Positions 1 through 64,000 of a stretch of 64,000 bases of DNA are shown piece after piece. Position numbers and translations under genes: made by a program. Source of the DNA: Bacteroidia bacterium. GTDB lineage: Bacteria > Bacteroidota > Bacteroidia > NS11-12g > UBA9320. The DNA is taken from contig JAQWNJ010000017.1 in assembly GCA_029268695.1 (NCBI GenBank), positions 56,521 through 120,520 of the forward strand. Reading direction: 5' to 3'. Below the pieces are notes generated by a model. That model was given only the letters and a program-made list of their open reading frames with translations, ran no database searches and was not told where the DNA came from. Every line of letters starts with the position of its first letter. Within the stretch, counting starts at the first letter, position 1.

Positions 1-308
1 AAGAAAGTGGTGTGAACCGCATTATTAAGTCTGCTTATAAGTTATTAAACTATCAAACTTATTTTACGGCTGGTGAAAAAGAAGTTCGTGCATGGACCAT
101 AACAGAGGGATATACCGCACCACAGGCAGCCGGTGTTATTCATACTGATTTTGAAAAAGGGTTTATTCGAGCTGAGGTAATTGGCTACAATGATTACATT
201 GAGTATGAATCTGAGGCTAAATGTAGAGAGGCTGGGAAACTTAGAGTTGAGGGTAAGGATTATTTAGTCAAAGACGGAGATATCATGCACTTTAGATTCA
301 ATGTTTAG
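1..308 (+). CDS. ychF: Ribosome-binding ATPase YchF, C-terminal (TGS) part; 5' end lies outside the window
   Basis: Reading frame is open from base 3; translation ...[33 protein letters not shown]...[12 protein letters not shown] matches the conserved YchF C-terminus (E. coli ...[29 protein letters not shown]...KDGDVMNFLFNV). Confidence 0.85.
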
Positions 309-343
309 ATATATTAACTAACTTCGCAAATAACACTACAAAC

Positions 344-604
344 ATGAAAAATATTATTAAATTTTTGGGCCTTATTGTTTTTGTCAGCATAACATTTATG
401 GCTTGTGAAGACCAAAAAGAGTGTAAAAAAGAAACATCTTCTTGTGATACAGAAAAGGAGGAGTCCTGTTGTAAAAAGAATAAAGAAACATGCGAGGAGG
501 AAAATAAAAAACCATGCTGTGATAAAAAAACTGACCCTAAAGAGAACGAGTCAAATAGCGACACTACTCAAAATGATTTAGTTATTGGTGATTTCGTTCT
601 TTAA
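344..604 (+). CDS. Small Cys-rich, Lys/Glu-rich putative surface lipoprotein (86 aa)
   Basis: N-terminal signal peptide ending FMAC (lipobox-like); acidic residues directly after Cys+1 (CEDQKE) fit the Bacteroidota surface-export signal; 9 Cys including CC pairs; low-complexity KE-rich body. Confidence 0.45.
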   Translation: MKNIIKFLGLIVFVSITFMACEDQKECKKETSSCDTEKEESCCKKNKETCEEENKKPCCDKKTDPKENESNSDTTQNDLVIGDFVL

Positions 605-1366
605 TTAAAAAGAATCAGATTCTCTCAAATCTTTTATCTTTAAGCTTCTAATAAAAACAGACATACCAGATAAGATACATATTATTAATCCTGTTAGTCC
701 ATCAAGAAAACCAAGTTTTAAAAAATAGTCTCTCATAAATCTAAAAATAGGCTTGAAAGATAAATGATAAAAATTAACTCTTTCTCCCTTTGAATATCTC
801 TCATTTGCACCCCAAGTGCTGTACCTATCCCACTTTTCTAGATAATGATGGATATCTTTAAATGTATAATGAATTAGCTTTTCTTTTAATATACCCACTT
901 TGCCATCACAAATCATTTCTGCATGGACATTTTTATCTTCATACACACATTTATCTTTCCTAAATAATCGAATAACTTTATCCCCTTGCCAGCCAGAAAA
1001 TCTAATTTTTTTCCCCATAAAATGGTTTTGTCTTTTGATCCAAAAAGCACAATAGGGCAAATTGTTTTTTACGACATTAATAATTTCTGTTTTTAAATTA
1101 AATGTGATTCTCTCATCGGCATCAATCAAAATCACCCAATCATGTGAGGCTTGTGGGATGGCCCAATTTTTTTGAGATGCAGAATATTCATAAGTCCTTT
1201 GAATAACTTTCGCACCTTTATTTTTGGCAATTTCTACCGTTGAGTCTGTACTAAATGAATCAACAACTAATATCTCATCAGCCCAAGATACTGAATCAAT
1301 AGCCTCAGCGATATTATGCTCTTCATTAAATGTTGGTATTAATGCTGATATCTTGTAATTCATCAA
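605..1366 (-). CDS. Glycosyltransferase family 2, KdtX/WaaE-like (LPS core type)
   Basis: 253 aa; N-terminus ISALIPTFNEE...ILVVDSFSTDST...IDADE has the GT2 DxD architecture typical of ~255-aa LPS-core GT2 enzymes. Confidence 0.7.
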   Translation of the reverse strand: MMNYKISALIPTFNEEHNIAEAIDSVSWADEILVVDSFSTDSTVEIAKNKGAKVIQRTYEYSASQKNWAIPQASHDWVILIDADERITFNLKTEIINVVKNNLPYCAFWIKRQNHFMGKKIRFSGWQGDKVIRLFRKDKCVYEDKNVHAEMICDGKVGILKEKLIHYTFKDIHHYLEKWDRYSTWGANERYSKGERVNFYHLSFKPIFRFMRDYFLKLGFLDGLTGLIICILSGMSVFIRSLKIKDLRESDSF

Positions 1367-1437
1367 TTTAGATTTTTTTAGTTACCAAAGGTATCATTTT
1401 TATACTTTTGTTTTTGATTATAGTTTAATTATTAATA

Positions 1438-2397
1438 ATGAAAATAAGTGGTTTCACCTTTATAAAAAATGCAGAAAAATTATATATCCCTGCAAAACAG
1501 TCCATACTTTCTATCTTACCAATTTGTGATGAATTTATAATTGCAATTGGTGATAATGATAAAGATGATCGTACTACAGAAATTATTCAATCCATTAAAT
1601 CTGAAAAGATCAAAATCATACATACAAAATGGAACACAAAGGATTACCCCAAAAACACCATATTTGCTCAACAAACTGATATTGCAAAACAACATTGTAA
1701 AGGAGACTGGTTATTCTATCTTCAATGTGATGAAGCTATTCACCAAAATGATTTAGATACAATAAGGAAAGCTTGCAAAGATCACCTTTATAATAAGAGT
1801 GTGGATGGCTTTTTATTCAATTATTTACATTTTTGGGGAGATTATAATCATTACCATAACAGCCATTCATGGTATAAAAAAGAAATTAGGATTATAAGGA
1901 ATTTACCATCTATTCATTCGTGGCAAGATGCTCAATCTTTTAGAAAATTTACAAAATGGGGAGGTGGAACATTCAATGACTACACAAGTAGAAAAGACAA
2001 TGCTAAATTAGATGTCATTGAGCTAAATGTGAATGTTTTTCATTATGGTTATGTAAGACCCCCAAAAATGATGTCGAATAAGAGAAAATCAAGCTCTTCC
2101 TCCTATCACGGGAAAAATGCAAAAAATATTTTGTCAAGAATAGCTATTGAATATGACTATGGACCCTTAAATAAACTAAATAAATTTAATGGGTCTCATC
2201 CATCCGTCATGAACAATTGGATTAGTCTATTCAATTGGTCCTCAAAATTACAATACAGTGGTAATAGGAATAAAAGACGAGCACCTCATAAACATGAAAA
2301 AATGAGATATAGGATATTATCTTTCATAGAAAACACCTTTTTCAAGGGTAATGTCATTGGGGGTTTTAAGAACTATAATATCATCAAGAAGTCTTAA
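1438..2397 (+). CDS. Glycosyltransferase-like protein (GT2-like fold), unknown specificity
   Basis: 319 aa; N-terminal SGFTFIKNAE...DEFIIAIGDNDKDDRT...YLQCDE resembles the GT2 nucleotide-sugar binding half; basic C-terminus. Confidence 0.45.
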   Translation: MKISGFTFIKNAEKLYIPAKQSILSILPICDEFIIAIGDNDKDDRTTEIIQSIKSEKIKIIHTKWNTKDYPKNTIFAQQTDIAKQHCKGDWLFYLQCDEAIHQNDLDTIRKACKDHLYNKSVDGFLFNYLHFWGDYNHYHNSHSWYKKEIRIIRNLPSIHSWQDAQSFRKFTKWGGGTFNDYTSRKDNAKLDVIELNVNVFHYGYVRPPKMMSNKRKSSSSSYHGKNAKNILSRIAIEYDYGPLNKLNKFNGSHPSVMNNWISLFNWSSKLQYSGNRNKRRAPHKHEKMRYRILSFIENTFFKGNVIGGFKNYNIIKKS

Positions 2398-2459
2398 ACT
2401 TAAAGAAAAAAATCTCAGGATACACAAACCCAAAGTGCTATAAAATCAATATCTAGAAC

Positions 2460-2969
2460 TTACTTGGATACTAATTCCTTAATATGGTCCTCTAAATCAT
2501 ATTCGTCACCCTCAACATAACCTGTGTGAGTGTATACAATTTTACCCGATTGATTTACTAAAAAAGTAACTGGAGGGTTGGCAACATTCATTGCTCTTTG
2601 CAACTCACCATTTGGATCTAATAAAACATCAAAACCCCAATTTAGAGCATTGACCGTAGGTTTAACTTTGGCGGCATTTCTTGAATCGTCCAAACTAATA
2701 GCCACTAATTCCATATTATAATCTTCAATCCAATCATCCAATAAAACATTAAGATTCTTTAACTCCTTGATACATGGTTTACACCAAGTAGCCCAAAAAG
2801 AGATAACTGTAATTTTCTCGTTAGTCCCATAATCAGCGAGATTAATATCCTTACCATCAATATTTTTAAGGGTAATTTCTGGAAGTGATGACAAAGAAGC
2901 ATTATCCACTTGAGCTTGTGAATTAAGTGCTGCTATAATTAGAATTATTAATGAGATGTGTTTTAGCAT
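2460..2969 (-). CDS. TlpA-family periplasmic thiol-disulfide oxidoreductase (thioredoxin fold)
   Basis: Signal peptide plus WATWCKPC active-site motif. Confidence 0.75.
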   Translation of the reverse strand: MLKHISLIILIIAALNSQAQVDNASLSSLPEITLKNIDGKDINLADYGTNEKITVISFWATWCKPCIKELKNLNVLLDDWIEDYNMELVAISLDDSRNAAKVKPTVNALNWGFDVLLDPNGELQRAMNVANPPVTFLVNQSGKIVYTHTGYVEGDEYDLEDHIKELVSK

Positions 2970-3008
2970 AATGTTTTTATGAAGTTTTAATCAATGAGTA
3001 TGCCAAGA

Positions 3009-3623
3009 TCAAAATAAGCCATTGATTTCAGCATCTATTTTATTAATAATTGACCCAAGATGTTCTGGATTATTTTCAAAATCAATATCATCTACATCAA
3101 TAATTAGAAGTTTTCCATCCTTATAGGTGCTAATCCAGGCTTCATAACGTTCATTTAACCTTTTAAGGTAGTCTAAACGAATACTATCCTCATACTCGCG
3201 TCCTCTTTTTTGGATTTGTCCGACCAAATTTCCGATAGAGCTTCTAAGATAAATAGTTAAATCAGGTGCATCAACACTAATTTTAATATTAGTAAATAAA
3301 GCTTGATAGGTATCAAAATCTCGAGTACTCATCAATCCCATAGCATGAAGATTTGGGGCAAATATGTATGCGTCTTCATAGATTGTTCTGTCTTGAATAA
3401 TATTTTTAGTACTATTTTTTGCTTGAATTAAACTACTAAATCGCGTATGTAGAAAATAAATCTGTAGGTTAAATGACCAACGCGTCATATCATCATAAAA
3501 GTCAGTGATATACGGATTATTATCCATAGCCTCATAGTGAGGCTCCCAATCATAATGATTTGATAATAGTTTGGTTAGTGTGGTCTTACCTGACCCGATG
3601 TTACCTGCTATAGCTATATGCAT
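3009..3623 (-). CDS. Deoxynucleoside kinase
   Basis: P-loop IAGNIGSGKTT at N-terminus, dNK-family length (204 aa) and ERY-like motif region. Confidence 0.75.
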   Translation of the reverse strand: MHIAIAGNIGSGKTTLTKLLSNHYDWEPHYEAMDNNPYITDFYDDMTRWSFNLQIYFLHTRFSSLIQAKNSTKNIIQDRTIYEDAYIFAPNLHAMGLMSTRDFDTYQALFTNIKISVDAPDLTIYLRSSIGNLVGQIQKRGREYEDSIRLDYLKRLNERYEAWISTYKDGKLLIIDVDDIDFENNPEHLGSIINKIDAEINGLF

Positions 3624-3645
3624 TTTATTTTTTGGTTAGTTTTAT

Positions 3646-4647
3646 TTATTTGTAGAAATTCTTAAATCCAATAATTCCTCTTACTTCTTGTAACGTTTTA
3701 TTGGCACTTTCATTCGCTTTTTCAGCACCTATTTTTGCTGCTATAGCTAGAGCTTTAGAATCATTTTTATAATGATTTATTTTTTCTCTAATAGGGGCTA
3801 CAAATTTCAGTACATCTTCTGCTATTTGTTTTTTTAAATCTCCATATCTGATTTGAGCAGTTTGATGTAATTCCTCAAAATGAGCAATAGTAGATTTATC
3901 AGAAACTAAGTTCATAATATCAAACAAATTCTGAAGACCTTCCGACTTAAGCATTCCAGGTTCGGTTGGTCCATTATCTGTTACTGCCCTCATAATTTTT
4001 TTCCGAATCACTTGATCTTCTTCATCAAAAACAATCGTATCAGCATCTCCACTACTTTTACTCATTTTCCCTTGTGCTGTAAGTCCTGGAACTTTAATTA
4101 GTTTACCAGTATTACTGTAGGCTTTTGGTTCGTTGAAGTAGGTATTACCATACATATGATTAAATCGATTAGCAAATGTTCTTGTCATTTCTAGGTGTTG
4201 TTGTTGATCCTTGCCCACCGGAACAAAGTCAGCATGATGTGCTAATATATCAACCGCCATAAGCACTGGGTACGTCAATAGACCAGCATTAACATTATCT
4301 TTTTGAGATCGTATTTTTTCCTTAAATGATGTACTTCTCTCTAATTCACCCAAGTAAGCATTCATATTCATATAAGTGTATAGTTCAGCAATGGCTTTTA
4401 CGTCACTTTGAATGAACAGTGCACATTTTTCAGGATCCACCCCCATAGCTAAATGTTCAGCTAAAACTTGTTTGACATTGCTGTGTAAATCAGATGGTGC
4501 TGGATGAGTAGTCAAAGAATGAATATCCGCAATGAAAAAAAAGCATTCATGTTCTTCCTGCATTTTAAGAAAACTATTAACTGCACCAAAATAATTACCT
4601 AAATGCAGCTTCCCTGTGGGCCTTATACCAGATACGACTCTTGACAT
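3646..4647 (-). CDS. trpS: Tryptophan--tRNA ligase
   Basis: Class I aaRS HIGH-like motif (GKLHLGNY) and KMSKS; 333 aa, typical of bacterial TrpRS. Confidence 0.9.
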   Translation of the reverse strand: MSRVVSGIRPTGKLHLGNYFGAVNSFLKMQEEHECFFFIADIHSLTTHPAPSDLHSNVKQVLAEHLAMGVDPEKCALFIQSDVKAIAELYTYMNMNAYLGELERSTSFKEKIRSQKDNVNAGLLTYPVLMAVDILAHHADFVPVGKDQQQHLEMTRTFANRFNHMYGNTYFNEPKAYSNTGKLIKVPGLTAQGKMSKSSGDADTIVFDEEDQVIRKKIMRAVTDNGPTEPGMLKSEGLQNLFDIMNLVSDKSTIAHFEELHQTAQIRYGDLKKQIAEDVLKFVAPIREKINHYKNDSKALAIAAKIGAEKANESANKTLQEVRGIIGFKNFYK

Positions 4648-4736
4648 CTAATTATTGAAGCCTCAAAAATAGAACGCCAAAAACATTATACCAATGTTGT
4701 GGATATTTAAAATGATTTAAACTAAAAAAATTAAAC

Positions 4737-6512
4737 TTAAGTAGATTCAATCAACTGGAATTGTTTTTGAAAAAGCGTGAAATATGCCCCTTTTTTAGCC
4801 ATTAGTTCTTTATGATCTCCAATTTCGACAACAACACCTTTGTCAAGGACAAGAATTGAATCAGCTTCCTTGATTGTACTCAAACGATGTGCTATTACTA
4901 TAGATGTTCTATTAGACATTAGTTTCTTAATAGCTTGTTGGATGAGGTCCTCTGTTTCAGAGTCAACACTCGATGTGGCTTCATCTAAAATTAATATTTT
5001 CGGATCTGCTACCATAGCGCGGATAAAAGAAACTAATTGGCGTTGACCACCAGACAATGAAACACCTCGCTCCATAACTTCATAGTTAAAATTACCTTCT
5101 AATTTTTGAATAAATTCATATGCACCAACTGCCTTTGCTGCATCCTCGACCTGTTTTGAGGAGATTTCTTTATTCTTAAGATTTACATTTTCATTAACAG
5201 TCCCAGCAAAAAGAAAAACATCTTGCATTACTACACCAATCTGACTTCTTAATGATTTTAAATCTAAGGTTTTTAAATTAACCCCATCAATCAAAATATC
5301 TCCTTTTTGAAATTCGTATAATCGAGTAATTAAATTTACAATACTTGACTTACCTGCACCAGTAGCACCAACAATAGCAAGACTTCTTCCAGGTTCAATA
5401 CGAAAACTTACATCTTTTAAAACTTGAACATCTTCATTATATGAAAACCAAACGTTTTTGAAATCAATACCACCATTAACATCTGTTAAAAGTTGTTTAC
5501 CTTTTTTTTCTACATCTGAAAAATCATCTAGTAAATCAAAAATACGTTCACTACTAACCATTCCCATTTGCATTGTGTTAAATCGGTCAGCAATGAATCT
5601 AATTGGTCTAAAAATAAGATTGATATACAATATAAATGCTGATATTAAACCAACACTTGCCTCAGATGGATATCCAACACTCCAAAAAATTATTAATCCC
5701 AACGCCAAACTACTTAAAATCTCAACAATTGGGAAATAAATAGCATAATAAAAGATAGATCGTTTATTAGCTTCACGGTGTTCCCGATTAATTTTTTCGA
5801 ACTTATCAAATTCTTGATTCTGCTTGCCAAAAATTTGAACAACTTCCATCCCGACAATTTGCTCTTGAACAAAAGAATTCATTTGAGATACTTTAGTACG
5901 AACGGTCTGAAAAGATACCCTAACCCCTCTTCTAAAAAAGTCAGAAGCAACAATAAGTAAAGGTAAAACACACAGGGAAATAAGTGTTAGCTGCCAGCTA
6001 CTGTATAACATAACTCCCAAAACCACAATTATTTGAGCTAAGTCCCCAAGAATAGATATGAAACCCTGAGAAAAAAAAGATGAAATAGTCTCAACATCAG
6101 AAATAGATCGAGTAACAAGCGTACCTACCTTGCTTCTATCAAAAAATCTACTGCTCATTGAGATGATGTGCTTATAAACTCTGATCCGTAAATCTTCAAT
6201 TACCTTTTGTCCCAATAGATTAGAAACATAAGTGTTACCAAAAATTACAATGCTATTTAATAATAGATGAACAAAAATGAAAATAGAAAAGGTAGTAATT
6301 CCCTCAATATCTTTATTTGCGATAGGTTGATCCAGTGTATATTGAACAAGTAAAGGGCGAACAGGTGCCAAAATTGTAGCAATTACTGTCAATACCAAAG
6401 CAAGTAAGGCTATAGTTTGGTGTGGTTTTGCTAATTTAATTATTCGCAAAATCAAATGAAAATCAAAGGAAATAGAATTATTAGACTTTGAACTCATCCC
6501 AATTATAGCCAA
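4737..6512 (-). CDS. ABC transporter, fused permease/ATP-binding exporter (MsbA/multidrug type)
   Basis: Six predicted TM helices in N-terminal half; Walker A GATGAGKSS, signature LSGGQRQ, Walker B ILILDEATS in C-terminal half. Confidence 0.85.
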   Translation of the reverse strand: MAIIGMSSKSNNSISFDFHLILRIIKLAKPHQTIALLALVLTVIATILAPVRPLLVQYTLDQPIANKDIEGITTFSIFIFVHLLLNSIVIFGNTYVSNLLGQKVIEDLRIRVYKHIISMSSRFFDRSKVGTLVTRSISDVETISSFFSQGFISILGDLAQIIVVLGVMLYSSWQLTLISLCVLPLLIVASDFFRRGVRVSFQTVRTKVSQMNSFVQEQIVGMEVVQIFGKQNQEFDKFEKINREHREANKRSIFYYAIYFPIVEILSSLALGLIIFWSVGYPSEASVGLISAFILYINLIFRPIRFIADRFNTMQMGMVSSERIFDLLDDFSDVEKKGKQLLTDVNGGIDFKNVWFSYNEDVQVLKDVSFRIEPGRSLAIVGATGAGKSSIVNLITRLYEFQKGDILIDGVNLKTLDLKSLRSQIGVVMQDVFLFAGTVNENVNLKNKEISSKQVEDAAKAVGAYEFIQKLEGNFNYEVMERGVSLSGGQRQLVSFIRAMVADPKILILDEATSSVDSETEDLIQQAIKKLMSNRTSIVIAHRLSTIKEADSILVLDKGVVVEIGDHKELMAKKGAYFTLFQKQFQLIEST

Positions 6513-7236
6513 TTTCTAATAAATATAATCCTGCTGCCGATACACTTTTGCCAGCTTTACTTCGCTCAAGACTACTAATTATTTTTTGCAAATCATCTAT
6601 GGAAATATTTCCATACCCAACTTCCAATAATGTTCCAACCAATGCTCTTACCATATTGCGTAAAAATCTATTTGATCTTATACGAAATTCAATCAATTCA
6701 TAATTCTCGGACCACTCAGCCACCATTAGATCACAGAGCGTAGTTTTGTTATCCCCTCCTCGCTTGCAGAAAGAGGCAAAATCTTCATGTTTTAAAAGTT
6801 CTCTGCACCCCTCATTCATGAGTTCTATGCTTGGTTTGTTGTAAAGAAACAAGGTTTGATTCTCAGTAAATGGGTTCTTGATTGCTGTAGCTTTGTATAC
6901 ATACGTTCGGTAGATAGCCGAAAAACGTGAGTGAAACTGATCGTTCACTTCAAATGATTCCTTTATAGCAATATCTTTGGGTAACATCTGGTTCAATCGA
7001 AAAACAAATCGTTCAGGCAATTCTAGGTTATAATCAAAATGCAAAAAAAATTGAATGGCATGTACACCTGTATCTGTCCTTCCACAACCCATTACTGAGG
7101 TTTGTACTTTTAAAATTTTAGATAACTCTTTTTCTAAAACTTCCTGAACAGTAACATTATTAGATTGCATTTGCCAACCATGGTAATTTGTTCCGTTGTA
7201 AGCTATTTCTAATACGTATCTCAATGGTACATACAA
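6481..7236 (-). CDS. truA: tRNA pseudouridine(38-40) synthase TruA
   Basis: YNGTNYHGWQ...GCGRTDTGVHA catalytic motif region; 251 aa. Confidence 0.85.
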   Translation of the reverse strand: MYVPLRYVLEIAYNGTNYHGWQMQSNNVTVQEVLEKELSKILKVQTSVMGCGRTDTGVHAIQFFLHFDYNLELPERFVFRLNQMLPKDIAIKESFEVNDQFHSRFSAIYRTYVYKATAIKNPFTENQTLFLYNKPSIELMNEGCRELLKHEDFASFCKRGGDNKTTLCDLMVAEWSENYELIEFRIRSNRFLRNMVRALVGTLLEVGYGNISIDDLQKIISSLERSKAGKSVSAAGLYLLEIGYNWDEFKV

Positions 7237-7392
7237 AGCAATGTATTTTTACTCAAATTGAACATAAAAACAATTAAAATATCATCACATTTAATAAGAA
7301 GTACTTGATTTAATTTATTCTTTTGAATTTGAGGAAATTATTAACTAAAAGTATTCATCTAATTATATTTTTGTTGCCATTATAATTAAAAA

Positions 7393-9081
7393 ATGAATCA
7401 ACAACTAATAGAATGTGTACCAAATTTTAGTGAGGGTCGTGATCTTGGAGTCATTAAACAAATCACCAATGAAATTGAAAGTGTCGATGGAGTTAAACTT
7501 TTGGATGTCGATCCGGGAGCAGCCACAAACCGGACTGTGGTGACATTTGTCGGGACGCCACAAGCTGTTGTTCGTGCCGCATACAAAGCAATTGTAAAAG
7601 CTGGAGAATTAATTGACATGAGTAAACATTCTGGAGAACATGCCCGGATGGGAGCAACAGACGTATGTCCTTTTATTCCAGTAGCAAATATATCTATGGA
7701 AGAAACTTCCAATTGGGCAATTAAACTTGCCAAAAAAGTTGGAGAATCTACCAAAATACCGGTATACCTATATGGCGAGTCACAACCAAACAAAAAACGT
7801 CACATTTTATCCATTATTCGAGCTGGAGAATATGAAGGATTTTTTGAAAAAATTAAAAAGCCTGAATGGAAACCTGATTTTGGACCATTGGAATACAATT
7901 CAAAATCAGGAGCAACCACCATTGGTGCAAGAGATTTTTTAATTGCATATAATATAAATCTTAATACCAAATCTACTCGAATAGCAAATCGGGTCGCTTT
8001 TGACGTGAGAGAAAATGGAAGAGTTAAACGTACGGGCAATCCATATACGGGTAAAATAGTTACTGATAAAAATGGTCAAACAGTTCGCTTACCTGGAACG
8101 TGTAAAGCCGTACAAGCAGTGGGATGGTATATTGATGAGTATAATGTTGCTCAAGTAAGTGCCAATCTAACCAACTATCAAATCACCCCAATTCATACAT
8201 TCTTTGACGAGGTTCAAAAAAGCTGTATATCAAGAGGGGTTAGAATTACTGGAAGTGAATTGGTCGGCTTAATTCCCTTAAAAGCAATGTTAGATGCAGG
8301 TAAACATTATTTAAAAAAACAAGGAAGATCTCTCGGTGTAAGTGAGGAAGAACTAATTCATATTGCCATCAAATCTATGGGGCTTGATGAATTAGGACCA
8401 TTTGATCCGAGTAAAAAAATTATTGAATACCAACTTAAAAATGAAAGTGATGAACGTTTAGTCAATTTAACTGCCAAGAAACTAGCCCAAGAAACGGCCT
8501 CTGAGAGCATGGCACCTGGTGGAGGGAGTATCTCTGCATATGTTGGTTCTCTAGGAATCTCATTAGGGACTATGGTTTCTAATTTATCTGCCAACAAACC
8601 AGGATGGGAAGAAAAATTAGATGATTTTTCAAATTGGGCTGAAATTGGTCAAAAAATTCAGAAAGAACTATTATTTCTGGTAGATGAGGACACCAGATCA
8701 TTTAACCAAATTATCGATGCAATTCGAATGGCTAAAGACACAGAAAGTGAAAAAAAGCTAAGGATAGAGGCTATTCAAAATGCAAGTAAGTATGCTGCTG
8801 AGGTTCCATATCAAGTTATGCAAACCAGCTACAAATCTCTCGATTTATTAAAAGCAATGTTAGAAATTGGCAACCCAGCATCGATGTCTGATACTGGTGT
8901 TGGGGCTTTATGTTGCCTAACAGCTATAGAGGGAGCGTATATGAATGTTAGAATTAATACCAAAGATTTAAATGATAAGGATTTTGCATCGAATCTCAAC
9001 AAAAAAGCAAATAAATTGATGGCTGAAGCCAAACTAAATTTTGGATTAATAATAAAACAGGTTCACGAGAATATTCATTAG
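7393..9081 (+). CDS. ftcD: Glutamate formimidoyltransferase / formimidoyltetrahydrofolate cyclodeaminase (bifunctional)
   Basis: N-terminal CVPNFSEGRD formiminotransferase signature; 562 aa with a C-terminal cyclodeaminase-type domain. Confidence 0.8.
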   Translation: MNQQLIECVPNFSEGRDLGVIKQITNEIESVDGVKLLDVDPGAATNRTVVTFVGTPQAVVRAAYKAIVKAGELIDMSKHSGEHARMGATDVCPFIPVANISMEETSNWAIKLAKKVGESTKIPVYLYGESQPNKKRHILSIIRAGEYEGFFEKIKKPEWKPDFGPLEYNSKSGATTIGARDFLIAYNINLNTKSTRIANRVAFDVRENGRVKRTGNPYTGKIVTDKNGQTVRLPGTCKAVQAVGWYIDEYNVAQVSANLTNYQITPIHTFFDEVQKSCISRGVRITGSELVGLIPLKAMLDAGKHYLKKQGRSLGVSEEELIHIAIKSMGLDELGPFDPSKKIIEYQLKNESDERLVNLTAKKLAQETASESMAPGGGSISAYVGSLGISLGTMVSNLSANKPGWEEKLDDFSNWAEIGQKIQKELLFLVDEDTRSFNQIIDAIRMAKDTESEKKLRIEAIQNASKYAAEVPYQVMQTSYKSLDLLKAMLEIGNPASMSDTGVGALCCLTAIEGAYMNVRINTKDLNDKDFASNLNKKANKLMAEAKLNFGLIIKQVHENIH

Positions 9082-9174
9082 TAAAGAAAAATTTCAAAAA
9101 ATGTGACCATTTAATTTCATTAAAATTACCTATAATTGTGCCTTAGGATAATGAATAAGACGTTATTACCACTT

Positions 9175-10230
9175 ATGAAAAAATTACTAATTTTACTTGC
9201 GGTCTTTTTTAGTTTAAATACTTATGCACAGCAAGATCCTTACTACACGCACTTTAAAGACGTCATCCAAGCTTACAACCCAGCAGGAGCAGGAAACAGA
9301 CAAGGAATGATTTGCATAAGCGGTTTAACTCACCATCAATGGAGGGATTATACAGATGAAACTCAATACAGAGGAACAGAGGCCATCGATGGTAGTGGTC
9401 AAGATGTTGCTCCAGTTACGTATAATATGAATGTGAATTCAGTCTTTAATTTGGGTAAATCTGGCGATCAATTTTTAGGTGCAGGTCTTAGTATAATCGA
9501 TGACAAAATTGGATATACAAAATCTACTGCCTTCATGGCCAATTTGAATTATCGTAAACAATTTCAAGGAGGATTCAACGAAGTAGCTATTGGTCTTGGT
9601 ATTGGAGGTACACAATGGGGTTGGGTCGATCCTAAATTTCAAGCAAAAGATGCATTTGACTCAAACATTCCCGATGGAGATGGTAATGAAATGAAACTTG
9701 ACTTAAATTTTGGATTGATGTATAAACAACAACAAATTGGAGTAAGTTCATTCAAAAACTTCTATGCTGGATTTTCTATGACAAATATTAATCAAGCACA
9801 ATACTCAGTTTCAGTTTTGACAAAAGATGGTCAAACTAGATCTCTAAATATGTCATATGTCCCCCATTATTATACCATTGTAGGAAGCGATATCGACATG
9901 GGTAATTTTACTCTAGAACCTGCTTTTTTAGTTAAATATGGTTTACTACAAGGTTCTTATAAACCTCAAGTTGATTTAAATATGACCGCTTTATTTGCAA
10001 ATACATTCCGAGGAGGATTAGCATACAGACAATGGGCAAATAGCGATGCGGTATCTGTGCTTCTAGGTTACCAAAAAGATAACATTAAAATTGGATACTC
10101 GTATGATATCACTTTATCAAATATTCAAAAAGTGAGTAATGGTACACATGAAATCTTTGTGAGGTATTGTATTCCTATATCTGTTACACCTCCAACTAAA
10201 ATCATTAGAGAAAGTGTTAGATTTTTATAA
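9175..10230 (+). CDS. porP: PorP/SprF-family type IX secretion outer-membrane protein
   Basis: Signal peptide MKKLLILLAVFFSLNTYAQQDPYY typical of the PorP/SprF family; beta-rich; sits immediately upstream of gldK as porP does upstream of porK. Track ORF starts at 9136; Met at 9175 gives a canonical signal peptide. Confidence 0.7.
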   Translation: MKKLLILLAVFFSLNTYAQQDPYYTHFKDVIQAYNPAGAGNRQGMICISGLTHHQWRDYTDETQYRGTEAIDGSGQDVAPVTYNMNVNSVFNLGKSGDQFLGAGLSIIDDKIGYTKSTAFMANLNYRKQFQGGFNEVAIGLGIGGTQWGWVDPKFQAKDAFDSNIPDGDGNEMKLDLNFGLMYKQQQIGVSSFKNFYAGFSMTNINQAQYSVSVLTKDGQTRSLNMSYVPHYYTIVGSDIDMGNFTLEPAFLVKYGLLQGSYKPQVDLNMTALFANTFRGGLAYRQWANSDAVSVLLGYQKDNIKIGYSYDITLSNIQKVSNGTHEIFVRYCIPISVTPPTKIIRESVRFL

Positions 10231-10327
10231 TTTCATCTTAATTAAGTAGATATATACTTAAAAGATATTTTCAACGTTAAAACCCCAGACAATAGAAATA
10301 TTGTTGTTTTTTTCAACATTTAAATGT

Positions 10328-10335
10328 TAATTTGT
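10328..10335 (+). promoter_or_regulatory. Candidate Bacteroidota -7 promoter element (TAATTTGT) with upstream TTG, preceding gldK
   Basis: TAnnTTTG match 26 nt upstream of the gldK ATG; TTG at 10304-10306 gives 21-nt spacing. Confidence 0.3.
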
Positions 10336-10360
10336 CAAACTTTTAATAGAGTAAAAAGAT

Positions 10361-11623
10361 ATGAAATATACAGTTAAAGCATTAGTAGTTATGTCATTCC
10401 TCACTTTAATCGGTTGTGGAATGGGTGACAATGGAGAACTGATTGGTGTTCAAGGAAGAAGACCTTGGTTTCACCCACAGCCATTTGGCACTGTCTATAT
10501 TCCTACAGGAACATTTCATACAGGCCAAAGTGATGAGGATATATTTCACACTTACATAGCTCCAAACAAACAAGTTTCTGTAGCTGCTCTGTGGATGGAC
10601 GATACTGAAATTACAAACAATGAATATCGCCAATTTGTGGCTTATGTGAAAGATAGTTTCATGCGACTCGAAATGGAAGCTACAGTCGAAATTGAGGATG
10701 AGTATGATGACTATGAGGTTCTTGATTATGACGATGATGTTACTGTTGAAGATTTTTATAACGAACATGGAGATCGTTACTATTACAAGGGTAAAGAACG
10801 ATATGATCATCGTAAACAATGGGATATCCGTAAATTAGAATACACCTATACATACGTAGATTTTCAATCTGCTGCCAAAGGAAGCTATTTAGAATCTAAT
10901 CGGGCTGATTACCTAGTTACTAAAACAAGAGCTATCTATCCAGATACTTTAGTATGGGTAAGAGACTTCACATATTCCTACAACGAGCCAATGACTCGTC
11001 AGTATTACAATCACCCAAAATATGATGATTATCCAGTGGTAGGAATAAACTGGCACCAAGCAAACGCATTTTGTAACTGGAGAACCCGATGGATGAATAG
11101 ATATTGGTCAAACCAAGAAATGCCAATAACTGAAGATTGGAGACTTCCAACAGAATTCGAGTGGGAGTTTGCTGCCAGAGGTGGAAGAGATAATAATATG
11201 TATCCATGGGGTGGACCATATACTAGAAACAGTAAAGGATGCTTATTAGCCAATTTTAAACCAAATCGTGGTAACTACATGGCTGATGGAGGATTTTGGC
11301 CAGTGAGAGCTGATTCATATTTCCCCAACGATTATGGCCTATATAATATGGCTGGCAATGTTGCTGAATGGACGATTTCTGCTTATGATGAAGCAAGTAT
11401 GCAATTTACTCATGATCTTAATCCTGATTATCAGTACGATGCGGATGATGATGGACCACTTTCATTAAAACGTAAGGTTACTCGTGGTGGTAGCTGGAAA
11501 GATATTGCTTACTTCATTCAGAATGGATCAAGATCCTACGAATATCAAGATACTTCAAAATCGTATGTGGGCTTCAGATGTGTTCAGACCTACATTGGAA
11601 GAAGTGCAAACGATACCAAATAA
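10361..11623 (+). CDS. gldK: Gliding motility / T9SS lipoprotein GldK (PorK; FGE-sulfatase-fold family)
   Basis: Lipoprotein signal ...LTLIGCGMG; formylglycine-generating-enzyme-like domain (RGGSW, GFRCV near C-terminus); position before gldL-gldM-gldN. Confidence 0.85.
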   Translation: MKYTVKALVVMSFLTLIGCGMGDNGELIGVQGRRPWFHPQPFGTVYIPTGTFHTGQSDEDIFHTYIAPNKQVSVAALWMDDTEITNNEYRQFVAYVKDSFMRLEMEATVEIEDEYDDYEVLDYDDDVTVEDFYNEHGDRYYYKGKERYDHRKQWDIRKLEYTYTYVDFQSAAKGSYLESNRADYLVTKTRAIYPDTLVWVRDFTYSYNEPMTRQYYNHPKYDDYPVVGINWHQANAFCNWRTRWMNRYWSNQEMPITEDWRLPTEFEWEFAARGGRDNNMYPWGGPYTRNSKGCLLANFKPNRGNYMADGGFWPVRADSYFPNDYGLYNMAGNVAEWTISAYDEASMQFTHDLNPDYQYDADDDGPLSLKRKVTRGGSWKDIAYFIQNGSRSYEYQDTSKSYVGFRCVQTYIGRSANDTK

Positions 11624-11732
11624 GCTTATTTGGCTTGCACTTTAATAGCAATCTAAATTAATTTTATAGACATAATAGAATTAAATGTTTAAAAATGACA
11701 TTTTTAATCTATTCGCATAACAATATGCATCA

Positions 11733-11740
11733 TATATTTG
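11733..11740 (+). promoter_or_regulatory. Candidate internal -7 promoter element (TATATTTG) in the gldK-gldL spacer
   Basis: TAnnTTTG match 34 nt upstream of the preferred gldL start (11774); no clear -33 TTTG. Confidence 0.25.
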
Positions 11741-11773
11741 AAAAAATTATTAAAAACATTAAAATTAAAAATT

Positions 11774-12424
11774 ATGGCAAATTTCTTTGAATCAAAATCA
11801 GGTAAAAAAATTATGGCAATGGCCTACGGGTTAGGTGCTGCAGTAGTAATTGTTGGTGCATTATTTAAAATACTTCACCTCCCAGGTGCAGACGCTATGC
11901 TTATTTTGGGTATGGGTACTGAGGCATTTATATTTGCCTTATCTGCATTTGAACCACTACATGAAGAATGGGATTGGAGTCTTGTTCATCCAGAACTTGC
12001 GGGCATGGAGGGTGATGATTCCTCAAAGAAATCAGGCACAGTATCACAGCAACTAGACCAAATGCTTAACGAAGCAAAAGTAGGTCCTGAACTTATAGAA
12101 GGTCTTGGCACAGGTCTTAAATCACTTTCGTCGAATGTTAGCTCTATGGCTGATTTATCAGGAGCTACAATTGCAACAAAAGAATATGCTGATAACATTC
12201 ACAGGGCAAATGAGCAAATTATCGGTATGGGTACATCATACACACGTGCTATAACTGCTTTAGATAGCTTATCTGAAACTACAGAAAATTTCAAAGAAAC
12301 AACCTCAAAAGTAGCAAGTATTAATTCTACCTTGAACGATAGTCTAATTAGCTTCGACCAAAACATACAAAACTTGAATAAAGTATATGGTGGCATGTTG
12401 AATGCAATGAGACCAAATAATTAA
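11774..12424 (+). CDS. gldL: Gliding motility / T9SS protein GldL (PorL)
   Basis: MANFFESKSGKKIMAMAYGLGAAVVIVGALFKILH matches the conserved GldL N-terminus with two TM helices. The track start at 11738 would place a promoter-like TATATTTG inside the CDS, so 11774 is preferred. Confidence 0.8.
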   Translation: MANFFESKSGKKIMAMAYGLGAAVVIVGALFKILHLPGADAMLILGMGTEAFIFALSAFEPLHEEWDWSLVHPELAGMEGDDSSKKSGTVSQQLDQMLNEAKVGPELIEGLGTGLKSLSSNVSSMADLSGATIATKEYADNIHRANEQIIGMGTSYTRAITALDSLSETTENFKETTSKVASINSTLNDSLISFDQNIQNLNKVYGGMLNAMRPNN

Positions 12425-12459
12425 TCTTTCACATAATTAAAAATTAAATAAATAAAATT

Positions 12460-14037
12460 ATGGCTGGAGGTAAATTATCCCCGCGGCAGAAGATGATTAA
12501 CATGATGTACCTTGTACTCATGGCTCTTCTTGCCCTAAACGTATCGAAAGAGATTTTAAAATCTTTTCACCTATTCGAACAAAGTTTTAATAATGCGGCT
12601 TTAAATATTGACGCTAAAAACAAGGCAACGTTCGCTGCACTTCAAAAATCAAGTGATGAAAATCCTTTAAAAACTAAACCTTACATTGAACGAGCTCGCA
12701 AAACTCAAACCATTGCTAACGATTTTGTAAAATATGTAAATAATTTAATTTCTACAACTGAAACCCTTTATGGTGGTGATGAAGCTCGAAATGAAGAAGG
12801 TGAAATGTTAGCTGCTGACCAAATGGAAAAGCATGCCAATTATTTTGTCAATGAAGGTCATGGAAAAGAATTTCAAGACAAAATAAATAAGGCAAGAGAG
12901 GATATGCTTAATATTCTTAAACCTGATTTGTCTGATACACTATACAATATCAAAACCAACGAAGTTTATGATGAGGTCAAAGCATCTTGTCAACTTTGGG
13001 CTAAAGAACCTACTGGTGGTAAAGGGACATGGGTGTCTCAAAACCTTGAACACGTTCCCGCAGCTGGTCTTATGGCGGTTCTTTCAAGAATCAAAAATGA
13101 TGCTAAATCTCTAGAGGCTAATGTTTTAGAAAAATTAGCAAGTAGAATTGATGCAACAGATTACAAATTTGACAAGCTCGAAGCCAAAGTCCTAGCAAAA
13201 TCAAATTATGTGATGCAAGGCGAACCATACGAAGCAGATATATTATTGGTTGCTTCTGATTCTAAAAGTGATCCACAAATTACCGTTGATGGAACAAGTA
13301 TAAATGTTGAAGGTGGTGTTGGTAAATACACACAACTTGCAGGTGGTATTGGCATCAAAACCTTTGCTGGTAAAATAGTTGTCAATGGACCTGAAGGACC
13401 TCAAGAATTTGAATTCGCAGATGAATTTACCGTATTTAAACCTGCAGCAACCATTGCAGCTACTGAAATGAATCTTCTTTACAAAGGCATTGATAACCCG
13501 ATGTCGATCTCTGTCCCTGGGTTTGCTGCCTCTGATGTAAGAGTGTCTGCTCCTGGATTAAATTTAAAATCACTGGGTGGAGGTAAATACAATGCGAAAG
13601 TTCCAAGCAGTACAAGTCGAGAAGTAAGAATTACTGCCTCTATAACAAGAGATGGAAAATCAAAGGTTGTTGGATCACAGAAATTTAGAGTTAGAAGTTT
13701 GCCTCAACCAAGAGCTCAATTAGGAGGTATTCCGAATGATGGCCTCCCCAAAGGAAAGGCATCTGTATCTGCTCAATCCTCAATTATTGCATCTATGGGT
13801 GCCGGTTTTGCTTACAATCTAAACTACAGAGTACAAGGATTTAAGCTAATCATGGCATACAAGAGAAAACCTCCCGTTATGGAAAATAGTTCTAGTGGAG
13901 CTTTAACTAATCGAATGAAATCTTTGATTAGATCAGCTAAAAAAGGAGACAGAATTTTAATAGAAGGTATACGAGCCAAGGAAGCAAAATATGGTTTTAA
14001 AGCCAATTTGAGTCCAATCATTATCACTATTAAATAA
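12460..14037 (+). CDS. gldM: Gliding motility / T9SS protein GldM (PorM)
   Basis: MAGGKLSPRQKMINMMYLVLMALLALNVSKEIL is the hallmark GldM N-terminus; single TM helix and large periplasmic region, 525 aa. Confidence 0.9.
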   Translation: MAGGKLSPRQKMINMMYLVLMALLALNVSKEILKSFHLFEQSFNNAALNIDAKNKATFAALQKSSDENPLKTKPYIERARKTQTIANDFVKYVNNLISTTETLYGGDEARNEEGEMLAADQMEKHANYFVNEGHGKEFQDKINKAREDMLNILKPDLSDTLYNIKTNEVYDEVKASCQLWAKEPTGGKGTWVSQNLEHVPAAGLMAVLSRIKNDAKSLEANVLEKLASRIDATDYKFDKLEAKVLAKSNYVMQGEPYEADILLVASDSKSDPQITVDGTSINVEGGVGKYTQLAGGIGIKTFAGKIVVNGPEGPQEFEFADEFTVFKPAATIAATEMNLLYKGIDNPMSISVPGFAASDVRVSAPGLNLKSLGGGKYNAKVPSSTSREVRITASITRDGKSKVVGSQKFRVRSLPQPRAQLGGIPNDGLPKGKASVSAQSSIIASMGAGFAYNLNYRVQGFKLIMAYKRKPPVMENSSSGALTNRMKSLIRSAKKGDRILIEGIRAKEAKYGFKANLSPIIITIK

Positions 14038-14083
14038 TTTATTGAGAAATAATTCGTTATTTTGCAGAATCGAGATTAAAGAT

Positions 14084-14917
14084 ATGAATAGAATACTTAT
14101 AATATGCATGACTATTTTCCTTATGACCTCTGCGTCTAAGGCACAAATAAGTAAATTCGAAGATTTTACATTCCCACACACAGCTGTGAAAGAACGTAAA
14201 GCTGTTCCTTATCGCTATATCCGTGAAGCAAATGTTAAATGGAGTAAGCGTATTCATCGAGTTATTGATGTCAGAGAAAAGCAAAACAAGGTAATGCACT
14301 GGCCTAGAAACCCTTTCTATCTTCTTGTTTGGAACGCTGCAATGAATGGTGAATTAACTGCTTATGCTAACGATTCTCTAACATCTATTAAGACTCCTGA
14401 GGATATCATGAAAGAAATCAGTATTGAAACAACAGTAATGGTTCCTAATCCTGATAACCCAGATGATCCTTACGATTTAGTTCAAACTACAGTTGTTGAA
14501 ACTCAAGAGCCTTCTGATTTTGTTAAATACAGACTTATGGAAGATTGGATTTTTGATTATAATTATTCTGACTTTAAGGCTAGAATTATCGCTATAGCCC
14601 CGCTGATTAGTCCATTAACAGAGTCTGGCGTGGAATTAGGTGAAATTCCTCTATACTGGTTGAAAATGGATGACTTGAGAGACAAGCTATCTCAAGAAGA
14701 AGTATTTAACGGTAAAAATGATGCCGCTAGAATGAGCTTTGACCATTGGTTCCAAATGAGGCAGTTCAGTAGTTATATTGTCAAAGAAAGTAACATGTAT
14801 GACCTAGATATTTCGATGCTTGAGGAATTCAGAGATGATGGTGTAGAAGCACTGCTTGAGAGTGATCGAATCAAGAATGAGTTATTCATACTAGAACACG
14901 ATCTCTGGGAATACTAA
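14084..14917 (+). CDS. gldN: Gliding motility / T9SS protein GldN (PorN)
   Basis: Last gene of the gldKLMN block; signal peptide MNRILIICMTIFLMTSASKAQ from the Met at 14084 (track start 14042 adds 14 non-signal residues); ~280 aa, typical of GldN. Confidence 0.75.
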   Translation: MNRILIICMTIFLMTSASKAQISKFEDFTFPHTAVKERKAVPYRYIREANVKWSKRIHRVIDVREKQNKVMHWPRNPFYLLVWNAAMNGELTAYANDSLTSIKTPEDIMKEISIETTVMVPNPDNPDDPYDLVQTTVVETQEPSDFVKYRLMEDWIFDYNYSDFKARIIAIAPLISPLTESGVELGEIPLYWLKMDDLRDKLSQEEVFNGKNDAARMSFDHWFQMRQFSSYIVKESNMYDLDISMLEEFRDDGVEALLESDRIKNELFILEHDLWEY

Positions 14918-14928
14918 AAATAAAGAAC

Positions 14929-14965
14929 AAAAAAAAGAGGGCCGATTTGGTCCTCTTTTTTTTTT
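14929..14965. terminator. Bidirectional rho-independent terminator between gldN (+) and thiolase (-)
   Basis: A8 - AGAGGGCC - GATTT - GGTCCTCT (one G-U pair) - T9; U-runs on both strands. Confidence 0.8.
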
Positions 14966-14978
14966 GATCTAAAATAAG

Positions 14979-16178
14979 TTAGCATTTCTTAAAAATCACT
15001 ACTACCCCCTGCCCTACACCAACACACATAGTAGCCAATGCATATTTCGCAGTCTTACGTCTTTTAAGTTCATGAATCAATGTACTTGCAATTCGTGCAC
15101 CAGAGGCACCTAAAGGATGACCAATTGCAATCGATCCACCATTTACATTAATAATTTCAGGATCAATGGCTAGGTCTCTTATACAAGCGATTGACTGAGC
15201 TGCAAAAGCCTCATTCAACTCTACTAAATCAATATCTTGTATAGAAATTCCAGCTCTTTCTAGGGCTTTAAATGTTGCGTTTACTGGACCAATACCCATA
15301 ATATCTGGAGATACTCCTACTGCTGCACTTGAGACAATTTCTGCTATTGGTTCTAAATTGTATCGTTTTAGTGCTTCTTCGGAAACTACCATTAAAGCAG
15401 CAGCTCCATCATTAACTCCTGATGAGTTCCCTGCAGTTACGGAACCGCCATCCTTAAAAGCTGCTCTTAAATTACCAAGAACTTCAACTGAACTCATACG
15501 GGGATGTTCATCTTTATTAAAGATAATATCCTCTAATTTTCTTTGGGGTATCGTGATTGGAATAATTTCATCTGAAAATTTACCTGAATTATGAGCTGTT
15601 TCATACTTGAACTGTGAATGATGAGCAAATTCATCTTGCTCAACTCTAGTTATTTGGTATTTATCGACAATATTTTCAGCGGTCTCACCCATTGCATAGG
15701 GATGATACATCTTCGATAGTTTAGGATTTATAAATCTCCATCCGATTGAAGTATCATATATTTTATTTGACCGACTATATGCTGACTCAGATTTTGGAAG
15801 TACAAATGGAGCTCTAGACATACTTTCAACACCTCCTGCTATATAAACATCTCCATAACCTACTGCTATATTCTTTGATACATCTGCAATAGCTTGTAAA
15901 CTGCTTGCACAGAGACGGTTAATCGTTAGCCCTGGCACAGTATAAGGCAAGCCTGCAAGTAGCGAACTCATTCGAGCTACATTACGATTATCCTCGCCTG
16001 CTTGATTTGCAGCACCCAAAACAACATCCTCTATATCTGCAGGATCTACATTTGAATTCCTTAACATTAGAGATTTAATAACCTCAGCTGCTAGGTCGTC
16101 AGGTCTCTGAGAAGCTAAAGTCCCTCCAAATTTACCTACTGCAGTTCTTGCCGCATCAACAATATATGCTCGTTTCAT
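14979..16178 (-). CDS. Acetyl-CoA C-acetyltransferase / 3-ketoacyl-CoA thiolase
   Basis: N-terminus AYIVDAARTAVGKFGG, active-site Cys region NRLCASSLQA and C-terminal NVNGGSIAIGHPLGASGARI thiolase signature. Confidence 0.85.
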   Translation of the reverse strand: MKRAYIVDAARTAVGKFGGTLASQRPDDLAAEVIKSLMLRNSNVDPADIEDVVLGAANQAGEDNRNVARMSSLLAGLPYTVPGLTINRLCASSLQAIADVSKNIAVGYGDVYIAGGVESMSRAPFVLPKSESAYSRSNKIYDTSIGWRFINPKLSKMYHPYAMGETAENIVDKYQITRVEQDEFAHHSQFKYETAHNSGKFSDEIIPITIPQRKLEDIIFNKDEHPRMSSVEVLGNLRAAFKDGGSVTAGNSSGVNDGAAALMVVSEEALKRYNLEPIAEIVSSAAVGVSPDIMGIGPVNATFKALERAGISIQDIDLVELNEAFAAQSIACIRDLAIDPEIINVNGGSIAIGHPLGASGARIASTLIHELKRRKTAKYALATMCVGVGQGVVVIFKKC

Positions 16179-16193
16179 TTAATTCAAAAATAG

Positions 16194-16622
16194 TTAGTTA
16201 TTAATGGTATCCATGATGAATGAATACATTGGTTGTTTTTTTGTTATGTTCATGATAATATATTCTTTATCTATCTGAGTGTGATCATCCTCAATAAGCC
16301 ATGACGGAGCATGTTTTTCTATCATATAACGATGATAGCGATACTCAACATTGGATTTATTCTCATCTATTAGGGTATTAAGACTATTATATCCCTTATT
16401 AAAATAAGAAAGCTTTTGATAGGGGTTCATAACATAATCTGCCTTCATGCATTCAAAAACTGATTTATAACATAACTCATCTTTAGACAATACCTCTTTG
16501 TTGTTCAAATCTTCTAGGATAGAAATTACCCGAGTTTTATCTTGAGACTGATAGACCTCACGGCATCTGGAAATATTCAAAAAATTAATAGTAAATAATA
16601 TGATATATATAAGAATATTCAT
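16194..16622 (-). CDS. Hypothetical small secreted protein (142 aa)
   Basis: N-terminal hydrophobic signal-like segment; no recognisable motifs; 1-nt spacing to the upstream cruF-like gene suggests co-transcription. Confidence 0.4.
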   Translation of the reverse strand: MNILIYIILFTINFLNISRCREVYQSQDKTRVISILEDLNNKEVLSKDELCYKSVFECMKADYVMNPYQKLSYFNKGYNSLNTLIDENKSNVEYRYHRYMIEKHAPSWLIEDDHTQIDKEYIIMNITKKQPMYSFIMDTINN

Positions 16623-16623
16623 T

Positions 16624-17250
16624 TCACATTAGCAAGAGCACCCAGTAAAACAATAAATGCACAAATATCATCCAGTAACTTCTGCCTGTAATCGATGGAA
16701 TTTTCCTAAATAACAATTGAAAAATAAATGAGAATATAAACCAACAGATGTAGTTAAATATAGGTATCTCACCATTCGCCCACCACCACCAACCAAATCG
16801 AACAGCAACGAGCTCAAGTAAAAAATCATAAGCTGTAATGACGATTGCTGATAGCAATGCGGAAATTACATACTGGTTTGTTACCAAATTTATCAAACTT
16901 CTTGCTGCTATTGATAGCATTGCCCATGTAAGAGGAATTATTACTGGTACATGATAATATTTAAATCCTAATATGCTTCCATATTTATAGTCTCCAAATA
17001 GGTATCCATAATTGACCCCAACGTACTCTATTCCAAAAGAAAATAATAGGATTAGAAGGATGGCCAAAATATTTCTAATAACCCATCTCCCCTCTTCTAA
17101 ATAGACAATTAAAAAACTAAACAATAACATGTATGGGGTTAAGCTTAGAAAGAAGGATCGTGTTACAGGCAATAGAATACCAATAAGCCCTACAACATAG
17201 GGTACTAGTAAAAGTGTAAAAAAGTTAGTTTTAACAAATCTTGAAATCAT
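16624..17250 (-). CDS. Carotenoid-biosynthesis-associated integral membrane protein, CruF-like (putative carotenoid 1,2-hydratase)
   Basis: 208 aa, about 6 predicted TM helices, Trp-rich segment GWWWWANG; overlaps the CrtI-family gene by 20 nt. Family assignment (Caroten_synth/CruF-like) is from memory, not from a search. Confidence 0.4.
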   Translation of the reverse strand: MISRFVKTNFFTLLLVPYVVGLIGILLPVTRSFFLSLTPYMLLFSFLIVYLEEGRWVIRNILAILLILLFSFGIEYVGVNYGYLFGDYKYGSILGFKYYHVPVIIPLTWAMLSIAARSLINLVTNQYVISALLSAIVITAYDFLLELVAVRFGWWWWANGEIPIFNYICWFIFSFIFQLLFRKIPSITGRSYWMIFVHLLFYWVLLLM

Positions 17251-18709
17251 TACTTATAATATCCGTTGAAATTTTTGCAGATAACAAACATAAAGGAATC
17301 CCTCCACCTGGATGCACACTACCACCACAAAAATACAAACCCTTGTGATGTTTATTAAAATTTGAATGCCTTAAAAAAGCTGACATCTTGTTGTTGGAAC
17401 TAGAACCATATAGTGCACCTTTATAGCTACCCGTCTTATCCCAAATCATTTGTGGTGTAAGGATGTGCTCAACCTCAATCATTTTCTCTATTTCTTCACC
17501 AAGTATGCGACTAAGCTTAGTCAGTATATTCTTTTTTGTCTCACTGATTAGACGACCCCAATCTTGATTTTCTACATAAGGTGCATTGACCATAACGAAC
17601 CAATTTTCACAATTAGAAGGTGCGTCATCTTTCTTACACTTACTACTTATTTGAACATAAACTGTTGGGTCTTCATCTATGGTATGATTTTTAAATATCG
17701 ATGTAAACTCTTTTCGATAATCTTCAGAGAAAAAGATATTGTGAAGTTCCAAATCCTTGAATTCCTTTTTAATACCCCAATAAAAAATCAAAGCTGAACT
17801 ACTTGGTTTATAATGCCTATTTTGGGCTTTCAGTAGCTTTTTTAATGGACCTTGAGATGCAGAAGCAATGTCCATATTGCAAATAGCTATATCATAAACC
17901 AAATCTTCCTGATTTACCTTGTATCCTTTATCAACCTTGACTAATTCATTCACATCAGTATTGAAATTAAATTGAACACCTAATTTTACTGCTTTTTCAT
18001 AGAGAGCGTCAACAATAGATCGCATACCTTTCTTCGGAAAATACGCTCCAATACCAAATTCATAATGCGGTATAATATTTAAAGTAGCTGGCGACTCATA
18101 AGGGTTTGAGCCATTATAAGTAGCATATCTATCAAAAAACTGAATTGTTTTTGAATTTGAAAATTGTTTTTGATTTTCGATGTGCATTTTTTTTAAAACC
18201 CCTACTTTATGAATACTTAAAAAACTTTTAAAAGTGTTCCAACTCAAGTAAGTGCCTAATTTGTGTAGAGATTTCTCTAAAAAAACATGATTAGTTATCT
18301 GATACTTTCTTTCACTGTCATCAAGAAATGAATCAATATTTTTTGGATTTTCATCTAATTTATCATGGAATTCCTTTTTTAATTTTTCTCGATCACAGTA
18401 CGCAGACAACTTGGTGTTATCCTCCCAAAAGTATTTACACAAAACATCTAATTCATCATAATCAAACGGAACATTATCAAGTCCATCAATGGTTAATAAA
18501 TCAAATACATACTGGGGCATAGTGAACAGTGATGGACCAGTGTCAAAACGATAACCTTGGCTTTTCCATACTCCCATCTTACCTCCATAATTAGATGATT
18601 TTTCATACACGGTAACCTTTACTTTCATGGCAGCTAATCTGATAGCTGACGCTAAACCGGCAATACCAGAACCTAAAATAACGGAATTCAGTGAATTGGA
18701 TGATCTCAA
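17231..18709 (-). CDS. Phytoene-desaturase-family FAD oxidoreductase (CrtI/CrtD-like; plausibly 1-hydroxycarotenoid 3,4-desaturase)
   Basis: N-terminal dinucleotide-binding motif VILGSGIAGLASAIRLA...VYEKSSNYGGK; 492 aa; C-terminal FCGGSVHPGGGIP typical of the CrtI family. Confidence 0.7.
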   Translation of the reverse strand: MRSSNSLNSVILGSGIAGLASAIRLAAMKVKVTVYEKSSNYGGKMGVWKSQGYRFDTGPSLFTMPQYVFDLLTIDGLDNVPFDYDELDVLCKYFWEDNTKLSAYCDREKLKKEFHDKLDENPKNIDSFLDDSERKYQITNHVFLEKSLHKLGTYLSWNTFKSFLSIHKVGVLKKMHIENQKQFSNSKTIQFFDRYATYNGSNPYESPATLNIIPHYEFGIGAYFPKKGMRSIVDALYEKAVKLGVQFNFNTDVNELVKVDKGYKVNQEDLVYDIAICNMDIASASQGPLKKLLKAQNRHYKPSSSALIFYWGIKKEFKDLELHNIFFSEDYRKEFTSIFKNHTIDEDPTVYVQISSKCKKDDAPSNCENWFVMVNAPYVENQDWGRLISETKKNILTKLSRILGEEIEKMIEVEHILTPQMIWDKTGSYKGALYGSSSNNKMSAFLRHSNFNKHHKGLYFCGGSVHPGGGIPLCLLSAKISTDIISNDFKIC

Positions 18710-18741
18710 TGTGTTGGCAATATCTGACTAATTCTATAGAA

Positions 18742-19266
18742 ATGAAAACACTAAAGCTGACTTTATGTTTACATTTGAAATATATGTTGCAAAGAACTCA
18801 GACTTTATTTCTTTTAGCTATCATAGTAATCTGTGGTACCCTATCAACTGTAAATATCCCATTCTATTCCAGTGAAAAAGAAAACGGGATTGAACGTGTT
18901 GAAGTATCTTTCAATAAGACAGAAATGATTGTCATCCAGCCAATGAAACATTCTGTAACAGAAAGCAATACGCTAATCATTAGCTGCCTAACTATTATTG
19001 GTATTCTAAGCATAGTAAGTCTTTTAAGTTTTAAGAATAGAAAATTACAATTATTACTTACCTCACTAAATTTTTTAGCTATAGGTCTTTTGATTAGCTT
19101 ATTGTACGTCTTTAGCTTAGGAATGGATTACTTTGGTCCGTCTGGGACATCATCATTTAAAATTAGTCTAGGCTTAATTTTATTAATAATATCATTTAAT
19201 GTGCTTGCTTTTCGCGGAATAAAAAAAGATGAAGAACTCATCAGATCAATGGATAGATTGAGGTAA
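18742..19266 (+). CDS. Hypothetical integral membrane protein (about 4 TM); start uncertain
   Basis: Hydrophobic segments; stop 2 nt before the ABC ATPase start. Track start 18691 overlaps the crtI-family start on the other strand; Met codons at 18742 and 18784 are alternatives. Confidence 0.4.
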   Translation: MKTLKLTLCLHLKYMLQRTQTLFLLAIIVICGTLSTVNIPFYSSEKENGIERVEVSFNKTEMIVIQPMKHSVTESNTLIISCLTIIGILSIVSLLSFKNRKLQLLLTSLNFLAIGLLISLLYVFSLGMDYFGPSGTSSFKISLGLILLIISFNVLAFRGIKKDEELIRSMDRLR

Positions 19267-19268
19267 TT

Positions 19269-20906
19269 TTGAAAATAATTAATATAAAAAACCTATCCGT
19301 TAAATTCAACCAAAAAGAGAAAGACTTTGAGGCTGTAAAAGGAATAAGTTTCTTCCTAAATATAGGAGAAATTCTTGGATTGATTGGAGAAAGTGGAAGT
19401 GGAAAATCTGTAACAAGTCAGTCCATAACTCGATTAATTGATGATGCCATATACAAAGGGTCGGTTGAATATTACACTGGTAGTGAATCGATTGATTTAC
19501 TTAAATGTTCAGACAAACAGTTACAATCAATCAGAAAAGAAAAGATATCCTATATTTTTCAAGAGCCTATGACAGCTCTCAATCCACTGATACAATGTGG
19601 GAGTCAAATACTAGAATCATCATCCTCAAAAAGTAATGAGACACTTTTTGAATTGCTAAATAAAGTAGAACTAAATGATGTTGAACGAGTCGCAAAGAGC
19701 TACCCCCACGAATTAAGTGGTGGTCAGAGACAACGGGTTATGATTGCAATGGCACTAGCAAAAAAACCTGAATTATTAATTGCTGATGAACCTACCACAG
19801 CATTAGATATAGCCATTCAAAAAGAAATTCTCACCTTATTGAAAAAATTAAGTAATGAAGAAAAAATGGGTATTCTATTCATAACCCATGATTTGATATC
19901 ACTTAACGAATTTGCAGATAAAATAGCTGTAATGTATCAAGGAGAGATTGTAGAACAAAACACAACCACCAAAATTCTCAATTCTCCAAAACATCCATAT
20001 ACAAGAGCCCTATTAGAAAGTAGGCCTTCACATCGTAAAAAAGGAAACATTCTTGAAGAAATCAATGATTTACTTGTTGAAATTGATGATAATCTCGAAT
20101 ATAAAAGCCCCAAAACTCAAAAACTCCCCATAAATAAGCCGAGTGAGAACATACTACTTGAACTTAAAGATATTAGCAAATACCATGTTCAAAAAAACTT
20201 TTTTAAAGAAACCAAACAAATCGTCTTGGATAAAATCAGCTTAAATATTAATCAAGGAGACATCGTTGGTTTAATTGGCGAGAGTGGTAGTGGGAAAAGT
20301 ACAATTGCTAAGATTATTTTACGCTTATGGAAAGAAACATCTGGAGCTATAAATTTGAATAGAAAAAATATACACACTGTATCTGATTTATCAAAAGAAA
20401 TTCAATTGGTATTTCAGGACCCATTTTCTTCATTGAATCCAAAACATTCAATCGGAGATGCTATTTCTGAAGTGTACCAAGTTTCAGAAGCGAATTTAAA
20501 ATCCCACGAAATCAGACAAAAAACTGTCGATCTTATTGAAACTGTGGGGCTATCAGAAAGTGATTTTAACAAATATCCTCATGAATTTTCAGGAGGACAA
20601 CGACAGCGAATTTGCATCGCAAAGGCTCTGGCAAAAAAACCAAAGTTTATTGTATTGGACGAGGCTGTTAGTGCTTTGGATGTAAGTGTCCAAGCAAAAA
20701 TACTTAATCTTCTTAATCAATTAAAAATACAAAATGGACTTACTTATCTGCTAATCTCGCATGACATGAATGTTGTGAGTTATTTCTGCAATAAATTAGT
20801 TGTCCTTAAAAATGGTAAAATCATCGAATCAGGAGATTCAGAAAAATTAATAACTAATCCAAAGTCTGATTACACAAAAAGCCTCTTGGAATCAAGCATA
20901 AATTGA
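19269..20906 (+). CDS. ABC transporter ATP-binding protein with two fused NBDs (peptide/oligopeptide DppD-DppF or GsiA type)
   Basis: Two Walker A motifs (GESGSGKS twice), two signatures (LSGGQRQR, FSGGQRQR), two Walker B motifs; HPYTRALLES motif typical of Opp/Dpp ATPases; no TM segments. Confidence 0.85.
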   Translation: MKIINIKNLSVKFNQKEKDFEAVKGISFFLNIGEILGLIGESGSGKSVTSQSITRLIDDAIYKGSVEYYTGSESIDLLKCSDKQLQSIRKEKISYIFQEPMTALNPLIQCGSQILESSSSKSNETLFELLNKVELNDVERVAKSYPHELSGGQRQRVMIAMALAKKPELLIADEPTTALDIAIQKEILTLLKKLSNEEKMGILFITHDLISLNEFADKIAVMYQGEIVEQNTTTKILNSPKHPYTRALLESRPSHRKKGNILEEINDLLVEIDDNLEYKSPKTQKLPINKPSENILLELKDISKYHVQKNFFKETKQIVLDKISLNINQGDIVGLIGESGSGKSTIAKIILRLWKETSGAINLNRKNIHTVSDLSKEIQLVFQDPFSSLNPKHSIGDAISEVYQVSEANLKSHEIRQKTVDLIETVGLSESDFNKYPHEFSGGQRQRICIAKALAKKPKFIVLDEAVSALDVSVQAKILNLLNQLKIQNGLTYLLISHDMNVVSYFCNKLVVLKNGKIIESGDSEKLITNPKSDYTKSLLESSIN

Positions 20907-23023
20907 AAAACTTGAAAAAGAAGAATAAAAGAACAAAAGAGGAAAAAAGTTACTCATCTGTACTAAATGTACTTGTTGATTATGCAAATAAACCACTCAA
21001 TTATAAACAGATTGGTGCTAAGATACCCAATCTGTCATTCAAAGAAGTCAGTCAAACACTGGAAAAGCTTGTTTATGAAGGAAAAATAAAATCACCTTCG
21101 GTTGGTAAATATGTCTTTGAGAAAAAAGATATGAATGAAATAGAGGGAACACTAGACTTCAATTCAAAAGGTGATGCCTACTTAGTTGCCGAAAACCTAG
21201 AAAAAGATATTAAAATTAAACATGGCAATACACTAGATGCATTTGATGGAGATACGGTAAAAGTAAAATTGTCGTACGTTAGCGGAAAAACTATGCCTAA
21301 AGCTTTTGTAACTTCAGTTATAAAAAGAAATAGAGAATATATCGTTGGAACGTTATCCTCAAATCAAAATACGCACTTTGTAATTCCTGACAACAACAAA
21401 ATTCACACTGATTTTTACATTCCAAAAGAATTCTTAAAAAATGCTAAAAATCAAGATAAGGTAAAGATAAAATTCAGAGATTGGCCAGCAAGAGCTAAGA
21501 ACCCTTGTGCTAGAATTGTCGAAGTGTTTGGAAAATCGGGAAATAATTCGGCAGAAATGCATGCAATAGTTGCAGAATTTGGATTTGAAACCAATTTCAG
21601 TGATAGTATAGAAAATGCCGCCAATCAACTACCAAAATCTATCCACAAAAAAGAGATTTCTAAAAGAGAAGATTTCCGAAAAATAACTACTTTCACTATT
21701 GACCCTGCTGATGCTAAAGACTTTGACGATGCATTAAGTTTTCAAGAATTATCAAATGGAAACACTGAAATTGGTGTACATATAGCTGATGTTTCACATT
21801 ATGTTAAACCTGCTGATATTATTGATAAAGAGGCAGTAAAAAGAGCTACTTCTGTGTATCTTATAGATCGAACAATCCCAATGTTACCAGAAGTATTGAG
21901 CAATAATATCTGCTCACTTAGACCTCATGAAGAATCTTTATGTTTTTCTGTAATTTTTGAATTTGATTCCAAGGCTAACATAACAAATTACCGGTTTGCA
22001 AAAACTATAATATATTCCGATCATAGGTTTTCATACGAAGATGCCCAACAAGTTATTGAATCAAAAAACGGTCCATACGCCACAGAACTTGAAAAGATGA
22101 ATGAAATTGCATCTAAACTAAGAAAAGAAAAATATAAAAATGGTGCAATCAATTTTGAAACAACAGAATTTCGATTTATTCTAGACAAAAGTGGAAAACC
22201 TACAGCCGTTTTACCCAAAGTAAGAAAAGAAGCCCATAAAATGATTGAAGAATATATGTTACTAGCCAATAAATATGTAGCTAAGCACCTATATTTAGAT
22301 AACAAAAAAATGCCTATTCCCTACAGAGTTCACGAAGAACCAAGTCCAGAAAAACTAGCTGAATTTGCAGAAACTGCAAAAAACTTCGGTTTCAGAATTG
22401 ATATTTCAAACTATAAACAGCTCGCATCCTCTATTAATCATATGGTAAGCAGAGTACAAGGGACACTGGAAGGGGATATTCTTCAACCCCTTGCGATTAG
22501 AAGCATGGAAAAAGCTTATTATACGACGAAGAAAATTGGACACTTTGGGCTCGGTTTTGACCATTATGCTCATTTTACCTCACCAATCCGTCGATATCCT
22601 GATCTTATTACTCACCGAATGTTGCATGATTACCTCGAGAACAAAAAAACCTTTGATTACGCTCAAGTTGAATCATTGGCTTCTCATAGCAGCAAGCAGG
22701 AACAAAAAGCGACAAATGCTGAAAGAGCAAGTATCAAATATAAACAGGTTGAGTACATGAGTGGTTTTAAAGGAGAAGAGTTTGAAGGAATTATAAGTGG
22801 AATTACTGAATGGGGTATTTATGTCGAAATTATTGAGAATAAATGTGAAGGTATGGTAAGATTACGAGATATTAGAGGAGATCATTATAGCTTTTATCCA
22901 GATAAGAAAATAGCCAAGGGAAGAAGAACTGGTAAAACTTATAGTATGGGTGATAAATTATGGATTCGCGTAAAAAACACTGATCTTAAAAAACGAAACA
23001 TTGACTTTCAAATTATCTCCTAA
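20903..23023 (+). CDS. rnr: Ribonuclease R
   Basis: RNB catalytic domain (DPADAKDFDDALS, HFGLGFDHYAHFTSPIRRYPDL) plus C-terminal S1 domain; 706 aa. Confidence 0.85.
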   Translation: MKNLKKKNKRTKEEKSYSSVLNVLVDYANKPLNYKQIGAKIPNLSFKEVSQTLEKLVYEGKIKSPSVGKYVFEKKDMNEIEGTLDFNSKGDAYLVAENLEKDIKIKHGNTLDAFDGDTVKVKLSYVSGKTMPKAFVTSVIKRNREYIVGTLSSNQNTHFVIPDNNKIHTDFYIPKEFLKNAKNQDKVKIKFRDWPARAKNPCARIVEVFGKSGNNSAEMHAIVAEFGFETNFSDSIENAANQLPKSIHKKEISKREDFRKITTFTIDPADAKDFDDALSFQELSNGNTEIGVHIADVSHYVKPADIIDKEAVKRATSVYLIDRTIPMLPEVLSNNICSLRPHEESLCFSVIFEFDSKANITNYRFAKTIIYSDHRFSYEDAQQVIESKNGPYATELEKMNEIASKLRKEKYKNGAINFETTEFRFILDKSGKPTAVLPKVRKEAHKMIEEYMLLANKYVAKHLYLDNKKMPIPYRVHEEPSPEKLAEFAETAKNFGFRIDISNYKQLASSINHMVSRVQGTLEGDILQPLAIRSMEKAYYTTKKIGHFGLGFDHYAHFTSPIRRYPDLITHRMLHDYLENKKTFDYAQVESLASHSSKQEQKATNAERASIKYKQVEYMSGFKGEEFEGIISGITEWGIYVEIIENKCEGMVRLRDIRGDHYSFYPDKKIAKGRRTGKTYSMGDKLWIRVKNTDLKKRNIDFQIIS

Positions 23024-23040
23024 AAATAAGAAGTGTAAAT

Positions 23041-24012
23041 TTGTTATTCATGCAAAAACTTAAAGAAATAATCGCTGTTTTTGAAGCTAATCTTCCTTCT
23101 ATAACAGAACAGCCAGGAGAACCAAGAGAAGTTTACGAGCCTATTTCTTACATTCTAAATATTGGTGGAAAACGCATCAGACCAGCAATGACGATTGCAG
23201 CATACAAACTCTACCAAGAAAAAATATCTGATGATGTCATAAAACTTGCTCAAGCTATTGAAATGTTTCACAATTTCACCCTTATGCATGATGATATTAT
23301 GGATAATTCATTATTGAGAAGAGGACACCAAACTGTCCATCTTAAATGGGACAATGCAACTGCCATACTCTGTGGAGATCTTCTCCAAATTGAAGTTTAT
23401 GAAAAACTTACTGAAATTGGAAGTATTGAGATTCTTAATCTATTCAACAAAATGGCCAGAGAATTGTGTGAAGGTCAAATGAATGACATGATGTTCGAAA
23501 CCAGAGAGATTGTTTCTAATGAGGACTACCTCCACATGATTAAACAAAAAACGGCTGTATTAATTGGTTTTAGTTTGCAAGCTGGTGCTCTATTAGGTGG
23601 TGCAAATGAATCTGAATCTAACGCCTTATACGACTTAGGAATATCTATGGGATTATCCTTCCAATTAATGGACGACTACTTAGATAGCTTTGGAGAAAAA
23701 GATAAGGTGGGAAAAAAGATAGGTGGCGATATTTTAAATAAAAAGAAAACATTTCTTTGGAATGAAATGTGGGCAAACCTAAACAGTCAGGAAAAAAAAT
23801 CATTGAATACTATTTTTGAAAGTGGAACTGATTCAGAGATTATTGATTATGTGAAAGATAAAATGAAATCAACAGGTGCAGATAAAAAAACACTCCAATT
23901 AGCTCAAAATCATGCGGCGAGAAATGGTCATATCTTAAGCCAAATGTCTTCAGAAGGTAATAAAGATTATTTAAATGAAATCATGACTTTACTATCTAAA
24001 AGAGAAAATTGA
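23041..24012 (+). CDS. Polyprenyl diphosphate synthase (trans-isoprenyl diphosphate synthase family)
   Basis: First and second Asp-rich motifs (LMHDDIMD, FQLMDDYLD); chain-length specificity not determinable. Confidence 0.8.
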   Translation: MLFMQKLKEIIAVFEANLPSITEQPGEPREVYEPISYILNIGGKRIRPAMTIAAYKLYQEKISDDVIKLAQAIEMFHNFTLMHDDIMDNSLLRRGHQTVHLKWDNATAILCGDLLQIEVYEKLTEIGSIEILNLFNKMARELCEGQMNDMMFETREIVSNEDYLHMIKQKTAVLIGFSLQAGALLGGANESESNALYDLGISMGLSFQLMDDYLDSFGEKDKVGKKIGGDILNKKKTFLWNEMWANLNSQEKKSLNTIFESGTDSEIIDYVKDKMKSTGADKKTLQLAQNHAARNGHILSQMSSEGNKDYLNEIMTLLSKREN

Positions 24013-24860
24013 AACCTTTTGATATCTATATTTCATCCTCTCAAGATGTTTTTGAGAATATTGCTCTTGAAGAATACTTTTTAACTAAATACAAAAAGGA
24101 TATTCTATTATTTTATATAAATGCAAATGCCGTTGTAATTGGTAAACATCAAAACCCATGGAAGGAAGTAGATTTATCCCCAGATAGAGATTACAAAGTT
24201 ATTAGAAGGTTAAGTGGGGGTGGGACAGTTTACCATGATCTAGGGAATATTAATTTTTCATTTATCAGAAATAAAGAAAGGGATTTTGTAAACTTCAAGG
24301 AACACATTATCCCAATAAGTCAAGCACTTGAACAACTAAATATTCCAAATACTATCTCTGAACGAAATGATTTATTTGTTGGAGAAAATAAGGTCAGTGG
24401 AAATGCTGAACACGTCAATAGTTCATTAAAAAGAATACTACACCACGGCACATTACTTTACGACAGTAATCTTATCAAGTTAAACGGAAGTATTAAACCA
24501 AATAAACCACTAGATATAAAAACCCATGCAGTACAATCCAAAAGAAGTCCTGTGGCTAACATGAGAGAAATACATGATTTGGGAAATACCAATTCCTTTT
24601 TAGATTCAATCATTAAAAAACTGAAAAATATCATTATTGTCAACTCCGTAAAAGAAATAGAACCCTCAAAAATTGAGACCATTACAAAGCTAATTGAGAA
24701 AAAATACATCACATCAGATTGGAACTTTGGTCATACGCCACAATTTAAGTATACCGGTAAATCTGGGGAAGTCTATCGTATACGAAAAGGGAAAGTGATT
24801 GAAACAAGTGATTCCACAAAAATTGGACTAACATTCAATAAAATTCTTGAAAATGACTAA
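24009..24860 (+). CDS. Lipoate--protein ligase / octanoyltransferase family protein (LplA/LipM-like catalytic domain only)
   Basis: N-terminal BPL/LplA/LipB domain with RRLSGGGTVYHDLGN motif; 283 aa, lacks the LplA C-terminal accessory domain. Confidence 0.6.
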   Translation: MKPFDIYISSSQDVFENIALEEYFLTKYKKDILLFYINANAVVIGKHQNPWKEVDLSPDRDYKVIRRLSGGGTVYHDLGNINFSFIRNKERDFVNFKEHIIPISQALEQLNIPNTISERNDLFVGENKVSGNAEHVNSSLKRILHHGTLLYDSNLIKLNGSIKPNKPLDIKTHAVQSKRSPVANMREIHDLGNTNSFLDSIIKKLKNIIIVNSVKEIEPSKIETITKLIEKKYITSDWNFGHTPQFKYTGKSGEVYRIRKGKVIETSDSTKIGLTFNKILEND

Positions 24861-25488
24861 AAAAGAACGAGCATCTAAGATTCATAAAATATTAGAATCA
24901 GAGTTTCCTGAAGTACCCATTCCATTAGATCATAAAGATCCATACACACTTCTGATTGCAGTATTATTGTCAGCCCAATGCACAGACGAACGAGTAAATA
25001 AAATCACTCCACTCCTATTCTCAAAAGCAGATAATCCATACGATATGATTAAAATGACTGTCGAAGAGATCAAGTCCATTATAAGACCTTGTGGATTATC
25101 TCCAATGAAGAGTAAAGGAATCTATGGTCTAAGTAAAATTCTAATAGAAAAATATGATGGTCAAGTTCCAAAAGATATGTCAGCACTTGAACAACTTCCT
25201 GCCGTTGGTCATAAGACAGCAAGTGTAGTTATGAGTCAAGCATTTGGTATTCCTGCGTTTCCTGTAGACACCCACATTCATCGTCTTGCTTATCGCTGGA
25301 AACTAAGCACTGGTAAAAATGTTAAAAAAACTGAAAAGGATCTTAAAGCTTGTTTTCCAATAGAATTTTGGAATAAAATTCATCTTCAAATCATTTTTTT
25401 TGGCAGAAAATATTGCCCAGCAAGAGGGCACAATCCACAAATCTGTCCAGTATGTAAAACCTATGGCCGTGTCTCATTATTCAAATAG
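24847..25488 (+). CDS. nth: Endonuclease III
   Basis: HhH-GPD core (LPAVGHKTASVVM) and C-terminal 4Fe-4S cluster loop C-x6-C-x2-C-x5-C (CPARGHNPQICPVCKTYGRV). Confidence 0.85.
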   Translation: MKMTKKERASKIHKILESEFPEVPIPLDHKDPYTLLIAVLLSAQCTDERVNKITPLLFSKADNPYDMIKMTVEEIKSIIRPCGLSPMKSKGIYGLSKILIEKYDGQVPKDMSALEQLPAVGHKTASVVMSQAFGIPAFPVDTHIHRLAYRWKLSTGKNVKKTEKDLKACFPIEFWNKIHLQIIFFGRKYCPARGHNPQICPVCKTYGRVSLFK

Positions 25489-25538
25489 GGATTTATTCTA
25501 AGTTTTCAGATTGATAGACCTAACTTTGCAATCCATAA

Positions 25539-26237
25539 ATGAAGCTAGAAATACTTTACGAAGACAATCATTTAATCGCGGTAAATAAACCTGCAGGACT
25601 TGTTGTTCAAGACAATGAACACGGCCTACCATCACTAGAGTACCATGTAAAGTCTTACATAAAAGTTAAATACAATAAACCTGGAGCAGTCTTTATTGGC
25701 TGTATTCACAGGTTAGACACTAATGTAACAGGTGTTGTATTATTTGCTAGAACAAGTAAAGCCCTTGCTCGAATGAATGAGCAATTTAAAGATCGAATAA
25801 TCCAAAAAATCTATGCTGCCCTAATTCGCCGCAAACCCCAGCCTATGGCTGGCACATTAGAACATTGGCTTAAAAAAGATCCAAAACAGAATAAAACAAA
25901 ACTATACCATGAAGAACAAAAGGGAAGTAAAAAAGCAGTACTTCATTATGAATTTATAAATACTGCCAATCATTGTTTCCTCTTAAAAATAAGACCTATC
26001 ACCGGGAGACCACACCAAATTCGTGTTCAATTAGCTCGAACATTCACAGGAATCGTTGGAGATGTAAAATATGGTCAAACAAAACCAACTTCTGATAAAA
26101 GTATCTACTTACATGCTTTAGGCTTATCCTTCAAACACCCGGTAACTAAAGAAAATTTAAATTTGCATGCCCCAATGCCTCAATTTGGAAATTGGAAATT
26201 TTTTAAAGACATCGAAAAAAATTTATTAAAAGAATGA
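25539..26237 (+). CDS. RluA-family RNA pseudouridine synthase
   Basis: LIAVNKPAGLVV...HRLDTNVTGVVLFART catalytic-Asp motif. Confidence 0.8.
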   Translation: MKLEILYEDNHLIAVNKPAGLVVQDNEHGLPSLEYHVKSYIKVKYNKPGAVFIGCIHRLDTNVTGVVLFARTSKALARMNEQFKDRIIQKIYAALIRRKPQPMAGTLEHWLKKDPKQNKTKLYHEEQKGSKKAVLHYEFINTANHCFLLKIRPITGRPHQIRVQLARTFTGIVGDVKYGQTKPTSDKSIYLHALGLSFKHPVTKENLNLHAPMPQFGNWKFFKDIEKNLLKE

Positions 26238-27859
26238 ATCAAATTGTAAAAATACCTAAAGCTAAAAATGAAGCGGTAAAATCGTATGCCCCAGGCAATC
26301 CTGAAACACTTAGTCTCAAAAGTAAATTACAGGAGATGAAAAATACTTCGGTTGATATACCTATGTATATTGGTAGTGAAAAAGTTTTTACTGATAATAA
26401 AGTATCTATTCATCCACCTCATGAGATAAGTCATTCACTTGGTTCATTTAACAAAGGAAATGCATCACATGTTGAAGCCGCTATAAATGCTGCGTTGAAA
26501 GCTAAGGAAAATTGGGCTAATATGCCATGGGAATCCAGGGCTGCAATATTCTTAAGGGCCGCGGACCTTCTTGCAGGACCATATCGCGATAAGATGAATG
26601 CAGCTACCATGCTTGCTCAGTCTAAAAATGCTATGCAAGCTGAAATTGATGCCGCATGTGAGATGATTGATTTTTTCAAATTCAATGTCCAATATATGAG
26701 TGAGATATATGCACAACAACCTCCTGAGAACTCACCCGGTGTATGGAACCAACTTGAGTATAGACCACTTGAAGGTTTTGTATTTGCACTTTCTCCTTTT
26801 AACTTTACAAGTATTGCTGCAAATCTATGCTCCGCTCCTGCTATGATGGGAAATACCATCGTGTGGAAACCTGCAGAAACCCAAATCTATAGTGCTCAAG
26901 TTATTATGGAATTATATAAAGAAGCTGGATTACCTGATGGAGTTATAAATTTAGTCTATGTAGACGGACCTACTACTGGTGACGTAATATTTAATCACAG
27001 AGATTTTGCTGGAATTCACTTTACTGGAAGTACAGGCGTATTTCGACAAATATGGAAAACTATAGGAAGTAATATTGAAAAATACCGAAGTTACCCAAGA
27101 ATTGTCGGTGAAACTGGTGGTAAAGATTTTGTAATGGTTCATGGAAGTGCAGACATCAATCAAGTAAATACAGCCCTAGTTAGGGGATCTTTTGAATTTC
27201 AAGGACAAAAATGTTCTGCAGCTTCCAGAGCATACATCCCTAAGAGTATGTGGAATGAGCTTAAACCGCTCCTCATTGAAACAACCAACAGCTTAAAAAT
27301 GGGAACTACTGAGGATTTTAGCAATTTTGTAAATGCTGTAATTGATAAAAAATCTTTCCTAAAAATATCAGGCTATATTGACCGAGTTAAAGAAGGTTCG
27401 GATGCTCAAATTATCGCTGGTGGTACTTATGATGACAGTGAGGGGTACTTCATTAGACCAACTATAATTGAAACTACGAACCCTTCATATGCTACCATGT
27501 GTGATGAATTATTTGGTCCAGTTTTATCCATTTACGTATATCCAGATGAGGAGTATGAAAAAACACTTCATTTAGTTGACAATACTTCAGAATATGCCTT
27601 GACAGGAGCCATTTATGCCAAAGGACGTGAACATATTAATACAGCCCTTAATATATTAAGAAATTCAGCAGGTAATTTCTATATCAATGATAAACCAACA
27701 GGAGCTGTTGTTGGTCAACAACCCTTTGGTGGTGCTAGAGGTAGTGGAACCAATGATAAAGCTGGAGCACCTATAAACTTGATGCGTTGGACATCCATGC
27801 GAACCATTAAAGAAACTTTTGTATCTCCTACCAATTATGAGTACCCATTTCATAGTTAA
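26234..27859 (+). CDS. pruA: L-glutamate gamma-semialdehyde (1-pyrroline-5-carboxylate) dehydrogenase
   Basis: Aldehyde dehydrogenase superfamily; catalytic Cys in FEFQGQKCSAASR; 541 aa, typical of Bacteroidota P5CDH. Confidence 0.75.
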   Translation: MNQIVKIPKAKNEAVKSYAPGNPETLSLKSKLQEMKNTSVDIPMYIGSEKVFTDNKVSIHPPHEISHSLGSFNKGNASHVEAAINAALKAKENWANMPWESRAAIFLRAADLLAGPYRDKMNAATMLAQSKNAMQAEIDAACEMIDFFKFNVQYMSEIYAQQPPENSPGVWNQLEYRPLEGFVFALSPFNFTSIAANLCSAPAMMGNTIVWKPAETQIYSAQVIMELYKEAGLPDGVINLVYVDGPTTGDVIFNHRDFAGIHFTGSTGVFRQIWKTIGSNIEKYRSYPRIVGETGGKDFVMVHGSADINQVNTALVRGSFEFQGQKCSAASRAYIPKSMWNELKPLLIETTNSLKMGTTEDFSNFVNAVIDKKSFLKISGYIDRVKEGSDAQIIAGGTYDDSEGYFIRPTIIETTNPSYATMCDELFGPVLSIYVYPDEEYEKTLHLVDNTSEYALTGAIYAKGREHINTALNILRNSAGNFYINDKPTGAVVGQQPFGGARGSGTNDKAGAPINLMRWTSMRTIKETFVSPTNYEYPFHS

Positions 27860-27869
27860 ATTACTGAAA

Positions 27870-28373
27870 ATGAGAAATTTATTTATTTTACACGTTTTAT
27901 TTCTAATTTTAGGATGCGGAGGTGGAAATCAACAATCTGGGTTCGAAAATGATGAACCTATTACGTCTGCCCCAATTGCTAAATCAAAAATTATCACTTC
28001 AGATACCCTTTTTATAGACGCATTAGGGGCGAATATGAGTGAAATGAAATTTAATAAAAAAGTTATACGTGTACCCGCTAATAAAAATATAACAATTGCT
28101 CTAACTAATGAGAGTTCAGATGCTACGATGCCTCACAACATTGTTATTATTAAAAAGGGATTTGCAAATGATGTTGGTCAAGCTGGCTTAAGGCATAAGG
28201 TAAATGCTTATGTAAAACCTAATGACCAGAATGTTATTGCAAATTCACCACTTGCTCAAATTGGGGAAACCGTTTATTTTTCCTTTAAAACTCCAGAAAT
28301 CGGAAATTATGAGTTCATATGCTCCTACCCAGGTCACTGGGGTTTAATGAAAGGTGAATTCATTACCAAATAG
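27870..28373 (+). CDS. Azurin-family blue copper protein, lipoprotein
   Basis: Lipoprotein signal LFLILGCGGG; C-terminal half aligns closely with azurin (YVKPNDQNVIANSP...ETVYFSF...GNYEFICSYPGHWGLMKGEFITK versus azurin YLKPDDSRVIAHTK...YMFFCTFPGHSALMKGTLTLK); His/Cys/His/Met copper ligands present. Track start 27819 replaced by Met at 27870. Confidence 0.8.
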   Translation: MRNLFILHVLFLILGCGGGNQQSGFENDEPITSAPIAKSKIITSDTLFIDALGANMSEMKFNKKVIRVPANKNITIALTNESSDATMPHNIVIIKKGFANDVGQAGLRHKVNAYVKPNDQNVIANSPLAQIGETVYFSFKTPEIGNYEFICSYPGHWGLMKGEFITK

Positions 28374-28375
28374 GG

Positions 28376-29875
28376 TTAAAATGGATCGTCCTCTCCTGGA
28401 TTAAATGGAGACATGTCGTTCATTTTACTGGTATAAGTTACACTACTATCAGTAAATGTGTCTGCCCCATAATTGCTGTAACCCCAATCGGTAAATTTAC
28501 CATAATGTTTCACAAACTTCAGATTAACTGTTCCTGGCGAGCCATTTCTATGCTTACGAATAATCAATTCAGTTAGACCTTCATTATCATTCCCTTCCTC
28601 GTCTTGTGTTATTCCATAATATTCAGGCCTGTAAATAAACGTCACAAGATCTGCATCCTGTTCAATAGATCCAGATTCCCGAAGATCAGATAACATCGGA
28701 CGTTTATCTTGTCTTTGCTCCACTGCCCTACTTAGCTGAGCTAATGCAATAACTGGGATATCTAACTCTTTTGCCAATGATTTCAATGATCTTGAAATGT
28801 AAGAAATTTCTTGCTCACGATTTCCTGCCATCTTTTTGTTTCCTTCGTCAGCCCTCATTAATTGAAGGTAATCAATGATAACCATATCTATATTTCGTTG
28901 ACGCTTTAGTCTTCGTGCTTTTGCCTTCAAATCTAATACGGTTAGGGCAGGTGTATCATCGATAAAAATTCCTGCATCTTCAATTGTACTGATCTTAGTA
29001 TGTAGCTGCTGCCATTCATGCTCAGCTAATTTCCCGCTTCTTATTTTTTCAGAGGATAATTCAGCTTCTGAAGAAATTAATCTTTTTACCAACTGAAGAC
29101 TACTCATCTCTAGTGAGAAAAGTGCTATATTTTTATTACCTACAACAGCAGCATTTCTGGCAACTGACAAAACAAAAGCTGTTTTACCCATTCCAGGTCT
29201 TGCAGCTAATATTATAAGATCACTATTTTGCCATCCGGAGGTCATTCGATCTAACTCTGTAAAACCAGTTGCAATTCCTGAAAGACCATCTTTATCTGAT
29301 TTTGATTCCTCAATATCCTTGATAGCTTTAGCAATCAAATCACTCACTGAATCATAATTTTTTGTCATGCTATCATTTTTGATCTCAAATAATTTCTTTT
29401 CAGATTCATCCAATAATTCAAATGCATCTGAGGTCTCTTCAAATGCTTTCTCTCCTATTACACCTGCTACAGAAATTAATTGACGTTGAATACTTTTCTG
29501 AATGACTATATGAGCATGATATTCAATATTTGCAGCACTACTAACTCTGTTAGTCAATGAAGTAATATAGAACGCTCCTCCAGCAGCTTCCAAATTAGCA
29601 TTTTTACGCAACTGTTCTGTCACAGTAAGAATATCTACAGGATTACCAGCCATGAATAGCTGGAGTATTGCCTCATAAATCATTTGATGACTCTCTACAT
29701 AAAATGCATCTTTCTTAAGGTAACTAGCCACTTTTTCAGGGGCATATTTTTCAAGCATAAGAGCCCCCAAAACAGCTTCCTCTAAATCACGAGCTTGCGG
29801 TTGTAGTTTTGACATCTGATTCAAATTACTAAGTGACATTTTACTTTTGGGGGTATTAACTCGTTTTTTTTCCAT
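28376..29875 (-). CDS. dnaB: Replicative DNA helicase DnaB
   Basis: N-terminal DnaB domain plus RecA-like domain with Walker A ARPGMGKTAFVLS; 499 aa, no intein. Confidence 0.9.
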   Translation of the reverse strand: MEKKRVNTPKSKMSLSNLNQMSKLQPQARDLEEAVLGALMLEKYAPEKVASYLKKDAFYVESHQMIYEAILQLFMAGNPVDILTVTEQLRKNANLEAAGGAFYITSLTNRVSSAANIEYHAHIVIQKSIQRQLISVAGVIGEKAFEETSDAFELLDESEKKLFEIKNDSMTKNYDSVSDLIAKAIKDIEESKSDKDGLSGIATGFTELDRMTSGWQNSDLIILAARPGMGKTAFVLSVARNAAVVGNKNIALFSLEMSSLQLVKRLISSEAELSSEKIRSGKLAEHEWQQLHTKISTIEDAGIFIDDTPALTVLDLKAKARRLKRQRNIDMVIIDYLQLMRADEGNKKMAGNREQEISYISRSLKSLAKELDIPVIALAQLSRAVEQRQDKRPMLSDLRESGSIEQDADLVTFIYRPEYYGITQDEEGNDNEGLTELIIRKHRNGSPGTVNLKFVKHYGKFTDWGYSNYGADTFTDSSVTYTSKMNDMSPFNPGEDDPF

Positions 29876-30007
29876 GCTGTTATATTATAATAAGCTGATA
29901 TAATATTAAGTTATTACGCTTAAGACTGTCAAAATTATTAAGCTCTGTAAAATTTCCTAGTAATAGAATAGACAATTAAAATTATTAACAAACAATCAAA
30001 AAATGTT

Positions 30008-30175
30008 TGTGGAACGTTGATAACCTAAATATAATCTTGTAAACAACTTATAATCAGAGTGATTTTATCAACACAGCTTTAAACATCACCTTAAAGTTTC
30101 ACGATATTACTCTATAATTTACTCATATATTTTTATTATAAAAAGCTGATAATCAATTACTTTATAGTTATCAAC
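30008..30175. promoter_or_regulatory. Cluster of DnaA-box-like motifs (TTATCAACA variants) beside an AT-rich tract in the dnaB-clpC intergenic region
   Basis: TTATCAACA at 30065-30073 (+), TTATCAAC at 30168-30175 (+), GTTGATAAC (reverse complement TTATCAAC) at 30016-30024, weaker TGATAATCA at 30147-30155; AT tract 30120-30145. Confidence 0.35.
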
Positions 30176-30286
30176 TTGAAAGTACCAAACAACTCAATTT
30201 GCAAAAATTGAAAGGACGTTTAAATCATAAATTGTAAAAAAATAGTAAAGGATTTGAATTGATGACATGAGACACTTTTTTGGTCT

Positions 30287-30294
30287 TATATTTG
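30287..30294 (+). promoter_or_regulatory. Candidate Bacteroidota sigma-A -7 element (TATATTTG) upstream of clpC
   Basis: Matches TAnnTTTG; 15 nt upstream of the clpC ATG at 30310; no well-spaced -33 TTTG, so weak. Confidence 0.25.
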
Positions 30295-30309
30295 TTATAT
30301 TCATATAAA

Positions 30310-32823
30310 ATGGAGGCACAATTTTCACCAGGAGTAAAAGAAGTAATACAATTTAGTCGTGAAGAAGCTATACGATTAGGTCACAGCTATATAGGTACTG
30401 AACACCTTTTATTAGGACTGATTAGACAAGGCGACGGTAAAGCAATAAGACACTTAAAAGGTATGGGTATTGATATGCTCAGACTCAAAAAAGCAATTGA
30501 AGACAGCATCAGAGACACTACAAATAAAACCTCCAATATTGGAAATATTCCACTAACTAAACAAGCCGAAAAAGCTCTGAAAATCACCTACTTAGAAGCT
30601 AAAATTTTTAAAGATGATGTCATAAGAACAGAACACTTATTGCTCTCCATATTAAGAGATGAAGATAACGTGGCTTCTCAAATACTCAACCAATTTGGTG
30701 TCGATTACGATTTATTTAAAAATGCAATGGAGGATAAATTTCCAGATGCATCAATCGAGATGAGTAGTGATTCACCTGAAGAATTTTACCAAGAAGAATC
30801 AGAAAAATCCACCCCACCACAAAGCAAACCCAAATCCAAAAGCAAAACTCCTGTACTAGACAATTTTGGGAAAGATTTGACCAAATTGGCAGAAGCTGAC
30901 AAATTGGATGCAATTGTAGGTCGAGAGAAAGAAATTGAACGGGTTTCTCAAATCTTAAGTAGAAGGAAAAAGAACAACCCAGTACTTATTGGAGAACCCG
31001 GTGTAGGAAAAACAGCTATTGCTGAAGGTTTAGCACTTCGTATCTCACAAAGAAAAGTCTCAAGGGTCTTATTCGATAAAAGAGTCGTAACACTTGATTT
31101 GGCAAGCCTTGTTGCGGGCACTAAATACAGAGGACAATTTGAAGAACGGATGAAAGCTGTCATGACTGAACTTGAAAAGACAGACAATGTCATTCTTTTT
31201 ATTGACGAAATACACACCATTGTCGGTGCTGGGGGAGCAAGTGGATCATTGGATGCATCTAATATGTTCAAACCAGCCCTTGCACGTGGAGAAATTCAAT
31301 GTATTGGTGCTACTACATTGGACGAATATCGCCAATACATTGAAAAAGACGGTGCACTAGAACGAAGATTTCAAAGTGTAATGGTTGAACCTACCTCATC
31401 AGAAGAAACACTTGAAATACTTGAAAACATAAAAACTAAATATGAAGATCATCACAGTGTAGAATATACCCCCGAAGCCCTCGATGCTGCTGTAAAAATG
31501 AGTGTCCGTTACATTACTGACCGTCATTTACCTGATAAGGCTATTGATGTGCTTGACGAAGTTGGTGCTCGTGTTCATTTAAGTAATATACATGTTCCAC
31601 AAAACATTTTAGAACTCGAAAAGAAAATTGAAGAAATTAAAGAAAATAAAAATCGTGTCGTAAAAAGTCAAAAATATGAAGAAGCTGCTCGACTTCGTGA
31701 CGAAGAAAAATCGTTGCTTGAAAACTTAGAAGACGAAAAAGTACAATGGGAAGAAGATAGTAAAACCCAACGATACAAAGTCAAAGAAGATGACGTAGCA
31801 GACGTAATTGCTATGATGACTGGTATACCTACCAAACGCATCGCTCAAAAAGAAGGAAACCGTCTCCTTAAAATGGGAGAAGAATTAAAAGGAAGTGTAA
31901 TTGGTCAAGATCAGGCTGTTGCTAAACTAACCAAAGCCATTCAACGAACAAGAGCTGGATTAAAAGCACCTAATAAACCCATTGGATCATTCATCTTCCT
32001 TGGAAGCACAGGTGTAGGTAAGACAGAAATGGCCAAAACACTCGCTAAATACTTGTTTGATTCTAAAGAAGCACTCATGAGAATTGATATGAGTGAATAC
32101 ATGGAAAAGTTTGCAGTATCCAGACTTGTTGGAGCTCCTCCAGGATACGTAGGTTACGAAGAAGGAGGCATTCTTACTGAAAAAATTAGGAGAAAACCAT
32201 ACGCTGTGATTCTTTTTGATGAGATTGAAAAAGCTCATCCTGATGTATTCAATCTCCTTCTTCAGGTATTGGATGAGGGTTTTTTAACAGATAGTCTGGG
32301 AAGAAAAGTTGATTTTAGAAATACAATTATCATCATGACCTCAAATATTGGGTCAAGACAACTCAAAGAATTTGGTGCTGGGGTTGGATTTGGAACAAAT
32401 GCCAAAATTCAAGCTTCTGATTTAAATTCCAAAGGTGTGATTGAAAATGCATTAAAACGCTTCTTCTCACCTGAATTTTTAAACAGAATTGATGATGTCA
32501 TTGTATTCAACTCTCTTGAAAAAGAACACATCCAACAGATACTAGAGTTATCATTAGAAGAATTAATCTCCCGAATTAAACAAATCGGGTTTAATATTAA
32601 ATTGGATAAAGAGGCAAAAAGATACCTAGCCGAGAAAGGATTTGATTCTGATTTTGGTGCTCGTCCGCTCAACAGAGCCATACAAAAATATTTAGAAGAC
32701 CCATTAGCGGAAGAAATTCTAAAATCCGACATCAATGAAGGCGACTTGATTCATGTTAAATACAGTAAAAAGCAAAACAAACTTGTCTTCAAAAAAGAAA
32801 AAGCTCCTGAAAAAGATAAATAG
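30310..32823 (+). CDS. clpC: ATP-dependent Clp protease ATP-binding subunit ClpC
   Basis: Two N-terminal Clp_N repeats, two AAA+ modules (GEPGVGKT; GSTGVGKT), short UVR-like linker (KYEEAARLRDEEK) rather than a ClpB coiled coil, ClpP-docking GVGFG loop. Start taken at MEAQFSP (track 30280). Confidence 0.85.
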   Translation: MEAQFSPGVKEVIQFSREEAIRLGHSYIGTEHLLLGLIRQGDGKAIRHLKGMGIDMLRLKKAIEDSIRDTTNKTSNIGNIPLTKQAEKALKITYLEAKIFKDDVIRTEHLLLSILRDEDNVASQILNQFGVDYDLFKNAMEDKFPDASIEMSSDSPEEFYQEESEKSTPPQSKPKSKSKTPVLDNFGKDLTKLAEADKLDAIVGREKEIERVSQILSRRKKNNPVLIGEPGVGKTAIAEGLALRISQRKVSRVLFDKRVVTLDLASLVAGTKYRGQFEERMKAVMTELEKTDNVILFIDEIHTIVGAGGASGSLDASNMFKPALARGEIQCIGATTLDEYRQYIEKDGALERRFQSVMVEPTSSEETLEILENIKTKYEDHHSVEYTPEALDAAVKMSVRYITDRHLPDKAIDVLDEVGARVHLSNIHVPQNILELEKKIEEIKENKNRVVKSQKYEEAARLRDEEKSLLENLEDEKVQWEEDSKTQRYKVKEDDVADVIAMMTGIPTKRIAQKEGNRLLKMGEELKGSVIGQDQAVAKLTKAIQRTRAGLKAPNKPIGSFIFLGSTGVGKTEMAKTLAKYLFDSKEALMRIDMSEYMEKFAVSRLVGAPPGYVGYEEGGILTEKIRRKPYAVILFDEIEKAHPDVFNLLLQVLDEGFLTDSLGRKVDFRNTIIIMTSNIGSRQLKEFGAGVGFGTNAKIQASDLNSKGVIENALKRFFSPEFLNRIDDVIVFNSLEKEHIQQILELSLEELISRIKQIGFNIKLDKEAKRYLAEKGFDSDFGARPLNRAIQKYLEDPLAEEILKSDINEGDLIHVKYSKKQNKLVFKKEKAPEKDK

Positions 32824-32961
32824 GTCTCTTTCGTTGCATTATTTTTTCTTTGCTTCATTCTGCTACTGACATATTTTAATTGAATTTATTATAAAGTATA
32901 ACCAATAGCCTTTAACCAAAAAACTAGGTTAAATAACTCCTATTCCATTAAATTTGCCACC

Positions 32962-33489
32962 ATGGAAATAGGATCAAATCTCTTTAAATTTAGTCTAAAA
33001 GGAACCAATAACAGAACCTACAACAACTTTACGTTTGCTGACAGAACAGCTCTAGTAATTGTTGTGACTTGTAATCACTGTCCATATGCCCGTGCATATT
33101 GGAGTCGGTTAATCAAACTTTATAATAAATTCGAGGAGGATAATCTAGGGATTCTAGCAGTCAATGCTAACGATGCCGAAGCATATCCCGCAGACTCGTT
33201 TAGTGCGATGAAAGACCTTCACATGCAACTTAGACTCCCTTTTCCTTATCTTCATGACGAAACTCAAAAAGTCACTAAAAAATTAAAGGCAACAAGAACA
33301 CCAGAAGTTTTTGTTTACAACAGTAAACGGAAATTAGTTTACAAAGGAGCTATTGATGATAATTGGGAAAATGAAAGTATGGTTACACGAGTTTTCTTGG
33401 AGGATGCTATCGAATATACACTGGATGGCATGGAGCCAGATTATGCAGAAATACCTGCTGTAGGATGCAGTGTAAAATGGAAAAAGTAA
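32962..33489 (+). CDS. Thioredoxin-fold protein (redoxin/TlpA-like, CxxC = CNHC)
   Basis: LVIVVTCNHCPY motif in a thioredoxin-like fold, 175 aa, no signal peptide. Confidence 0.55.
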   Translation: MEIGSNLFKFSLKGTNNRTYNNFTFADRTALVIVVTCNHCPYARAYWSRLIKLYNKFEEDNLGILAVNANDAEAYPADSFSAMKDLHMQLRLPFPYLHDETQKVTKKLKATRTPEVFVYNSKRKLVYKGAIDDNWENESMVTRVFLEDAIEYTLDGMEPDYAEIPAVGCSVKWKK

Positions 33490-33495
33490 TTTTAT

Positions 33496-34314
33496 ATGGA
33501 TTCGCTAAAAGGTAAAAATATTATAATTACTGGAGCTTCCTCTGGTATTGGTAAAGCATTAACTATTGAAGCATCCAAATGTGGGGCTAATCTTGTATTG
33601 GCTGCAAGACGAATAGAAAAGCTTCAAGAATTAAAATCTACAATAACAACACCTTCATCAAACATTTTTTGTATTCAAACTGATGTAACCAAGCAGCAGG
33701 AATGCGAGAATTTAATTCGAATAACTAAAGAAAAACTTGGAAGTATTGACGTACTCATTAATAATGCAGGTATATCTATGCGAGCAGCATTTGATGAAGT
33801 TGAAACAAGTGTACTGGAAGAAATAATGAAAGTAAATTTTTGGGGTACGGTGTATTGTTCAAGAGCAGCTATATCATCACTATTAAAAAGTAAAGGAAGT
33901 TTGGTAGCAGTTTCCTCGGTTACAGGTTTCAAAGGGCTACCCGGAAGAACAGGCTATGCATCCTCTAAATTTGCCATTAATGGGCTCTTTGAAAGTATCC
34001 GAATGGAATATATGAACAGAGGGTTACACACACTGATAGCTTGTCCAGGATTTACTGCAAGTGAAATACGTTACAATGCACTAACTTTTGACGGATCTAA
34101 GCAAAAAGATAGTCCAGGAAATGAATCTGAAATGGATAATGCTTCAGACGTTGCCTTGGATTTATTGCAAGCGATAAGAGACCGTAAAGACTTTATGCTC
34201 ACTAACAAACAAGGTAAAATCATTTATTGGGTTAATAAATTTTTTCCAAAATTTCTAGAAAAAAGAATCCATAAAGCAATTGCTAAAGAACCCAATTCAC
34301 CTATCAAAAATTGA
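33496..34314 (+). CDS. SDR-family short-chain dehydrogenase/reductase
   Basis: TGASSGIGKAL Rossmann motif, NNAG, catalytic YxxxK (YASSK). Confidence 0.85.
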   Translation: MDSLKGKNIIITGASSGIGKALTIEASKCGANLVLAARRIEKLQELKSTITTPSSNIFCIQTDVTKQQECENLIRITKEKLGSIDVLINNAGISMRAAFDEVETSVLEEIMKVNFWGTVYCSRAAISSLLKSKGSLVAVSSVTGFKGLPGRTGYASSKFAINGLFESIRMEYMNRGLHTLIACPGFTASEIRYNALTFDGSKQKDSPGNESEMDNASDVALDLLQAIRDRKDFMLTNKQGKIIYWVNKFFPKFLEKRIHKAIAKEPNSPIKN

Positions 34315-36077
34315 TGAATATATTGACGACACTGGTTGAAAAAACACAAGAAGCAATCACTCAACTCTATGGGTTAAGTGACACTAATATTAGTTTTGAA
34401 CAGACCAATTCAAAATTTGATGGAGACCTAACGTTTGTTGTGTTTCCCTACCTTAAACACAGTAAAAAGAGACCTGAAGATACTGCAAAAGAAATAGGAG
34501 ATTATATCTTCAATAAAATGAAAGCAATTAAATCTTTCAATGTTGTTAAAGGATTTTTGAATATTGAATTCAGTGATGATTACTGGCTAAATGTTTTACA
34601 AAGTAGAATTGATCATGGCATTCAAATTCCTGAAATTGGCGTAAATAAAAAAATTGTTGTAGAATATTCATCTCCCAATACCAATAAACCTCTTCACCTC
34701 GGCCATATTAGAAACAATGTATTGGGTTTTTCCATTTGTCAGATTTTTGATGCAGTAGGCTACGACGTTGTTAAAAATAATTTGGTTAACGATCGAGGCA
34801 TCCATATATGCAAGAGCATGGTCGCTTATGAGAAATGGGGAAATAACGAAACTCCACAATCTGCTGGTCTAAAAGGTGATCATTTGATTGGTAAGTACTA
34901 TGTAATGTTTGATCAATATTATCAAAAAGAAGTAAAAGATTTAATCTCAAAAGGAGTTGATAAAGATGAGGCTAAAGAAAAATCATCGCTCATGATGGAA
35001 ACTCGAAATATGCTCCAAAAGTGGGAAAATGGAGATCAGGAAGTATTTACACTATGGACAAAATTGAATAATTGGGTATATGAAGGTTTTGAGAGTACCT
35101 ACAATCGACTCGGGGTTAACTTTGATAAAATATACTATGAGTCCAACACCTATCTCCTAGGAAAAGAAATTGTCCAAGAAGGCTTAGATTCTGGTATATT
35201 TTTTAAAAAAGAAGATGGTAGTATTTGGATAGACCTCACACCAGAGGGACTGGATGAAAAGATTGTTCAACGTTCTGACGGCACCTCTGTATATATTACT
35301 CAAGATATAGGTACTGCAGACTTAAAATACCAAGAATTTAAAATGGATAAGTTTGTCTATGTTGTTGGAAATGAACAAGATTACCATTTCAAAGTACTCC
35401 AACTCATTCTCAAAAGATTAGGAAAATCATATGCTGATGGCTTATACCATTTAAGTTATGGCATGGTAGATCTCCCAGAGGGTAAGATGAAAAGCCGTGA
35501 AGGAACTGTAGTTGATGCAGATGAATTAATGGATAAAGTTGTAGCAACTGCAAAAAAACAAACAGAGGAACTGGGAAAAACCGATGGAATGAGTTCAAAA
35601 GAACTTGATGAATTATATGAAGTATTAGGTTTAGGTGCACTCAAATATTATTTACTTAAAGTAGATGCTAAAAAAAGAATGATGTATGATCCTAAAGAAT
35701 CTATTGATTTTCAAGGCAATACAGCACCGTTCATACAGTATACCTATACAAGAATAGCATCGCTATTAAGAGCAGCTGATAAGGTAAATTTTAGTCTTCC
35801 TATTACATTTCATTCGATAGAAAAAGAATTAATAAAACAACTCAATGCATATCCTGAGGTAATAACATCAGCTGCAAATAATTATAATCCCTCAGAAGTC
35901 GCGAATGCTATTTATGATCTTGCTAAAACATTTAATAAGTTTTACCATGAATTAACTATACTTGGAGAGCTGGATAGCAATACAAGAAGTTTCAGAATAT
36001 CGCTCTCGAAAACAGTTGGCGAAACGATCAAACATGGATTTGGTTTACTTGGAATACAAGTGCCCGAAAGAATGTAA
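34311..36077 (+). CDS. argS: Arginine--tRNA ligase
   Basis: HIGH motif as PLHLGHIRN, KMKS as GKMKSREG, 588 aa. Confidence 0.9.
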   Translation: MMNILTTLVEKTQEAITQLYGLSDTNISFEQTNSKFDGDLTFVVFPYLKHSKKRPEDTAKEIGDYIFNKMKAIKSFNVVKGFLNIEFSDDYWLNVLQSRIDHGIQIPEIGVNKKIVVEYSSPNTNKPLHLGHIRNNVLGFSICQIFDAVGYDVVKNNLVNDRGIHICKSMVAYEKWGNNETPQSAGLKGDHLIGKYYVMFDQYYQKEVKDLISKGVDKDEAKEKSSLMMETRNMLQKWENGDQEVFTLWTKLNNWVYEGFESTYNRLGVNFDKIYYESNTYLLGKEIVQEGLDSGIFFKKEDGSIWIDLTPEGLDEKIVQRSDGTSVYITQDIGTADLKYQEFKMDKFVYVVGNEQDYHFKVLQLILKRLGKSYADGLYHLSYGMVDLPEGKMKSREGTVVDADELMDKVVATAKKQTEELGKTDGMSSKELDELYEVLGLGALKYYLLKVDAKKRMMYDPKESIDFQGNTAPFIQYTYTRIASLLRAADKVNFSLPITFHSIEKELIKQLNAYPEVITSAANNYNPSEVANAIYDLAKTFNKFYHELTILGELDSNTRSFRISLSKTVGETIKHGFGLLGIQVPERM

Positions 36078-36094
36078 AAATGAGGACCGATTAA

Positions 36095-38935
36095 TTATTT
36101 AATCTTCAGACTATACCCAATCTTAAAAGTTCTTTGAGCTTGACGCTGAGTAAAAATTTGATCTTCAGCATTATATCCACGATATACTTGAACTGGAATA
36201 TCGTTTAGGATATTTGTTACAGCAAAAGATAATTGTGATCTTTTTTCTTTTCCAAGCGAGTAGGATGACTTGAAATTTAAACTATGAAAAGACTCCGTAT
36301 AAATATCTGGCAAACGTCCAATTCCTACAATCGATAATTTAGGCCCTTGAACATTATAGGATAGGTTGGCAATAAAACCAGATTCTCTGTTATCATAATT
36401 CATCCCTACATTAATGATATAGGGAGCTTGACCCTGCATCTCTCTCTTGTCAGCAAGAGTTTGTCCTTCTCGTAATTCATTCATTTTTCCAATTCTCTCA
36501 TTAGGGGTCATTTCTACTTGTGATAGTATGTAAGAAAAATTACTAACTAATGAGAGTTTATCCGACAAGAAAGAAAGCGACTTTCTGATTTCTAACTCTG
36601 CACCGTATATGTCCGCACTCACTGCATTTCTAGGAGTAAAGTTGGTTGGCGTCTCCGGTTTATAGACAACGATCTCAATTGGATTATTAAAATGTTTGTA
36701 GAATCCACTCACAGAAATTAATTCTCCTCTTTTCATGAATTTCTCAAAACGTATATCAAGATTGGTTATTTCAGTCTGTTCCAAATCTAGATTACCAATA
36801 AATGTTCTTCCAGAAATTGGATCATAAATTTGAGCCAATGATTTTTCCTTAAAGGACGGTCTTGCAATCGTTTGTGATGCAGCCAATCTTATGTTAACAT
36901 CTGATGTTGCTCTGAAAACAAAACTTGCAGAAGGTAAAACATTAAATTCGTTTAGTACATTTTCATTGGAGTAAACCTCATTATTTGTATTTTCTCCCGT
37001 GTAAAACATATCAGCTTTTTCAACTCTTAACCCGTAAATTGCAGTTGATCTTGAACCTATGGGGAGCTCATTCATTGCATAAGCACCCATGACATTCATT
37101 GAAGAAATAAACTCATTTGACTTGATGGGTTCTCCAAAAACTGCATATCCTCGATCTGATTCAGCTTTGTAAAGGTATTCGTCAAATATCTGATTAGGAT
37201 CACCATTCAAATTAAAGCTACCAATCGGCTGGAATACATATTGTAAAACCCCAAAATCACGATGCTTATAATTGTGAGCTATTCCAAATTTCAACTTAGA
37301 AACTTTGCTATTTCCTAAGAAAATTTTTCGTTCTGCATCAAACTTACTATTGATATTCTTCTCACTTAGATTACGATAAAGTCTTTTAATTTCTGAGCCG
37401 GCACCCACATTAAATTTATAACCATCCTCGCCAACAGAGAGGGCTGTTATCTTCATATCGGGCTCATAATTAGTAGAAATTGATGGAGATAGTTTAGTTA
37501 TAAATTTCCAAGCTGAATCTTTCTTAAACTCATGCTTAAAGAACAAATTAGTAAGTGTTCGCTGATTGTAGTATAAGATTGTTCTGTCTAACGTAGCTCC
37601 AGCATCACCAAAAGGATTAGCAACATTCTCATATAATAGTTTAGATGATTTTTTTACCCCATTTCTTGTGTGAAAAATAGAAGTACTGAAACTATGCTTA
37701 CCTGATTTAATTGAACCATTAGCGAGTGTGCTCCACAATACTTCATTTTCACCTACACTACCATTGTTCTTTTCAGCTAGGGTTAGCTCATTCACTAATT
37801 TATCTTCATTTCTCAAATACGTTTGAAAAATCACATTATCGTAATAATTAAAATTATTACTATAACCTGTTGCTACATTAAACCCATAGGTCTTATTTTT
37901 TTTGTTATACTGATTACCGTAGTCCAACGAAAAAGAGGTGTTTAACATACTTGTTTGAGACATCACGTCCATATTTTTATTGAAGGCATTCGCATTCCTC
38001 TCCGCTCGTTGAGCACCTCCTCCTGATTGTGTATACTCAGACTTTGGTATAACTTTAGGTTCAGAAAAGGGAAGGCTTCTAGATGATTTTCCAAATGCTA
38101 ATAAATCCGCGTTGGTGGATTCATAGCTCAAATAATTTGAATTCAAATTCATCGCTGGATTAAAACCAAGACTTAGTGAAATACTCATAGCTTCTTTAGA
38201 CTGAAAGTCTTTGGTTTGAATATCTACCCAACCACCAGTAAAATCTCCTGCCAAATTTGGAGTAAAGCTTTTTAGGATTACTATATTGTCAATAAGATTT
38301 GTTGGGAAAATATCCATTTGCACAGTATTCTTATCCGGATCTAGTCCAGGAATTTCCATACCGTTTAGGACAGTTTTAGTGTATCGATCGCCTAATCCTC
38401 TAATAAAAAGATATTTACCTCCATCAACACTAACGCCAGTAACCCTACTAGCTGCACTGGCTGCGTCTCCATCTCCAGCTTTTTTGAAAGCTTGTGCAGA
38501 GACCCCATCCATTAAATTGACAGATTTTTTCTGAGCAACAATCAGTGCATTTTCGGAGTTTGTTGCTTTTTTGACACGAATAGTTACACCGCCTTTTACA
38601 GCATCTTGGGCTTGAATACCTATTTTGATAATTCCTAAATCAACAACTTCTCCCTCGACAAGATTAACATTAGATATGATTTTGGTATCATAACCCATTA
38701 ATTTGATTTGAATGTCATGAGACCCTACTAGGAAACTTGCGGTAAAATTCCCTTCTGTATCAGAATATCCTCCGCCATTTGATGTAGGTGATGTAATCGT
38801 GGCACTCACAAGTGGTTCACCATTTGAAATATCTAGAATCTTGCCCGTAACTTCAGCTCTCTGTACTTTTAGAGTCATTTGTGCCTTCACATAAAAAGAT
38901 AGCAAAATGAATATAAAAGTGATTGATTTTTTCAT
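36095..38935 (-). CDS. TonB-dependent outer-membrane receptor with N-terminal carboxypeptidase-regulatory-like domain
   Basis: Signal peptide, CarbopepD_reg-like beta-sandwich (ITSPTSNGGGYSDTEGNF), plug-like region (VDGGKYLFIRGLGDRYTKTVLNGMEIP), long beta-barrel; 946 aa. Confidence 0.75.
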   Translation of the reverse strand: MKKSITFIFILLSFYVKAQMTLKVQRAEVTGKILDISNGEPLVSATITSPTSNGGGYSDTEGNFTASFLVGSHDIQIKLMGYDTKIISNVNLVEGEVVDLGIIKIGIQAQDAVKGGVTIRVKKATNSENALIVAQKKSVNLMDGVSAQAFKKAGDGDAASAASRVTGVSVDGGKYLFIRGLGDRYTKTVLNGMEIPGLDPDKNTVQMDIFPTNLIDNIVILKSFTPNLAGDFTGGWVDIQTKDFQSKEAMSISLSLGFNPAMNLNSNYLSYESTNADLLAFGKSSRSLPFSEPKVIPKSEYTQSGGGAQRAERNANAFNKNMDVMSQTSMLNTSFSLDYGNQYNKKNKTYGFNVATGYSNNFNYYDNVIFQTYLRNEDKLVNELTLAEKNNGSVGENEVLWSTLANGSIKSGKHSFSTSIFHTRNGVKKSSKLLYENVANPFGDAGATLDRTILYYNQRTLTNLFFKHEFKKDSAWKFITKLSPSISTNYEPDMKITALSVGEDGYKFNVGAGSEIKRLYRNLSEKNINSKFDAERKIFLGNSKVSKLKFGIAHNYKHRDFGVLQYVFQPIGSFNLNGDPNQIFDEYLYKAESDRGYAVFGEPIKSNEFISSMNVMGAYAMNELPIGSRSTAIYGLRVEKADMFYTGENTNNEVYSNENVLNEFNVLPSASFVFRATSDVNIRLAASQTIARPSFKEKSLAQIYDPISGRTFIGNLDLEQTEITNLDIRFEKFMKRGELISVSGFYKHFNNPIEIVVYKPETPTNFTPRNAVSADIYGAELEIRKSLSFLSDKLSLVSNFSYILSQVEMTPNERIGKMNELREGQTLADKREMQGQAPYIINVGMNYDNRESGFIANLSYNVQGPKLSIVGIGRLPDIYTESFHSLNFKSSYSLGKEKRSQLSFAVTNILNDIPVQVYRGYNAEDQIFTQRQAQRTFKIGYSLKIK

Positions 38936-39051
38936 TTGTTTGTATAAATTCTACACTGCAATGTTCAAATGGGAAGGTTATCTAAATGTTAACTAATTAT
39001 TATAGAATTTCTTGTGTATAATTTGTTAAATCTCTTCAGAATTAATATTAC

Positions 39052-39083
39052 AAAAAAAGCACCGCAATTCCTGCGATGCTTTT
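39052..39083 (-). terminator. Candidate rho-independent terminator downstream of the lipoprotein gene (between it and the TBDR gene)
   Basis: A7 - GCACCGCA - ATTCC - TGCGATGC - T4 on the plus strand (one C.A mismatch in the stem); the minus-strand transcript gets a U7 tail. Confidence 0.4.
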
Positions 39084-39116
39084 GAAAAATGAATAGATTT
39101 ATTAATTGTTACTTAG

Positions 39117-40409
39117 TTAAAAATCAGATAATAATCCTTCTGCATCTGCAAGTGTCCATCCAACAAATTCAGATTTATCAGCACCACCATCTTTAGCAGT
39201 TACTAATTTATTACCCGAAGAAACAAACTTAGCATCTGAAGCAGCAGCATCAGCACCTTCAGCTTTGTCAGCGAAAATATCTTCTACAGAAGACCAAGTA
39301 GTTGTATTTCCATCTGGCTCGCCATCTTCGTCTAATGTCCATGCAGTAGAGTTGAAAGAATTGTTAGCAATGTTAAGAGCTCCTGAAGAAAAGTTAGAAG
39401 ATACAACTGGCTCATCCAATTCAACATCAGCATTTTGATTGAATCCAAAGAAATAAAGACCTTCAACAGTTCCTCGAGCTTTTGATCTAAAATCAGTAAA
39501 CTCACCTTGAACAGCGTTACCCATCAATGAACCATTCTTTAATGTGAAAGAAGCTTCCGAATTTTCAGAACCTTCTGGTCCGTCAATCTCTAAACCATGG
39601 TCAGAGCTTTCTCCACCTATGTAAATGAAGTTATCAATAGTACCAGCATAAGCCTGATCAATATCGTAAGCGTCATCTCCTTGATACATTACCAATGCAT
39701 GATCTATGTTGACTGTTCCTCCAAAGCATTCGATACCATCATCAACATTAGCCACTACCTCTACGTGGTGGATAGTAGTACCTGTACCAACTCCACCCAA
39801 TGTAAGACCGTTGATTTCATTACCTTCACCGATTAAAGTACCTCCGTGACGGATAGAGATGTAAGTAATTATACCTGAATTATCTGCAGCATCAGGACCA
39901 CCGTAGTTACCTTCAACAACATCAGCAGGGATTCCTTCAATCTGCTCTGTGGCTCCTGTTTTTGGAGAAGTTGGTGCATTACCCAATACGATAAGACCAC
40001 CCCAGAAACCAGTTGCAGTAGCAGGATCCAAATTTGATCCAAATTTCTCTCCTAAAGCGATCTCATCAGCGATAGATGTAAAGATAATTGGATTTTCTGC
40101 AGTTCCTGCAGCGATAATTTTTGCTCCTCTTGCTATAACTAGAGATGAAGCATTTGCACCTGTTCCAGCTTCGCCTTTAACGATTGTACCAGGTTGAATT
40201 GTTAATGTTACTCCACTTTTAACTACAACCCTATCTTTTAAAATATGAAACTTGTCTGAAGACCATGTTTCATCTTCAGAAATAAACCCAGAATGATCTA
40301 CTGAATTAGCATTAACAGTTGGTTCAGTGATAATATCATCATCAGAGTCACATGCAGTAAAGAATAAAGATAAAAGGATGATTGAAAATAATAATGTTTT
40401 GCTTTTCAT
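39117..40409 (-). CDS. Hypothetical surface-exposed lipoprotein (Gly/Asp/Thr-rich, beta-rich), upstream of TBDR
   Basis: Signal peptide MKSKTLLFSIILLSLFFTAC, then CDSDDDIITE, an acidic Bacteroidota lipoprotein surface-export signal; 430 aa mature protein; track start 40463 replaced by the Met that gives a proper signal peptide. Confidence 0.55.
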   Translation of the reverse strand: MKSKTLLFSIILLSLFFTACDSDDDIITEPTVNANSVDHSGFISEDETWSSDKFHILKDRVVVKSGVTLTIQPGTIVKGEAGTGANASSLVIARGAKIIAAGTAENPIIFTSIADEIALGEKFGSNLDPATATGFWGGLIVLGNAPTSPKTGATEQIEGIPADVVEGNYGGPDAADNSGIITYISIRHGGTLIGEGNEINGLTLGGVGTGTTIHHVEVVANVDDGIECFGGTVNIDHALVMYQGDDAYDIDQAYAGTIDNFIYIGGESSDHGLEIDGPEGSENSEASFTLKNGSLMGNAVQGEFTDFRSKARGTVEGLYFFGFNQNADVELDEPVVSSNFSSGALNIANNSFNSTAWTLDEDGEPDGNTTTWSSVEDIFADKAEGADAAASDAKFVSSGNKLVTAKDGGADKSEFVGWTLADAEGLLSDF

Positions 40410-40496
40410 TTTGTTATTTGTTGTTAATTTTATACTGCAACGTTGGTTAAGTAATATTATCAATAGGTTAACAAAATTTTATTTTTTCACTAATGT

Positions 40497-41333
40497 CTAT
40501 AGAAGATTTTCACATATCAATTTATATAATTCAGTACACTCCACGGCTTCTTTTACATCGTGAACTCTCAAGATATTAGCCCCATTTTTAAGTGAAAAAG
40601 CATGTAAAAATGTAGTTCCGTTTAACGCATCTTTCACATCGATATTTAAAGATTTATATATCATGCTTTTTCGAGAAACACCAATCAATATGGGAACATT
40701 AAGACTTTTTAATTCACTCAGTTGACTCAATAACATATAATTGTGAGTCACCAATTTGCCGAAGCCAAATCCTGGATCTATAATTACATCTTCAATACCT
40801 GCAGATTTACATTTATCAATTACATGCTTCAAATACGAATAAACTTCTTCTAACACGTTCGAATATTGAGGGTTATTCTGCATATTTGATGGTTTACCTT
40901 GTTTATGCATGGCGATAAATGGCACATTATGTTTAGCCACTGTATGAATCATATTTATATCATCACTTCCAGCACTGATGTCATTGACAATAGAAGCTCC
41001 AATTTTTATAGATTCATCTGCCACGTGGCTTCTAAACGTATCTACTGAAATAGGTATATCCATTTCTTGTGTTACTCTCTCAATGATTGGAATAACTCGG
41101 TCCATTTCTTCTTGTTCAGAAACGTCTTTAGCACCTGGTCTTGAACTATATCCGCCGATATCGATAATGCTAGCTCCCTCTTTGACCATTTGAACAGCCC
41201 TTCTGACAGCATCATCAGCAAAAACATATTTTCCGCCATCAGAAAATGAGTCAGGTGTAACATTTAGAATACCCATTACAATTGGCGATGAAACATCCAA
41301 TTTTTTTTCTTTTATGTTGATGGTTCGCTTCAT
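40497..41333 (-). CDS. folP: Dihydropteroate synthase
   Basis: Pterin-binding TIM barrel motifs (VMGILNVTPDSFSDGG; DIGGYSSRPGA); 278 aa. Confidence 0.85.
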   Translation of the reverse strand: MKRTINIKEKKLDVSSPIVMGILNVTPDSFSDGGKYVFADDAVRRAVQMVKEGASIIDIGGYSSRPGAKDVSEQEEMDRVIPIIERVTQEMDIPISVDTFRSHVADESIKIGASIVNDISAGSDDINMIHTVAKHNVPFIAMHKQGKPSNMQNNPQYSNVLEEVYSYLKHVIDKCKSAGIEDVIIDPGFGFGKLVTHNYMLLSQLSELKSLNVPILIGVSRKSMIYKSLNIDVKDALNGTTFLHAFSLKNGANILRVHDVKEAVECTELYKLICENLL

Positions 41334-41377
41334 TATGAGATCAATGTACTTTAAATTCGCAACAAATTAATATCATT

Positions 41378-41926
41378 TTGAGTACAGATACAGCTTTACT
41401 TTTTGACAAATCCATTGCTAAATGCAGAGATATATTTAAAAAAAAGACCTATGACTATGGAACTGCATGGAGAGTTTTAAGACCCATATCCATTACTGAT
41501 CAAATCTTCATCAAGGCTCAACGAATCAGAAGTATTGAGGAAAAACAAGAAAATAAAGTAGGTGAGAGTATAGAAAATGAATTTATTGGAATAATCAACT
41601 ACTGCATTATAGCTTTAATACAAATTGATTTAAAGGCTGATGATGACATGGAAATGGATCCCTTAAAAGTTCTAGAATTATTTGACAAAAAAGCTTCCTT
41701 GTGTAAAGAATTAATGATTGTTAAAAATCATGACTATGGTGAAGCTTGGAGAGATATGCGGGTAAGCACATATACTGATCTCATTTTAATGAAAATATTA
41801 AGAACTAAGCAAATTGAAAATAAAGGGGGTAAAACACTTATCTCTGAGGGTATAGATGCCAATTTTAGTGACATGTTAAACTATTCTATCTTCGCCTTAA
41901 TAAGAATTAATAAATTCTATCAATAA
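41378..41926 (+). CDS. DUF1599-like protein with internal two-fold repeat
   Basis: Two repeats: KKTYDYGTAWRVLRPISITDQIFIKAQRIRSIE and VKNHDYGEAWRDMRVSTYTDLILMKILRTKQIE; divergent from folP, as is common in Bacteroidota. Confidence 0.55.
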   Translation: MSTDTALLFDKSIAKCRDIFKKKTYDYGTAWRVLRPISITDQIFIKAQRIRSIEEKQENKVGESIENEFIGIINYCIIALIQIDLKADDDMEMDPLKVLELFDKKASLCKELMIVKNHDYGEAWRDMRVSTYTDLILMKILRTKQIENKGGKTLISEGIDANFSDMLNYSIFALIRINKFYQ

Positions 41927-41928
41927 TC

Positions 41929-43425
41929 ATGAGGTATTTAGCTAATTTTTTCAGAATATGTGTGGGTTTTTTGTTCATATTCTCAGGACTAATAAAATCG
42001 AATGACCCTACTGGATTTAGTTATAAATTAGATGAATATTTCTCTGTTTTTTCAGCAGATTTTGAACCCATACAGGACAACTTGAATTTTCACTTCAATA
42101 CAAAGAGTCAATCTGATACTTTCTATTTAACTATCAACCCAAATCAACCAGAGTATAAATTATCTACCTATTTAAAACCATGGGAATTAGTTTCAGACGA
42201 TACTACAATTTATAATCGAAAAATTAGCTTCCAGATCAATCATCAAGACATCTTTACTACCAATGTTGAAACTATTGACACACTTGATCAAATAGGAGAA
42301 TTACACTGTAATGTCAGGGACATATTAATCAAAACAATAAAAATAACTAATACTCCACTGATTACATTTTCAGTAGATGTGAATCCCTATATAATTCCCA
42401 ATTCTATTTTTGTTAATTTCTTTCAAAAGTTAAGGTCATATAGTGTTCAAATTGCAATTGGCATATGTGTCCTTGAAATTTTATTAGGTCTTGCCTTGAT
42501 TCTAGGATGGGCACCACGCCTAATTATATTAAGTATTTTAACTCTCACCTTATTTTTTACTTTCCTGACATGGTATAGTGCGTACTTTAATAAAGTCACG
42601 GATTGTGGATGTTTTGGTGATGCTATTAAGCTAACACCATGGCAGAGCTTTTACAAAGACATTGTTTTGGGAGTTGCCAGTTTAATTATCGCCTTTGGTA
42701 TTCGATTTGTAAAACCAGTATTCAGTTCACCATTCTCAGTAAAAATACTTACTATATGCCTAATAATATCTGTCGGATTCTCGATCTACTGTTGGCACTA
42801 TCTACCAGTTAAAAACTTCCTTAAATTTAAAAAGGGAAATAATATATATGAGTTAGCTACTGTTCCAGAGGATGCACCAACAGACGTTTATGAAAATATT
42901 TTTATTTATGCAAAGGATGGTGTAAATGAAGAATTTACCTTAGATGATATTAGTAGTCGTAACCTCCAAAAAGAAGGTTATGTATTTGTTGACCGCATAG
43001 ACAAACTAATCAGTAAAGGTTATGAACCTGAAATCCATGACTTTAAAATCATGGATGTTGACAGAACAAATGACTACATAGAAGATTTCTATGCTGATTC
43101 AGGATATAAATTACTACTAGTATTTAGTGATATTGAAAAAACCAATACGCAAGCCATGGATGAGATAAAGACTATTATTCAATTTTGCAATAAAAATGAA
43201 ATTACGCTCTATCCACTTACAGCGAGTAAATCACAAGATGTTGATTCATTCGTAAAAAAATACGAACTTAATACACCCTTTTATTATGGAGATAAAACTA
43301 ATCTAAAATCGATAATACGAAGCAACCCTGGACTAGTTCTTCTCTACAAAAACAGCGTCATTGAAAATTGGCCAAGCACAAATTTGCCATCAGAAAATGA
43401 ATTATCAAGTATCACTAATCCATGA
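41929..43425 (+). CDS. DoxX-like integral membrane protein with large extra-membrane C-terminal region (BT_3928-like)
   Basis: N-terminal FFRICVGFLFIFSGLIK DoxX-type helix, several further TM helices, ~200-aa soluble C-terminal part; ATGA overlap with the downstream permease. Confidence 0.4.
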   Translation: MRYLANFFRICVGFLFIFSGLIKSNDPTGFSYKLDEYFSVFSADFEPIQDNLNFHFNTKSQSDTFYLTINPNQPEYKLSTYLKPWELVSDDTTIYNRKISFQINHQDIFTTNVETIDTLDQIGELHCNVRDILIKTIKITNTPLITFSVDVNPYIIPNSIFVNFFQKLRSYSVQIAIGICVLEILLGLALILGWAPRLIILSILTLTLFFTFLTWYSAYFNKVTDCGCFGDAIKLTPWQSFYKDIVLGVASLIIAFGIRFVKPVFSSPFSVKILTICLIISVGFSIYCWHYLPVKNFLKFKKGNNIYELATVPEDAPTDVYENIFIYAKDGVNEEFTLDDISSRNLQKEGYVFVDRIDKLISKGYEPEIHDFKIMDVDRTNDYIEDFYADSGYKLLLVFSDIEKTNTQAMDEIKTIIQFCNKNEITLYPLTASKSQDVDSFVKKYELNTPFYYGDKTNLKSIIRSNPGLVLLYKNSVIENWPSTNLPSENELSSITNP

Positions 43426-44477
43426 TACAATTTATCCTAAAAAGAATATTAAGTGGTATTTTCATATTGTTTAGCGTAATAACCGTTGTTTTTTTTCTTT
43501 TTAAATTTTCATTTCCTAATCCTGAAAAAATGGCTATTGGTCAACGCACAGATGTTGCTACACAAGAATCCATAAAAAAAGAGTTTGGACTTGATAAACC
43601 AACTTTTACGCAATACGCATTGTTTCTTAATGACATATCTCCAATCTCTTTGCATTCAAAAGATGAAGAGTTGAATTTTAAATATGATCCATTGCTAAAA
43701 ATTATCTTACATAATAAAGTAATATTGATAAAAACTCCGTTCCTAAGAAAGTCATTTCAATCTAGAGTTAAAACAACTAAGTTAATTAGAGAATCCTTTA
43801 AAGGCACTTTCATTTTGGCTCTTGCATCTATCCTCTTGGCAATAATTTTAGGAGTTTTACTTGGTGTGTTGTCTTCAATTAAAATCAATTCCCCAATTGA
43901 CCAAACTATTGTTTTTATCAGTACAATAGGTATTTCTGTCCCATCATTCTTCTCAGCAATCATACTAGCTTGGCTATTTGGTTTTGTACTTCATGATTAC
44001 ACGGGATTATTCATGACTGGAAGCTGGACAGATATCGATCCGTACAATGGTGAATATTATCAATGGAAAAATATTATACTTCCTGCAATTGCATTAGGAG
44101 TTAGACCTCTTTCTATATTTACACTGTTAACAAGAAGCTCCATGTTTGATACTTTAAACAAAGACTTCATCAAGACAGCCAAATCAAAAGGTATTAACCC
44201 ATCATCCATTCTAATAAAACATGCCCTGCCTAATGCATTAAATCCTGTGATAACAGCTATTAGCGGTTGGTTTGCATCACTTCTTGCAGGAGCTTTTTTT
44301 GTAGAATATATTTTTAATTGGAGAGGACTAGGAAAACTAACCATAGAAGCACTTGAAATGAATGATCTTCCTGTTGTCATGGGGTCTATTCTATTCATTG
44401 GTTTTATTTTTATAATCACTAACATTATTGTGGATATTTTATATGTCAAACTTGACCCAAGAATAAAGTTAAGCTAA
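43422..44477 (+). CDS. ABC transporter permease, OppB/DppB family (orphan, no adjacent partner components)
   Basis: N-terminal MIQFILKRILSGIFILFSV typical of OppB/DppB; binding-protein-dependent transport-system inner-membrane domain; 351 aa. Confidence 0.75.
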   Translation: MIQFILKRILSGIFILFSVITVVFFLFKFSFPNPEKMAIGQRTDVATQESIKKEFGLDKPTFTQYALFLNDISPISLHSKDEELNFKYDPLLKIILHNKVILIKTPFLRKSFQSRVKTTKLIRESFKGTFILALASILLAIILGVLLGVLSSIKINSPIDQTIVFISTIGISVPSFFSAIILAWLFGFVLHDYTGLFMTGSWTDIDPYNGEYYQWKNIILPAIALGVRPLSIFTLLTRSSMFDTLNKDFIKTAKSKGINPSSILIKHALPNALNPVITAISGWFASLLAGAFFVEYIFNWRGLGKLTIEALEMNDLPVVMGSILFIGFIFIITNIIVDILYVKLDPRIKLS

Positions 44478-44980
44478 TGCATATTTTTCTAACAGGATAT
44501 ATGGGAGTGGGTAAAACAACTATCGGGCTTCAATTGTCTGAAATATTGGAATTAGATTTCATTGATCTGGACCAAGAAATAATAAATCAAACAGGGTTAT
44601 CAATCCCCGAAATTTTCAATAATAATGGGGAAGATTATTTTAGAATAATTGAGAAAAATGTACTTACTAAAATAAACCTTCAAAAGAAATCATCAATTAT
44701 TGCTCTTGGCGGTGGAACCATATGTGACCATGAAAACAGAAGATTAATTCTTCAAAACAACATCTGCATCTATCTCTACAAACCATGGGAAGAAATAGAA
44801 AAAAGTCTCCCAAAACTTAAAAACAGACCACTAATTATCAAAAACTCCCCCTCTAAATTGAGAGAACTTTACAACAAAAGACAATCAACATACGAACTTT
44901 CACAGCTTAAGATGCCCATAAACACTGTGTTTGAGACCCAAAAACTAGCAAATTATTTGAAATTATTAACAAATAGGTAA
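44477..44980 (+). CDS. aroK: Shikimate kinase
   Basis: Walker A LTGYMGVGKTTIG, LDFIDLDQEI, GGG lid (ALGGGTI); 167 aa; TAATG stop/start overlap with the permease. Confidence 0.85.
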   Translation: MHIFLTGYMGVGKTTIGLQLSEILELDFIDLDQEIINQTGLSIPEIFNNNGEDYFRIIEKNVLTKINLQKKSSIIALGGGTICDHENRRLILQNNICIYLYKPWEEIEKSLPKLKNRPLIIKNSPSKLRELYNKRQSTYELSQLKMPINTVFETQKLANYLKLLTNR

Positions 44981-45050
44981 CAGTCCTTGTATCCATACGG
45001 GTCTTCGCATTAACATTGGAGAATAATAATTATTTAAAACAATTAACAAA

Positions 45051-45323
45051 ATGAACAAATCAGATTTAATCTCAGCTATGGCTGATTCAGCTGGTATCTC
45101 AAAAGCACAAGCTGGTGAGGCACTAAACGCATTTATGGATTCTACTTCTTCTGCTCTTAAAAATGGAGAGAAACTTATCCTTGTTGGATTCGGAACTTTC
45201 TCTGTAAGCAAAAGAGCTGCTAGAACTGGTAGAAACCCAAGAACTGGAAAAGAAATTCAAATCGCTGCTAAAAATGTTGTAAAATTCAAAGCAGGTTCTG
45301 GACTTTCTGATAAAGTTAATTAA
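45051..45323 (+). CDS. hup: HU-family DNA-binding protein
   Basis: 90 aa; [11 protein letters not shown]...[28 protein letters not shown], the canonical HU arm region. Confidence 0.9.
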
Positions 45324-45344
45324 TATTTACCTAGTAAATATTTT

Positions 45345-45379
45345 AAGCCCTTGTAGGATCCTACAAGGGCTTTTTTTTT
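45345..45379 (+). terminator. Rho-independent terminator after hup
   Basis: Perfect inverted repeat AAGCCCTTGTAGGA-TCCTACAAGGGCTT followed by T9. Confidence 0.85.
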
Positions 45380-45479
45380 GCGTCCTTTGAAAATTAATAA
45401 TTAGCTTTCTAAATCATATCTTCGTAGAATCAAAAATTCATTCCTTAAATATATTGCTCAAACTTCACCAAATCCACCT

Positions 45480-46598
45480 ATGTATGAATTTGTACGAGGA
45501 AAAGGAATACACTTGTATGATAGGTATAATAAGCCATTCATTGATTTAATTAGCGGTATAGCTGTAAATAATATTGGCCATTGTAATCCGGAAGTCACTA
45601 AAGCTATAAAAGACCAAGTGGATAAATATAGTCACCAAATGGTTTATGGTGAATACATTGTGCAACCACAAGTCCAACTTGCCAAAAATCTCGCCAAAAA
45701 TCTACCCTCAAATCTTCAATCATTTTATTTTTTAAATAGTGGAAGTGAGGCAATCGAAGGAGCTATGAAAGTGGCTAAAAAATATACAGGAAGATCCAAA
45801 ATAGTTGCAATGAGAAATGCCTATCATGGAAGTTCAAGTGGTTCACTTAGTATGATGAGCAATGAATATTACTCTGGACCCTTTAAACCTCTATTACCAA
45901 ATATCTATTTCATGGACTATAATGATTTAGATTCCATTGAAATCATCGATGAAAGGACTGCAGCAGTATTTATTGAACCTATTCAAGCTGAAATAGGATA
46001 TTTACCAGCAACACAAGAATTCTTAAATGCCCTTAGAGAAAAATGTGACAAAACTGGGACTTTATTAATCTTTGACGAAATACAAACAGGTATTGGAAGA
46101 ACAGGTAAATTATTTGCTTTTGAACATTATAACATTACACCCGATATTTTAGTGAGTGCAAAAGCCCTGGGTGGAGGAATGCCTATAGGAGCATTCATAA
46201 GTTCATCCAAAATCATGAAAAGTATCGAAGACAAACCTATCCTAGGTCATATTAGCACTTTTGGGGGGCATCCAGTTTGCTGTGCTGCAGGAAATGCCTC
46301 ATTAAATTACATTGAAAAATATCAGCTTCTAGATAAGGTTTCAGAAAAAGAAGCTTTATTTAGAAAATTATTAGTTCATCCAAAAATTAAAAAAACTAGC
46401 GGTAAAGGTTTGATGCTCTCTATTGAACTAGATAATTTTGATGAAGTCGAAAGGACAATGAAAAGATGTATGGAGCATGGAGTAATTATTGATTGGTTTC
46501 TATATAATACTAACTGCCTTAGAATATCTCCACCATTAATTATATCTAATTCTGAAATACACAAGGTATGCAAGACAATATTAAGATCTCTCGATTAA
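45480..46598 (+). CDS. Class-III PLP aminotransferase (acetylornithine/ornithine aminotransferase family)
   Basis: GIAVNNIGHCNPEV, LLIFDEIQTGIGRTGKLFAFEHY, PLP-Lys region SAKALGGG; N-terminus about 20 aa shorter than typical and no in-frame upstream start exists. Confidence 0.75.
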   Translation: MYEFVRGKGIHLYDRYNKPFIDLISGIAVNNIGHCNPEVTKAIKDQVDKYSHQMVYGEYIVQPQVQLAKNLAKNLPSNLQSFYFLNSGSEAIEGAMKVAKKYTGRSKIVAMRNAYHGSSSGSLSMMSNEYYSGPFKPLLPNIYFMDYNDLDSIEIIDERTAAVFIEPIQAEIGYLPATQEFLNALREKCDKTGTLLIFDEIQTGIGRTGKLFAFEHYNITPDILVSAKALGGGMPIGAFISSSKIMKSIEDKPILGHISTFGGHPVCCAAGNASLNYIEKYQLLDKVSEKEALFRKLLVHPKIKKTSGKGLMLSIELDNFDEVERTMKRCMEHGVIIDWFLYNTNCLRISPPLIISNSEIHKVCKTILRSLD

Positions 46599-46599
46599 A

Positions 46600-46767
46600 C
46601 TAACTATCAAGTTTTTCAATTTCTTTTAGAATCGCATCAGCTTCTGCAGCTTTGGCATCAGAGGCAGTTCTATTTACAGTGCTTAGTTTATAAGACTCTT
46701 TAATAAGTTTATCATAGGTTTCTTCGAGTTTTTCCTTTTGAGATTTTTTTTTAAATAAACCGAACAT
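46600..46767 (-). CDS. Small conserved hypothetical protein, 55 aa (not in the ORF track)
   Basis: Hand translation of the reverse complement: MFGLFKKKSQKEKLEETYDKLIKESYKLSTVNRTASDAKAAEADAILKEIEKLDS, ATG start to TAG stop; resembles small MFGLFKKK... proteins I recall as annotated in Flavobacteriia (unverified). Confidence 0.45.
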   Translation of the reverse strand: MFGLFKKKSQKEKLEETYDKLIKESYKLSTVNRTASDAKAAEADAILKEIEKLDS

Positions 46768-46820
46768 GTTAAAAAAACATTTTTCTATGTGAATAGTTCA
46801 TATCATCTTTTAATAAGTAC

Positions 46821-46985
46821 TTACTTCCCCCAGAGGCCTTCTTGTCTTCCTTTCTTTTTCTTGGCAGATTTTGGGTTATATCCCTCCATATCATCTTGAA
46901 GTGCAGCACAATGCTTGGCTTTGCATGAAAAAAGAGACATTGCAGTCATGGAAATTAAGAAAATATATAATAGCATCATTCTCAT
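46821..46985 (-). CDS. Putative small lipoprotein, 54 aa (not in the ORF track)
   Basis: Hand translation: MRMMLLYIFLISMTAMSLFSCKAKHCAALQDDMEGYNPKSAKKKKGRQEGLWGK; hydrophobic signal ending in lipobox-like LFSC; ATG to TAA. Confidence 0.3.
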   Translation of the reverse strand: MRMMLLYIFLISMTAMSLFSCKAKHCAALQDDMEGYNPKSAKKKKGRQEGLWGK

Positions 46986-47082
46986 TATTCAAATAACCAA
47001 AATTCACTTGATATAATCAAAAAAATATGTAGAGCGTGTTGAGGTATTATATTTGAAAGGTATAGGTTAAAATAATCAAAGA

Positions 47083-49479
47083 GTGCGTCGGCTATATTTA
47101 ATATTACTAATAACACTATGCCTTGCTGGTACTGCACAAATTCGAATTGTAAATAAAAATTTGGAAAGTATTTCTGGAGTACTTCTCATGCAATCAACAA
47201 AAGTTATTGGTATTTCAGACCAGTCAGGAACAATTAATATAGACACTTCATCTACTGAAATAGACAATTTATTCTTATCGCACAAAAACTATTATCAAAA
47301 GGATATAACACCAAACCTCTTGTTTGATAACTCTACTATCATTTTAACTAAAAAAATCAATTCGTTTAACCCTGTCGTAGTTTCTGCTGGCAGAAATTTT
47401 CGATATAAAAATGATATAGCATTGCTCACCCAAAGAATAGATAAGAAAAAGATTGAACTCATTCTTCCTCAAACCGCTGCTGATCTTTTAAACATCGATC
47501 AAAATATCTATATACAAAAAACCCAACAAGGTGGTGGAAGTCCTATTATCCGTGGATTTTCTACAAATCGAATATTATTAGTTGTAGATGGGGTTAGAAT
47601 GAATACTGCAATTTTTAGATCTGGAAATGTTCAAAATGTAATTTCTATTGACCCTTTTACCGTTGAAAGTACTGACTTGATTTTTGGACCATCAAGCCAA
47701 TTCTATGGAAGCGATGCTATTGGAGGAGTTCTGAATTTCACGACAGTAAAACCTGAGTTTACTGAAAATAAAATGGATCTGAAAACTAAAACTAACCTAA
47801 GATATAGTTCTGCTAATAATGAAAAAACCTACCACAGTCAATTTTCTTTTAGTGGAAAAAGGATAGCTACTGTAACAGGTTTTACTTTCAGTAAATTTGA
47901 CGATTTAAAAATAGGTAAAAAAGGGAGTAAAGTTTATGGCCGACCAGACTATATTTCAACAAGGTTTTCATCAGATACAATTATCAATAACAGCGATGAA
48001 AGCATCCAGATAAATAGTGGTTACAATCAAAAGAATTTCTTGCATAAAACCTCGTTTAAAATCAGTTCAAACTCACAGATTCACTATGGTATTCAATATA
48101 GTGAAACGTCTAATATTCCTAGATATGATCGACTCATTCAACGGGACGAATTGAACCAATTAAGTCAAGCTGAATGGTATTACGGACCTCAAATATGGAT
48201 GTTTAATAATCTAACATTTAAGCACATTAGCAAAACAAAACTATTTGACGAGTTTAAGTCAACCATTGCACATCAGAAATTTGTTGAAAGTAGAAATACA
48301 CGAAAAATATATTCGAACCTTCTTAATCAAAGAGAAGAAAAAGTTAGTGCATGGAGTTTAAACGCAGATTTCTCCAAATACATTAATTCAAAAACACAAA
48401 TAAACTATGGTTTAGAATATGTGTCTAACATAATTCAAAGTTCGGGAAGTCAATTAAATACAAATAATCAAACGAAACAAGCCATTACAACAAGATATCC
48501 TAATGGGGCATATTGGAAGACTGGCGGTATATATTTTAATGTTATCCAAAGGTGGAGTAACCATTCAATTACTGAAGGTGGTTTGAGGTATAATCTTGTT
48601 GGGATGAATGGCCAATTTGATACATCGTTAACATCCTACCCTATTTCAGATTTTAATATTACTAATCGAGCAATAACTGGTTCAATATCTCAGTTAGTTA
48701 AGAAAAAATTTGGTTCAATCAGCTTCGTTTTATCAACTGCTTTTCGATCTCCAAACATAGACGATATTGCCAAAACATTTGATAGCAATCCTGGGTTTAT
48801 CACTATTCCAAACCCCAACTTAAAACCAGAATATGCATATCATGGTGAAGTTAATTTAGACTACAATATTTCCAGAAAAATTAAAATTCAAAATTCAGTT
48901 TTCTATACTTATTTGAATCAAGCAATTAATCTCTCAAATACAATGCTTAATGGGGCTGATAGTGTAATCTATGATAATACTTTGAGTCAGGTACAAATGC
49001 TTACAAATGATCAATACGCTTCAGTTGTAGGAGACCAAATTACCATAAAATACAGTCCAAACGAATTTATATCTCTCAAGACAACTTACACTTTTTTAAA
49101 TAGTCAATCAAGTAGTGGTGATGCGATTAGACACATCACACCTAATTTTGGTAGTACCACACTATTAATGAATTATAGAAAATACAATTTAATGGTGTAT
49201 AGTATTTATAATCAAAGATTTAACAACAATCAATTTTCTAACACTGAAAAAAACAAACCACAATTTTATTTGACAGACAAAAATGGGTTAGCATATTCTC
49301 CATCTTGGCACACATTTAACATAAAATTGGGCTACTATTTGAATACTAAAGTTATACCCTATCCGATCAAGATTAATTTCGGGGTAGAAAACATAATGGA
49401 TAAAAGATACAGACCTTACAGTTCGAGACTAACAGCACCAGGAAGGAACATTGTAGTTGCATTACAAGTAAAAATTTAG
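47083..49479 (+). CDS. TonB-dependent outer-membrane receptor
   Basis: Signal peptide LCLAGTAQ; plug-domain motifs (QQGGGSPIIRGFSTNRILLVVDGVRMN; FGPSSQFYGSDAIGGVLNF); 798 aa beta-barrel. Confidence 0.8.
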   Translation: MRRLYLILLITLCLAGTAQIRIVNKNLESISGVLLMQSTKVIGISDQSGTINIDTSSTEIDNLFLSHKNYYQKDITPNLLFDNSTIILTKKINSFNPVVVSAGRNFRYKNDIALLTQRIDKKKIELILPQTAADLLNIDQNIYIQKTQQGGGSPIIRGFSTNRILLVVDGVRMNTAIFRSGNVQNVISIDPFTVESTDLIFGPSSQFYGSDAIGGVLNFTTVKPEFTENKMDLKTKTNLRYSSANNEKTYHSQFSFSGKRIATVTGFTFSKFDDLKIGKKGSKVYGRPDYISTRFSSDTIINNSDESIQINSGYNQKNFLHKTSFKISSNSQIHYGIQYSETSNIPRYDRLIQRDELNQLSQAEWYYGPQIWMFNNLTFKHISKTKLFDEFKSTIAHQKFVESRNTRKIYSNLLNQREEKVSAWSLNADFSKYINSKTQINYGLEYVSNIIQSSGSQLNTNNQTKQAITTRYPNGAYWKTGGIYFNVIQRWSNHSITEGGLRYNLVGMNGQFDTSLTSYPISDFNITNRAITGSISQLVKKKFGSISFVLSTAFRSPNIDDIAKTFDSNPGFITIPNPNLKPEYAYHGEVNLDYNISRKIKIQNSVFYTYLNQAINLSNTMLNGADSVIYDNTLSQVQMLTNDQYASVVGDQITIKYSPNEFISLKTTYTFLNSQSSSGDAIRHITPNFGSTTLLMNYRKYNLMVYSIYNQRFNNNQFSNTEKNKPQFYLTDKNGLAYSPSWHTFNIKLGYYLNTKVIPYPIKINFGVENIMDKRYRPYSSRLTAPGRNIVVALQVKI

Positions 49480-49480
49480 C

Positions 49481-50446
49481 TTATTTTTTCTTGTCAGGTT
49501 TACTGATACTATCTCTCATATCTGTATCAGCTTGAATGTTCTTCATTTTATAATAATCCATGATGCCTAGATTACCACTTCGAAATGCTTCTGCCATTGC
49601 CTTGGGAACTTCTGCCTCGGCAAGGATTACAAGTGCACGAGCATCTTGAGCTTTCGCCTTCATCTCCTGTTCTTGAGCTACAGCCATTGCTCTACGCTCT
49701 TCGGCCTTAGCATTTGCTACCTTAAGATCTGCCTCTGCTTGATCAGTTTGTAGTTCTGCACCGATATTTTTACCTATATCTATATCGGCTATATCAATAG
49801 ATAAGATTTCAAATGCAGTACCCGCATCCAAACCTTTTGCTAAAACTGTCTTAGATATGGTATCTGGATTTTCTAATACTGCTTTGTGAGTTGTAGCTGA
49901 ACCAATTGTAGTTACGATTCCCTCTCCTACACGAGCAAGAATAGTATCCTCTCCTGCACCACCAACTAACTGAGCGATATTTGCTCTAACAGTAACTCTA
50001 GCTTTTGCGATTAATTGTATTCCATCCTTTGCAACAGCGGCTACAGGAGGTGTATTAATAACTCTTGGGTTTACAGAAAGTTGAACCGCATCTGCTACAT
50101 CTCTACCTGCTAAATCAATAGCAGCTGCCATATTGAAATCTAAAGGAATACTTGCTTTATCTGCAGAGATAAGAGCTTTAACTACATTATTAACATTACC
50201 ACCTGCCATAAAATGAGTTTCCAATTCATTTGAAGATACAGGTATTCCAGCCTTATTTCCATTAATTAAAGCATTTACGATAAGAGAAGGAGGTACTTTT
50301 CTAATTCGCATGAATATCAACTGAATGATACTAACACTTTTACCTGAAATTGAAACTTGAGCAGTTACCCAAAGCCCCAATGGAACAAAGTAGAAAAACA
50401 CAAAGAGTAGGACTACTCCAACGATTAAAAAAGGTATAATTCCCAT
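49481..50446 (-). CDS. floA: Flotillin-like protein FloA (SPFH/band-7 family)
   Basis: Near-collinear similarity to B. subtilis FloA/YqfA ([17 protein letters not shown]; AIDLAGRDV; [26 protein letters not shown]; [21 protein letters not shown]; [15 protein letters not shown]). Confidence 0.85.
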
Positions 50447-50452
50447 TAGATA

Positions 50453-50920
50453 TTATTGATTAATTATTTTAATATATATTTTGTTATTGTCTATTTTTTC
50501 GACTTCAATTTCTACTCCTGAGGGTATAAAATTTCCTTCAGAATGCACTTCAATACGCTGAGATTTGACACGAGCTATACCAGATGGCCTTATCGCACTT
50601 ATTGTTTTACCTGTATCTCCCACTTGCACTTCTAATTTACCAATATCGTTAGCTTTACCTGTAATTGTTTCTTTGTTAGAAAACATATCCCATGCACCGT
50701 TACGAAAGGCATACACAATAATCACAGTCATGATGGCGATTATCAATGCTAAAAGAATATTGCCATGTAACATACCATAATCAATATATGTAAAGTATAC
50801 CCCAACTCCAACCATAACTACACCTACAATTCCAACAATAAAACCTGGTACAATAAAAATCTCAATGAGAAGCAATAAAATTCCTAGAATAACAAAAGAG
50901 GCAACAATAGAAAGTGTCAT
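50453..50920 (-). CDS. NfeD-family membrane protein (flotillin-associated)
   Basis: Three N-terminal TM helices plus C-terminal OB-fold beta domain; immediately upstream of floA as in nfeD-floA operons. Confidence 0.7.
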   Translation of the reverse strand: MTLSIVASFVILGILLLLIEIFIVPGFIVGIVGVVMVGVGVYFTYIDYGMLHGNILLALIIAIMTVIIVYAFRNGAWDMFSNKETITGKANDIGKLEVQVGDTGKTISAIRPSGIARVKSQRIEVHSEGNFIPSGVEIEVEKIDNNKIYIKIINQ

Positions 50921-50948
50921 ATATTACAGCCAAGTTAAGGCTTTTAAA

Positions 50949-53801
50949 TTAAACCTCAAGATAATCTGCAACAGGAAGACAACTACATACCAAATTTCGA
51001 TCCCCATAGGTATTATCTACTCTACCAACGCTAGGCCAAAATTTGTTTTGTTTCACATAGGATGCAGGGTAAGCTGCCTTTGTTCTTGAATAGGGTCGAT
51101 CCCAATCATCACCTGATACAAGTTGAGCCGTATGCGGTGCGTGTTTTACAACATTATTGTCTTTATCTGCTAATCCTTTTTCAATATCAGCTATTTCTTC
51201 TCGTATGGATAAAAGAGCATCACAAAAACGATCTAATTCTGACTTACTTTCGCTCTCTGTAGGCTCAATCATCAAAGTACCTGGAATTGGGAAACTCACT
51301 GTTGGTGCATGAAAACCATAGTCGATAAGTCGTTTAGCAATGTCTTCTACTTGGATGCCAGAGGTAAGTTTGAAAGGTCGAGGATCAACAATCATTTCGT
51401 GAGCTACTGTTCCATTTTGACCAGTATACAAAACATCATAGCCATCAGATAAACGATATTTCATATAATTTGCATTCAATATAGCTGTTGCAGTTGCTCT
51501 TTTTAGACCTTTAGTTCCCATCATTTTAATGTATGCATAACTAATTAACAATATGCTTGCACTTCCAAATGGAGCAGCACTAACTGCTCGCATCGCTTTA
51601 TCCGAACTTACACCCTCAACAACAGAATGTCCAGGCAAATATGGAGCAAGATGTTTGGCCACTCCAATAGGACCCATTCCAGGTCCCCCACCACCATGAG
51701 GAATACAAAAGGTTTTGTGTAGATTCAAATGACATACATCTGCACCAATATTTGCAGGATTGGTATAGCCTACTTGAGCATTCATATTGGCACCATCCAT
51801 ATAAACTTGTCCTCCAAATTCATGGATTAATGATGTCACTTCTTTGATGGTTTCTTCATAAACACCGTTTGTACTTGGATATGTAATCATTGCTGCTGCT
51901 AGAGTTTCTCCATGAGCCTCTACTTTTTCTCTTAAGTCAGCTAAATCAATGTACCCATTTTCGTGGCACTTAACTACAACAACTTTCATACCTGCCATTA
52001 CTGCACTTGCTGGGTTTGTACCATGTGCAGATTCAGGTATAATTACAATATTCCGGTGATGTTGATTGGTATCTTTAAAAAATTCCCTGATGGTCATGAG
52101 GCCAGTGTACTCTCCTTGAGCTCCTGCATTAGGTTGAAGGCTCACCTGATGAAAACCTGTTATTTCAGATAAATCGCGTTCTAAATCATGCAACAACTCC
52201 TCGTATCCTGCAAGCTGTTCTTTTGGGGCAAATGGATGAATATTTCCAAAAGACTCCCAAGTTACTGGAATCATCTCACTAGTAGCATTCAATTTCATGG
52301 TACAACTTCCCAAGGCAATCATTGAATGTGCTAAAGACAAATCTTTATTTTCTAGGGATTTAAGGTATCTTAACATTTCATGCTCTGTATGGTATGAATT
52401 AAACACGGGGTGTTCCAAATAAGTAGAGCTTCTGTTCAATTCTAAATCCCACATCTGAGATGTTTTTTCATCGAATTCTAATTCGACACCTTTAAGCTTT
52501 GCAAATAATTCAATGAGCTGCATAACATCTTGAATTTCGGTCGTTTCATCAATACTAATCCCAATATAATCCGACTCATAACGAACATTAATTTTATACT
52601 GATTAAGTAGTTCCCGCAAACTTGATTGATCAGTTTTGTCGAATAAAATAGCAATTGTGTCAAAAGCACTATTATTTTTTAAATCATATCCAATTTTAAC
52701 CAGATTATTTGCTAAAATACTGGTGAGTTGATTGACTTTTTGAGCAATTTTTTTAAGTCTTTCAGGCCCATGATAAACTGCATACATCCCTGCCATCACA
52801 GCAAGAAGTGCTTGAGCTGTACAAATATTACTAGTGGCCTTATCTCTTTTAATGTGTTGTTCACGGGTTTGGAGAGCCATTCTCAAGGCGGTGTCACCAT
52901 TGGAATCCTGAGAAACCCCAATTACTCTACCAGGCAATCTTCGCTTATGCTTTTCTTTGGTTGCAAAATAAGCAGCATGAGGTCCACCATTTCCCATTGG
53001 TATACCGAACCTTTGAGTACTCCCAACAACAACCTCAGCTCCCCAAGAACCAGGTGCTTCTAATAAAGTTAATGAAAGAATATCTGCAGCAACAACAGTT
53101 TTGATTTGATGTACTGCTGCTCTCTCAACCAAATCACTGTAATCTTCCACTTTGCCCTCTCCATTTGGGTATTGTACAAAGAGACCAAAAAAGTCCTCAT
53201 TAAATTCAAAATTTGTAGGATTCCCCTTGACAACAGATATACCTAGTGGTTCCGCTCTGGTTTCAATGACGTCTATCGTCTGAGGAAATGCTTTATCTGA
53301 AACAAAAAACTTATTTCCATTTTGTCTACTTTTTGCCGAAAAGACCATCGCCATACCCTCAGCAGCAGCGGTGGCTTCATCCAAAAGACTTGCATTTGCT
53401 ATTTCCATACCTGTCAAATCCATAATCATAGTTTGAAAGTTGAGTAATGCTTCCAACCTACCTTGAGCTATTTCGGCTTGATAAGGTGTATATTGAGTAT
53501 ACCAACCTGGGTTTTCAAGAATGTTTCTTAAAATAACTTTTGGAGTATGAGTTCCATAGTAGCCCATACCAATGTAATTTTTAGAAATTTGATTTTTTCT
53601 TCCAATTGATTTCAACTTAGATAATAGTTCAATCTCTGTCAAAGGTTCATCTAATTTCAGTTCGTTTAGAAGTCTAATTTCATTGGGTATTGTGTCAGAA
53701 ATGAGTTCTTCCATTTTATCATACCCAAGCAAGGATAGCATCTGGTGTTCTTCTTTGAAATTCATGCTATTGTGGCGGTCAGAAAAATGCTCTTTATACA
53801 T
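50949..53801 (-). CDS. gcvP: Glycine dehydrogenase (decarboxylating), glycine cleavage system P protein
   Basis: 950 aa single-chain P protein; conserved N-terminus (FSDRHNSMNFKEEHQMLSLLG...), PLP-Lys region CHLNLHKTFCIPHGGGGPG. Confidence 0.9.
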   Translation of the reverse strand: MYKEHFSDRHNSMNFKEEHQMLSLLGYDKMEELISDTIPNEIRLLNELKLDEPLTEIELLSKLKSIGRKNQISKNYIGMGYYGTHTPKVILRNILENPGWYTQYTPYQAEIAQGRLEALLNFQTMIMDLTGMEIANASLLDEATAAAEGMAMVFSAKSRQNGNKFFVSDKAFPQTIDVIETRAEPLGISVVKGNPTNFEFNEDFFGLFVQYPNGEGKVEDYSDLVERAAVHQIKTVVAADILSLTLLEAPGSWGAEVVVGSTQRFGIPMGNGGPHAAYFATKEKHKRRLPGRVIGVSQDSNGDTALRMALQTREQHIKRDKATSNICTAQALLAVMAGMYAVYHGPERLKKIAQKVNQLTSILANNLVKIGYDLKNNSAFDTIAILFDKTDQSSLRELLNQYKINVRYESDYIGISIDETTEIQDVMQLIELFAKLKGVELEFDEKTSQMWDLELNRSSTYLEHPVFNSYHTEHEMLRYLKSLENKDLSLAHSMIALGSCTMKLNATSEMIPVTWESFGNIHPFAPKEQLAGYEELLHDLERDLSEITGFHQVSLQPNAGAQGEYTGLMTIREFFKDTNQHHRNIVIIPESAHGTNPASAVMAGMKVVVVKCHENGYIDLADLREKVEAHGETLAAAMITYPSTNGVYEETIKEVTSLIHEFGGQVYMDGANMNAQVGYTNPANIGADVCHLNLHKTFCIPHGGGGPGMGPIGVAKHLAPYLPGHSVVEGVSSDKAMRAVSAAPFGSASILLISYAYIKMMGTKGLKRATATAILNANYMKYRLSDGYDVLYTGQNGTVAHEMIVDPRPFKLTSGIQVEDIAKRLIDYGFHAPTVSFPIPGTLMIEPTESESKSELDRFCDALLSIREEIADIEKGLADKDNNVVKHAPHTAQLVSGDDWDRPYSRTKAAYPASYVKQNKFWPSVGRVDNTYGDRNLVCSCLPVADYLEV

Positions 53802-53927
53802 CTTAAATTTCTTACGATTAAATCTTATTACAAAAATAAATCTAGGTTAGTTAAAAAACCCAAATGTTCAATATAAGTTCACAAAAGATTTAATACGTTT
53901 GTATCAATAATCGTATTTTTAATCATT

Positions 53928-55244
53928 ATGCCAGAACAAATTTTTGAACCTTTAATTACACAAGACACCATTCTATTTGGGGTTCTTGCGAGTTGCTTGG
54001 GGCTTGTTTTTATGACAAGTAGCTCAAACAAAGCATTCTGGAAAAAATTTTATACCATAGTACCTGCTCTATTTATGGCCTACTTCCTACCAGCAATTCT
54101 TACCACACTTGGAATTATTGCTCCCGAGTGGAATACCATTTCTGAGACGGGTGAAATCATACAACATGAATCCAACCTATACTACGTCGCTAGTAGATAT
54201 TTCTTACCTGCTGCTCTTGTATTGATGACATTAAGTCTTGACCTAAAAGCTGTTTTTAATTTAGGACCCAAAGCCCTAATTATGTTTCTAACAGGTACTG
54301 TCGGTATAATCATCGGTGGTCCAATAGCTATCTATATATTATCGCTAATCTATCCAGAAGCCATTGGAGGTATTGGCCCTGATGCAGTTTGGAGAGGATT
54401 AGCAACATTAGCTGGAAGTTGGATTGGAGGGGGAGCCAATCAGACAGCAATGCTGGAGATCTATGGATACAACCAAAAATTATACGGCGGAATGGTCTTC
54501 GTTGACATCGTGGTAGCAAATATTTGGATGGCTATACTACTAATTGGTATAGGTAAAACTGAAAAAATTGATCGTTGGTTAAAGGCTGACACTACCGCAA
54601 TAGAAGATTTAAAAGCCAAAGTATCAAAGTTTACTCAAGAAGTAACCAAGAATCCATCATTAAAAGACTTAATCATATTGCTCTCAGTTGCATTTGGTAC
54701 AGTTAGTCTTTCTCATTTTTTTGCAAATATTCTGGCTCCATTTTTCGAATCAAAAATTTCTACTATTGAACATTTGACACTTCGAAATACATTTACCTTT
54801 CTAGGTTCAAGTTTTTTTTGGATGATTAGTATCTCAACGCTTATTGCTATAATCTTATCATTCACTAAAGTTCGAAAGTTAGAAGGAGCAGGTGCAAGTA
54901 AAATAGGAAGTGTATTCATCTACGTCTTAGTCGCTACAATCGGTATGAAAATGGATTTAACAATGATTTTTGATAATTTAGGACTATTAGCCATAGGGTT
55001 AATCTGGATGAGTGTTCATGCAGCACTTTTAGTAATAGTTGCCAAATTAATTAGAGCTCCATATTTCTTTTTAGCAATTGGCAGTCAAGCCAATGTGGGT
55101 GGTGCTGCGTCAGCTCCTGTAGTTGCATCTGCTTTTCATTCTTCGTTAGCTACTGTTGGAGTATTATTGGCAGTATTTGGGTACGCTGTTGGCACTATTG
55201 GTGCAATAGCTTGCACACTACTCATGCAGATAATTGCACAATAA
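53928..55244 (+). CDS. DUF819-family polytopic membrane protein
   Basis: 438 aa with more than 10 predicted TM helices; family assignment from memory of the N-terminal pattern. Confidence 0.45.
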   Translation: MPEQIFEPLITQDTILFGVLASCLGLVFMTSSSNKAFWKKFYTIVPALFMAYFLPAILTTLGIIAPEWNTISETGEIIQHESNLYYVASRYFLPAALVLMTLSLDLKAVFNLGPKALIMFLTGTVGIIIGGPIAIYILSLIYPEAIGGIGPDAVWRGLATLAGSWIGGGANQTAMLEIYGYNQKLYGGMVFVDIVVANIWMAILLIGIGKTEKIDRWLKADTTAIEDLKAKVSKFTQEVTKNPSLKDLIILLSVAFGTVSLSHFFANILAPFFESKISTIEHLTLRNTFTFLGSSFFWMISISTLIAIILSFTKVRKLEGAGASKIGSVFIYVLVATIGMKMDLTMIFDNLGLLAIGLIWMSVHAALLVIVAKLIRAPYFFLAIGSQANVGGAASAPVVASAFHSSLATVGVLLAVFGYAVGTIGAIACTLLMQIIAQ

Positions 55245-55313
55245 ACTAACTTTTCTGTAGTTAATTCATTATATTCCAGCGGTCTATTAGTATAATTTTA
55301 AAGATAAAAACTT

Positions 55314-56909
55314 ATGGCGGTATTATCTACGACAAGAACAAATTCAGGAATTTCAACTTATTCTGGTCCATGGGACAAGTCTGCAGTCATTCATTTGCTA
55401 AGGAGAGTTCATTTTGGTGTTACCAAAGAAAATATTGATTACTTTGTTAATCTAACACAGGCTGAAGCTATCAATGAAGTTCTTGATATAGACTACAGCA
55501 TTCCATCTCCCCCAATTAATAATTACAATGACAATAATCCGGATCCCAACGTAAATCCTGGAGAGTCTTGGGTAAATGACTACAATGGTCAACTCAATAA
55601 TATCAGAAGACGATCTTTCAAATCTTGGTGGGTTGGACAAATTGTCAATCATGATCTAACTATTCGTGAAAAAATGGTCCTTTTTTGGCATAATCATTTT
55701 TCAACGCAATCTGCAGTATATGGTTGGGCAAACTTTGGATATCAAAATAATCAACTTCTGAGATCGAATTGTCTAAAAAACTTTAAATCATTGGTCAAAG
55801 ATGTAACACTTGACCCTGCAATGTTAGTATTCTTAAATGGAGAGAGAAATAGTAAAACTGCTCCAGATGAGAATTACTCTAGAGAGCTTCAAGAGCTCTT
55901 TACACTTGGAAAAGGTCCAGAATCACAATACACTGAAACAGACGTTATTGCTGGTGCAAAAGTCCTTACTGGTTGGAGGATAAATCGAACTACGGGAGAT
56001 GTATATTTCCAAAGTACTAGGCATGACACTTCAGATAAAAAGTTTTCAGCTTACTACAATAATTATACAGTTACTGGCCAATCAGGTCAAGCAGGTATCA
56101 ATGAATTAGATGATATGCTAAACATGATATTTGCCCAAAATGAGGTAGCAAATCATATTGTTCGTAAATTATACCGTTGGTTTGTCTATTACAAAATAGA
56201 CGAAAACACAGAATCCAATGTTATCATACCACTTGCCAATATTTTCAGAAATAGCGGATATGAGATTAAACCTGTTCTCGAAGCGTTGTTCAACAGTGAA
56301 CACTTTTTTGATACTGCAAATCGTGGTGCATTAATTAAAAGTCCAACTGATTTTTTACTTGGTCTAACAAGAACTTTTGGAATTCCCATACCAGAATCAA
56401 GTGATTATGTAGATCAATACGCTTTTTGGAATAGGCTACAATCATCCACTGCACTAATGCAACAAGAACTTGCAGACCCGCCAAGTGTCTCAGGTTGGCC
56501 AGCATATTATCAAATCCCACAATTCCATGAATTATGGATAAACAGTGATACCATTTCAAATAGAAATAAAGTTTCTGACACACTTGCTGTAAATGGATAT
56601 AGAATTGGCACTACCAGACTTAAAATAGATCCATTGCACTTTACGAAAAAATTTAATACGGCAAGTGATCCAAATCTACTAATCAATGACTTTTTAGAAA
56701 TCATGCACACCTTAGATGTAGATCAGAATCAGCGAGAATATATGAAGTCTATACTCCTTTCTGGACAACTCAATGATGATTATTGGACTGAAGCCTGGAA
56801 TGCTTATATAGGTGATCCGGATAATACAACTAAAGCGAATATTATTTCGTCACGTTTATCAGCTTTGTTCAAATATTTAATGAACCTTAGCGAATTTCAG
56901 CTTTCTTAA
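55314..56909 (+). CDS. DUF1800-family protein
   Basis: HLLRRVHFGVTKENIDYF near N-terminus and FWHNHFST motif, both typical of DUF1800; always partnered with DUF1501. Confidence 0.7.
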   Translation: MAVLSTTRTNSGISTYSGPWDKSAVIHLLRRVHFGVTKENIDYFVNLTQAEAINEVLDIDYSIPSPPINNYNDNNPDPNVNPGESWVNDYNGQLNNIRRRSFKSWWVGQIVNHDLTIREKMVLFWHNHFSTQSAVYGWANFGYQNNQLLRSNCLKNFKSLVKDVTLDPAMLVFLNGERNSKTAPDENYSRELQELFTLGKGPESQYTETDVIAGAKVLTGWRINRTTGDVYFQSTRHDTSDKKFSAYYNNYTVTGQSGQAGINELDDMLNMIFAQNEVANHIVRKLYRWFVYYKIDENTESNVIIPLANIFRNSGYEIKPVLEALFNSEHFFDTANRGALIKSPTDFLLGLTRTFGIPIPESSDYVDQYAFWNRLQSSTALMQQELADPPSVSGWPAYYQIPQFHELWINSDTISNRNKVSDTLAVNGYRIGTTRLKIDPLHFTKKFNTASDPNLLINDFLEIMHTLDVDQNQREYMKSILLSGQLNDDYWTEAWNAYIGDPDNTTKANIISSRLSALFKYLMNLSEFQLS

Positions 56910-56921
56910 CCCCTACTAAAA

Positions 56922-58505
56922 ATGAAAAGAAGAGATTTCCTCAAACGAGTAGCACCAGCGTCACTACTTCCATTTGCAATAAATGGCCAACCTATTACGG
57001 CATATGGTAAATTATTTGGAACAAATGCAGAAGATTTTACTGAAACTGATAAAGTTTTAGTTCTTGTTCAACTAAATGGAGGTAATGATGGGTTAAATAC
57101 ACTTATACCTCTTGATCAATATCAAAATTTAACCAAGGCACGACCCGATGTGATATTACCTGAAAATAAAGTCCTCCCTCTAAATGGTATTGACGGTACA
57201 GGATTACATCCATCCATGTCAAAAATGAAAAATATGTATGATGAAGGTAAAATGCGAATCATACAATCGGTAGGTTATCCAAATCAAAACTACTCCCACT
57301 TCAGATCAACAGATATATGGATGTCAGGATCTGATTCAAATGAAATTCTTGAAAGTGGCTGGGTAGGTCGATACTTATCTGAAGAATGGCCCAACTATCC
57401 AAATGGTTTTCCTAATGATGATATGGAGGATCCACTTGCCATTCAAATTGGATCACTCGTATCACAGGTATGTCAAGGTGTTGCAGTTAATATGGGATTT
57501 GCCCTTTCAAATCCTACTAATTATTACCAACTATTAACTGGTAATTATCCAGATGCCCCAAATACATGGGCGGGTAAAGAGTTAGACTACCTGAGAACAG
57601 TAGCAAGACAGACTAATGAATATTCCGTCAAAATAAAAGAAGCTGCAGAAAGTTCAACTAATTTATCTGATCTATACCCAGAAGGCAATCGACTAGCAGA
57701 TCAACTTAAAATTGTTGCCCAATTAATAGCTGGTGGTCTTAAAACACGTGTATACATTGTATCTCTTGGAGGTTTTGATACGCACGCTAATCAAGTTGAC
57801 CCTGTGGATAGTAATGAAACAGGTTACCATGCATTCTTGCTGGAAACCGTATCTGAGGCTATCAATGCATTTCAGGATGATATCGAAAAACTAAAGATCG
57901 ATCATCGAGTTTTAGGAATGACGTTTAGTGAATTTGGAAGACGAATAATTAGTAACGCAAGCACAGGAACTGATCACGGGTCTGCTGCTCCATTATTCAT
58001 GTTTGGGTCTAAAGTTAAATCTGGTATGTCTGGAAATAACCCTATAATTCCTGATGAAGTAACAGCCAAAGATAATCTTGAGATGGAATTTGACTTCAGA
58101 ACAATTTACAGTTCAATTCTCCAAGATTGGTTCTGCTTAGATAAAACAGATACAGATAGTATTCTCCTGCAAGATTTTGAAAAAATGAATATTATCCAAG
58201 ATGCCTGTTCTACATCATCTGCAGATCGCTTAAAACAAAAGCAAACTGGCGATGCATATATCAGGAATTATCCTAACCCTTTTGGAAATGAGACCACTAT
58301 TAAATATTTTTCTAATGGTGATCAAATTAATATTTCCATTGTAGATGTTCATGGACGATTGATTGATACACTAGTTAGTGACAACATACCACATGGCTCA
58401 CATGAAATAAAGTTTAACGCTTCAAGTCTAAAACCTGGCACCTATTATCTTACATACCAAAGTGGCTTAATAACTCAAACCAGAAGCTTACTTAAAATCA
58501 GGTAA
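56922..58505 (+). CDS. DUF1501-family (sulfatase/alkaline-phosphatase-like) protein with Tat signal and T9SS type-A C-terminal sorting domain
   Basis: Tat motif KRRDFLKRVAPASLLPFA; DUF1501 motifs LVQLNGGNDGLNTLIP, GGFDTHANQ, GTDHG; C-terminal ~80 aa YPNPFGNETTIKY...ISIVDVHGRLIDTL...GSHEIKFNASSLKPGTYYLTYQSG fits the T9SS CTD pattern. Confidence 0.75.
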   Translation: MKRRDFLKRVAPASLLPFAINGQPITAYGKLFGTNAEDFTETDKVLVLVQLNGGNDGLNTLIPLDQYQNLTKARPDVILPENKVLPLNGIDGTGLHPSMSKMKNMYDEGKMRIIQSVGYPNQNYSHFRSTDIWMSGSDSNEILESGWVGRYLSEEWPNYPNGFPNDDMEDPLAIQIGSLVSQVCQGVAVNMGFALSNPTNYYQLLTGNYPDAPNTWAGKELDYLRTVARQTNEYSVKIKEAAESSTNLSDLYPEGNRLADQLKIVAQLIAGGLKTRVYIVSLGGFDTHANQVDPVDSNETGYHAFLLETVSEAINAFQDDIEKLKIDHRVLGMTFSEFGRRIISNASTGTDHGSAAPLFMFGSKVKSGMSGNNPIIPDEVTAKDNLEMEFDFRTIYSSILQDWFCLDKTDTDSILLQDFEKMNIIQDACSTSSADRLKQKQTGDAYIRNYPNPFGNETTIKYFSNGDQINISIVDVHGRLIDTLVSDNIPHGSHEIKFNASSLKPGTYYLTYQSGLITQTRSLLKIR

Positions 58506-59048
58506 TTAAAAAGGAGATCTAAAATCTTCAAAATCTAAAGCTATTTGATCTTTTACCGATAAGATTGGATTATCTATACCCCAATTGATATTCAACAATT
58601 TTGAATTCCAAAGTATGGACCCCTCAGAATCTTTGTTGTAATAATTTGTGCATTTATAAGAAAATACTGTGTTGTCTTCCAATGTTAAAAAACCATGAGC
58701 AAAACCAGAGGGGATATAGAACATAGTTTTATTTTCTTCATTCAACTCAATTGAAAAGTGATGTCCATAAGTTGGAGATTTATGACGTATATCAACTGCC
58801 ACATCTAAAGCAGAACCTTTAATTACCCGCACTAATTTACCTTGTGAAAAAGGGTCTCTTTGAAAATGCAAACCTCTTAAAATACCCTTACTACTGGATG
58901 ATTGATTATCTTGTACAAAATTTGATTTAATACCATGTGAATTCATAAAGTCCTCACGATAACTTTCAAAGAAATGGCCTCTTTCATCACCATAAACAGT
59001 AGGTTTAATAACTAGAAGTCCATCAATATTTGTGGTTGAAACATTCAT
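58506..59048 (-). CDS. rfbC: dTDP-4-dehydrorhamnose 3,5-epimerase
   Basis: Cupin-fold RmlC motifs (GLLVIKPTVYGDERGHFFESY; LRGLHFQ; AHGFLTLEDNTVFSYK); 180 aa. Confidence 0.85.
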   Translation of the reverse strand: MNVSTTNIDGLLVIKPTVYGDERGHFFESYREDFMNSHGIKSNFVQDNQSSSSKGILRGLHFQRDPFSQGKLVRVIKGSALDVAVDIRHKSPTYGHHFSIELNEENKTMFYIPSGFAHGFLTLEDNTVFSYKCTNYYNKDSEGSILWNSKLLNINWGIDNPILSVKDQIALDFEDFRSPF

Positions 59049-59162
59049 TTTATATTACAATGATAAATAACTTATTAAGTTGTTAAAAATTGTTTGACAT
59101 ATAAGTTAAAAACCAAATTAAATTAAATGAAATTCGCATCTTACAATTATTAGAAAATCTTC

Positions 59163-61433
59163 ATGTCTGAACCTCCATATTTAAAAGATCTAAACCCTGA
59201 GCAAAAAGCTGCAGTTATCCAAACAGACGGTCCTATAATGATCGTTGCAGGTGCTGGATCTGGCAAAACTAGAGTTTTGACGTATAGAATTGCACATTTA
59301 ATTGCCACAGGAGTTGACCCATTTAACATACTATCACTCACATTTACCAACAAAGCTGCTAGAGAAATGCGAAACCGAATTGAGCATGTTGTTGGTCTTG
59401 AAGCACGAAATATCTGGATGGGTACATTTCATTCCGTCTTTGCAAAAATATTGCGTATTGAAGCTGATAAAATTGGTTATCCGCAGAACTTCACTATTTA
59501 TGACTCTGACGATAGTAAAAGCCTCATTAAATCTATTGTCAAAGAAATGAATCTTGATGATAAAATATATAAACCAAATTATATCCTTTCTCGGATTAGT
59601 AATGCAAAAAATAATCTAATCCAGGCCCATGTGTATCAAACTCAATCAGACCTAATTGCATATGATGAGACCACAGGAAGAGGAAAAATTCATGAGATCT
59701 ATACTGAATATGCAAAACGTTGCTTTAGATATGGAGCAATGGATTTTGATGATTTGCTTTTAAATACTTTCAAACTACTCAATAATTTCCCTGATGTTTT
59801 ACATAAATACCAGCACAAGTTCAAATATGTTATGGTTGACGAGTATCAAGACACAAACCATTGCCAGTATATGATTATAAAGAAGCTAGCTAGTGTTTTT
59901 GAGAATATATGTGTAGTTGGTGATGATGCTCAAAGTATTTACTCATTTAGAGGTGCAACAATCAAAAACATCTTAAATTTTGAAAAAGACTATCCAGACT
60001 TAAATGTTTATAAACTAGAACAAAACTATCGATCAACCGAAACTATAGTCAATGCAGCCAATAGTGTAATTGCAAAAAATAAGGATCAAATTGAGAAAAA
60101 AGTATGGACAGAAAATGATGCCGGAAATAAAATAAAAATTATTCGTGCTGTCACTGATAATGAAGAGGGAAAAATGATTGCTCAAAACATCTTTGAGACA
60201 AAAATGTCTGAGCAAAAGATGAACAGTGATTTTGCAATACTATATAGAACAAATTCTCAATCCAGAAGCTTAGAGGAAGCACTTCGTAAACTCAACATAC
60301 CCTATAGAATATATGGAGGGATGAGCTTTTATCAAAGGAAAGAGATTAAAGATATACTAGCATATTTAAGACTCATTATTAACCAAGCAGACGATGAAGC
60401 TTTAAAACGTATCATTAACTACCCAACTCGGGGCATTGGTAAAACGTCCCTTGATCGTATAAATGTCATTGCGTCCAACGAAGAAAAATCAATTTGGGAG
60501 GTAATTCTTGTTGCAGATAGGTACCCTGAACTAAAAGGAGCAACCAAAAAATTAAAAAACTTTGTAGAAATGATTCAAAGTTTTATCAAATTGACCAGTC
60601 AACAAAATGCCTATGAAATAGCTATGCATGTTGCTCGCACAACTAATCTACTTAAAATACTTCATGAAGATAAAACTATAGAAGGGATCAATAAATATGA
60701 AAACATCGTTGAATTATTGAATGGTCTAAAAGAGTTTGTTGAGGACGATACTAATGAGTCTGAGAAAGATCTGGGAAGTTATATGCAAGATATAGCACTA
60801 TTAACAGATGCGGATAAAGAAAATGACGATAATGATCGTGTATCTTTAATGACTATCCATCAAAGTAAAGGACTGGAATATAGTAAAGTGTATGTATCTG
60901 GTCTAGAAGAAAATTTATTCCCCTCACAAATGGCCCTAGCTGACAGAAGTCAGTTGGAGGAAGAAAGAAGGCTTTTCTATGTTGCCATAACAAGAGCTGA
61001 ACAGAACTTAACCCTATCGTTTGCTACAAGTAGATTTAGGTTTGGCAATCTTCTTCCTTGTGAACCGAGTCGATTTATTGATGAAATTGACAATGAATTT
61101 CTTGAATTCTCAAAGAGAGTTATCACAAAACCGCAAACTCATGAGAATTCGAACACTAATTTTTATAGGAAAAAACAAGAGCCCAGTTCTTTAAAAAGAA
61201 CTATTTCTCGTCAAAATAAGCCTAAAATGATTAGACCCCCTGCTACTGAAAATTTTGTGCATGAACAAATCCATGATATTTCAATTAATATGAAAGTAGA
61301 ACATCATCGATTTGGTTTTGGAGAAATTAAAAAAATAGAACCACTTGAAAATCCGGAAAAAGCAACTATAATTTTTGACGATTTTGGCGAAAAAACACTT
61401 GTATTAAAATTTGCCAAACTCAGAAGAGTATAG
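59163..61433 (+). CDS. UvrD/PcrA/Rep-family ATP-dependent DNA helicase
   Basis: Motif I VAGAGSGKTRVLTYRIAHL, motif II VMVDEYQDTN, motif III VVGDDAQSIYSFRGA, motif V/VI region (MTIHQSKGLE; LFYVAITRAEQNL); 756 aa. Confidence 0.85.
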   Translation: MSEPPYLKDLNPEQKAAVIQTDGPIMIVAGAGSGKTRVLTYRIAHLIATGVDPFNILSLTFTNKAAREMRNRIEHVVGLEARNIWMGTFHSVFAKILRIEADKIGYPQNFTIYDSDDSKSLIKSIVKEMNLDDKIYKPNYILSRISNAKNNLIQAHVYQTQSDLIAYDETTGRGKIHEIYTEYAKRCFRYGAMDFDDLLLNTFKLLNNFPDVLHKYQHKFKYVMVDEYQDTNHCQYMIIKKLASVFENICVVGDDAQSIYSFRGATIKNILNFEKDYPDLNVYKLEQNYRSTETIVNAANSVIAKNKDQIEKKVWTENDAGNKIKIIRAVTDNEEGKMIAQNIFETKMSEQKMNSDFAILYRTNSQSRSLEEALRKLNIPYRIYGGMSFYQRKEIKDILAYLRLIINQADDEALKRIINYPTRGIGKTSLDRINVIASNEEKSIWEVILVADRYPELKGATKKLKNFVEMIQSFIKLTSQQNAYEIAMHVARTTNLLKILHEDKTIEGINKYENIVELLNGLKEFVEDDTNESEKDLGSYMQDIALLTDADKENDDNDRVSLMTIHQSKGLEYSKVYVSGLEENLFPSQMALADRSQLEEERRLFYVAITRAEQNLTLSFATSRFRFGNLLPCEPSRFIDEIDNEFLEFSKRVITKPQTHENSNTNFYRKKQEPSSLKRTISRQNKPKMIRPPATENFVHEQIHDISINMKVEHHRFGFGEIKKIEPLENPEKATIIFDDFGEKTLVLKFAKLRRV

Positions 61434-61544
61434 AATGTGATACTTTTGCAATAGATATGGGTAGTATCTTAACCAACATTACCAAAAAGATTGTCCCTGA
61501 ATACATAAGTAATAACTCCATCTATGAAAAGTTAGATGAGAAAT

Positions 61545-62018
61545 TTACTGAGTGATTGAAATCTTTGTCCAGTCCTTAGTATCGATTTTGTCATTCATAT
61601 AATTCACTAGTTCTACAATTTCATTTGGAGCTAGATTGTTTTCAAAGCAAACTGTAGTAGTATCTCCAACTGAATTTGAGTATTGAACAACAGTAGATGG
61701 CAAATCAGAGTAGCCTGTTTTGTACTCCGCCTTATATATATCCCAATCCATCGATCCAGTTAATTTAACAATCTCATCAAAATCAGTTGCTGAAACATCA
61801 GCTATATGTTCACCGAGGTATTCAAAAAATTTATATCCCTCAAGATTAAATTTATTCCCAATTAACGATAAATTATATATGGGACATTCTCCAAAGCAAC
61901 CTGTCTTGCTGACGGATAAATAAACTCCTTGATTATAATCAAATGAATTAGATTTTTTAAAGGAACCACATGAGATAAATAAAACCGCTGATAAAGTAAA
62001 AAAACTAGCTTTAATCAT
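61545..62018 (-). CDS. Hypothetical lipoprotein with GCFGECP motif
   Basis: Signal plus lipobox LFISCGS; 157 aa; TAATG-type overlap with the lolA stop (co-transcription with ftsK-lolA). Confidence 0.5.
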   Translation of the reverse strand: MIKASFFTLSAVLFISCGSFKKSNSFDYNQGVYLSVSKTGCFGECPIYNLSLIGNKFNLEGYKFFEYLGEHIADVSATDFDEIVKLTGSMDWDIYKAEYKTGYSDLPSTVVQYSNSVGDTTTVCFENNLAPNEIVELVNYMNDKIDTKDWTKISITQ

Positions 62019-62668
62019 TATCTAAGGTCAATTTCAATAACCCCTGGTTTATCTTTTACGTTGAACTTAAAGTAACTGTCATTTATATTTACATTAGGCT
62101 CAAATTTAGAGATGGTATAAGTTGTGATGATACCATTTTTGTTGTGAACAGACATCTCCTTTATCTTATTAGCTATCTTATCAATACTTAACTTAACAAG
62201 AAAGTAACTCTTGTTTTTGTTAGTTGGCGTCAATTTGACTAGATCTAGTGTAGATTTACCAACTGTTTTTTGACCAATATAAGAATGGATGAATCCCTTT
62301 TCATAAATGGTAAATATCTCTGAAGGGTTAATATCTATGGAACTTGGGTCAAATTTAGAGATTTGAACTTCGTTGGCATCTTCTAAATACGTCCAAATTG
62401 TTTTGCCATCACAAGAAATTTCCTGACCTGATATATTAACTTTAAATTTCTTACCTTTTTGATATAATACACCTGATTGTGTAACTGAGGTTTTAGTCTG
62501 CTTGTTATCAATTTTTATTTTAAATGTGGCTTTTAAAGACTTGTAGGTTTTGTAGGTTTTACTTAGTTTATTTAAAATAATTGCACTTCTATTGTCTTGG
62601 GTTTCAGAATTAGACAAAAAAGGGCTAGCCAATAGGCCAATGAAGATGAGTAATAGTATTTTTTTCAT
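62018..62668 (-). CDS. lolA: LolA-like outer-membrane lipoprotein carrier protein
   Basis: Signal peptide; ~216 aa; immediately downstream of ftsK as is typical in Bacteroidota; open beta-barrel LolA-family size and composition. Confidence 0.55.
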   Translation of the reverse strand: MKKILLLIFIGLLASPFLSNSETQDNRSAIILNKLSKTYKTYKSLKATFKIKIDNKQTKTSVTQSGVLYQKGKKFKVNISGQEISCDGKTIWTYLEDANEVQISKFDPSSIDINPSEIFTIYEKGFIHSYIGQKTVGKSTLDLVKLTPTNKNKSYFLVKLSIDKIANKIKEMSVHNKNGIITTYTISKFEPNVNINDSYFKFNVKDKPGVIEIDLR

Positions 62669-62680
62669 TTTTTTATTCTT

Positions 62681-64000
62681 CTAATTAATGCTGTTCAAGA
62701 ACTGTTCCAAAGCGTATTCATCTGGCAGTAATACCGACCTTGCTTTGCTTCCCTCGAACGGGCCTACAATATTAGCTGCTTCTAACTGATCTATCAAACG
62801 ACCAGCACGATTATATCCTACTTTGAGCCTTCTTTGAATGAGGCTAGTACTTCCCTGTTGATGCTGAACAACAATTCGAGCCGCATCTTCAAAAAGAGCA
62901 TCTCGGTCATCAGCATTAAAATCACTGCCATCTCCAGAACTCTCCTCTCTTACTTCTGGTAAAATATGTGCATCAGGATAACCTCTTTGATTTCCAATAA
63001 ATCCTGTTATTGTGTCTACTTCAGGTGTGTCAACGAATGGACATTGCAAACGAACCATGTCGCTCCCGGTAGAATATAACATATCTCCCTTACCGATAAG
63101 TTGATCTGCACCATTTCCATCCAAGATAGTTCTACTATCAATTTTACTACTTACTCTAAAAGCTATACGGGCAGGGAAATTAGCTTTTATTGTTCCAGTT
63201 ATGATATTAACAGAGGGCCGTTGTGTAGCTAAAATCAAATGAATTCCAATGGCGCGTGCTAATTGAGCAATTCTTCCTATTGGATGCTCAACCTCTTTTC
63301 CAGCTGTCATGATTAAATCTGCTACCTCATCAATAATTACAACAATGTATGGAAGATATTTATGCCCTTCCTCAGGATTCAATTTACGTTTGATAAATTT
63401 CGAATTATATTCTTTGATATTTCGAACCATAGCTGCTTGAAGTAAAGCATATCGTTGATCCATCTCCTCACATAATGAATTTAAGGTAGAAATTACTTGC
63501 TTATTATCTGTAATGATAGCATCTCCTTCTCCAGGAAGTTTTGCTAAGTAATGACGCTCTATAGTTTGGTAAAGGGTAAGTTCTACCTTCTTAGGATCAA
63601 CCATTACAAATTTTAATTCCGCAGGATGTTTTCTATATAAAAGAGATACGATTATGGCATTTAAACCGACTGATTTACCTTGACCTGTTGCTCCAGCCAT
63701 CAATAAATGCGGCATCTTGGCTAAATCCGCAACATATACCTCGTTGGAAATGGTCTTACCCAAACATACGGGTAACGCAGCATCTGAATTTTGATATTTA
63801 GCACTGTTAATTACAGAGTGCATACTGACAATCTCAGGTTTTTTATTCGGCACTTCAATACCAATTGTACCCTTCCCTGGTATGGGTGCAATAATTCTAA
63901 TACCCAAAGCAGCTAAACTCAAGGCAATATCATCTTCTAAATTTTTTATTTTAGAAATTCTCACCCCAGCCTCAGGAACAATTTCAAATAATGTTACGGT
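62681..64000 (-). CDS. ftsK: DNA translocase FtsK, C-terminal motor and gamma domains; N-terminus lies outside the window
   Basis: Walker A LLMAGATGQGKSVGLNAII, FtsK alpha/beta domain motifs (IAPIPGKGTIGIEVPN, LPYIVVIIDEVADLIM), C-terminal winged-helix gamma domain; reading frame stays open to base 64000 (the track's 'start' at 63964 is a GTG inside the frame). Confidence 0.85.
   Translation of the reverse strand, partial: TVTLFEIVPEAGVRISKIKNLEDDIALSLAALGIRIIAPIPGKGTIGIEVPNKKPEIVSMHSVINSAKYQNSDAALPVCLGKTISNEVYVADLAKMPHLLMAGATGQGKSVGLNAIIVSLLYRKHPAELKFVMVDPKKVELTLYQTIERHYLAKLPGEGDAIITDNKQVISTLNSLCEEMDQRYALLQAAMVRNIKEYNSKFIKRKLNPEEGHKYLPYIVVIIDEVADLIMTAGKEVEHPIGRIAQLARAIGIHLILATQRPSVNIITGTIKANFPARIAFRVSSKIDSRTILDGNGADQLIGKGDMLYSTGSDMVRLQCPFVDTPEVDTITGFIGNQRGYPDAHILPEVREESSGDGSDFNADDRDALFEDAARIVVQHQQGSTSLIQRRLKVGYNRAGRLIDQLEAANIVGPFEGSKARSVLLPDEYALEQFLNSIN

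Follow-up and report, generated by a model that had tools for sequence, protein, structure and literature searches.

Conserved DnaA-Box Motifs at Fixed Spacing in the Divergent dnaB–clpC Promoter Region of Uncultured Marine Bacteroidia: Probably Not a Replication Origin

Introduction

Binding of the initiator DnaA upstream of the replicative helicase gene dnaB has been mapped in Mycobacterium tuberculosis and M. smegmatis by IDAP-seq and ChIP-seq, and the M. tuberculosis site is among the five strongest genome-wide in vitro (PMC7738170). In Caulobacter crescentus, dnaB has predicted DnaA boxes and is a member of the DnaA regulon, according to the account of Hottes 2005 that is given in PMC8203912. 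Clusters of DnaA boxes outside oriC are furthermore described for Bacillus subtilis, where they regulate neighboring genes and influence initiation (PMC3245932). At bacterial oriC itself, the basal unwinding system consists of DnaA boxes, DnaA-trios, and an AT-rich element (PMC6669920, PMC8287927).

Here, we analyzed a 64 kb stretch of DNA from an uncultured marine Bacteroidia bacterium (64,000 nt; hereafter, the window), in which dnaB and a divergent clpC gene are separated by a spacer with DnaA-box motifs. The textbook consensus of the DnaA box is TT(A/T)TNCACA. What defines the datA and DARS loci of E. coli is how they act biochemically on DnaA, through ATP hydrolysis or the release of ADP, together with their IHF/Fis sites. 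Promoters of Bacteroidetes differ from the sigma-70 type and have the −7 consensus TAnnTTTG. To our knowledge and in the literature searched, hardly anything is known about how Bacteroidota control their replication, and we know of their origins only as computational predictions, usually far from dnaA; the oriC of Cytophaga hutchinsonii was reportedly confirmed experimentally by Xu in 2012.

Like the dnaB loci of Mycobacterium and Caulobacter, the spacer has boxes upstream of the replicative helicase gene and away from oriC, and the implied logic would be the same, i.e., the initiator controls the supply of the helicase that it loads. Unlike these loci, it belongs to Bacteroidota. Moreover, the present array is larger (four to six sites at fixed distances of 83 and 103 bp), is common to a divergent clpC promoter, and uses a local box variant, TTATCAACA. 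With the clusters of B. subtilis it shares an intergenic position and several boxes away from the origin. By analogy to these clusters, which lie between or upstream of genes that some of the boxes regulate and which can titrate DnaA, we propose the same for the present array; however, there is no homology or synteny between the two (PMC3245932). An AT-rich intergenic region of ~430 bp that holds multiple boxes on both strands is also reminiscent of a bacterial oriC, but the spacer is without a skew switch, conserved trios or unwinding element, or an indicator gene nearby, and its flanking genes are oriented inward. As a non-origin DnaA-box cluster of defined geometry, the array finally resembles datA and DARS, and it differs from them in its promoter distance from dnaB.

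Results

The Spacer Between dnaB and clpC Is a Divergent Promoter Region

The spacer comprises positions 29876–30309 (434 bp) and has a GC content of 23%, in a window of ~33% GC. On its left side, dnaB (28376–29875, minus strand), the proposed regulated gene, encodes the replicative DNA helicase; the assignment is based on TIGR00665 (552 bits, cut-off 385), and the Pfam families DnaB and DnaB_C were matched on the identical DnaB protein from TARA contigs. A first-pass annotation of the window, made from the sequence alone, was thus right in placing dnaB directly next to the gap. The divergent neighbor on the right side (30310–32823, plus strand) encodes a ClpC-type Hsp100 ATPase with Pfam matches to Clp_N (two), AAA, AAA_lid_9, AAA_2, and ClpB_D2-small and a weak match to UVR; the protein scores under the ClpB and ClpA equivalog cut-offs. 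Since dnaB lies on the minus strand and clpC on the plus strand, the gap at 29876–30309 is a divergent promoter region. No RNA family was detected by Rfam in the whole window (gathering threshold) or in the region 29700–30500 (E ≤ 1), and no tRNA genes were found.

The source organism is an uncultured marine member of the Bacteroidia. An identical DnaB is encoded on contigs of up to ~195 kb from TARA Oceans and other marine metagenomes, and the nearest genomes are MAGs labelled Bacteroidia or Sphingobacteriales bacterium. Among six TARA/ENA contigs, the spacer differs by a single SNP (position 30051), and strain-level variation is therefore uninformative.

The annotation had also described this gap as the only long non-coding stretch in the window, which does not hold, as the gaps at 44981–45479 (499 bp) and 46599–47082 (484 bp) are longer. 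Both of these lie between long ORFs, have 31–33% GC, and lack an Rfam match; the former holds possible ORFs of 81–90 aa, and the latter is located upstream of a TonB-dependent receptor gene. Pfam (E ≤ 1e-5) gave no match for a 448-aa ORF beside a TonB-dependent receptor gene (39117–40463, minus strand).

Conservation of Four Box Positions and Their Spacing

The divergent arrangement of dnaB and clpC with a spacer of ~415–455 bp is kept in ~25 species (DnaB 75–97% identical) and in two distant ones. A MAFFT alignment of 21 orthologous spacers (uncultured marine Bacteroidia) revealed four conserved box positions whose spacing is fixed; the mean column information amounts to 1.60 bits for the boxes compared to 0.67 bits for the remainder of the central spacer. 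The box motifs are under selection. Orthologous positions toggle between TTATCAACA, TTATCCACA, TTATACACA, TTATGCACA, TTATTCACA, and TTTTCCACA, a substitution pattern that fits TT(A/T)TNCACA, with position 5 free and position 3 being A or T.

Box 1 (29982–29990, plus strand) is degenerate in the present genome, where it reads TTATTAACA, which is why it is absent from the first-pass list of motifs. Its alignment columns are T18 T21 A20 T21 N [C14/A7] A21 C21 A21, and nine of the 21 species have TTATCCACA at this position. Box 2 (30015–30023, minus strand; TTATCAACG) corresponds to the motif listed there as GTTGATAAC (30016–30024) and shows the columns TT[A15/G6]T N A A C G, in which position 6 is always A and position 9 always G. 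Box 3 (30065–30073, plus strand; TTATCAACA) lies exactly 83 bp from box 1, is the sole site of the spacer with at most one mismatch to TTATCCACA, and has the columns TT[A17/T3]T N [A12/C9] A C A. Box 4 (30168–30176, plus strand; TTATCAACT) follows 103 bp after box 3 within a conserved inverted repeat; here, TT[A/T]TCAAC is kept in 19–21 of the 21 species, and position 9 is not kept. The distances between boxes 1 and 3 (83–84 bp in every relative) and between boxes 3 and 4 (103–104 bp across relatives) correspond to about 8 and 10 helical turns, i.e., 83 and 103 bp in the window.

Together with two weak sites, the four conserved boxes span 195 bp (29982–30176). The coordinates of the previously listed motifs, including TTATCAACA at 30065–30073, TTATCAAC at 30168–30175, and a weaker TGATAATCA at 30147–30155, proved correct. 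Their description as three 8/9 matches did not, since only the motif at 30065–30073 matches TTATCCACA in eight of nine positions and the other two are 7/9 matches as 9-mers (TTATCAACG and TTATCAACT); the boxes are degraded in the present genome, with one at 8/9 and the rest at 7/9. Boxes 1 and 3, which follow TT(A/T)TNMACA, are conserved among the orthologous promoter regions of all 21 species and are likely DnaA sites. Box 2 is less certain in this respect.

One relative deviates in length. In contig JAGYJG010000001.1 (L011, 3383–4000), the spacer measures 618 bp and is ~185 bp longer than all others. It is without the 8-mers TTATCAAC and TTATCCAC and retains the one-mismatch 9-mers TTTTCCACA and TTACCCACA; an insertion or a rearrangement of the box array may account for the long spacer.

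The Boxes Track dnaB Across Lineages

Boxes were counted in the 300 bp before dnaB (upstream region) and elsewhere in 76 loci, with the clade defined by a DnaB of at least 75% identity. Within the clade, boxes with at most one mismatch occur 42 times in 7.2 kb of upstream sequence vs. 28 times in 189.5 kb elsewhere (39-fold). At more distant loci, the enrichment is 6.3-fold (23 in 15.6 kb upstream vs. 101 in 432.6 kb elsewhere). The upstream regions together hold 15 copies of the perfect box TTATCCACA, and the remaining 622 kb of the 76 loci hold none.

Boxes are also present where dnaB has a changed upstream neighbor (L023, L025, L031, L039, L045, L050, L056, and L059). The upstream gene differs, and is sometimes co-oriented, in MAGs that carry the labels Chitinophaga, Saprospiraceae, Spirosomataceae, and others, and there too one to three boxes lie within ~300 bp of the dnaB start. 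Two distant loci that retain clpC have boxes at most 125 bp from dnaB (two in L035 and one in L041). This persistence of the boxes next to other neighbors narrows the regulatory target to dnaB. The dnaB loci of Bacteroidales and Ignavibacteria had no boxes, and the link between boxes and dnaB is thus not phylum-wide.

For the case that the spacer was no origin, the first-pass annotation had suggested a DnaA-titrating or DnaA-regulated promoter of clpC or dnaB. This suggestion is favored by our data and narrowed to dnaB, with clpC possibly, but not necessarily, under the same control. We regard the spacer as a divergent promoter region with a conserved DnaA-box array of fixed geometry that is not the replication origin, which is the probable reading of the locus; transcriptional control of dnaB would probably be its main role and titration a side effect. 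Several boxes clustered in a region that is non-origin by skew could instead represent a dedicated DnaA-control locus of the datA/DARS type or a pure titration cluster, which would regulate initiation rather than dnaB transcription. Four to six sites at an invariant, helically phased spacing of 83 and 103 bp would suit such a locus, additional conserved blocks could be the sites of an architectural protein comparable to IHF at datA, and clusters outside oriC are known to affect initiation timing in B. subtilis (PMC3245932). However, in many lineages with otherwise different spacers the boxes follow the dnaB promoter at a promoter-like distance, and the number found there in some lineages, no more than one or two, is too small for a titration locus. 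We therefore consider a dedicated control locus unlikely.

Predicted Promoters and Further Conserved Elements

Two conserved motifs in the spacer, read off the alignment at 29930–29937 (minus strand) and 30287–30294 (plus strand), are presumably −7 elements of the Bacteroidetes type. The first, TAATTTTG, would belong to the dnaB promoter and falls into the columns TCAAAA.TA, which are conserved in 21 species; this predicts a transcription start near 29925 and a leader of ~50 nt. A conserved TTAT(C) pentamer at 29911–29915 lies downstream of the start site within the predicted leader and might represent a partial DnaA box. The second, TATATTTG, is part of the clpC-proximal element TTTGGTCTTATATTTGTT (TTTGG..TTATATTTGTT; 30279–30296, plus strand), which lies ~15 nt before the clpC ATG, is unique in the window, and is invariant in the alignment. 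It occurs once per locus in 23 loci and is invariant in these 23 species although DnaB is only 76–97% identical. As the element holds its own −7-type motif, the clpC core promoter appears to be separate from the boxes; as its conservation exceeds the needs of a −7 box, it may be a specialized promoter or operator for clpC. A −33 element could not be recognized at either predicted promoter, with no −33 TTG at the usual distance for clpC. Among the 120 matches listed in a metagenome scan with the clpC-proximal element (TTGGNNTTATATTTGTT), two were clpC loci and nearly all others chance.

Relative to the predicted dnaB start, the centers of boxes 1 to 4 are located at about −60, −95, −145, and −245, which places the candidate DnaA sites upstream of the predicted dnaB core promoter, at about −60 to −250. 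All boxes lie upstream of both predicted core promoters, and none overlaps a −7 element.

Several further elements are conserved between and around the boxes. The most conserved block (30000–30025; AAAATGT..GTG.AACGTT.A.AAC) has near-invariant columns and contains box 2 and GTTCCACA (30008–30015, minus strand). The latter is an inverted copy of the motif GTTYCACR, which is found as GTTTCACG in conserved columns at 30096–30103 (plus strand), ~88 bp apart; two of the seven matches in the window fall into the spacer. Going by its sequence, GTTYCACR may be a weak DnaA site or a lookalike of a parS half-site. A parS site was considered because of the resemblance of GTTYCAC to the half-site and rejected, as the window holds no full parS within three mismatches beyond chance. 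Two direct-repeat modules with 80% identity and a spacing of 99 bp form another group, one at 30037–30056 (plus strand; TAA..CT.AT.ATCA, repeat family D3, conserved columns) located 8 bp before box 3, and one at 30136–30155 (plus strand) located 12 bp before box 4. The second copy shares the conserved CT.AT.ATCA columns and contains the TGATAATCA of the first-pass list. Each module precedes a TTATCAAC box by 8–12 bp, and both modules are conserved across species. Finally, a conserved inverted repeat, AGTTAT-N17-A[T/C]AACT (30166–30171 and 30189–30194), encloses box 4, and in L004 its arms extend into a longer palindrome. The repeat (30166–30194) may be the operator of a dimeric regulator, instead of or besides a DnaA site.

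Boxes 2 and 4 form a distinct class (class II), which shares GTTATCAAC, lacks an A at position 9, and is embedded in conserved palindromes (AACGTT and AGTTAT-N17-ATAACT, respectively). Owing to this deviation and embedding, they may be weak DnaA sites or sites of another factor. With the CT.AT.ATCA modules, GTTYCACR, and AACGTT, the region is more elaborate than a simple DnaA-regulated promoter. One could envisage a non-origin, "orisome-like" scaffold, on which DnaA and at least one further factor jointly time the expression of the helicase and the ClpC unfoldase while sequestering DnaA; CT.AT.ATCA, GTTYCACR, AACGTT, and AGTTAT-N17-ATAACT would be candidate sites of the second factor. We hold this to be doubtful. 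Still less likely is a variant in which the spacer is the true, dnaB-linked oriC of the lineage and its skew signal is masked.

The special features of boxes 2 and 4 also bear on the idea that an unrelated transcription factor uses the TTATCAAC-type motifs as its operators and that their likeness to DnaA boxes is a coincidence. Their common GTTATCAAC, the consistent lack of A at position 9, the palindromes around them, and the further conserved motifs in the vicinity would all be compatible with such a factor. Boxes 1 and 3, on the other hand, reproduce the full 9-mer consensus including the known tolerated positions, and many species carry the perfect E. coli box, for which the ratio of 15 copies of TTATCCACA upstream of dnaB to 0 elsewhere is hard to reconcile with coincidence. 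An unrelated factor is therefore a rather improbable explanation of the array as a whole.

The Spacer Lacks the Signatures of a Replication Origin

The first-pass annotation had put forward the spacer as a candidate oriC, with an AT tract (30120–30145) as DNA-unwinding element. In line with this proposal, the multi-box array is conserved over ~430 bp, keeps a fixed spacing, includes many conserved blocks, and adjoins a replication gene, and the lack of dnaA in the window is no counterargument, as oriC is commonly located far from dnaA in Bacteroidetes (PMC4755523). However, strand composition points in another direction. We split the replication component of the third-codon-position skew from the transcription component by means of genes of both orientations. 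For the plus strand, the replication component of the GC3 skew was −0.15 to the left of the spacer and −0.11 to its right, i.e., the strand is C-rich on both sides; among the genes, 24 of 27 to the left and 21 of 24 to the right had a negative GC3 skew, and the sign of the AT3 skew is also the same on both sides. Cumulative G3−C3 changes by −338 over the left 30 kb and by −331 over the right 34 kb, with the minimum at 62 kb, at the right end of the window, and not at 30 kb. Because the sign is the same on both sides and the minimum lies at 62 kb, the window represents one replichore, with forks moving from right to left. A cumulative GC-skew minimum away from the spacer was what the annotation itself had named as evidence against an origin, and at the scale of the window this is the observed situation.

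Gene orientation does not flip at the spacer either. Plus-strand genes account for 63% of the coding bases on the left and 61% on the right (~62% on both sides), and nine consecutive genes to the left of dnaB (18691–28373) point into the spacer. As the plus strand is C-rich over positions 1–64000 yet carries 62% of the coding bases, most genes of the window would be head-on to replication.

The relatives, for which skew was computed on 4-kb flanks, gave a similar picture. All 24 species are G-rich on the dnaB side, and 18 of 21 show this sign on the clpC side as well. Where enough data were available for both sides, the sign was the same in 17 of 20 species and an origin-type pattern, with a switch, was seen in only three. 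In several distant box-bearing lineages, dnaB lies on the C-rich (lagging-type) side and hence not immediately beside an origin.

The proposed unwinding element is equally inconspicuous. Columns of the AT tract are not conserved and contain GC in relatives, and the window holds ~147 comparable 26-nt tracts as well as ten pure A/T runs of at least 18 nt. The definition of DnaA-trios calls for three or more (NAN) repeats in the correct orientation, no farther than 16 bp from a box (PMC8287927). By eye, AAC AAT CAA AAA (29991–30002) fits this permissive pattern in an A-rich genome, and it is not conserved in relatives; the same lack of conservation applies to the TAG-trio-like run TAGTAATAGAATAGA (29959–29973). 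With regard to box number, Ori-Finder expects a cluster of three or more DnaA boxes, each with no more than one mismatch (PMC10225481, Table S1). The spacer has one (30065–30073), and spacers of relatives have one to three, the four conserved positions being reached if two mismatches are allowed. Three one-mismatch 9-mers (TTATCCAAA, TTATCCAGA, and CTATCCACA) do occur within 540 bp at 57275–57811, inside the gene at 56922–58505, and are probably due to chance.

No oriC indicator gene (dnaA, dnaN, rpmH, gidA, and others) is adjacent to the spacer, which is flanked by dnaB and clpC. Since oriC is commonly far from dnaA in Bacteroidetes (PMC4755523), a missing dnaA or indicator gene is a weak criterion here, and the indicator-gene table of Ori-Finder 2022 has no Bacteroidetes entry. 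A tblastn search for dnaA in the window and 79 loci, with an E. coli DnaA sequence as query, yielded no hit. Given that a skew switch at the spacer is missing from the window and from 17 of 20 related species, that no unwinding element is conserved, and that only one box has at most one mismatch, an oriC function of the spacer in this lineage is highly improbable; conversely, we are confident that the spacer is not the origin of the chromosome.

Cross-Species Conservation Carries the Evidence for the Boxes

The motif TTATCAAC occurs six times in the 64 kb window, compared to 4.6 expected copies, and three of these six lie within a 160-bp stretch of the spacer. The first-pass statement that the repeats are unlikely by chance was borne out for this motif, as three or more copies of TTATCAAC never arose in 5000 dinucleotide shuffles of the gap. 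It was weakened by the finding that some 8-mer occurs three times or more in 212 of 2000 shuffles of the AT-rich gap, which makes a single sequence weak evidence. The strength of the box evidence comes from cross-species conservation and not from the lone sequence. Although repeated 8-mers are thus not rare in shuffles, chance in AT-rich DNA is a practically negligible explanation of the array, given 0/5000 shuffles for TTATCAAC and the conservation of its positions across 21 species, which refutes it.

Discussion

We observed the motifs directly, together with their conservation, the link to dnaB in different lineages, and the lack of origin signatures. On this basis, we infer DnaA binding, a sign of regulation, and titration. 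In the proposed mechanism, DnaA would bind boxes 1 and 3 (TTATNMACA, 83 bp apart) and probably also the weaker sites, i.e., box 2, box 4, and GTTYCACR. Through these sites, the level and activity of the initiator would set transcription of the helicase gene. Since the −7 element is free of overlapping boxes, activation appears likelier than repression, and steric repression would be less plausible than upstream activation or the formation of a cooperative oligomer. As a by-product, the array may sequester some DnaA, as a DnaA-box cluster would. The clpC gene has its own invariant proximal promoter element, and it is possibly, though not certainly, co-regulated with dnaB.

In the literature searched, a DnaA-box array upstream of dnaB has not previously been described for Bacteroidota. 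Such an array is tied to the dnaB promoter in several groups of this phylum, namely in the marine clade and in MAGs labelled Chitinophaga, Saprospiraceae, and Spirosomataceae, with TTATC(A/C)ACA as the local box variant. Origin predictors that use DnaA-box clusters could be misled by it in genomes and MAGs of Bacteroidota. If the scaffold with a second factor, which we regard as doubtful, were true, replication initiation would be linked to proteostasis in marine Bacteroidia. For the probable reading as a DnaA-box array at the dnaB promoter, the regulatory link from DnaA to the helicase that is described for Mycobacterium and Caulobacter would extend to a third phylum.

Follow-up and report, generated by a model that had tools for sequence, protein, structure and literature searches.

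The DUF1800/DUF1501 locus

The window (the whole stretch of DNA analysed, 64,000 nucleotides) contains two neighbouring forward-strand genes that encode a DUF1800 protein and a DUF1501-family protein, separated by a short spacer:

55314..56909, + strand: DUF1800 protein gene; 531 aa, mostly α-helical, without signal peptide; proposed partner subunit of the DUF1501 enzyme
56910..56921, + strand: intergenic spacer cccctactaaaa, 12 nt, from the DUF1800 stop codon to the DUF1501 start codon (direct sequence reading)
56922..58505, + strand: DUF1501-family protein gene; 527 aa, comprising a predicted RR signal peptide, an alkaline-phosphatase-superfamily catalytic domain and a T9SS type-A C-terminal sorting domain (CTD)

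An earlier note, made from the letters alone, had recognized a DUF1800/DUF1501 pair here, and this assignment holds: the ORFs lie exactly at 55314-56909 and 56922-58505 of the plus strand, and both Pfam families match above the gathering score. PF08811 (DUF1800) is covered over its full profile (positions 1-419 of 419; 314.1 bits versus 26.1, E 2.2e-93), and PF07394 (DUF1501) matches residues 274-371 of the second protein (58.3 bits versus GA 27). The genes share one reading frame and are probably co-transcribed. They are adjacent in 76 of 80 loci, and in the 76 syntenic loci the gap between them is mostly short, with a median of about 13 nt. The DUF1501 family with this architecture is large and conserved, occurring in at least 595 species genomes; DUF1501 proteins that combine an RR motif with a CTD are a wide Bacteroidota family and no peculiarity of the source organism. 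Cultured isolates of Hymenobacter, Longitalea and Chitinophagaceae are among the carriers.

The catalytic domain of the DUF1501 protein

57045..58241, + strand: catalytic domain, alkaline-phosphatase superfamily, residues about 42-440 (invariant motifs)

The sulfatase/alkaline-phosphatase-like fold claimed earlier agrees with our analysis, in which Pfam and fold both assign the DUF1501 protein to the alkaline phosphatase (AP) superfamily. The domain carries the invariant motifs GGNDG (D56), SHFR (S125, H126), FDTH (D286, H288) and TDHG (D351, H352). D56, S125, H126, D286, H288 and H352 are invariant throughout, while D351, invariant in close homologues, still reaches at least 90% conservation among diverse ones. 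Judged from motif order alone, these D/S/H residues would fall on the AP active site. In our reading, the protein is an AP-superfamily metallo-hydrolase, most like NPP/PafA-type phosphodiesterases/phosphatases and also resembling sulfatases. Its sequence identity to NPP/PafA/PhoK-type enzymes and S1 sulfatases is just 6-14%, none of these has a counterpart of the obligatory DUF1800 partner, and a PDB sequence search with the catalytic domain matched no entry. A CxPxR formylglycine motif was not seen in the DUF1501 family consensus.

A T9SS sorting domain and T9SS genes in the same window

58260..58502, + strand: T9SS type-A CTD, residues 447-527, seven-strand β-sandwich (PF18962, TIGR04183, Foldseek)
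9136..14917, + strand: T9SS core genes porP/sprF, gldK/porK, gldL/porL, gldM/porM and gldN/porN (NCBIfam, above equivalog cut-offs)

The type-A CTD that the earlier note had read at the end of the DUF1501 protein is borne out by two curated models, both above their cut-offs: PF18962 (Por_Secre_tail) matched residues 450-520 with 39.6 bits versus 27, and TIGR04183, run on the product of 56922-58505, scored 34.2 bits versus 23. In the AF2 model, the domain occupies the extreme C-terminus (447-527 of 527) as a predicted Ig-like seven-strand β-sandwich and superposes on CTDs solved with the translocon. Foldseek matched it to 8glk_D (TMt 0.75), the NucA CTD inside the T9SS translocon, and to 8qb1 (TMt 0.71), the mirolase CTD; unrelated Ig-like domains were matched as well, 2p9r and 4g5a among them. 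At the sequence level, the family profile retrieved 8glk_D (E 5e-5) and 8glj_D (E 7e-5). The same C-terminal seven-strand β-sandwich of about 80 aa is found in type-A cargo such as F. johnsoniae NucA and ChiA, the P. gingivalis gingipains and T. forsythia mirolase.

Relatives mostly keep the domain, as a survey of the family showed: 76 of 87 diverse representatives match TIGR04183. It is absent from some members, and the CTD-less lipoprotein variants carry RK. Within the sample examined, the tailed family is restricted to T9SS-bearing lineages. The DUF1501 gene is also the sole ORF of the window with a YPNP-type CTD, and the T9SS encoded in the window is predicted to be the machinery that exports its product. 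All five core components scored above their cut-offs (TIGR03519, 157.5 versus 90.6 bits; TIGR03525, 541 versus 350; TIGR03513, 171 versus 68; TIGR03517, 356 versus 180; TIGR03523, 158 versus 86); SprA, PorV and PorU were not seen within the window.

The N-terminus of the DUF1501 protein carries a conserved twin-arginine motif

56922..57008, + strand: predicted signal peptide, residues 1-29; basic n-region, weakly hydrophobic proline-rich h-region VAPASLLPFAI, A27-Y-G29 site
56925..56945, + strand: twin-arginine consensus K2-R-R-D-F-L-K8 (conservation in 113 homologues)

The DUF1501 protein starts with MKRRDFLK (N-terminus MKRRDFLKRVAPASLLPFAINGQPITAYG), and its n-region stretch K-R-R-D-F-L-K (residues 2-8) agrees with the Tat consensus S/T-R-R-x-F-L-K. 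R3 and F6 do not vary among 113 homologues with 51-93% identity, in which conservation of M1, K2 and R4 reaches at least 90%; across loci, 5-6 synonymous Arg codons encode R3 and R4. A27-Y-G29 fits the -3/-1 rule, A27 being at least 90% conserved in the same homologues, and we infer cleavage of the signal peptide near G29; the AF2 model shows disorder over residues 1-41.

As a measure of h-region strength, we used KD10max, the highest mean Kyte-Doolittle hydrophobicity in a 10-residue window. It amounts to 1.75±0.29 in the family versus 2.69±0.38 in other CTD cargo from the same loci (p = 8e-11). Low hydrophobicity is typical of Tat signals, as reported by Cristobal et al. (1999). Within the h-region, positions P12, P17, G22 and A27 are unusually conserved, which is atypical of signal peptides and counts against the proposed Tat reading.

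The DUF1501 gene is the only window ORF with an N-terminal RRxFL motif. The window and 80 related loci together contain 1230 ORFs with a length of 150 aa or more; an N-terminal RRxF[LIF] occurs in 114 of them, of which only 2 are neither DUF1501 nor DUF1800 genes. Chance is excluded as an explanation. A canonical Tat signal was also seen on an unrelated ORF in one related locus (L027).

The earlier note had called the twin-arginine motif a textbook one. The motif itself is present, as claimed, and near-invariant in the family; the Tat class assignment lacks the backing of a curated model, since TIGR01409 gave 12.5 bits against a cut-off of 16.7, with an alignment confined to the RRDFLK core. 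PF10518 matched neither the DUF1501 protein nor its N-terminal peptide. None of 76 close family members reaches the TIGR01409 cut-off, and among 87 diverse ones 3 do. In a calibration, TorA (17.9 bits) and SufI (21.5 bits) passed, together with two of six canonical proteobacterial DUF1501 signals; because the other four were also missed, the silence of this model is weak evidence. Taken from the sequence features above, Tat dependence of DUF1501 export is likely. A search with E. coli tatA and tatC queries, which are approximate, found neither gene in the window and 86 loci (1.48 Mb), a result that is uninformative for whole genomes because it covers flanks of +/-10 kb only. TatC is common in Bacteroidetes (PMC3827258).

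The DUF1800 partner has no signal peptide

The statement that DUF1800 lacks an obvious signal peptide proved correct: its N-terminus in the window has no hydrophobic stretch, and an in-frame stop three codons before the ATG makes an upstream extension of the ORF impossible. None of the 116 Bacteroidota DUF1800 homologues has a hydrophobic N-terminus or signal peptide either. An M-D-R-R-x-F-L N-terminus that is translated and under selection but lacks an h-region is found in about half of the Bacteroidota DUF1800s, Chitinophagaceae examples included; it is distinct from a conserved internal HLLRRxxFG helix. Of six proteobacterial DUF1800s, four have a Sec or lipoprotein signal peptide, which indirectly points to a role outside the cytoplasm there.

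These features are those of a Tat hitchhiker pair, namely a passenger without signal (116/116), encoded by the adjacent gene (76/80), with extracytoplasmic homologues (4/6, indirect). In such complexes, exemplified by HybO/HybC of E. coli hydrogenase-2 (Rodrigue et al. 1999, as cited in PMC9251779), one subunit bears the RR signal, and its partner, encoded next to it, has no signal of its own yet must act outside the cytoplasm. The DUF1800/DUF1501 pair differs in that its complex is putative, that a second translocon, the T9SS, would follow, and that half of the Bacteroidota DUF1800s have an RR motif without h-region, a feature not known from other hitchhiker passengers.

A proposed Tat-to-T9SS export route

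Both signals, RR and CTD, are present and intact in an organism with a T9SS, and their conservation is strong throughout a very large family. On balance, and with some reserve, we favour a reading in which the folded DUF1501 enzyme would be exported from Tat to T9SS and would form a two-component extracytoplasmic enzyme system with DUF1800. The DUF1501 protein would fold, probably acquiring its metal, in the cytoplasm, and cross the inner membrane via the Tat pathway by means of the RRxFLK signal peptide, which would be cleaved near G29. The T9SS would then carry it across the outer membrane and remove the CTD, leaving the enzyme either released or surface-attached. As a secondary and less certain step, DUF1800 may bind DUF1501 in the cytoplasm and be co-exported as a Tat hitchhiker. 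We infer Tat dependence, T9SS dependence and final location of the enzyme from its sequence. The earlier interpretation is partly supported: the RR motif and the CTD stand, while the Tat classification remains below the curated cut-off.

This proposal suggests a previously undescribed export route. It had been noted before that T9SS cargo is generally thought to use Sec and that Tat-fed cargo would be unusual, a view the literature shares: published T9SS models involve Sec only, and described type-A cargo have Sec-type signal peptides, unlike the DUF1501 family with its conserved RRxFLK and weak, proline-rich h-region. Also unlike described cargo, this family has an obligatory signal-less partner gene. 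Tat-routed T9SS cargo is without precedent, because the 102 experimentally known cargo behind T9GPred are all taken as lacking Tat signals. The DUF1501 protein departs from the Sec-type signal peptide of current cargo definitions (RRxFLK; KD10max about 1.75 versus 2.69), and the 'no Tat signal' rule of T9GPred would exclude it if SignalP calls Tat. Our literature search returned no report of proteins with both a Tat signal and a CTD, which does not imply absence from the wider literature. Speaking against the proposed route, a DUF1800-DUF1501 heterodimer would be globular and of about 105 kDa, and passage of such a complex through the T9SS is without precedent.

In the known Tat-to-T2SS route, a protein folded in the cytoplasm passes through Tat and reaches an outer-membrane secretion machine without having been unfolded. 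The proposed route would follow the same two-step logic, with the T9SS as second machine; recognition would differ, the T9SS using a discrete cleavable C-terminal domain and the T2SS a conformational signal. Review tables list the T2SS as 'Sec/Tat' and the T9SS as Sec only. Proteobacterial DUF1800/DUF1501 modules (Ralstonia, Agarilytica, Sphingomonas) share gene order, tight spacing, Pfam families and an RR-bearing DUF1501 with the Bacteroidota pair. Their DUF1501 has a canonical Ala/Gly/Leu-rich Tat h-region and no CTD, whereas the Bacteroidota protein has a CTD; conversely, Sec or lipoprotein signals occur on DUF1800 only on the proteobacterial side of this comparison. Chitin-synthase-linked copies of the two genes have been described in Proteobacteria (PMC5122149).

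Alternative explanations

DUF1800 might never leave the cytoplasm and serve there as a dedicated factor for the maturation or proofreading of DUF1501, following the logic of the TorD/DmsD/NapD chaperones, so that only DUF1501 is exported. We consider this a possible but rather unlikely arrangement; it opposes the hitchhiker step only and is compatible with a Tat-to-T9SS route for DUF1501. The complete lack of signal peptides in Bacteroidota DUF1800s (0/116, with none possible in the window gene) speaks in its favour, as do an all-α-helical structure like that of Tat chaperones and tight coupling of the gene to that of a Tat substrate. On the other hand, 531 aa is far above the size of known Tat chaperones, four of six proteobacterial relatives carry Sec or lipoprotein signals, and the M-D-R-R-x-F-L N-terminus of about half the homologues resembles a Tat-receptor contact, unlike any chaperone feature.

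It is unlikely that DUF1501 instead takes a Sec-to-T9SS path, in which a weak but ordinary Sec/SPI signal would retain RR as a relic of the ancestral DUF1501 Tat signal and the protein would cross unfolded, fold in the periplasm and then enter the T9SS. All characterized T9SS cargo use Sec, and TIGR01409 stays below its cut-off in the window protein and nearly all relatives; this model, however, also fails four of six canonical proteobacterial DUF1501 Tat signals. RR is replaced by RK or KRK in a few family members, and RK in the CTD-less lipoprotein variants shows that RR can be lost, yet a relic would not stay near-invariant over at least 595 species with synonymous codon turnover. Moreover, compared with the Sec signals on other CTD cargo of the same genomes, the h-region is significantly less hydrophobic and richer in proline, which makes the DUF1501 signal a poor Sec substrate.

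A more far-reaching version of hitchhiking appears improbable to us: the 60 kDa signal-less DUF1800 would cross both membranes on DUF1501, the inner one through Tat via the RR signal and the outer one through the T9SS via the CTD, with M-D-R-R-x-F-L serving as a hitherto undescribed 'half signal', able to contact the Tat receptor but not to insert alone. Finally, we regard it as highly improbable that DUF1501 is exported by Tat and resides in the periplasm without using the T9SS. Its β-sandwich would then be a decayed CTD or an Ig-like domain with a structural or substrate-binding function. In favour, proteobacterial DUF1501s lack a CTD and are presumably periplasmic, some family members have none, and such sandwiches resemble unrelated Ig-like domains (2p9r, 4g5a). 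Against this, the domain exceeds the cut-offs of both curated T9SS CTD models, forms the very end of the protein, has been retained by 76 of the 87 diverse representatives and matches by sequence CTDs caught in the translocon; the tailed members of the family are limited, in the sample, to T9SS-bearing lineages, and the window encodes a T9SS.

If the Tat-to-T9SS route is real, inventories of T9SS cargo would systematically lack Tat-routed proteins, and the T9SS, like the T2SS, would serve as an outlet for proteins folded and metal-loaded in the cytoplasm. The DUF1800/DUF1501 module, an orphan whose thousands of members occur across phyla, would gain a defined cellular location and become experimentally tractable in Bacteroidota. 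Should DUF1800 indeed cross both membranes on its partner, the T9SS would be the second outer-membrane system known to accept Tat substrates, and also the first for which export of a pre-assembled hetero-oligomer by way of one CTD is shown. A signal-less DUF1800 with an RR motif lacking an h-region offers a test case for hitchhiking across successive translocons.

Genomic neighbourhood of the pair

Conserved-neighbour analysis found a TonB-dependent receptor gene downstream of the pair in about 16 loci. Its position after the pair in some lineages suggests a nutrient-scavenging role, which is speculative. DUF819 was considered as a module member and rejected because the neighbours in the window (DUF819, GcvP, RmlC and a UvrD-like gene) are not conserved with the pair. 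An ABC exporter is among the recurring neighbours, and the remaining ones across loci are unrelated housekeeping genes.

The DUF1501 protein ends in a T9SS sorting domain

Both ORFs of the pair lie exactly where the earlier note had placed them, and the window also encodes a complete T9SS core that the note had not mentioned (9136-14917, +), about 41 kb upstream, with all five genes well above NCBIfam equivalog cut-offs.

The pair and the T9SS core genes (the latter each above its NCBIfam equivalog cut-off)
9136-10230, +, porP/sprF
10361-11623, +, gldK/porK
11738-12424, +, gldL/porL
12460-14037, +, gldM/porM
14042-14917, +, gldN/porN
55314-56909, +, DUF1800 protein, 531 aa; Pfam DUF1800 across the whole model, E 2.2e-93
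between the two ORFs, 12-nt spacer, by direct sequence
56922-58505, +, DUF1501 protein, 527 aa; DUF1501 58.3 bits (GA 27), residues 274-371 only

The DUF1501 protein, whose N-terminus is MKRRDFLKRVAPASLLPFAINGQPITAYG, carries the sole N-terminal RRxFL motif and the sole YPNP-type C-terminal sorting domain (CTD) in the window. Residues 450-520 matched PF18962 (39.6 bits vs 27) and, in the HMM run that the earlier note had proposed, TIGR04183 (34.2 bits vs 23). An AlphaFold2 model built from 113 homologues (pLDDT 79) places a seven-strand beta-sandwich at residues 447-525. Using Foldseek, the modelled CTD superposed on 8glk_D, the NucA CTD as bound by the T9SS translocon of F. johnsoniae (TMt 0.75), and on 8qb1, the mirolase CTD (TMt 0.71); a profile made from 87 diverse members of the family picked up 8glk_D (E 5e-5) and 8glj_D (E 7e-5) by sequence alone. 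The CTD is real, and the sulfatase/alkaline-phosphatase-like fold suggested for DUF1501 was likewise supported.

The N-terminus resembles a Tat signal

The N-terminus had been read as a textbook Tat signal. The RR motif and a weak h-region (the hydrophobic core of the signal peptide) favour that reading, but TIGR01409 scored below its cut-off, and Tat dependence, judged from sequence, is likely but unproven. On the window protein TIGR01409 reached 12.5 bits (cut-off 16.7), aligning only the RRDFLK core, and PF10518 did not match the N-terminus. Among peptides treated alike, the E. coli signals of TorA (17.9 bits) and SufI (21.5 bits) passed by a narrow margin, and only two of six fully canonical-looking proteobacterial DUF1501 signals passed (18.7, 18.2, 14.8, 9.7 and 8.1 bits, one without a match); 0/76 close N-termini and 3/87 diverse members passed. 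All six proteobacterial homologues, from plasmids and chromids, carry classical Tat signals.

Export through Sec despite the RR motif, with which the sub-threshold score would be compatible, appears unlikely when the family is set against 20 other CTD-bearing ORFs from the same 80 related loci, which have typical MKKxxLLLxxxxxAQ Sec signals. The highest mean Kyte-Doolittle hydrophobicity in a 10-residue window of the h-region (KD10max) was 1.75±0.29 in the DUF1501 family vs 2.69±0.38 in this baseline (Mann-Whitney p = 8e-11), h-region prolines numbered 1.45 vs 0.15, and RRx-hydrophobic-hydrophobic occurred in 70/77 vs 1/20. N-terminal RRxF[LIF] was present in 114 of the 1230 ORFs of >=150 aa in the window and the 80 loci, all but two being DUF1501 or DUF1800 genes. 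Five or six different Arg codons specify R3 and R4 in the various loci, so the RR motif is conserved as protein sequence. Residues 1-41 are disordered in the AlphaFold2 model, and A27-x-G29 is compatible with the signal-peptidase rule.

Tat export has been predicted for DUF1501 (PMC5122149, PMC3542564), and TatC is widespread in Bacteroidetes (PMC3827258). Neither tatA nor tatC was found in the window or in the related loci with 10-kb flanks; with flanks of this size the negative carries little weight. In one related locus, from a Cyclobacteriaceae MAG (L027), an unrelated 388-aa ORF on the + strand has a fully canonical Tat signal, MKTNHNRRNFIKRSLSAAAGLAAATIPEGYA, an indirect indication that at least some family-carrying genomes use Tat.

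The architecture defines a large conserved family

PF07394 and PF18962 occur together in all of the best 120 database homologues (52-93% identity) unless truncated, and nearly all begin MKRR[DE]F[LI]K. The 113-sequence alignment has invariant R3 and F6, with M1, K2 and R4 conserved at >=90%. When one genome per GTDB species was scanned, at least 600 stretches matched and 595 of them were confirmed, placing the family in at least 595 species genomes. The best 80 of these confirmed matches aligned over residues 1-527 and came from Chitinophagaceae, Saprospiraceae, Flavobacteriales, Cytophagales, Hymenobacter and Ignavibacteria- or Chlorobi-labelled MAGs, as well as from a few isolates (Longitalea luteola, Hymenobacter cyanobacteriorum). 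The nearest genome among the matches listed was the uncultured 'Bacteroidia bacterium M30B35' (75% identity). Once the CTD was taken off the query, an exhaustive HMMER search returned 10,655 representative clusters, and the survey of orthologues that had been suggested found a TIGR04183 match in 76 of 87 spread representatives (33-51% mutual identity). The architecture of a probable Tat signal plus a CTD marks a large conserved family and is not specific to this organism.

Some members of ~420-435 aa (P0161, P0217, P0243) have no CTD and begin with RK, not RR, leading up to a lipobox-like Cys (…LTAC, …FSC, …LGSC); these resemble lipoprotein forms of the enzyme and suggest that family members may be anchored by alternative routes. 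Others (P0126, P0129, P0145, P0170, P0232, P0245 and more) reach 600-1089 aa, with extra domains between the catalytic and sorting domains; a few of these long members end in dockerin-like or other repeat-like tails instead of a type-A CTD.

A possible Tat-to-T9SS route

We lean towards a route in which DUF1501 would fold in the cytoplasm, cross via Tat and then reach the T9SS, with the CTD as recognition signal, to be secreted or surface-attached. The Tat-to-T2SS route, exemplified by PlcH, is a known parallel. T2SS is listed as Sec/Tat (PMC8047123). T9SS transports folded proteins (PMC9251779), which makes a Tat-to-T9SS route mechanistically reasonable. That the CTD is non-functional and the protein resides in the periplasm is highly improbable.

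Described T9SS cargo, in contrast to this RR-type family, uses Sec (PMC9127263, PMC9251779, PMC8047123, PMC11611037), and T9GPred demands 'no Tat signal' on the basis of 102 experimentally known cargo; both bear out the earlier view that Tat plus CTD would be unusual. No protein combining a Tat signal with a T9SS CTD was described in the literature covered by our full-text search, whose coverage was incomplete. The two domains had each been known, as had the DUF1800/DUF1501 pairing, and database annotations of these proteins exist; the combination of Tat signal and CTD, with its implication, is new. For a secretion specialist, such a conserved family is surprising and directly testable.

An RR motif on about half of the DUF1800 partners

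An in-frame stop three codons upstream of the DUF1800 ATG leaves no room for a hidden signal peptide, in agreement with the earlier description of a partner with no obvious signal peptide. About half of Bacteroidota DUF1800s, mostly from Chitinophagaceae, unexpectedly start M-[DKN]-R-R-x-F-[LF] (example MDRRDFLTARKKK): ~36-40 of 71 assessable loci (within L003-L075, e.g. L006:800-2413, L011:8360-9943) and ~33 of 116 database homologues (proteins P0342-P0390). The motif, missing from the window's clade, leads into 20-40 aa of basic, hydrophilic linker in place of the h-region (KD10max ~0.66). Turnover among synonymous codons at both of its Arg positions shows the motif to be translated and under selection. 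We know of no established explanation for such an RR motif lacking an h-region, and this RR-only motif on a signal-less partner adds a genuinely unexplained feature.

If DUF1501 does take the Tat-to-T9SS route, DUF1800 might tentatively be co-exported as a hitchhiker, a mechanism reportedly described by Rodrigue et al. in 1999 (cited in PMC9251779); the RR motif fits joint engagement of the Tat receptor by both proteins. For this step only, a role of the signal-less DUF1800 as a cytoplasmic maturation factor is an alternative of about the same, fairly low likelihood.

Neighbouring genes

In ~16 loci, mostly Chitinophagaceae, DUF1501 is followed on the same strand by a Pfam-confirmed TonB-dependent receptor gene (~800 aa; CarboxypepD_reg, Plug and barrel), often with an ABC exporter nearby (L004, L005, L006, L008, L011, L014-L016, L022, L025, L028-L030, L033, L034; e.g. 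L006:4088-6490). This arrangement, absent from the window, hints at nutrient release and import; speculatively, the receptor could take up the enzyme's product.

The gene for a DUF819 multi-pass membrane protein (53928-55244, +) precedes DUF1800 by 69 nt on the same strand; because it is not conserved beside the pair across the 80 loci compared, it is probably not a module member. Elsewhere in the window, a 448-aa ORF (39117-40463, -) without a Pfam or NCBIfam match at E <= 1e-5 adjoins a TonB-dependent receptor (36095-38935, -). A FloA flotillin-like gene (49481-50446, -) adjoins an NfeD gene (50453-50920, -), the usual membrane-microdomain pair, here flanked by another TonB-dependent receptor (47083-49479) and gcvP (50949-53801).
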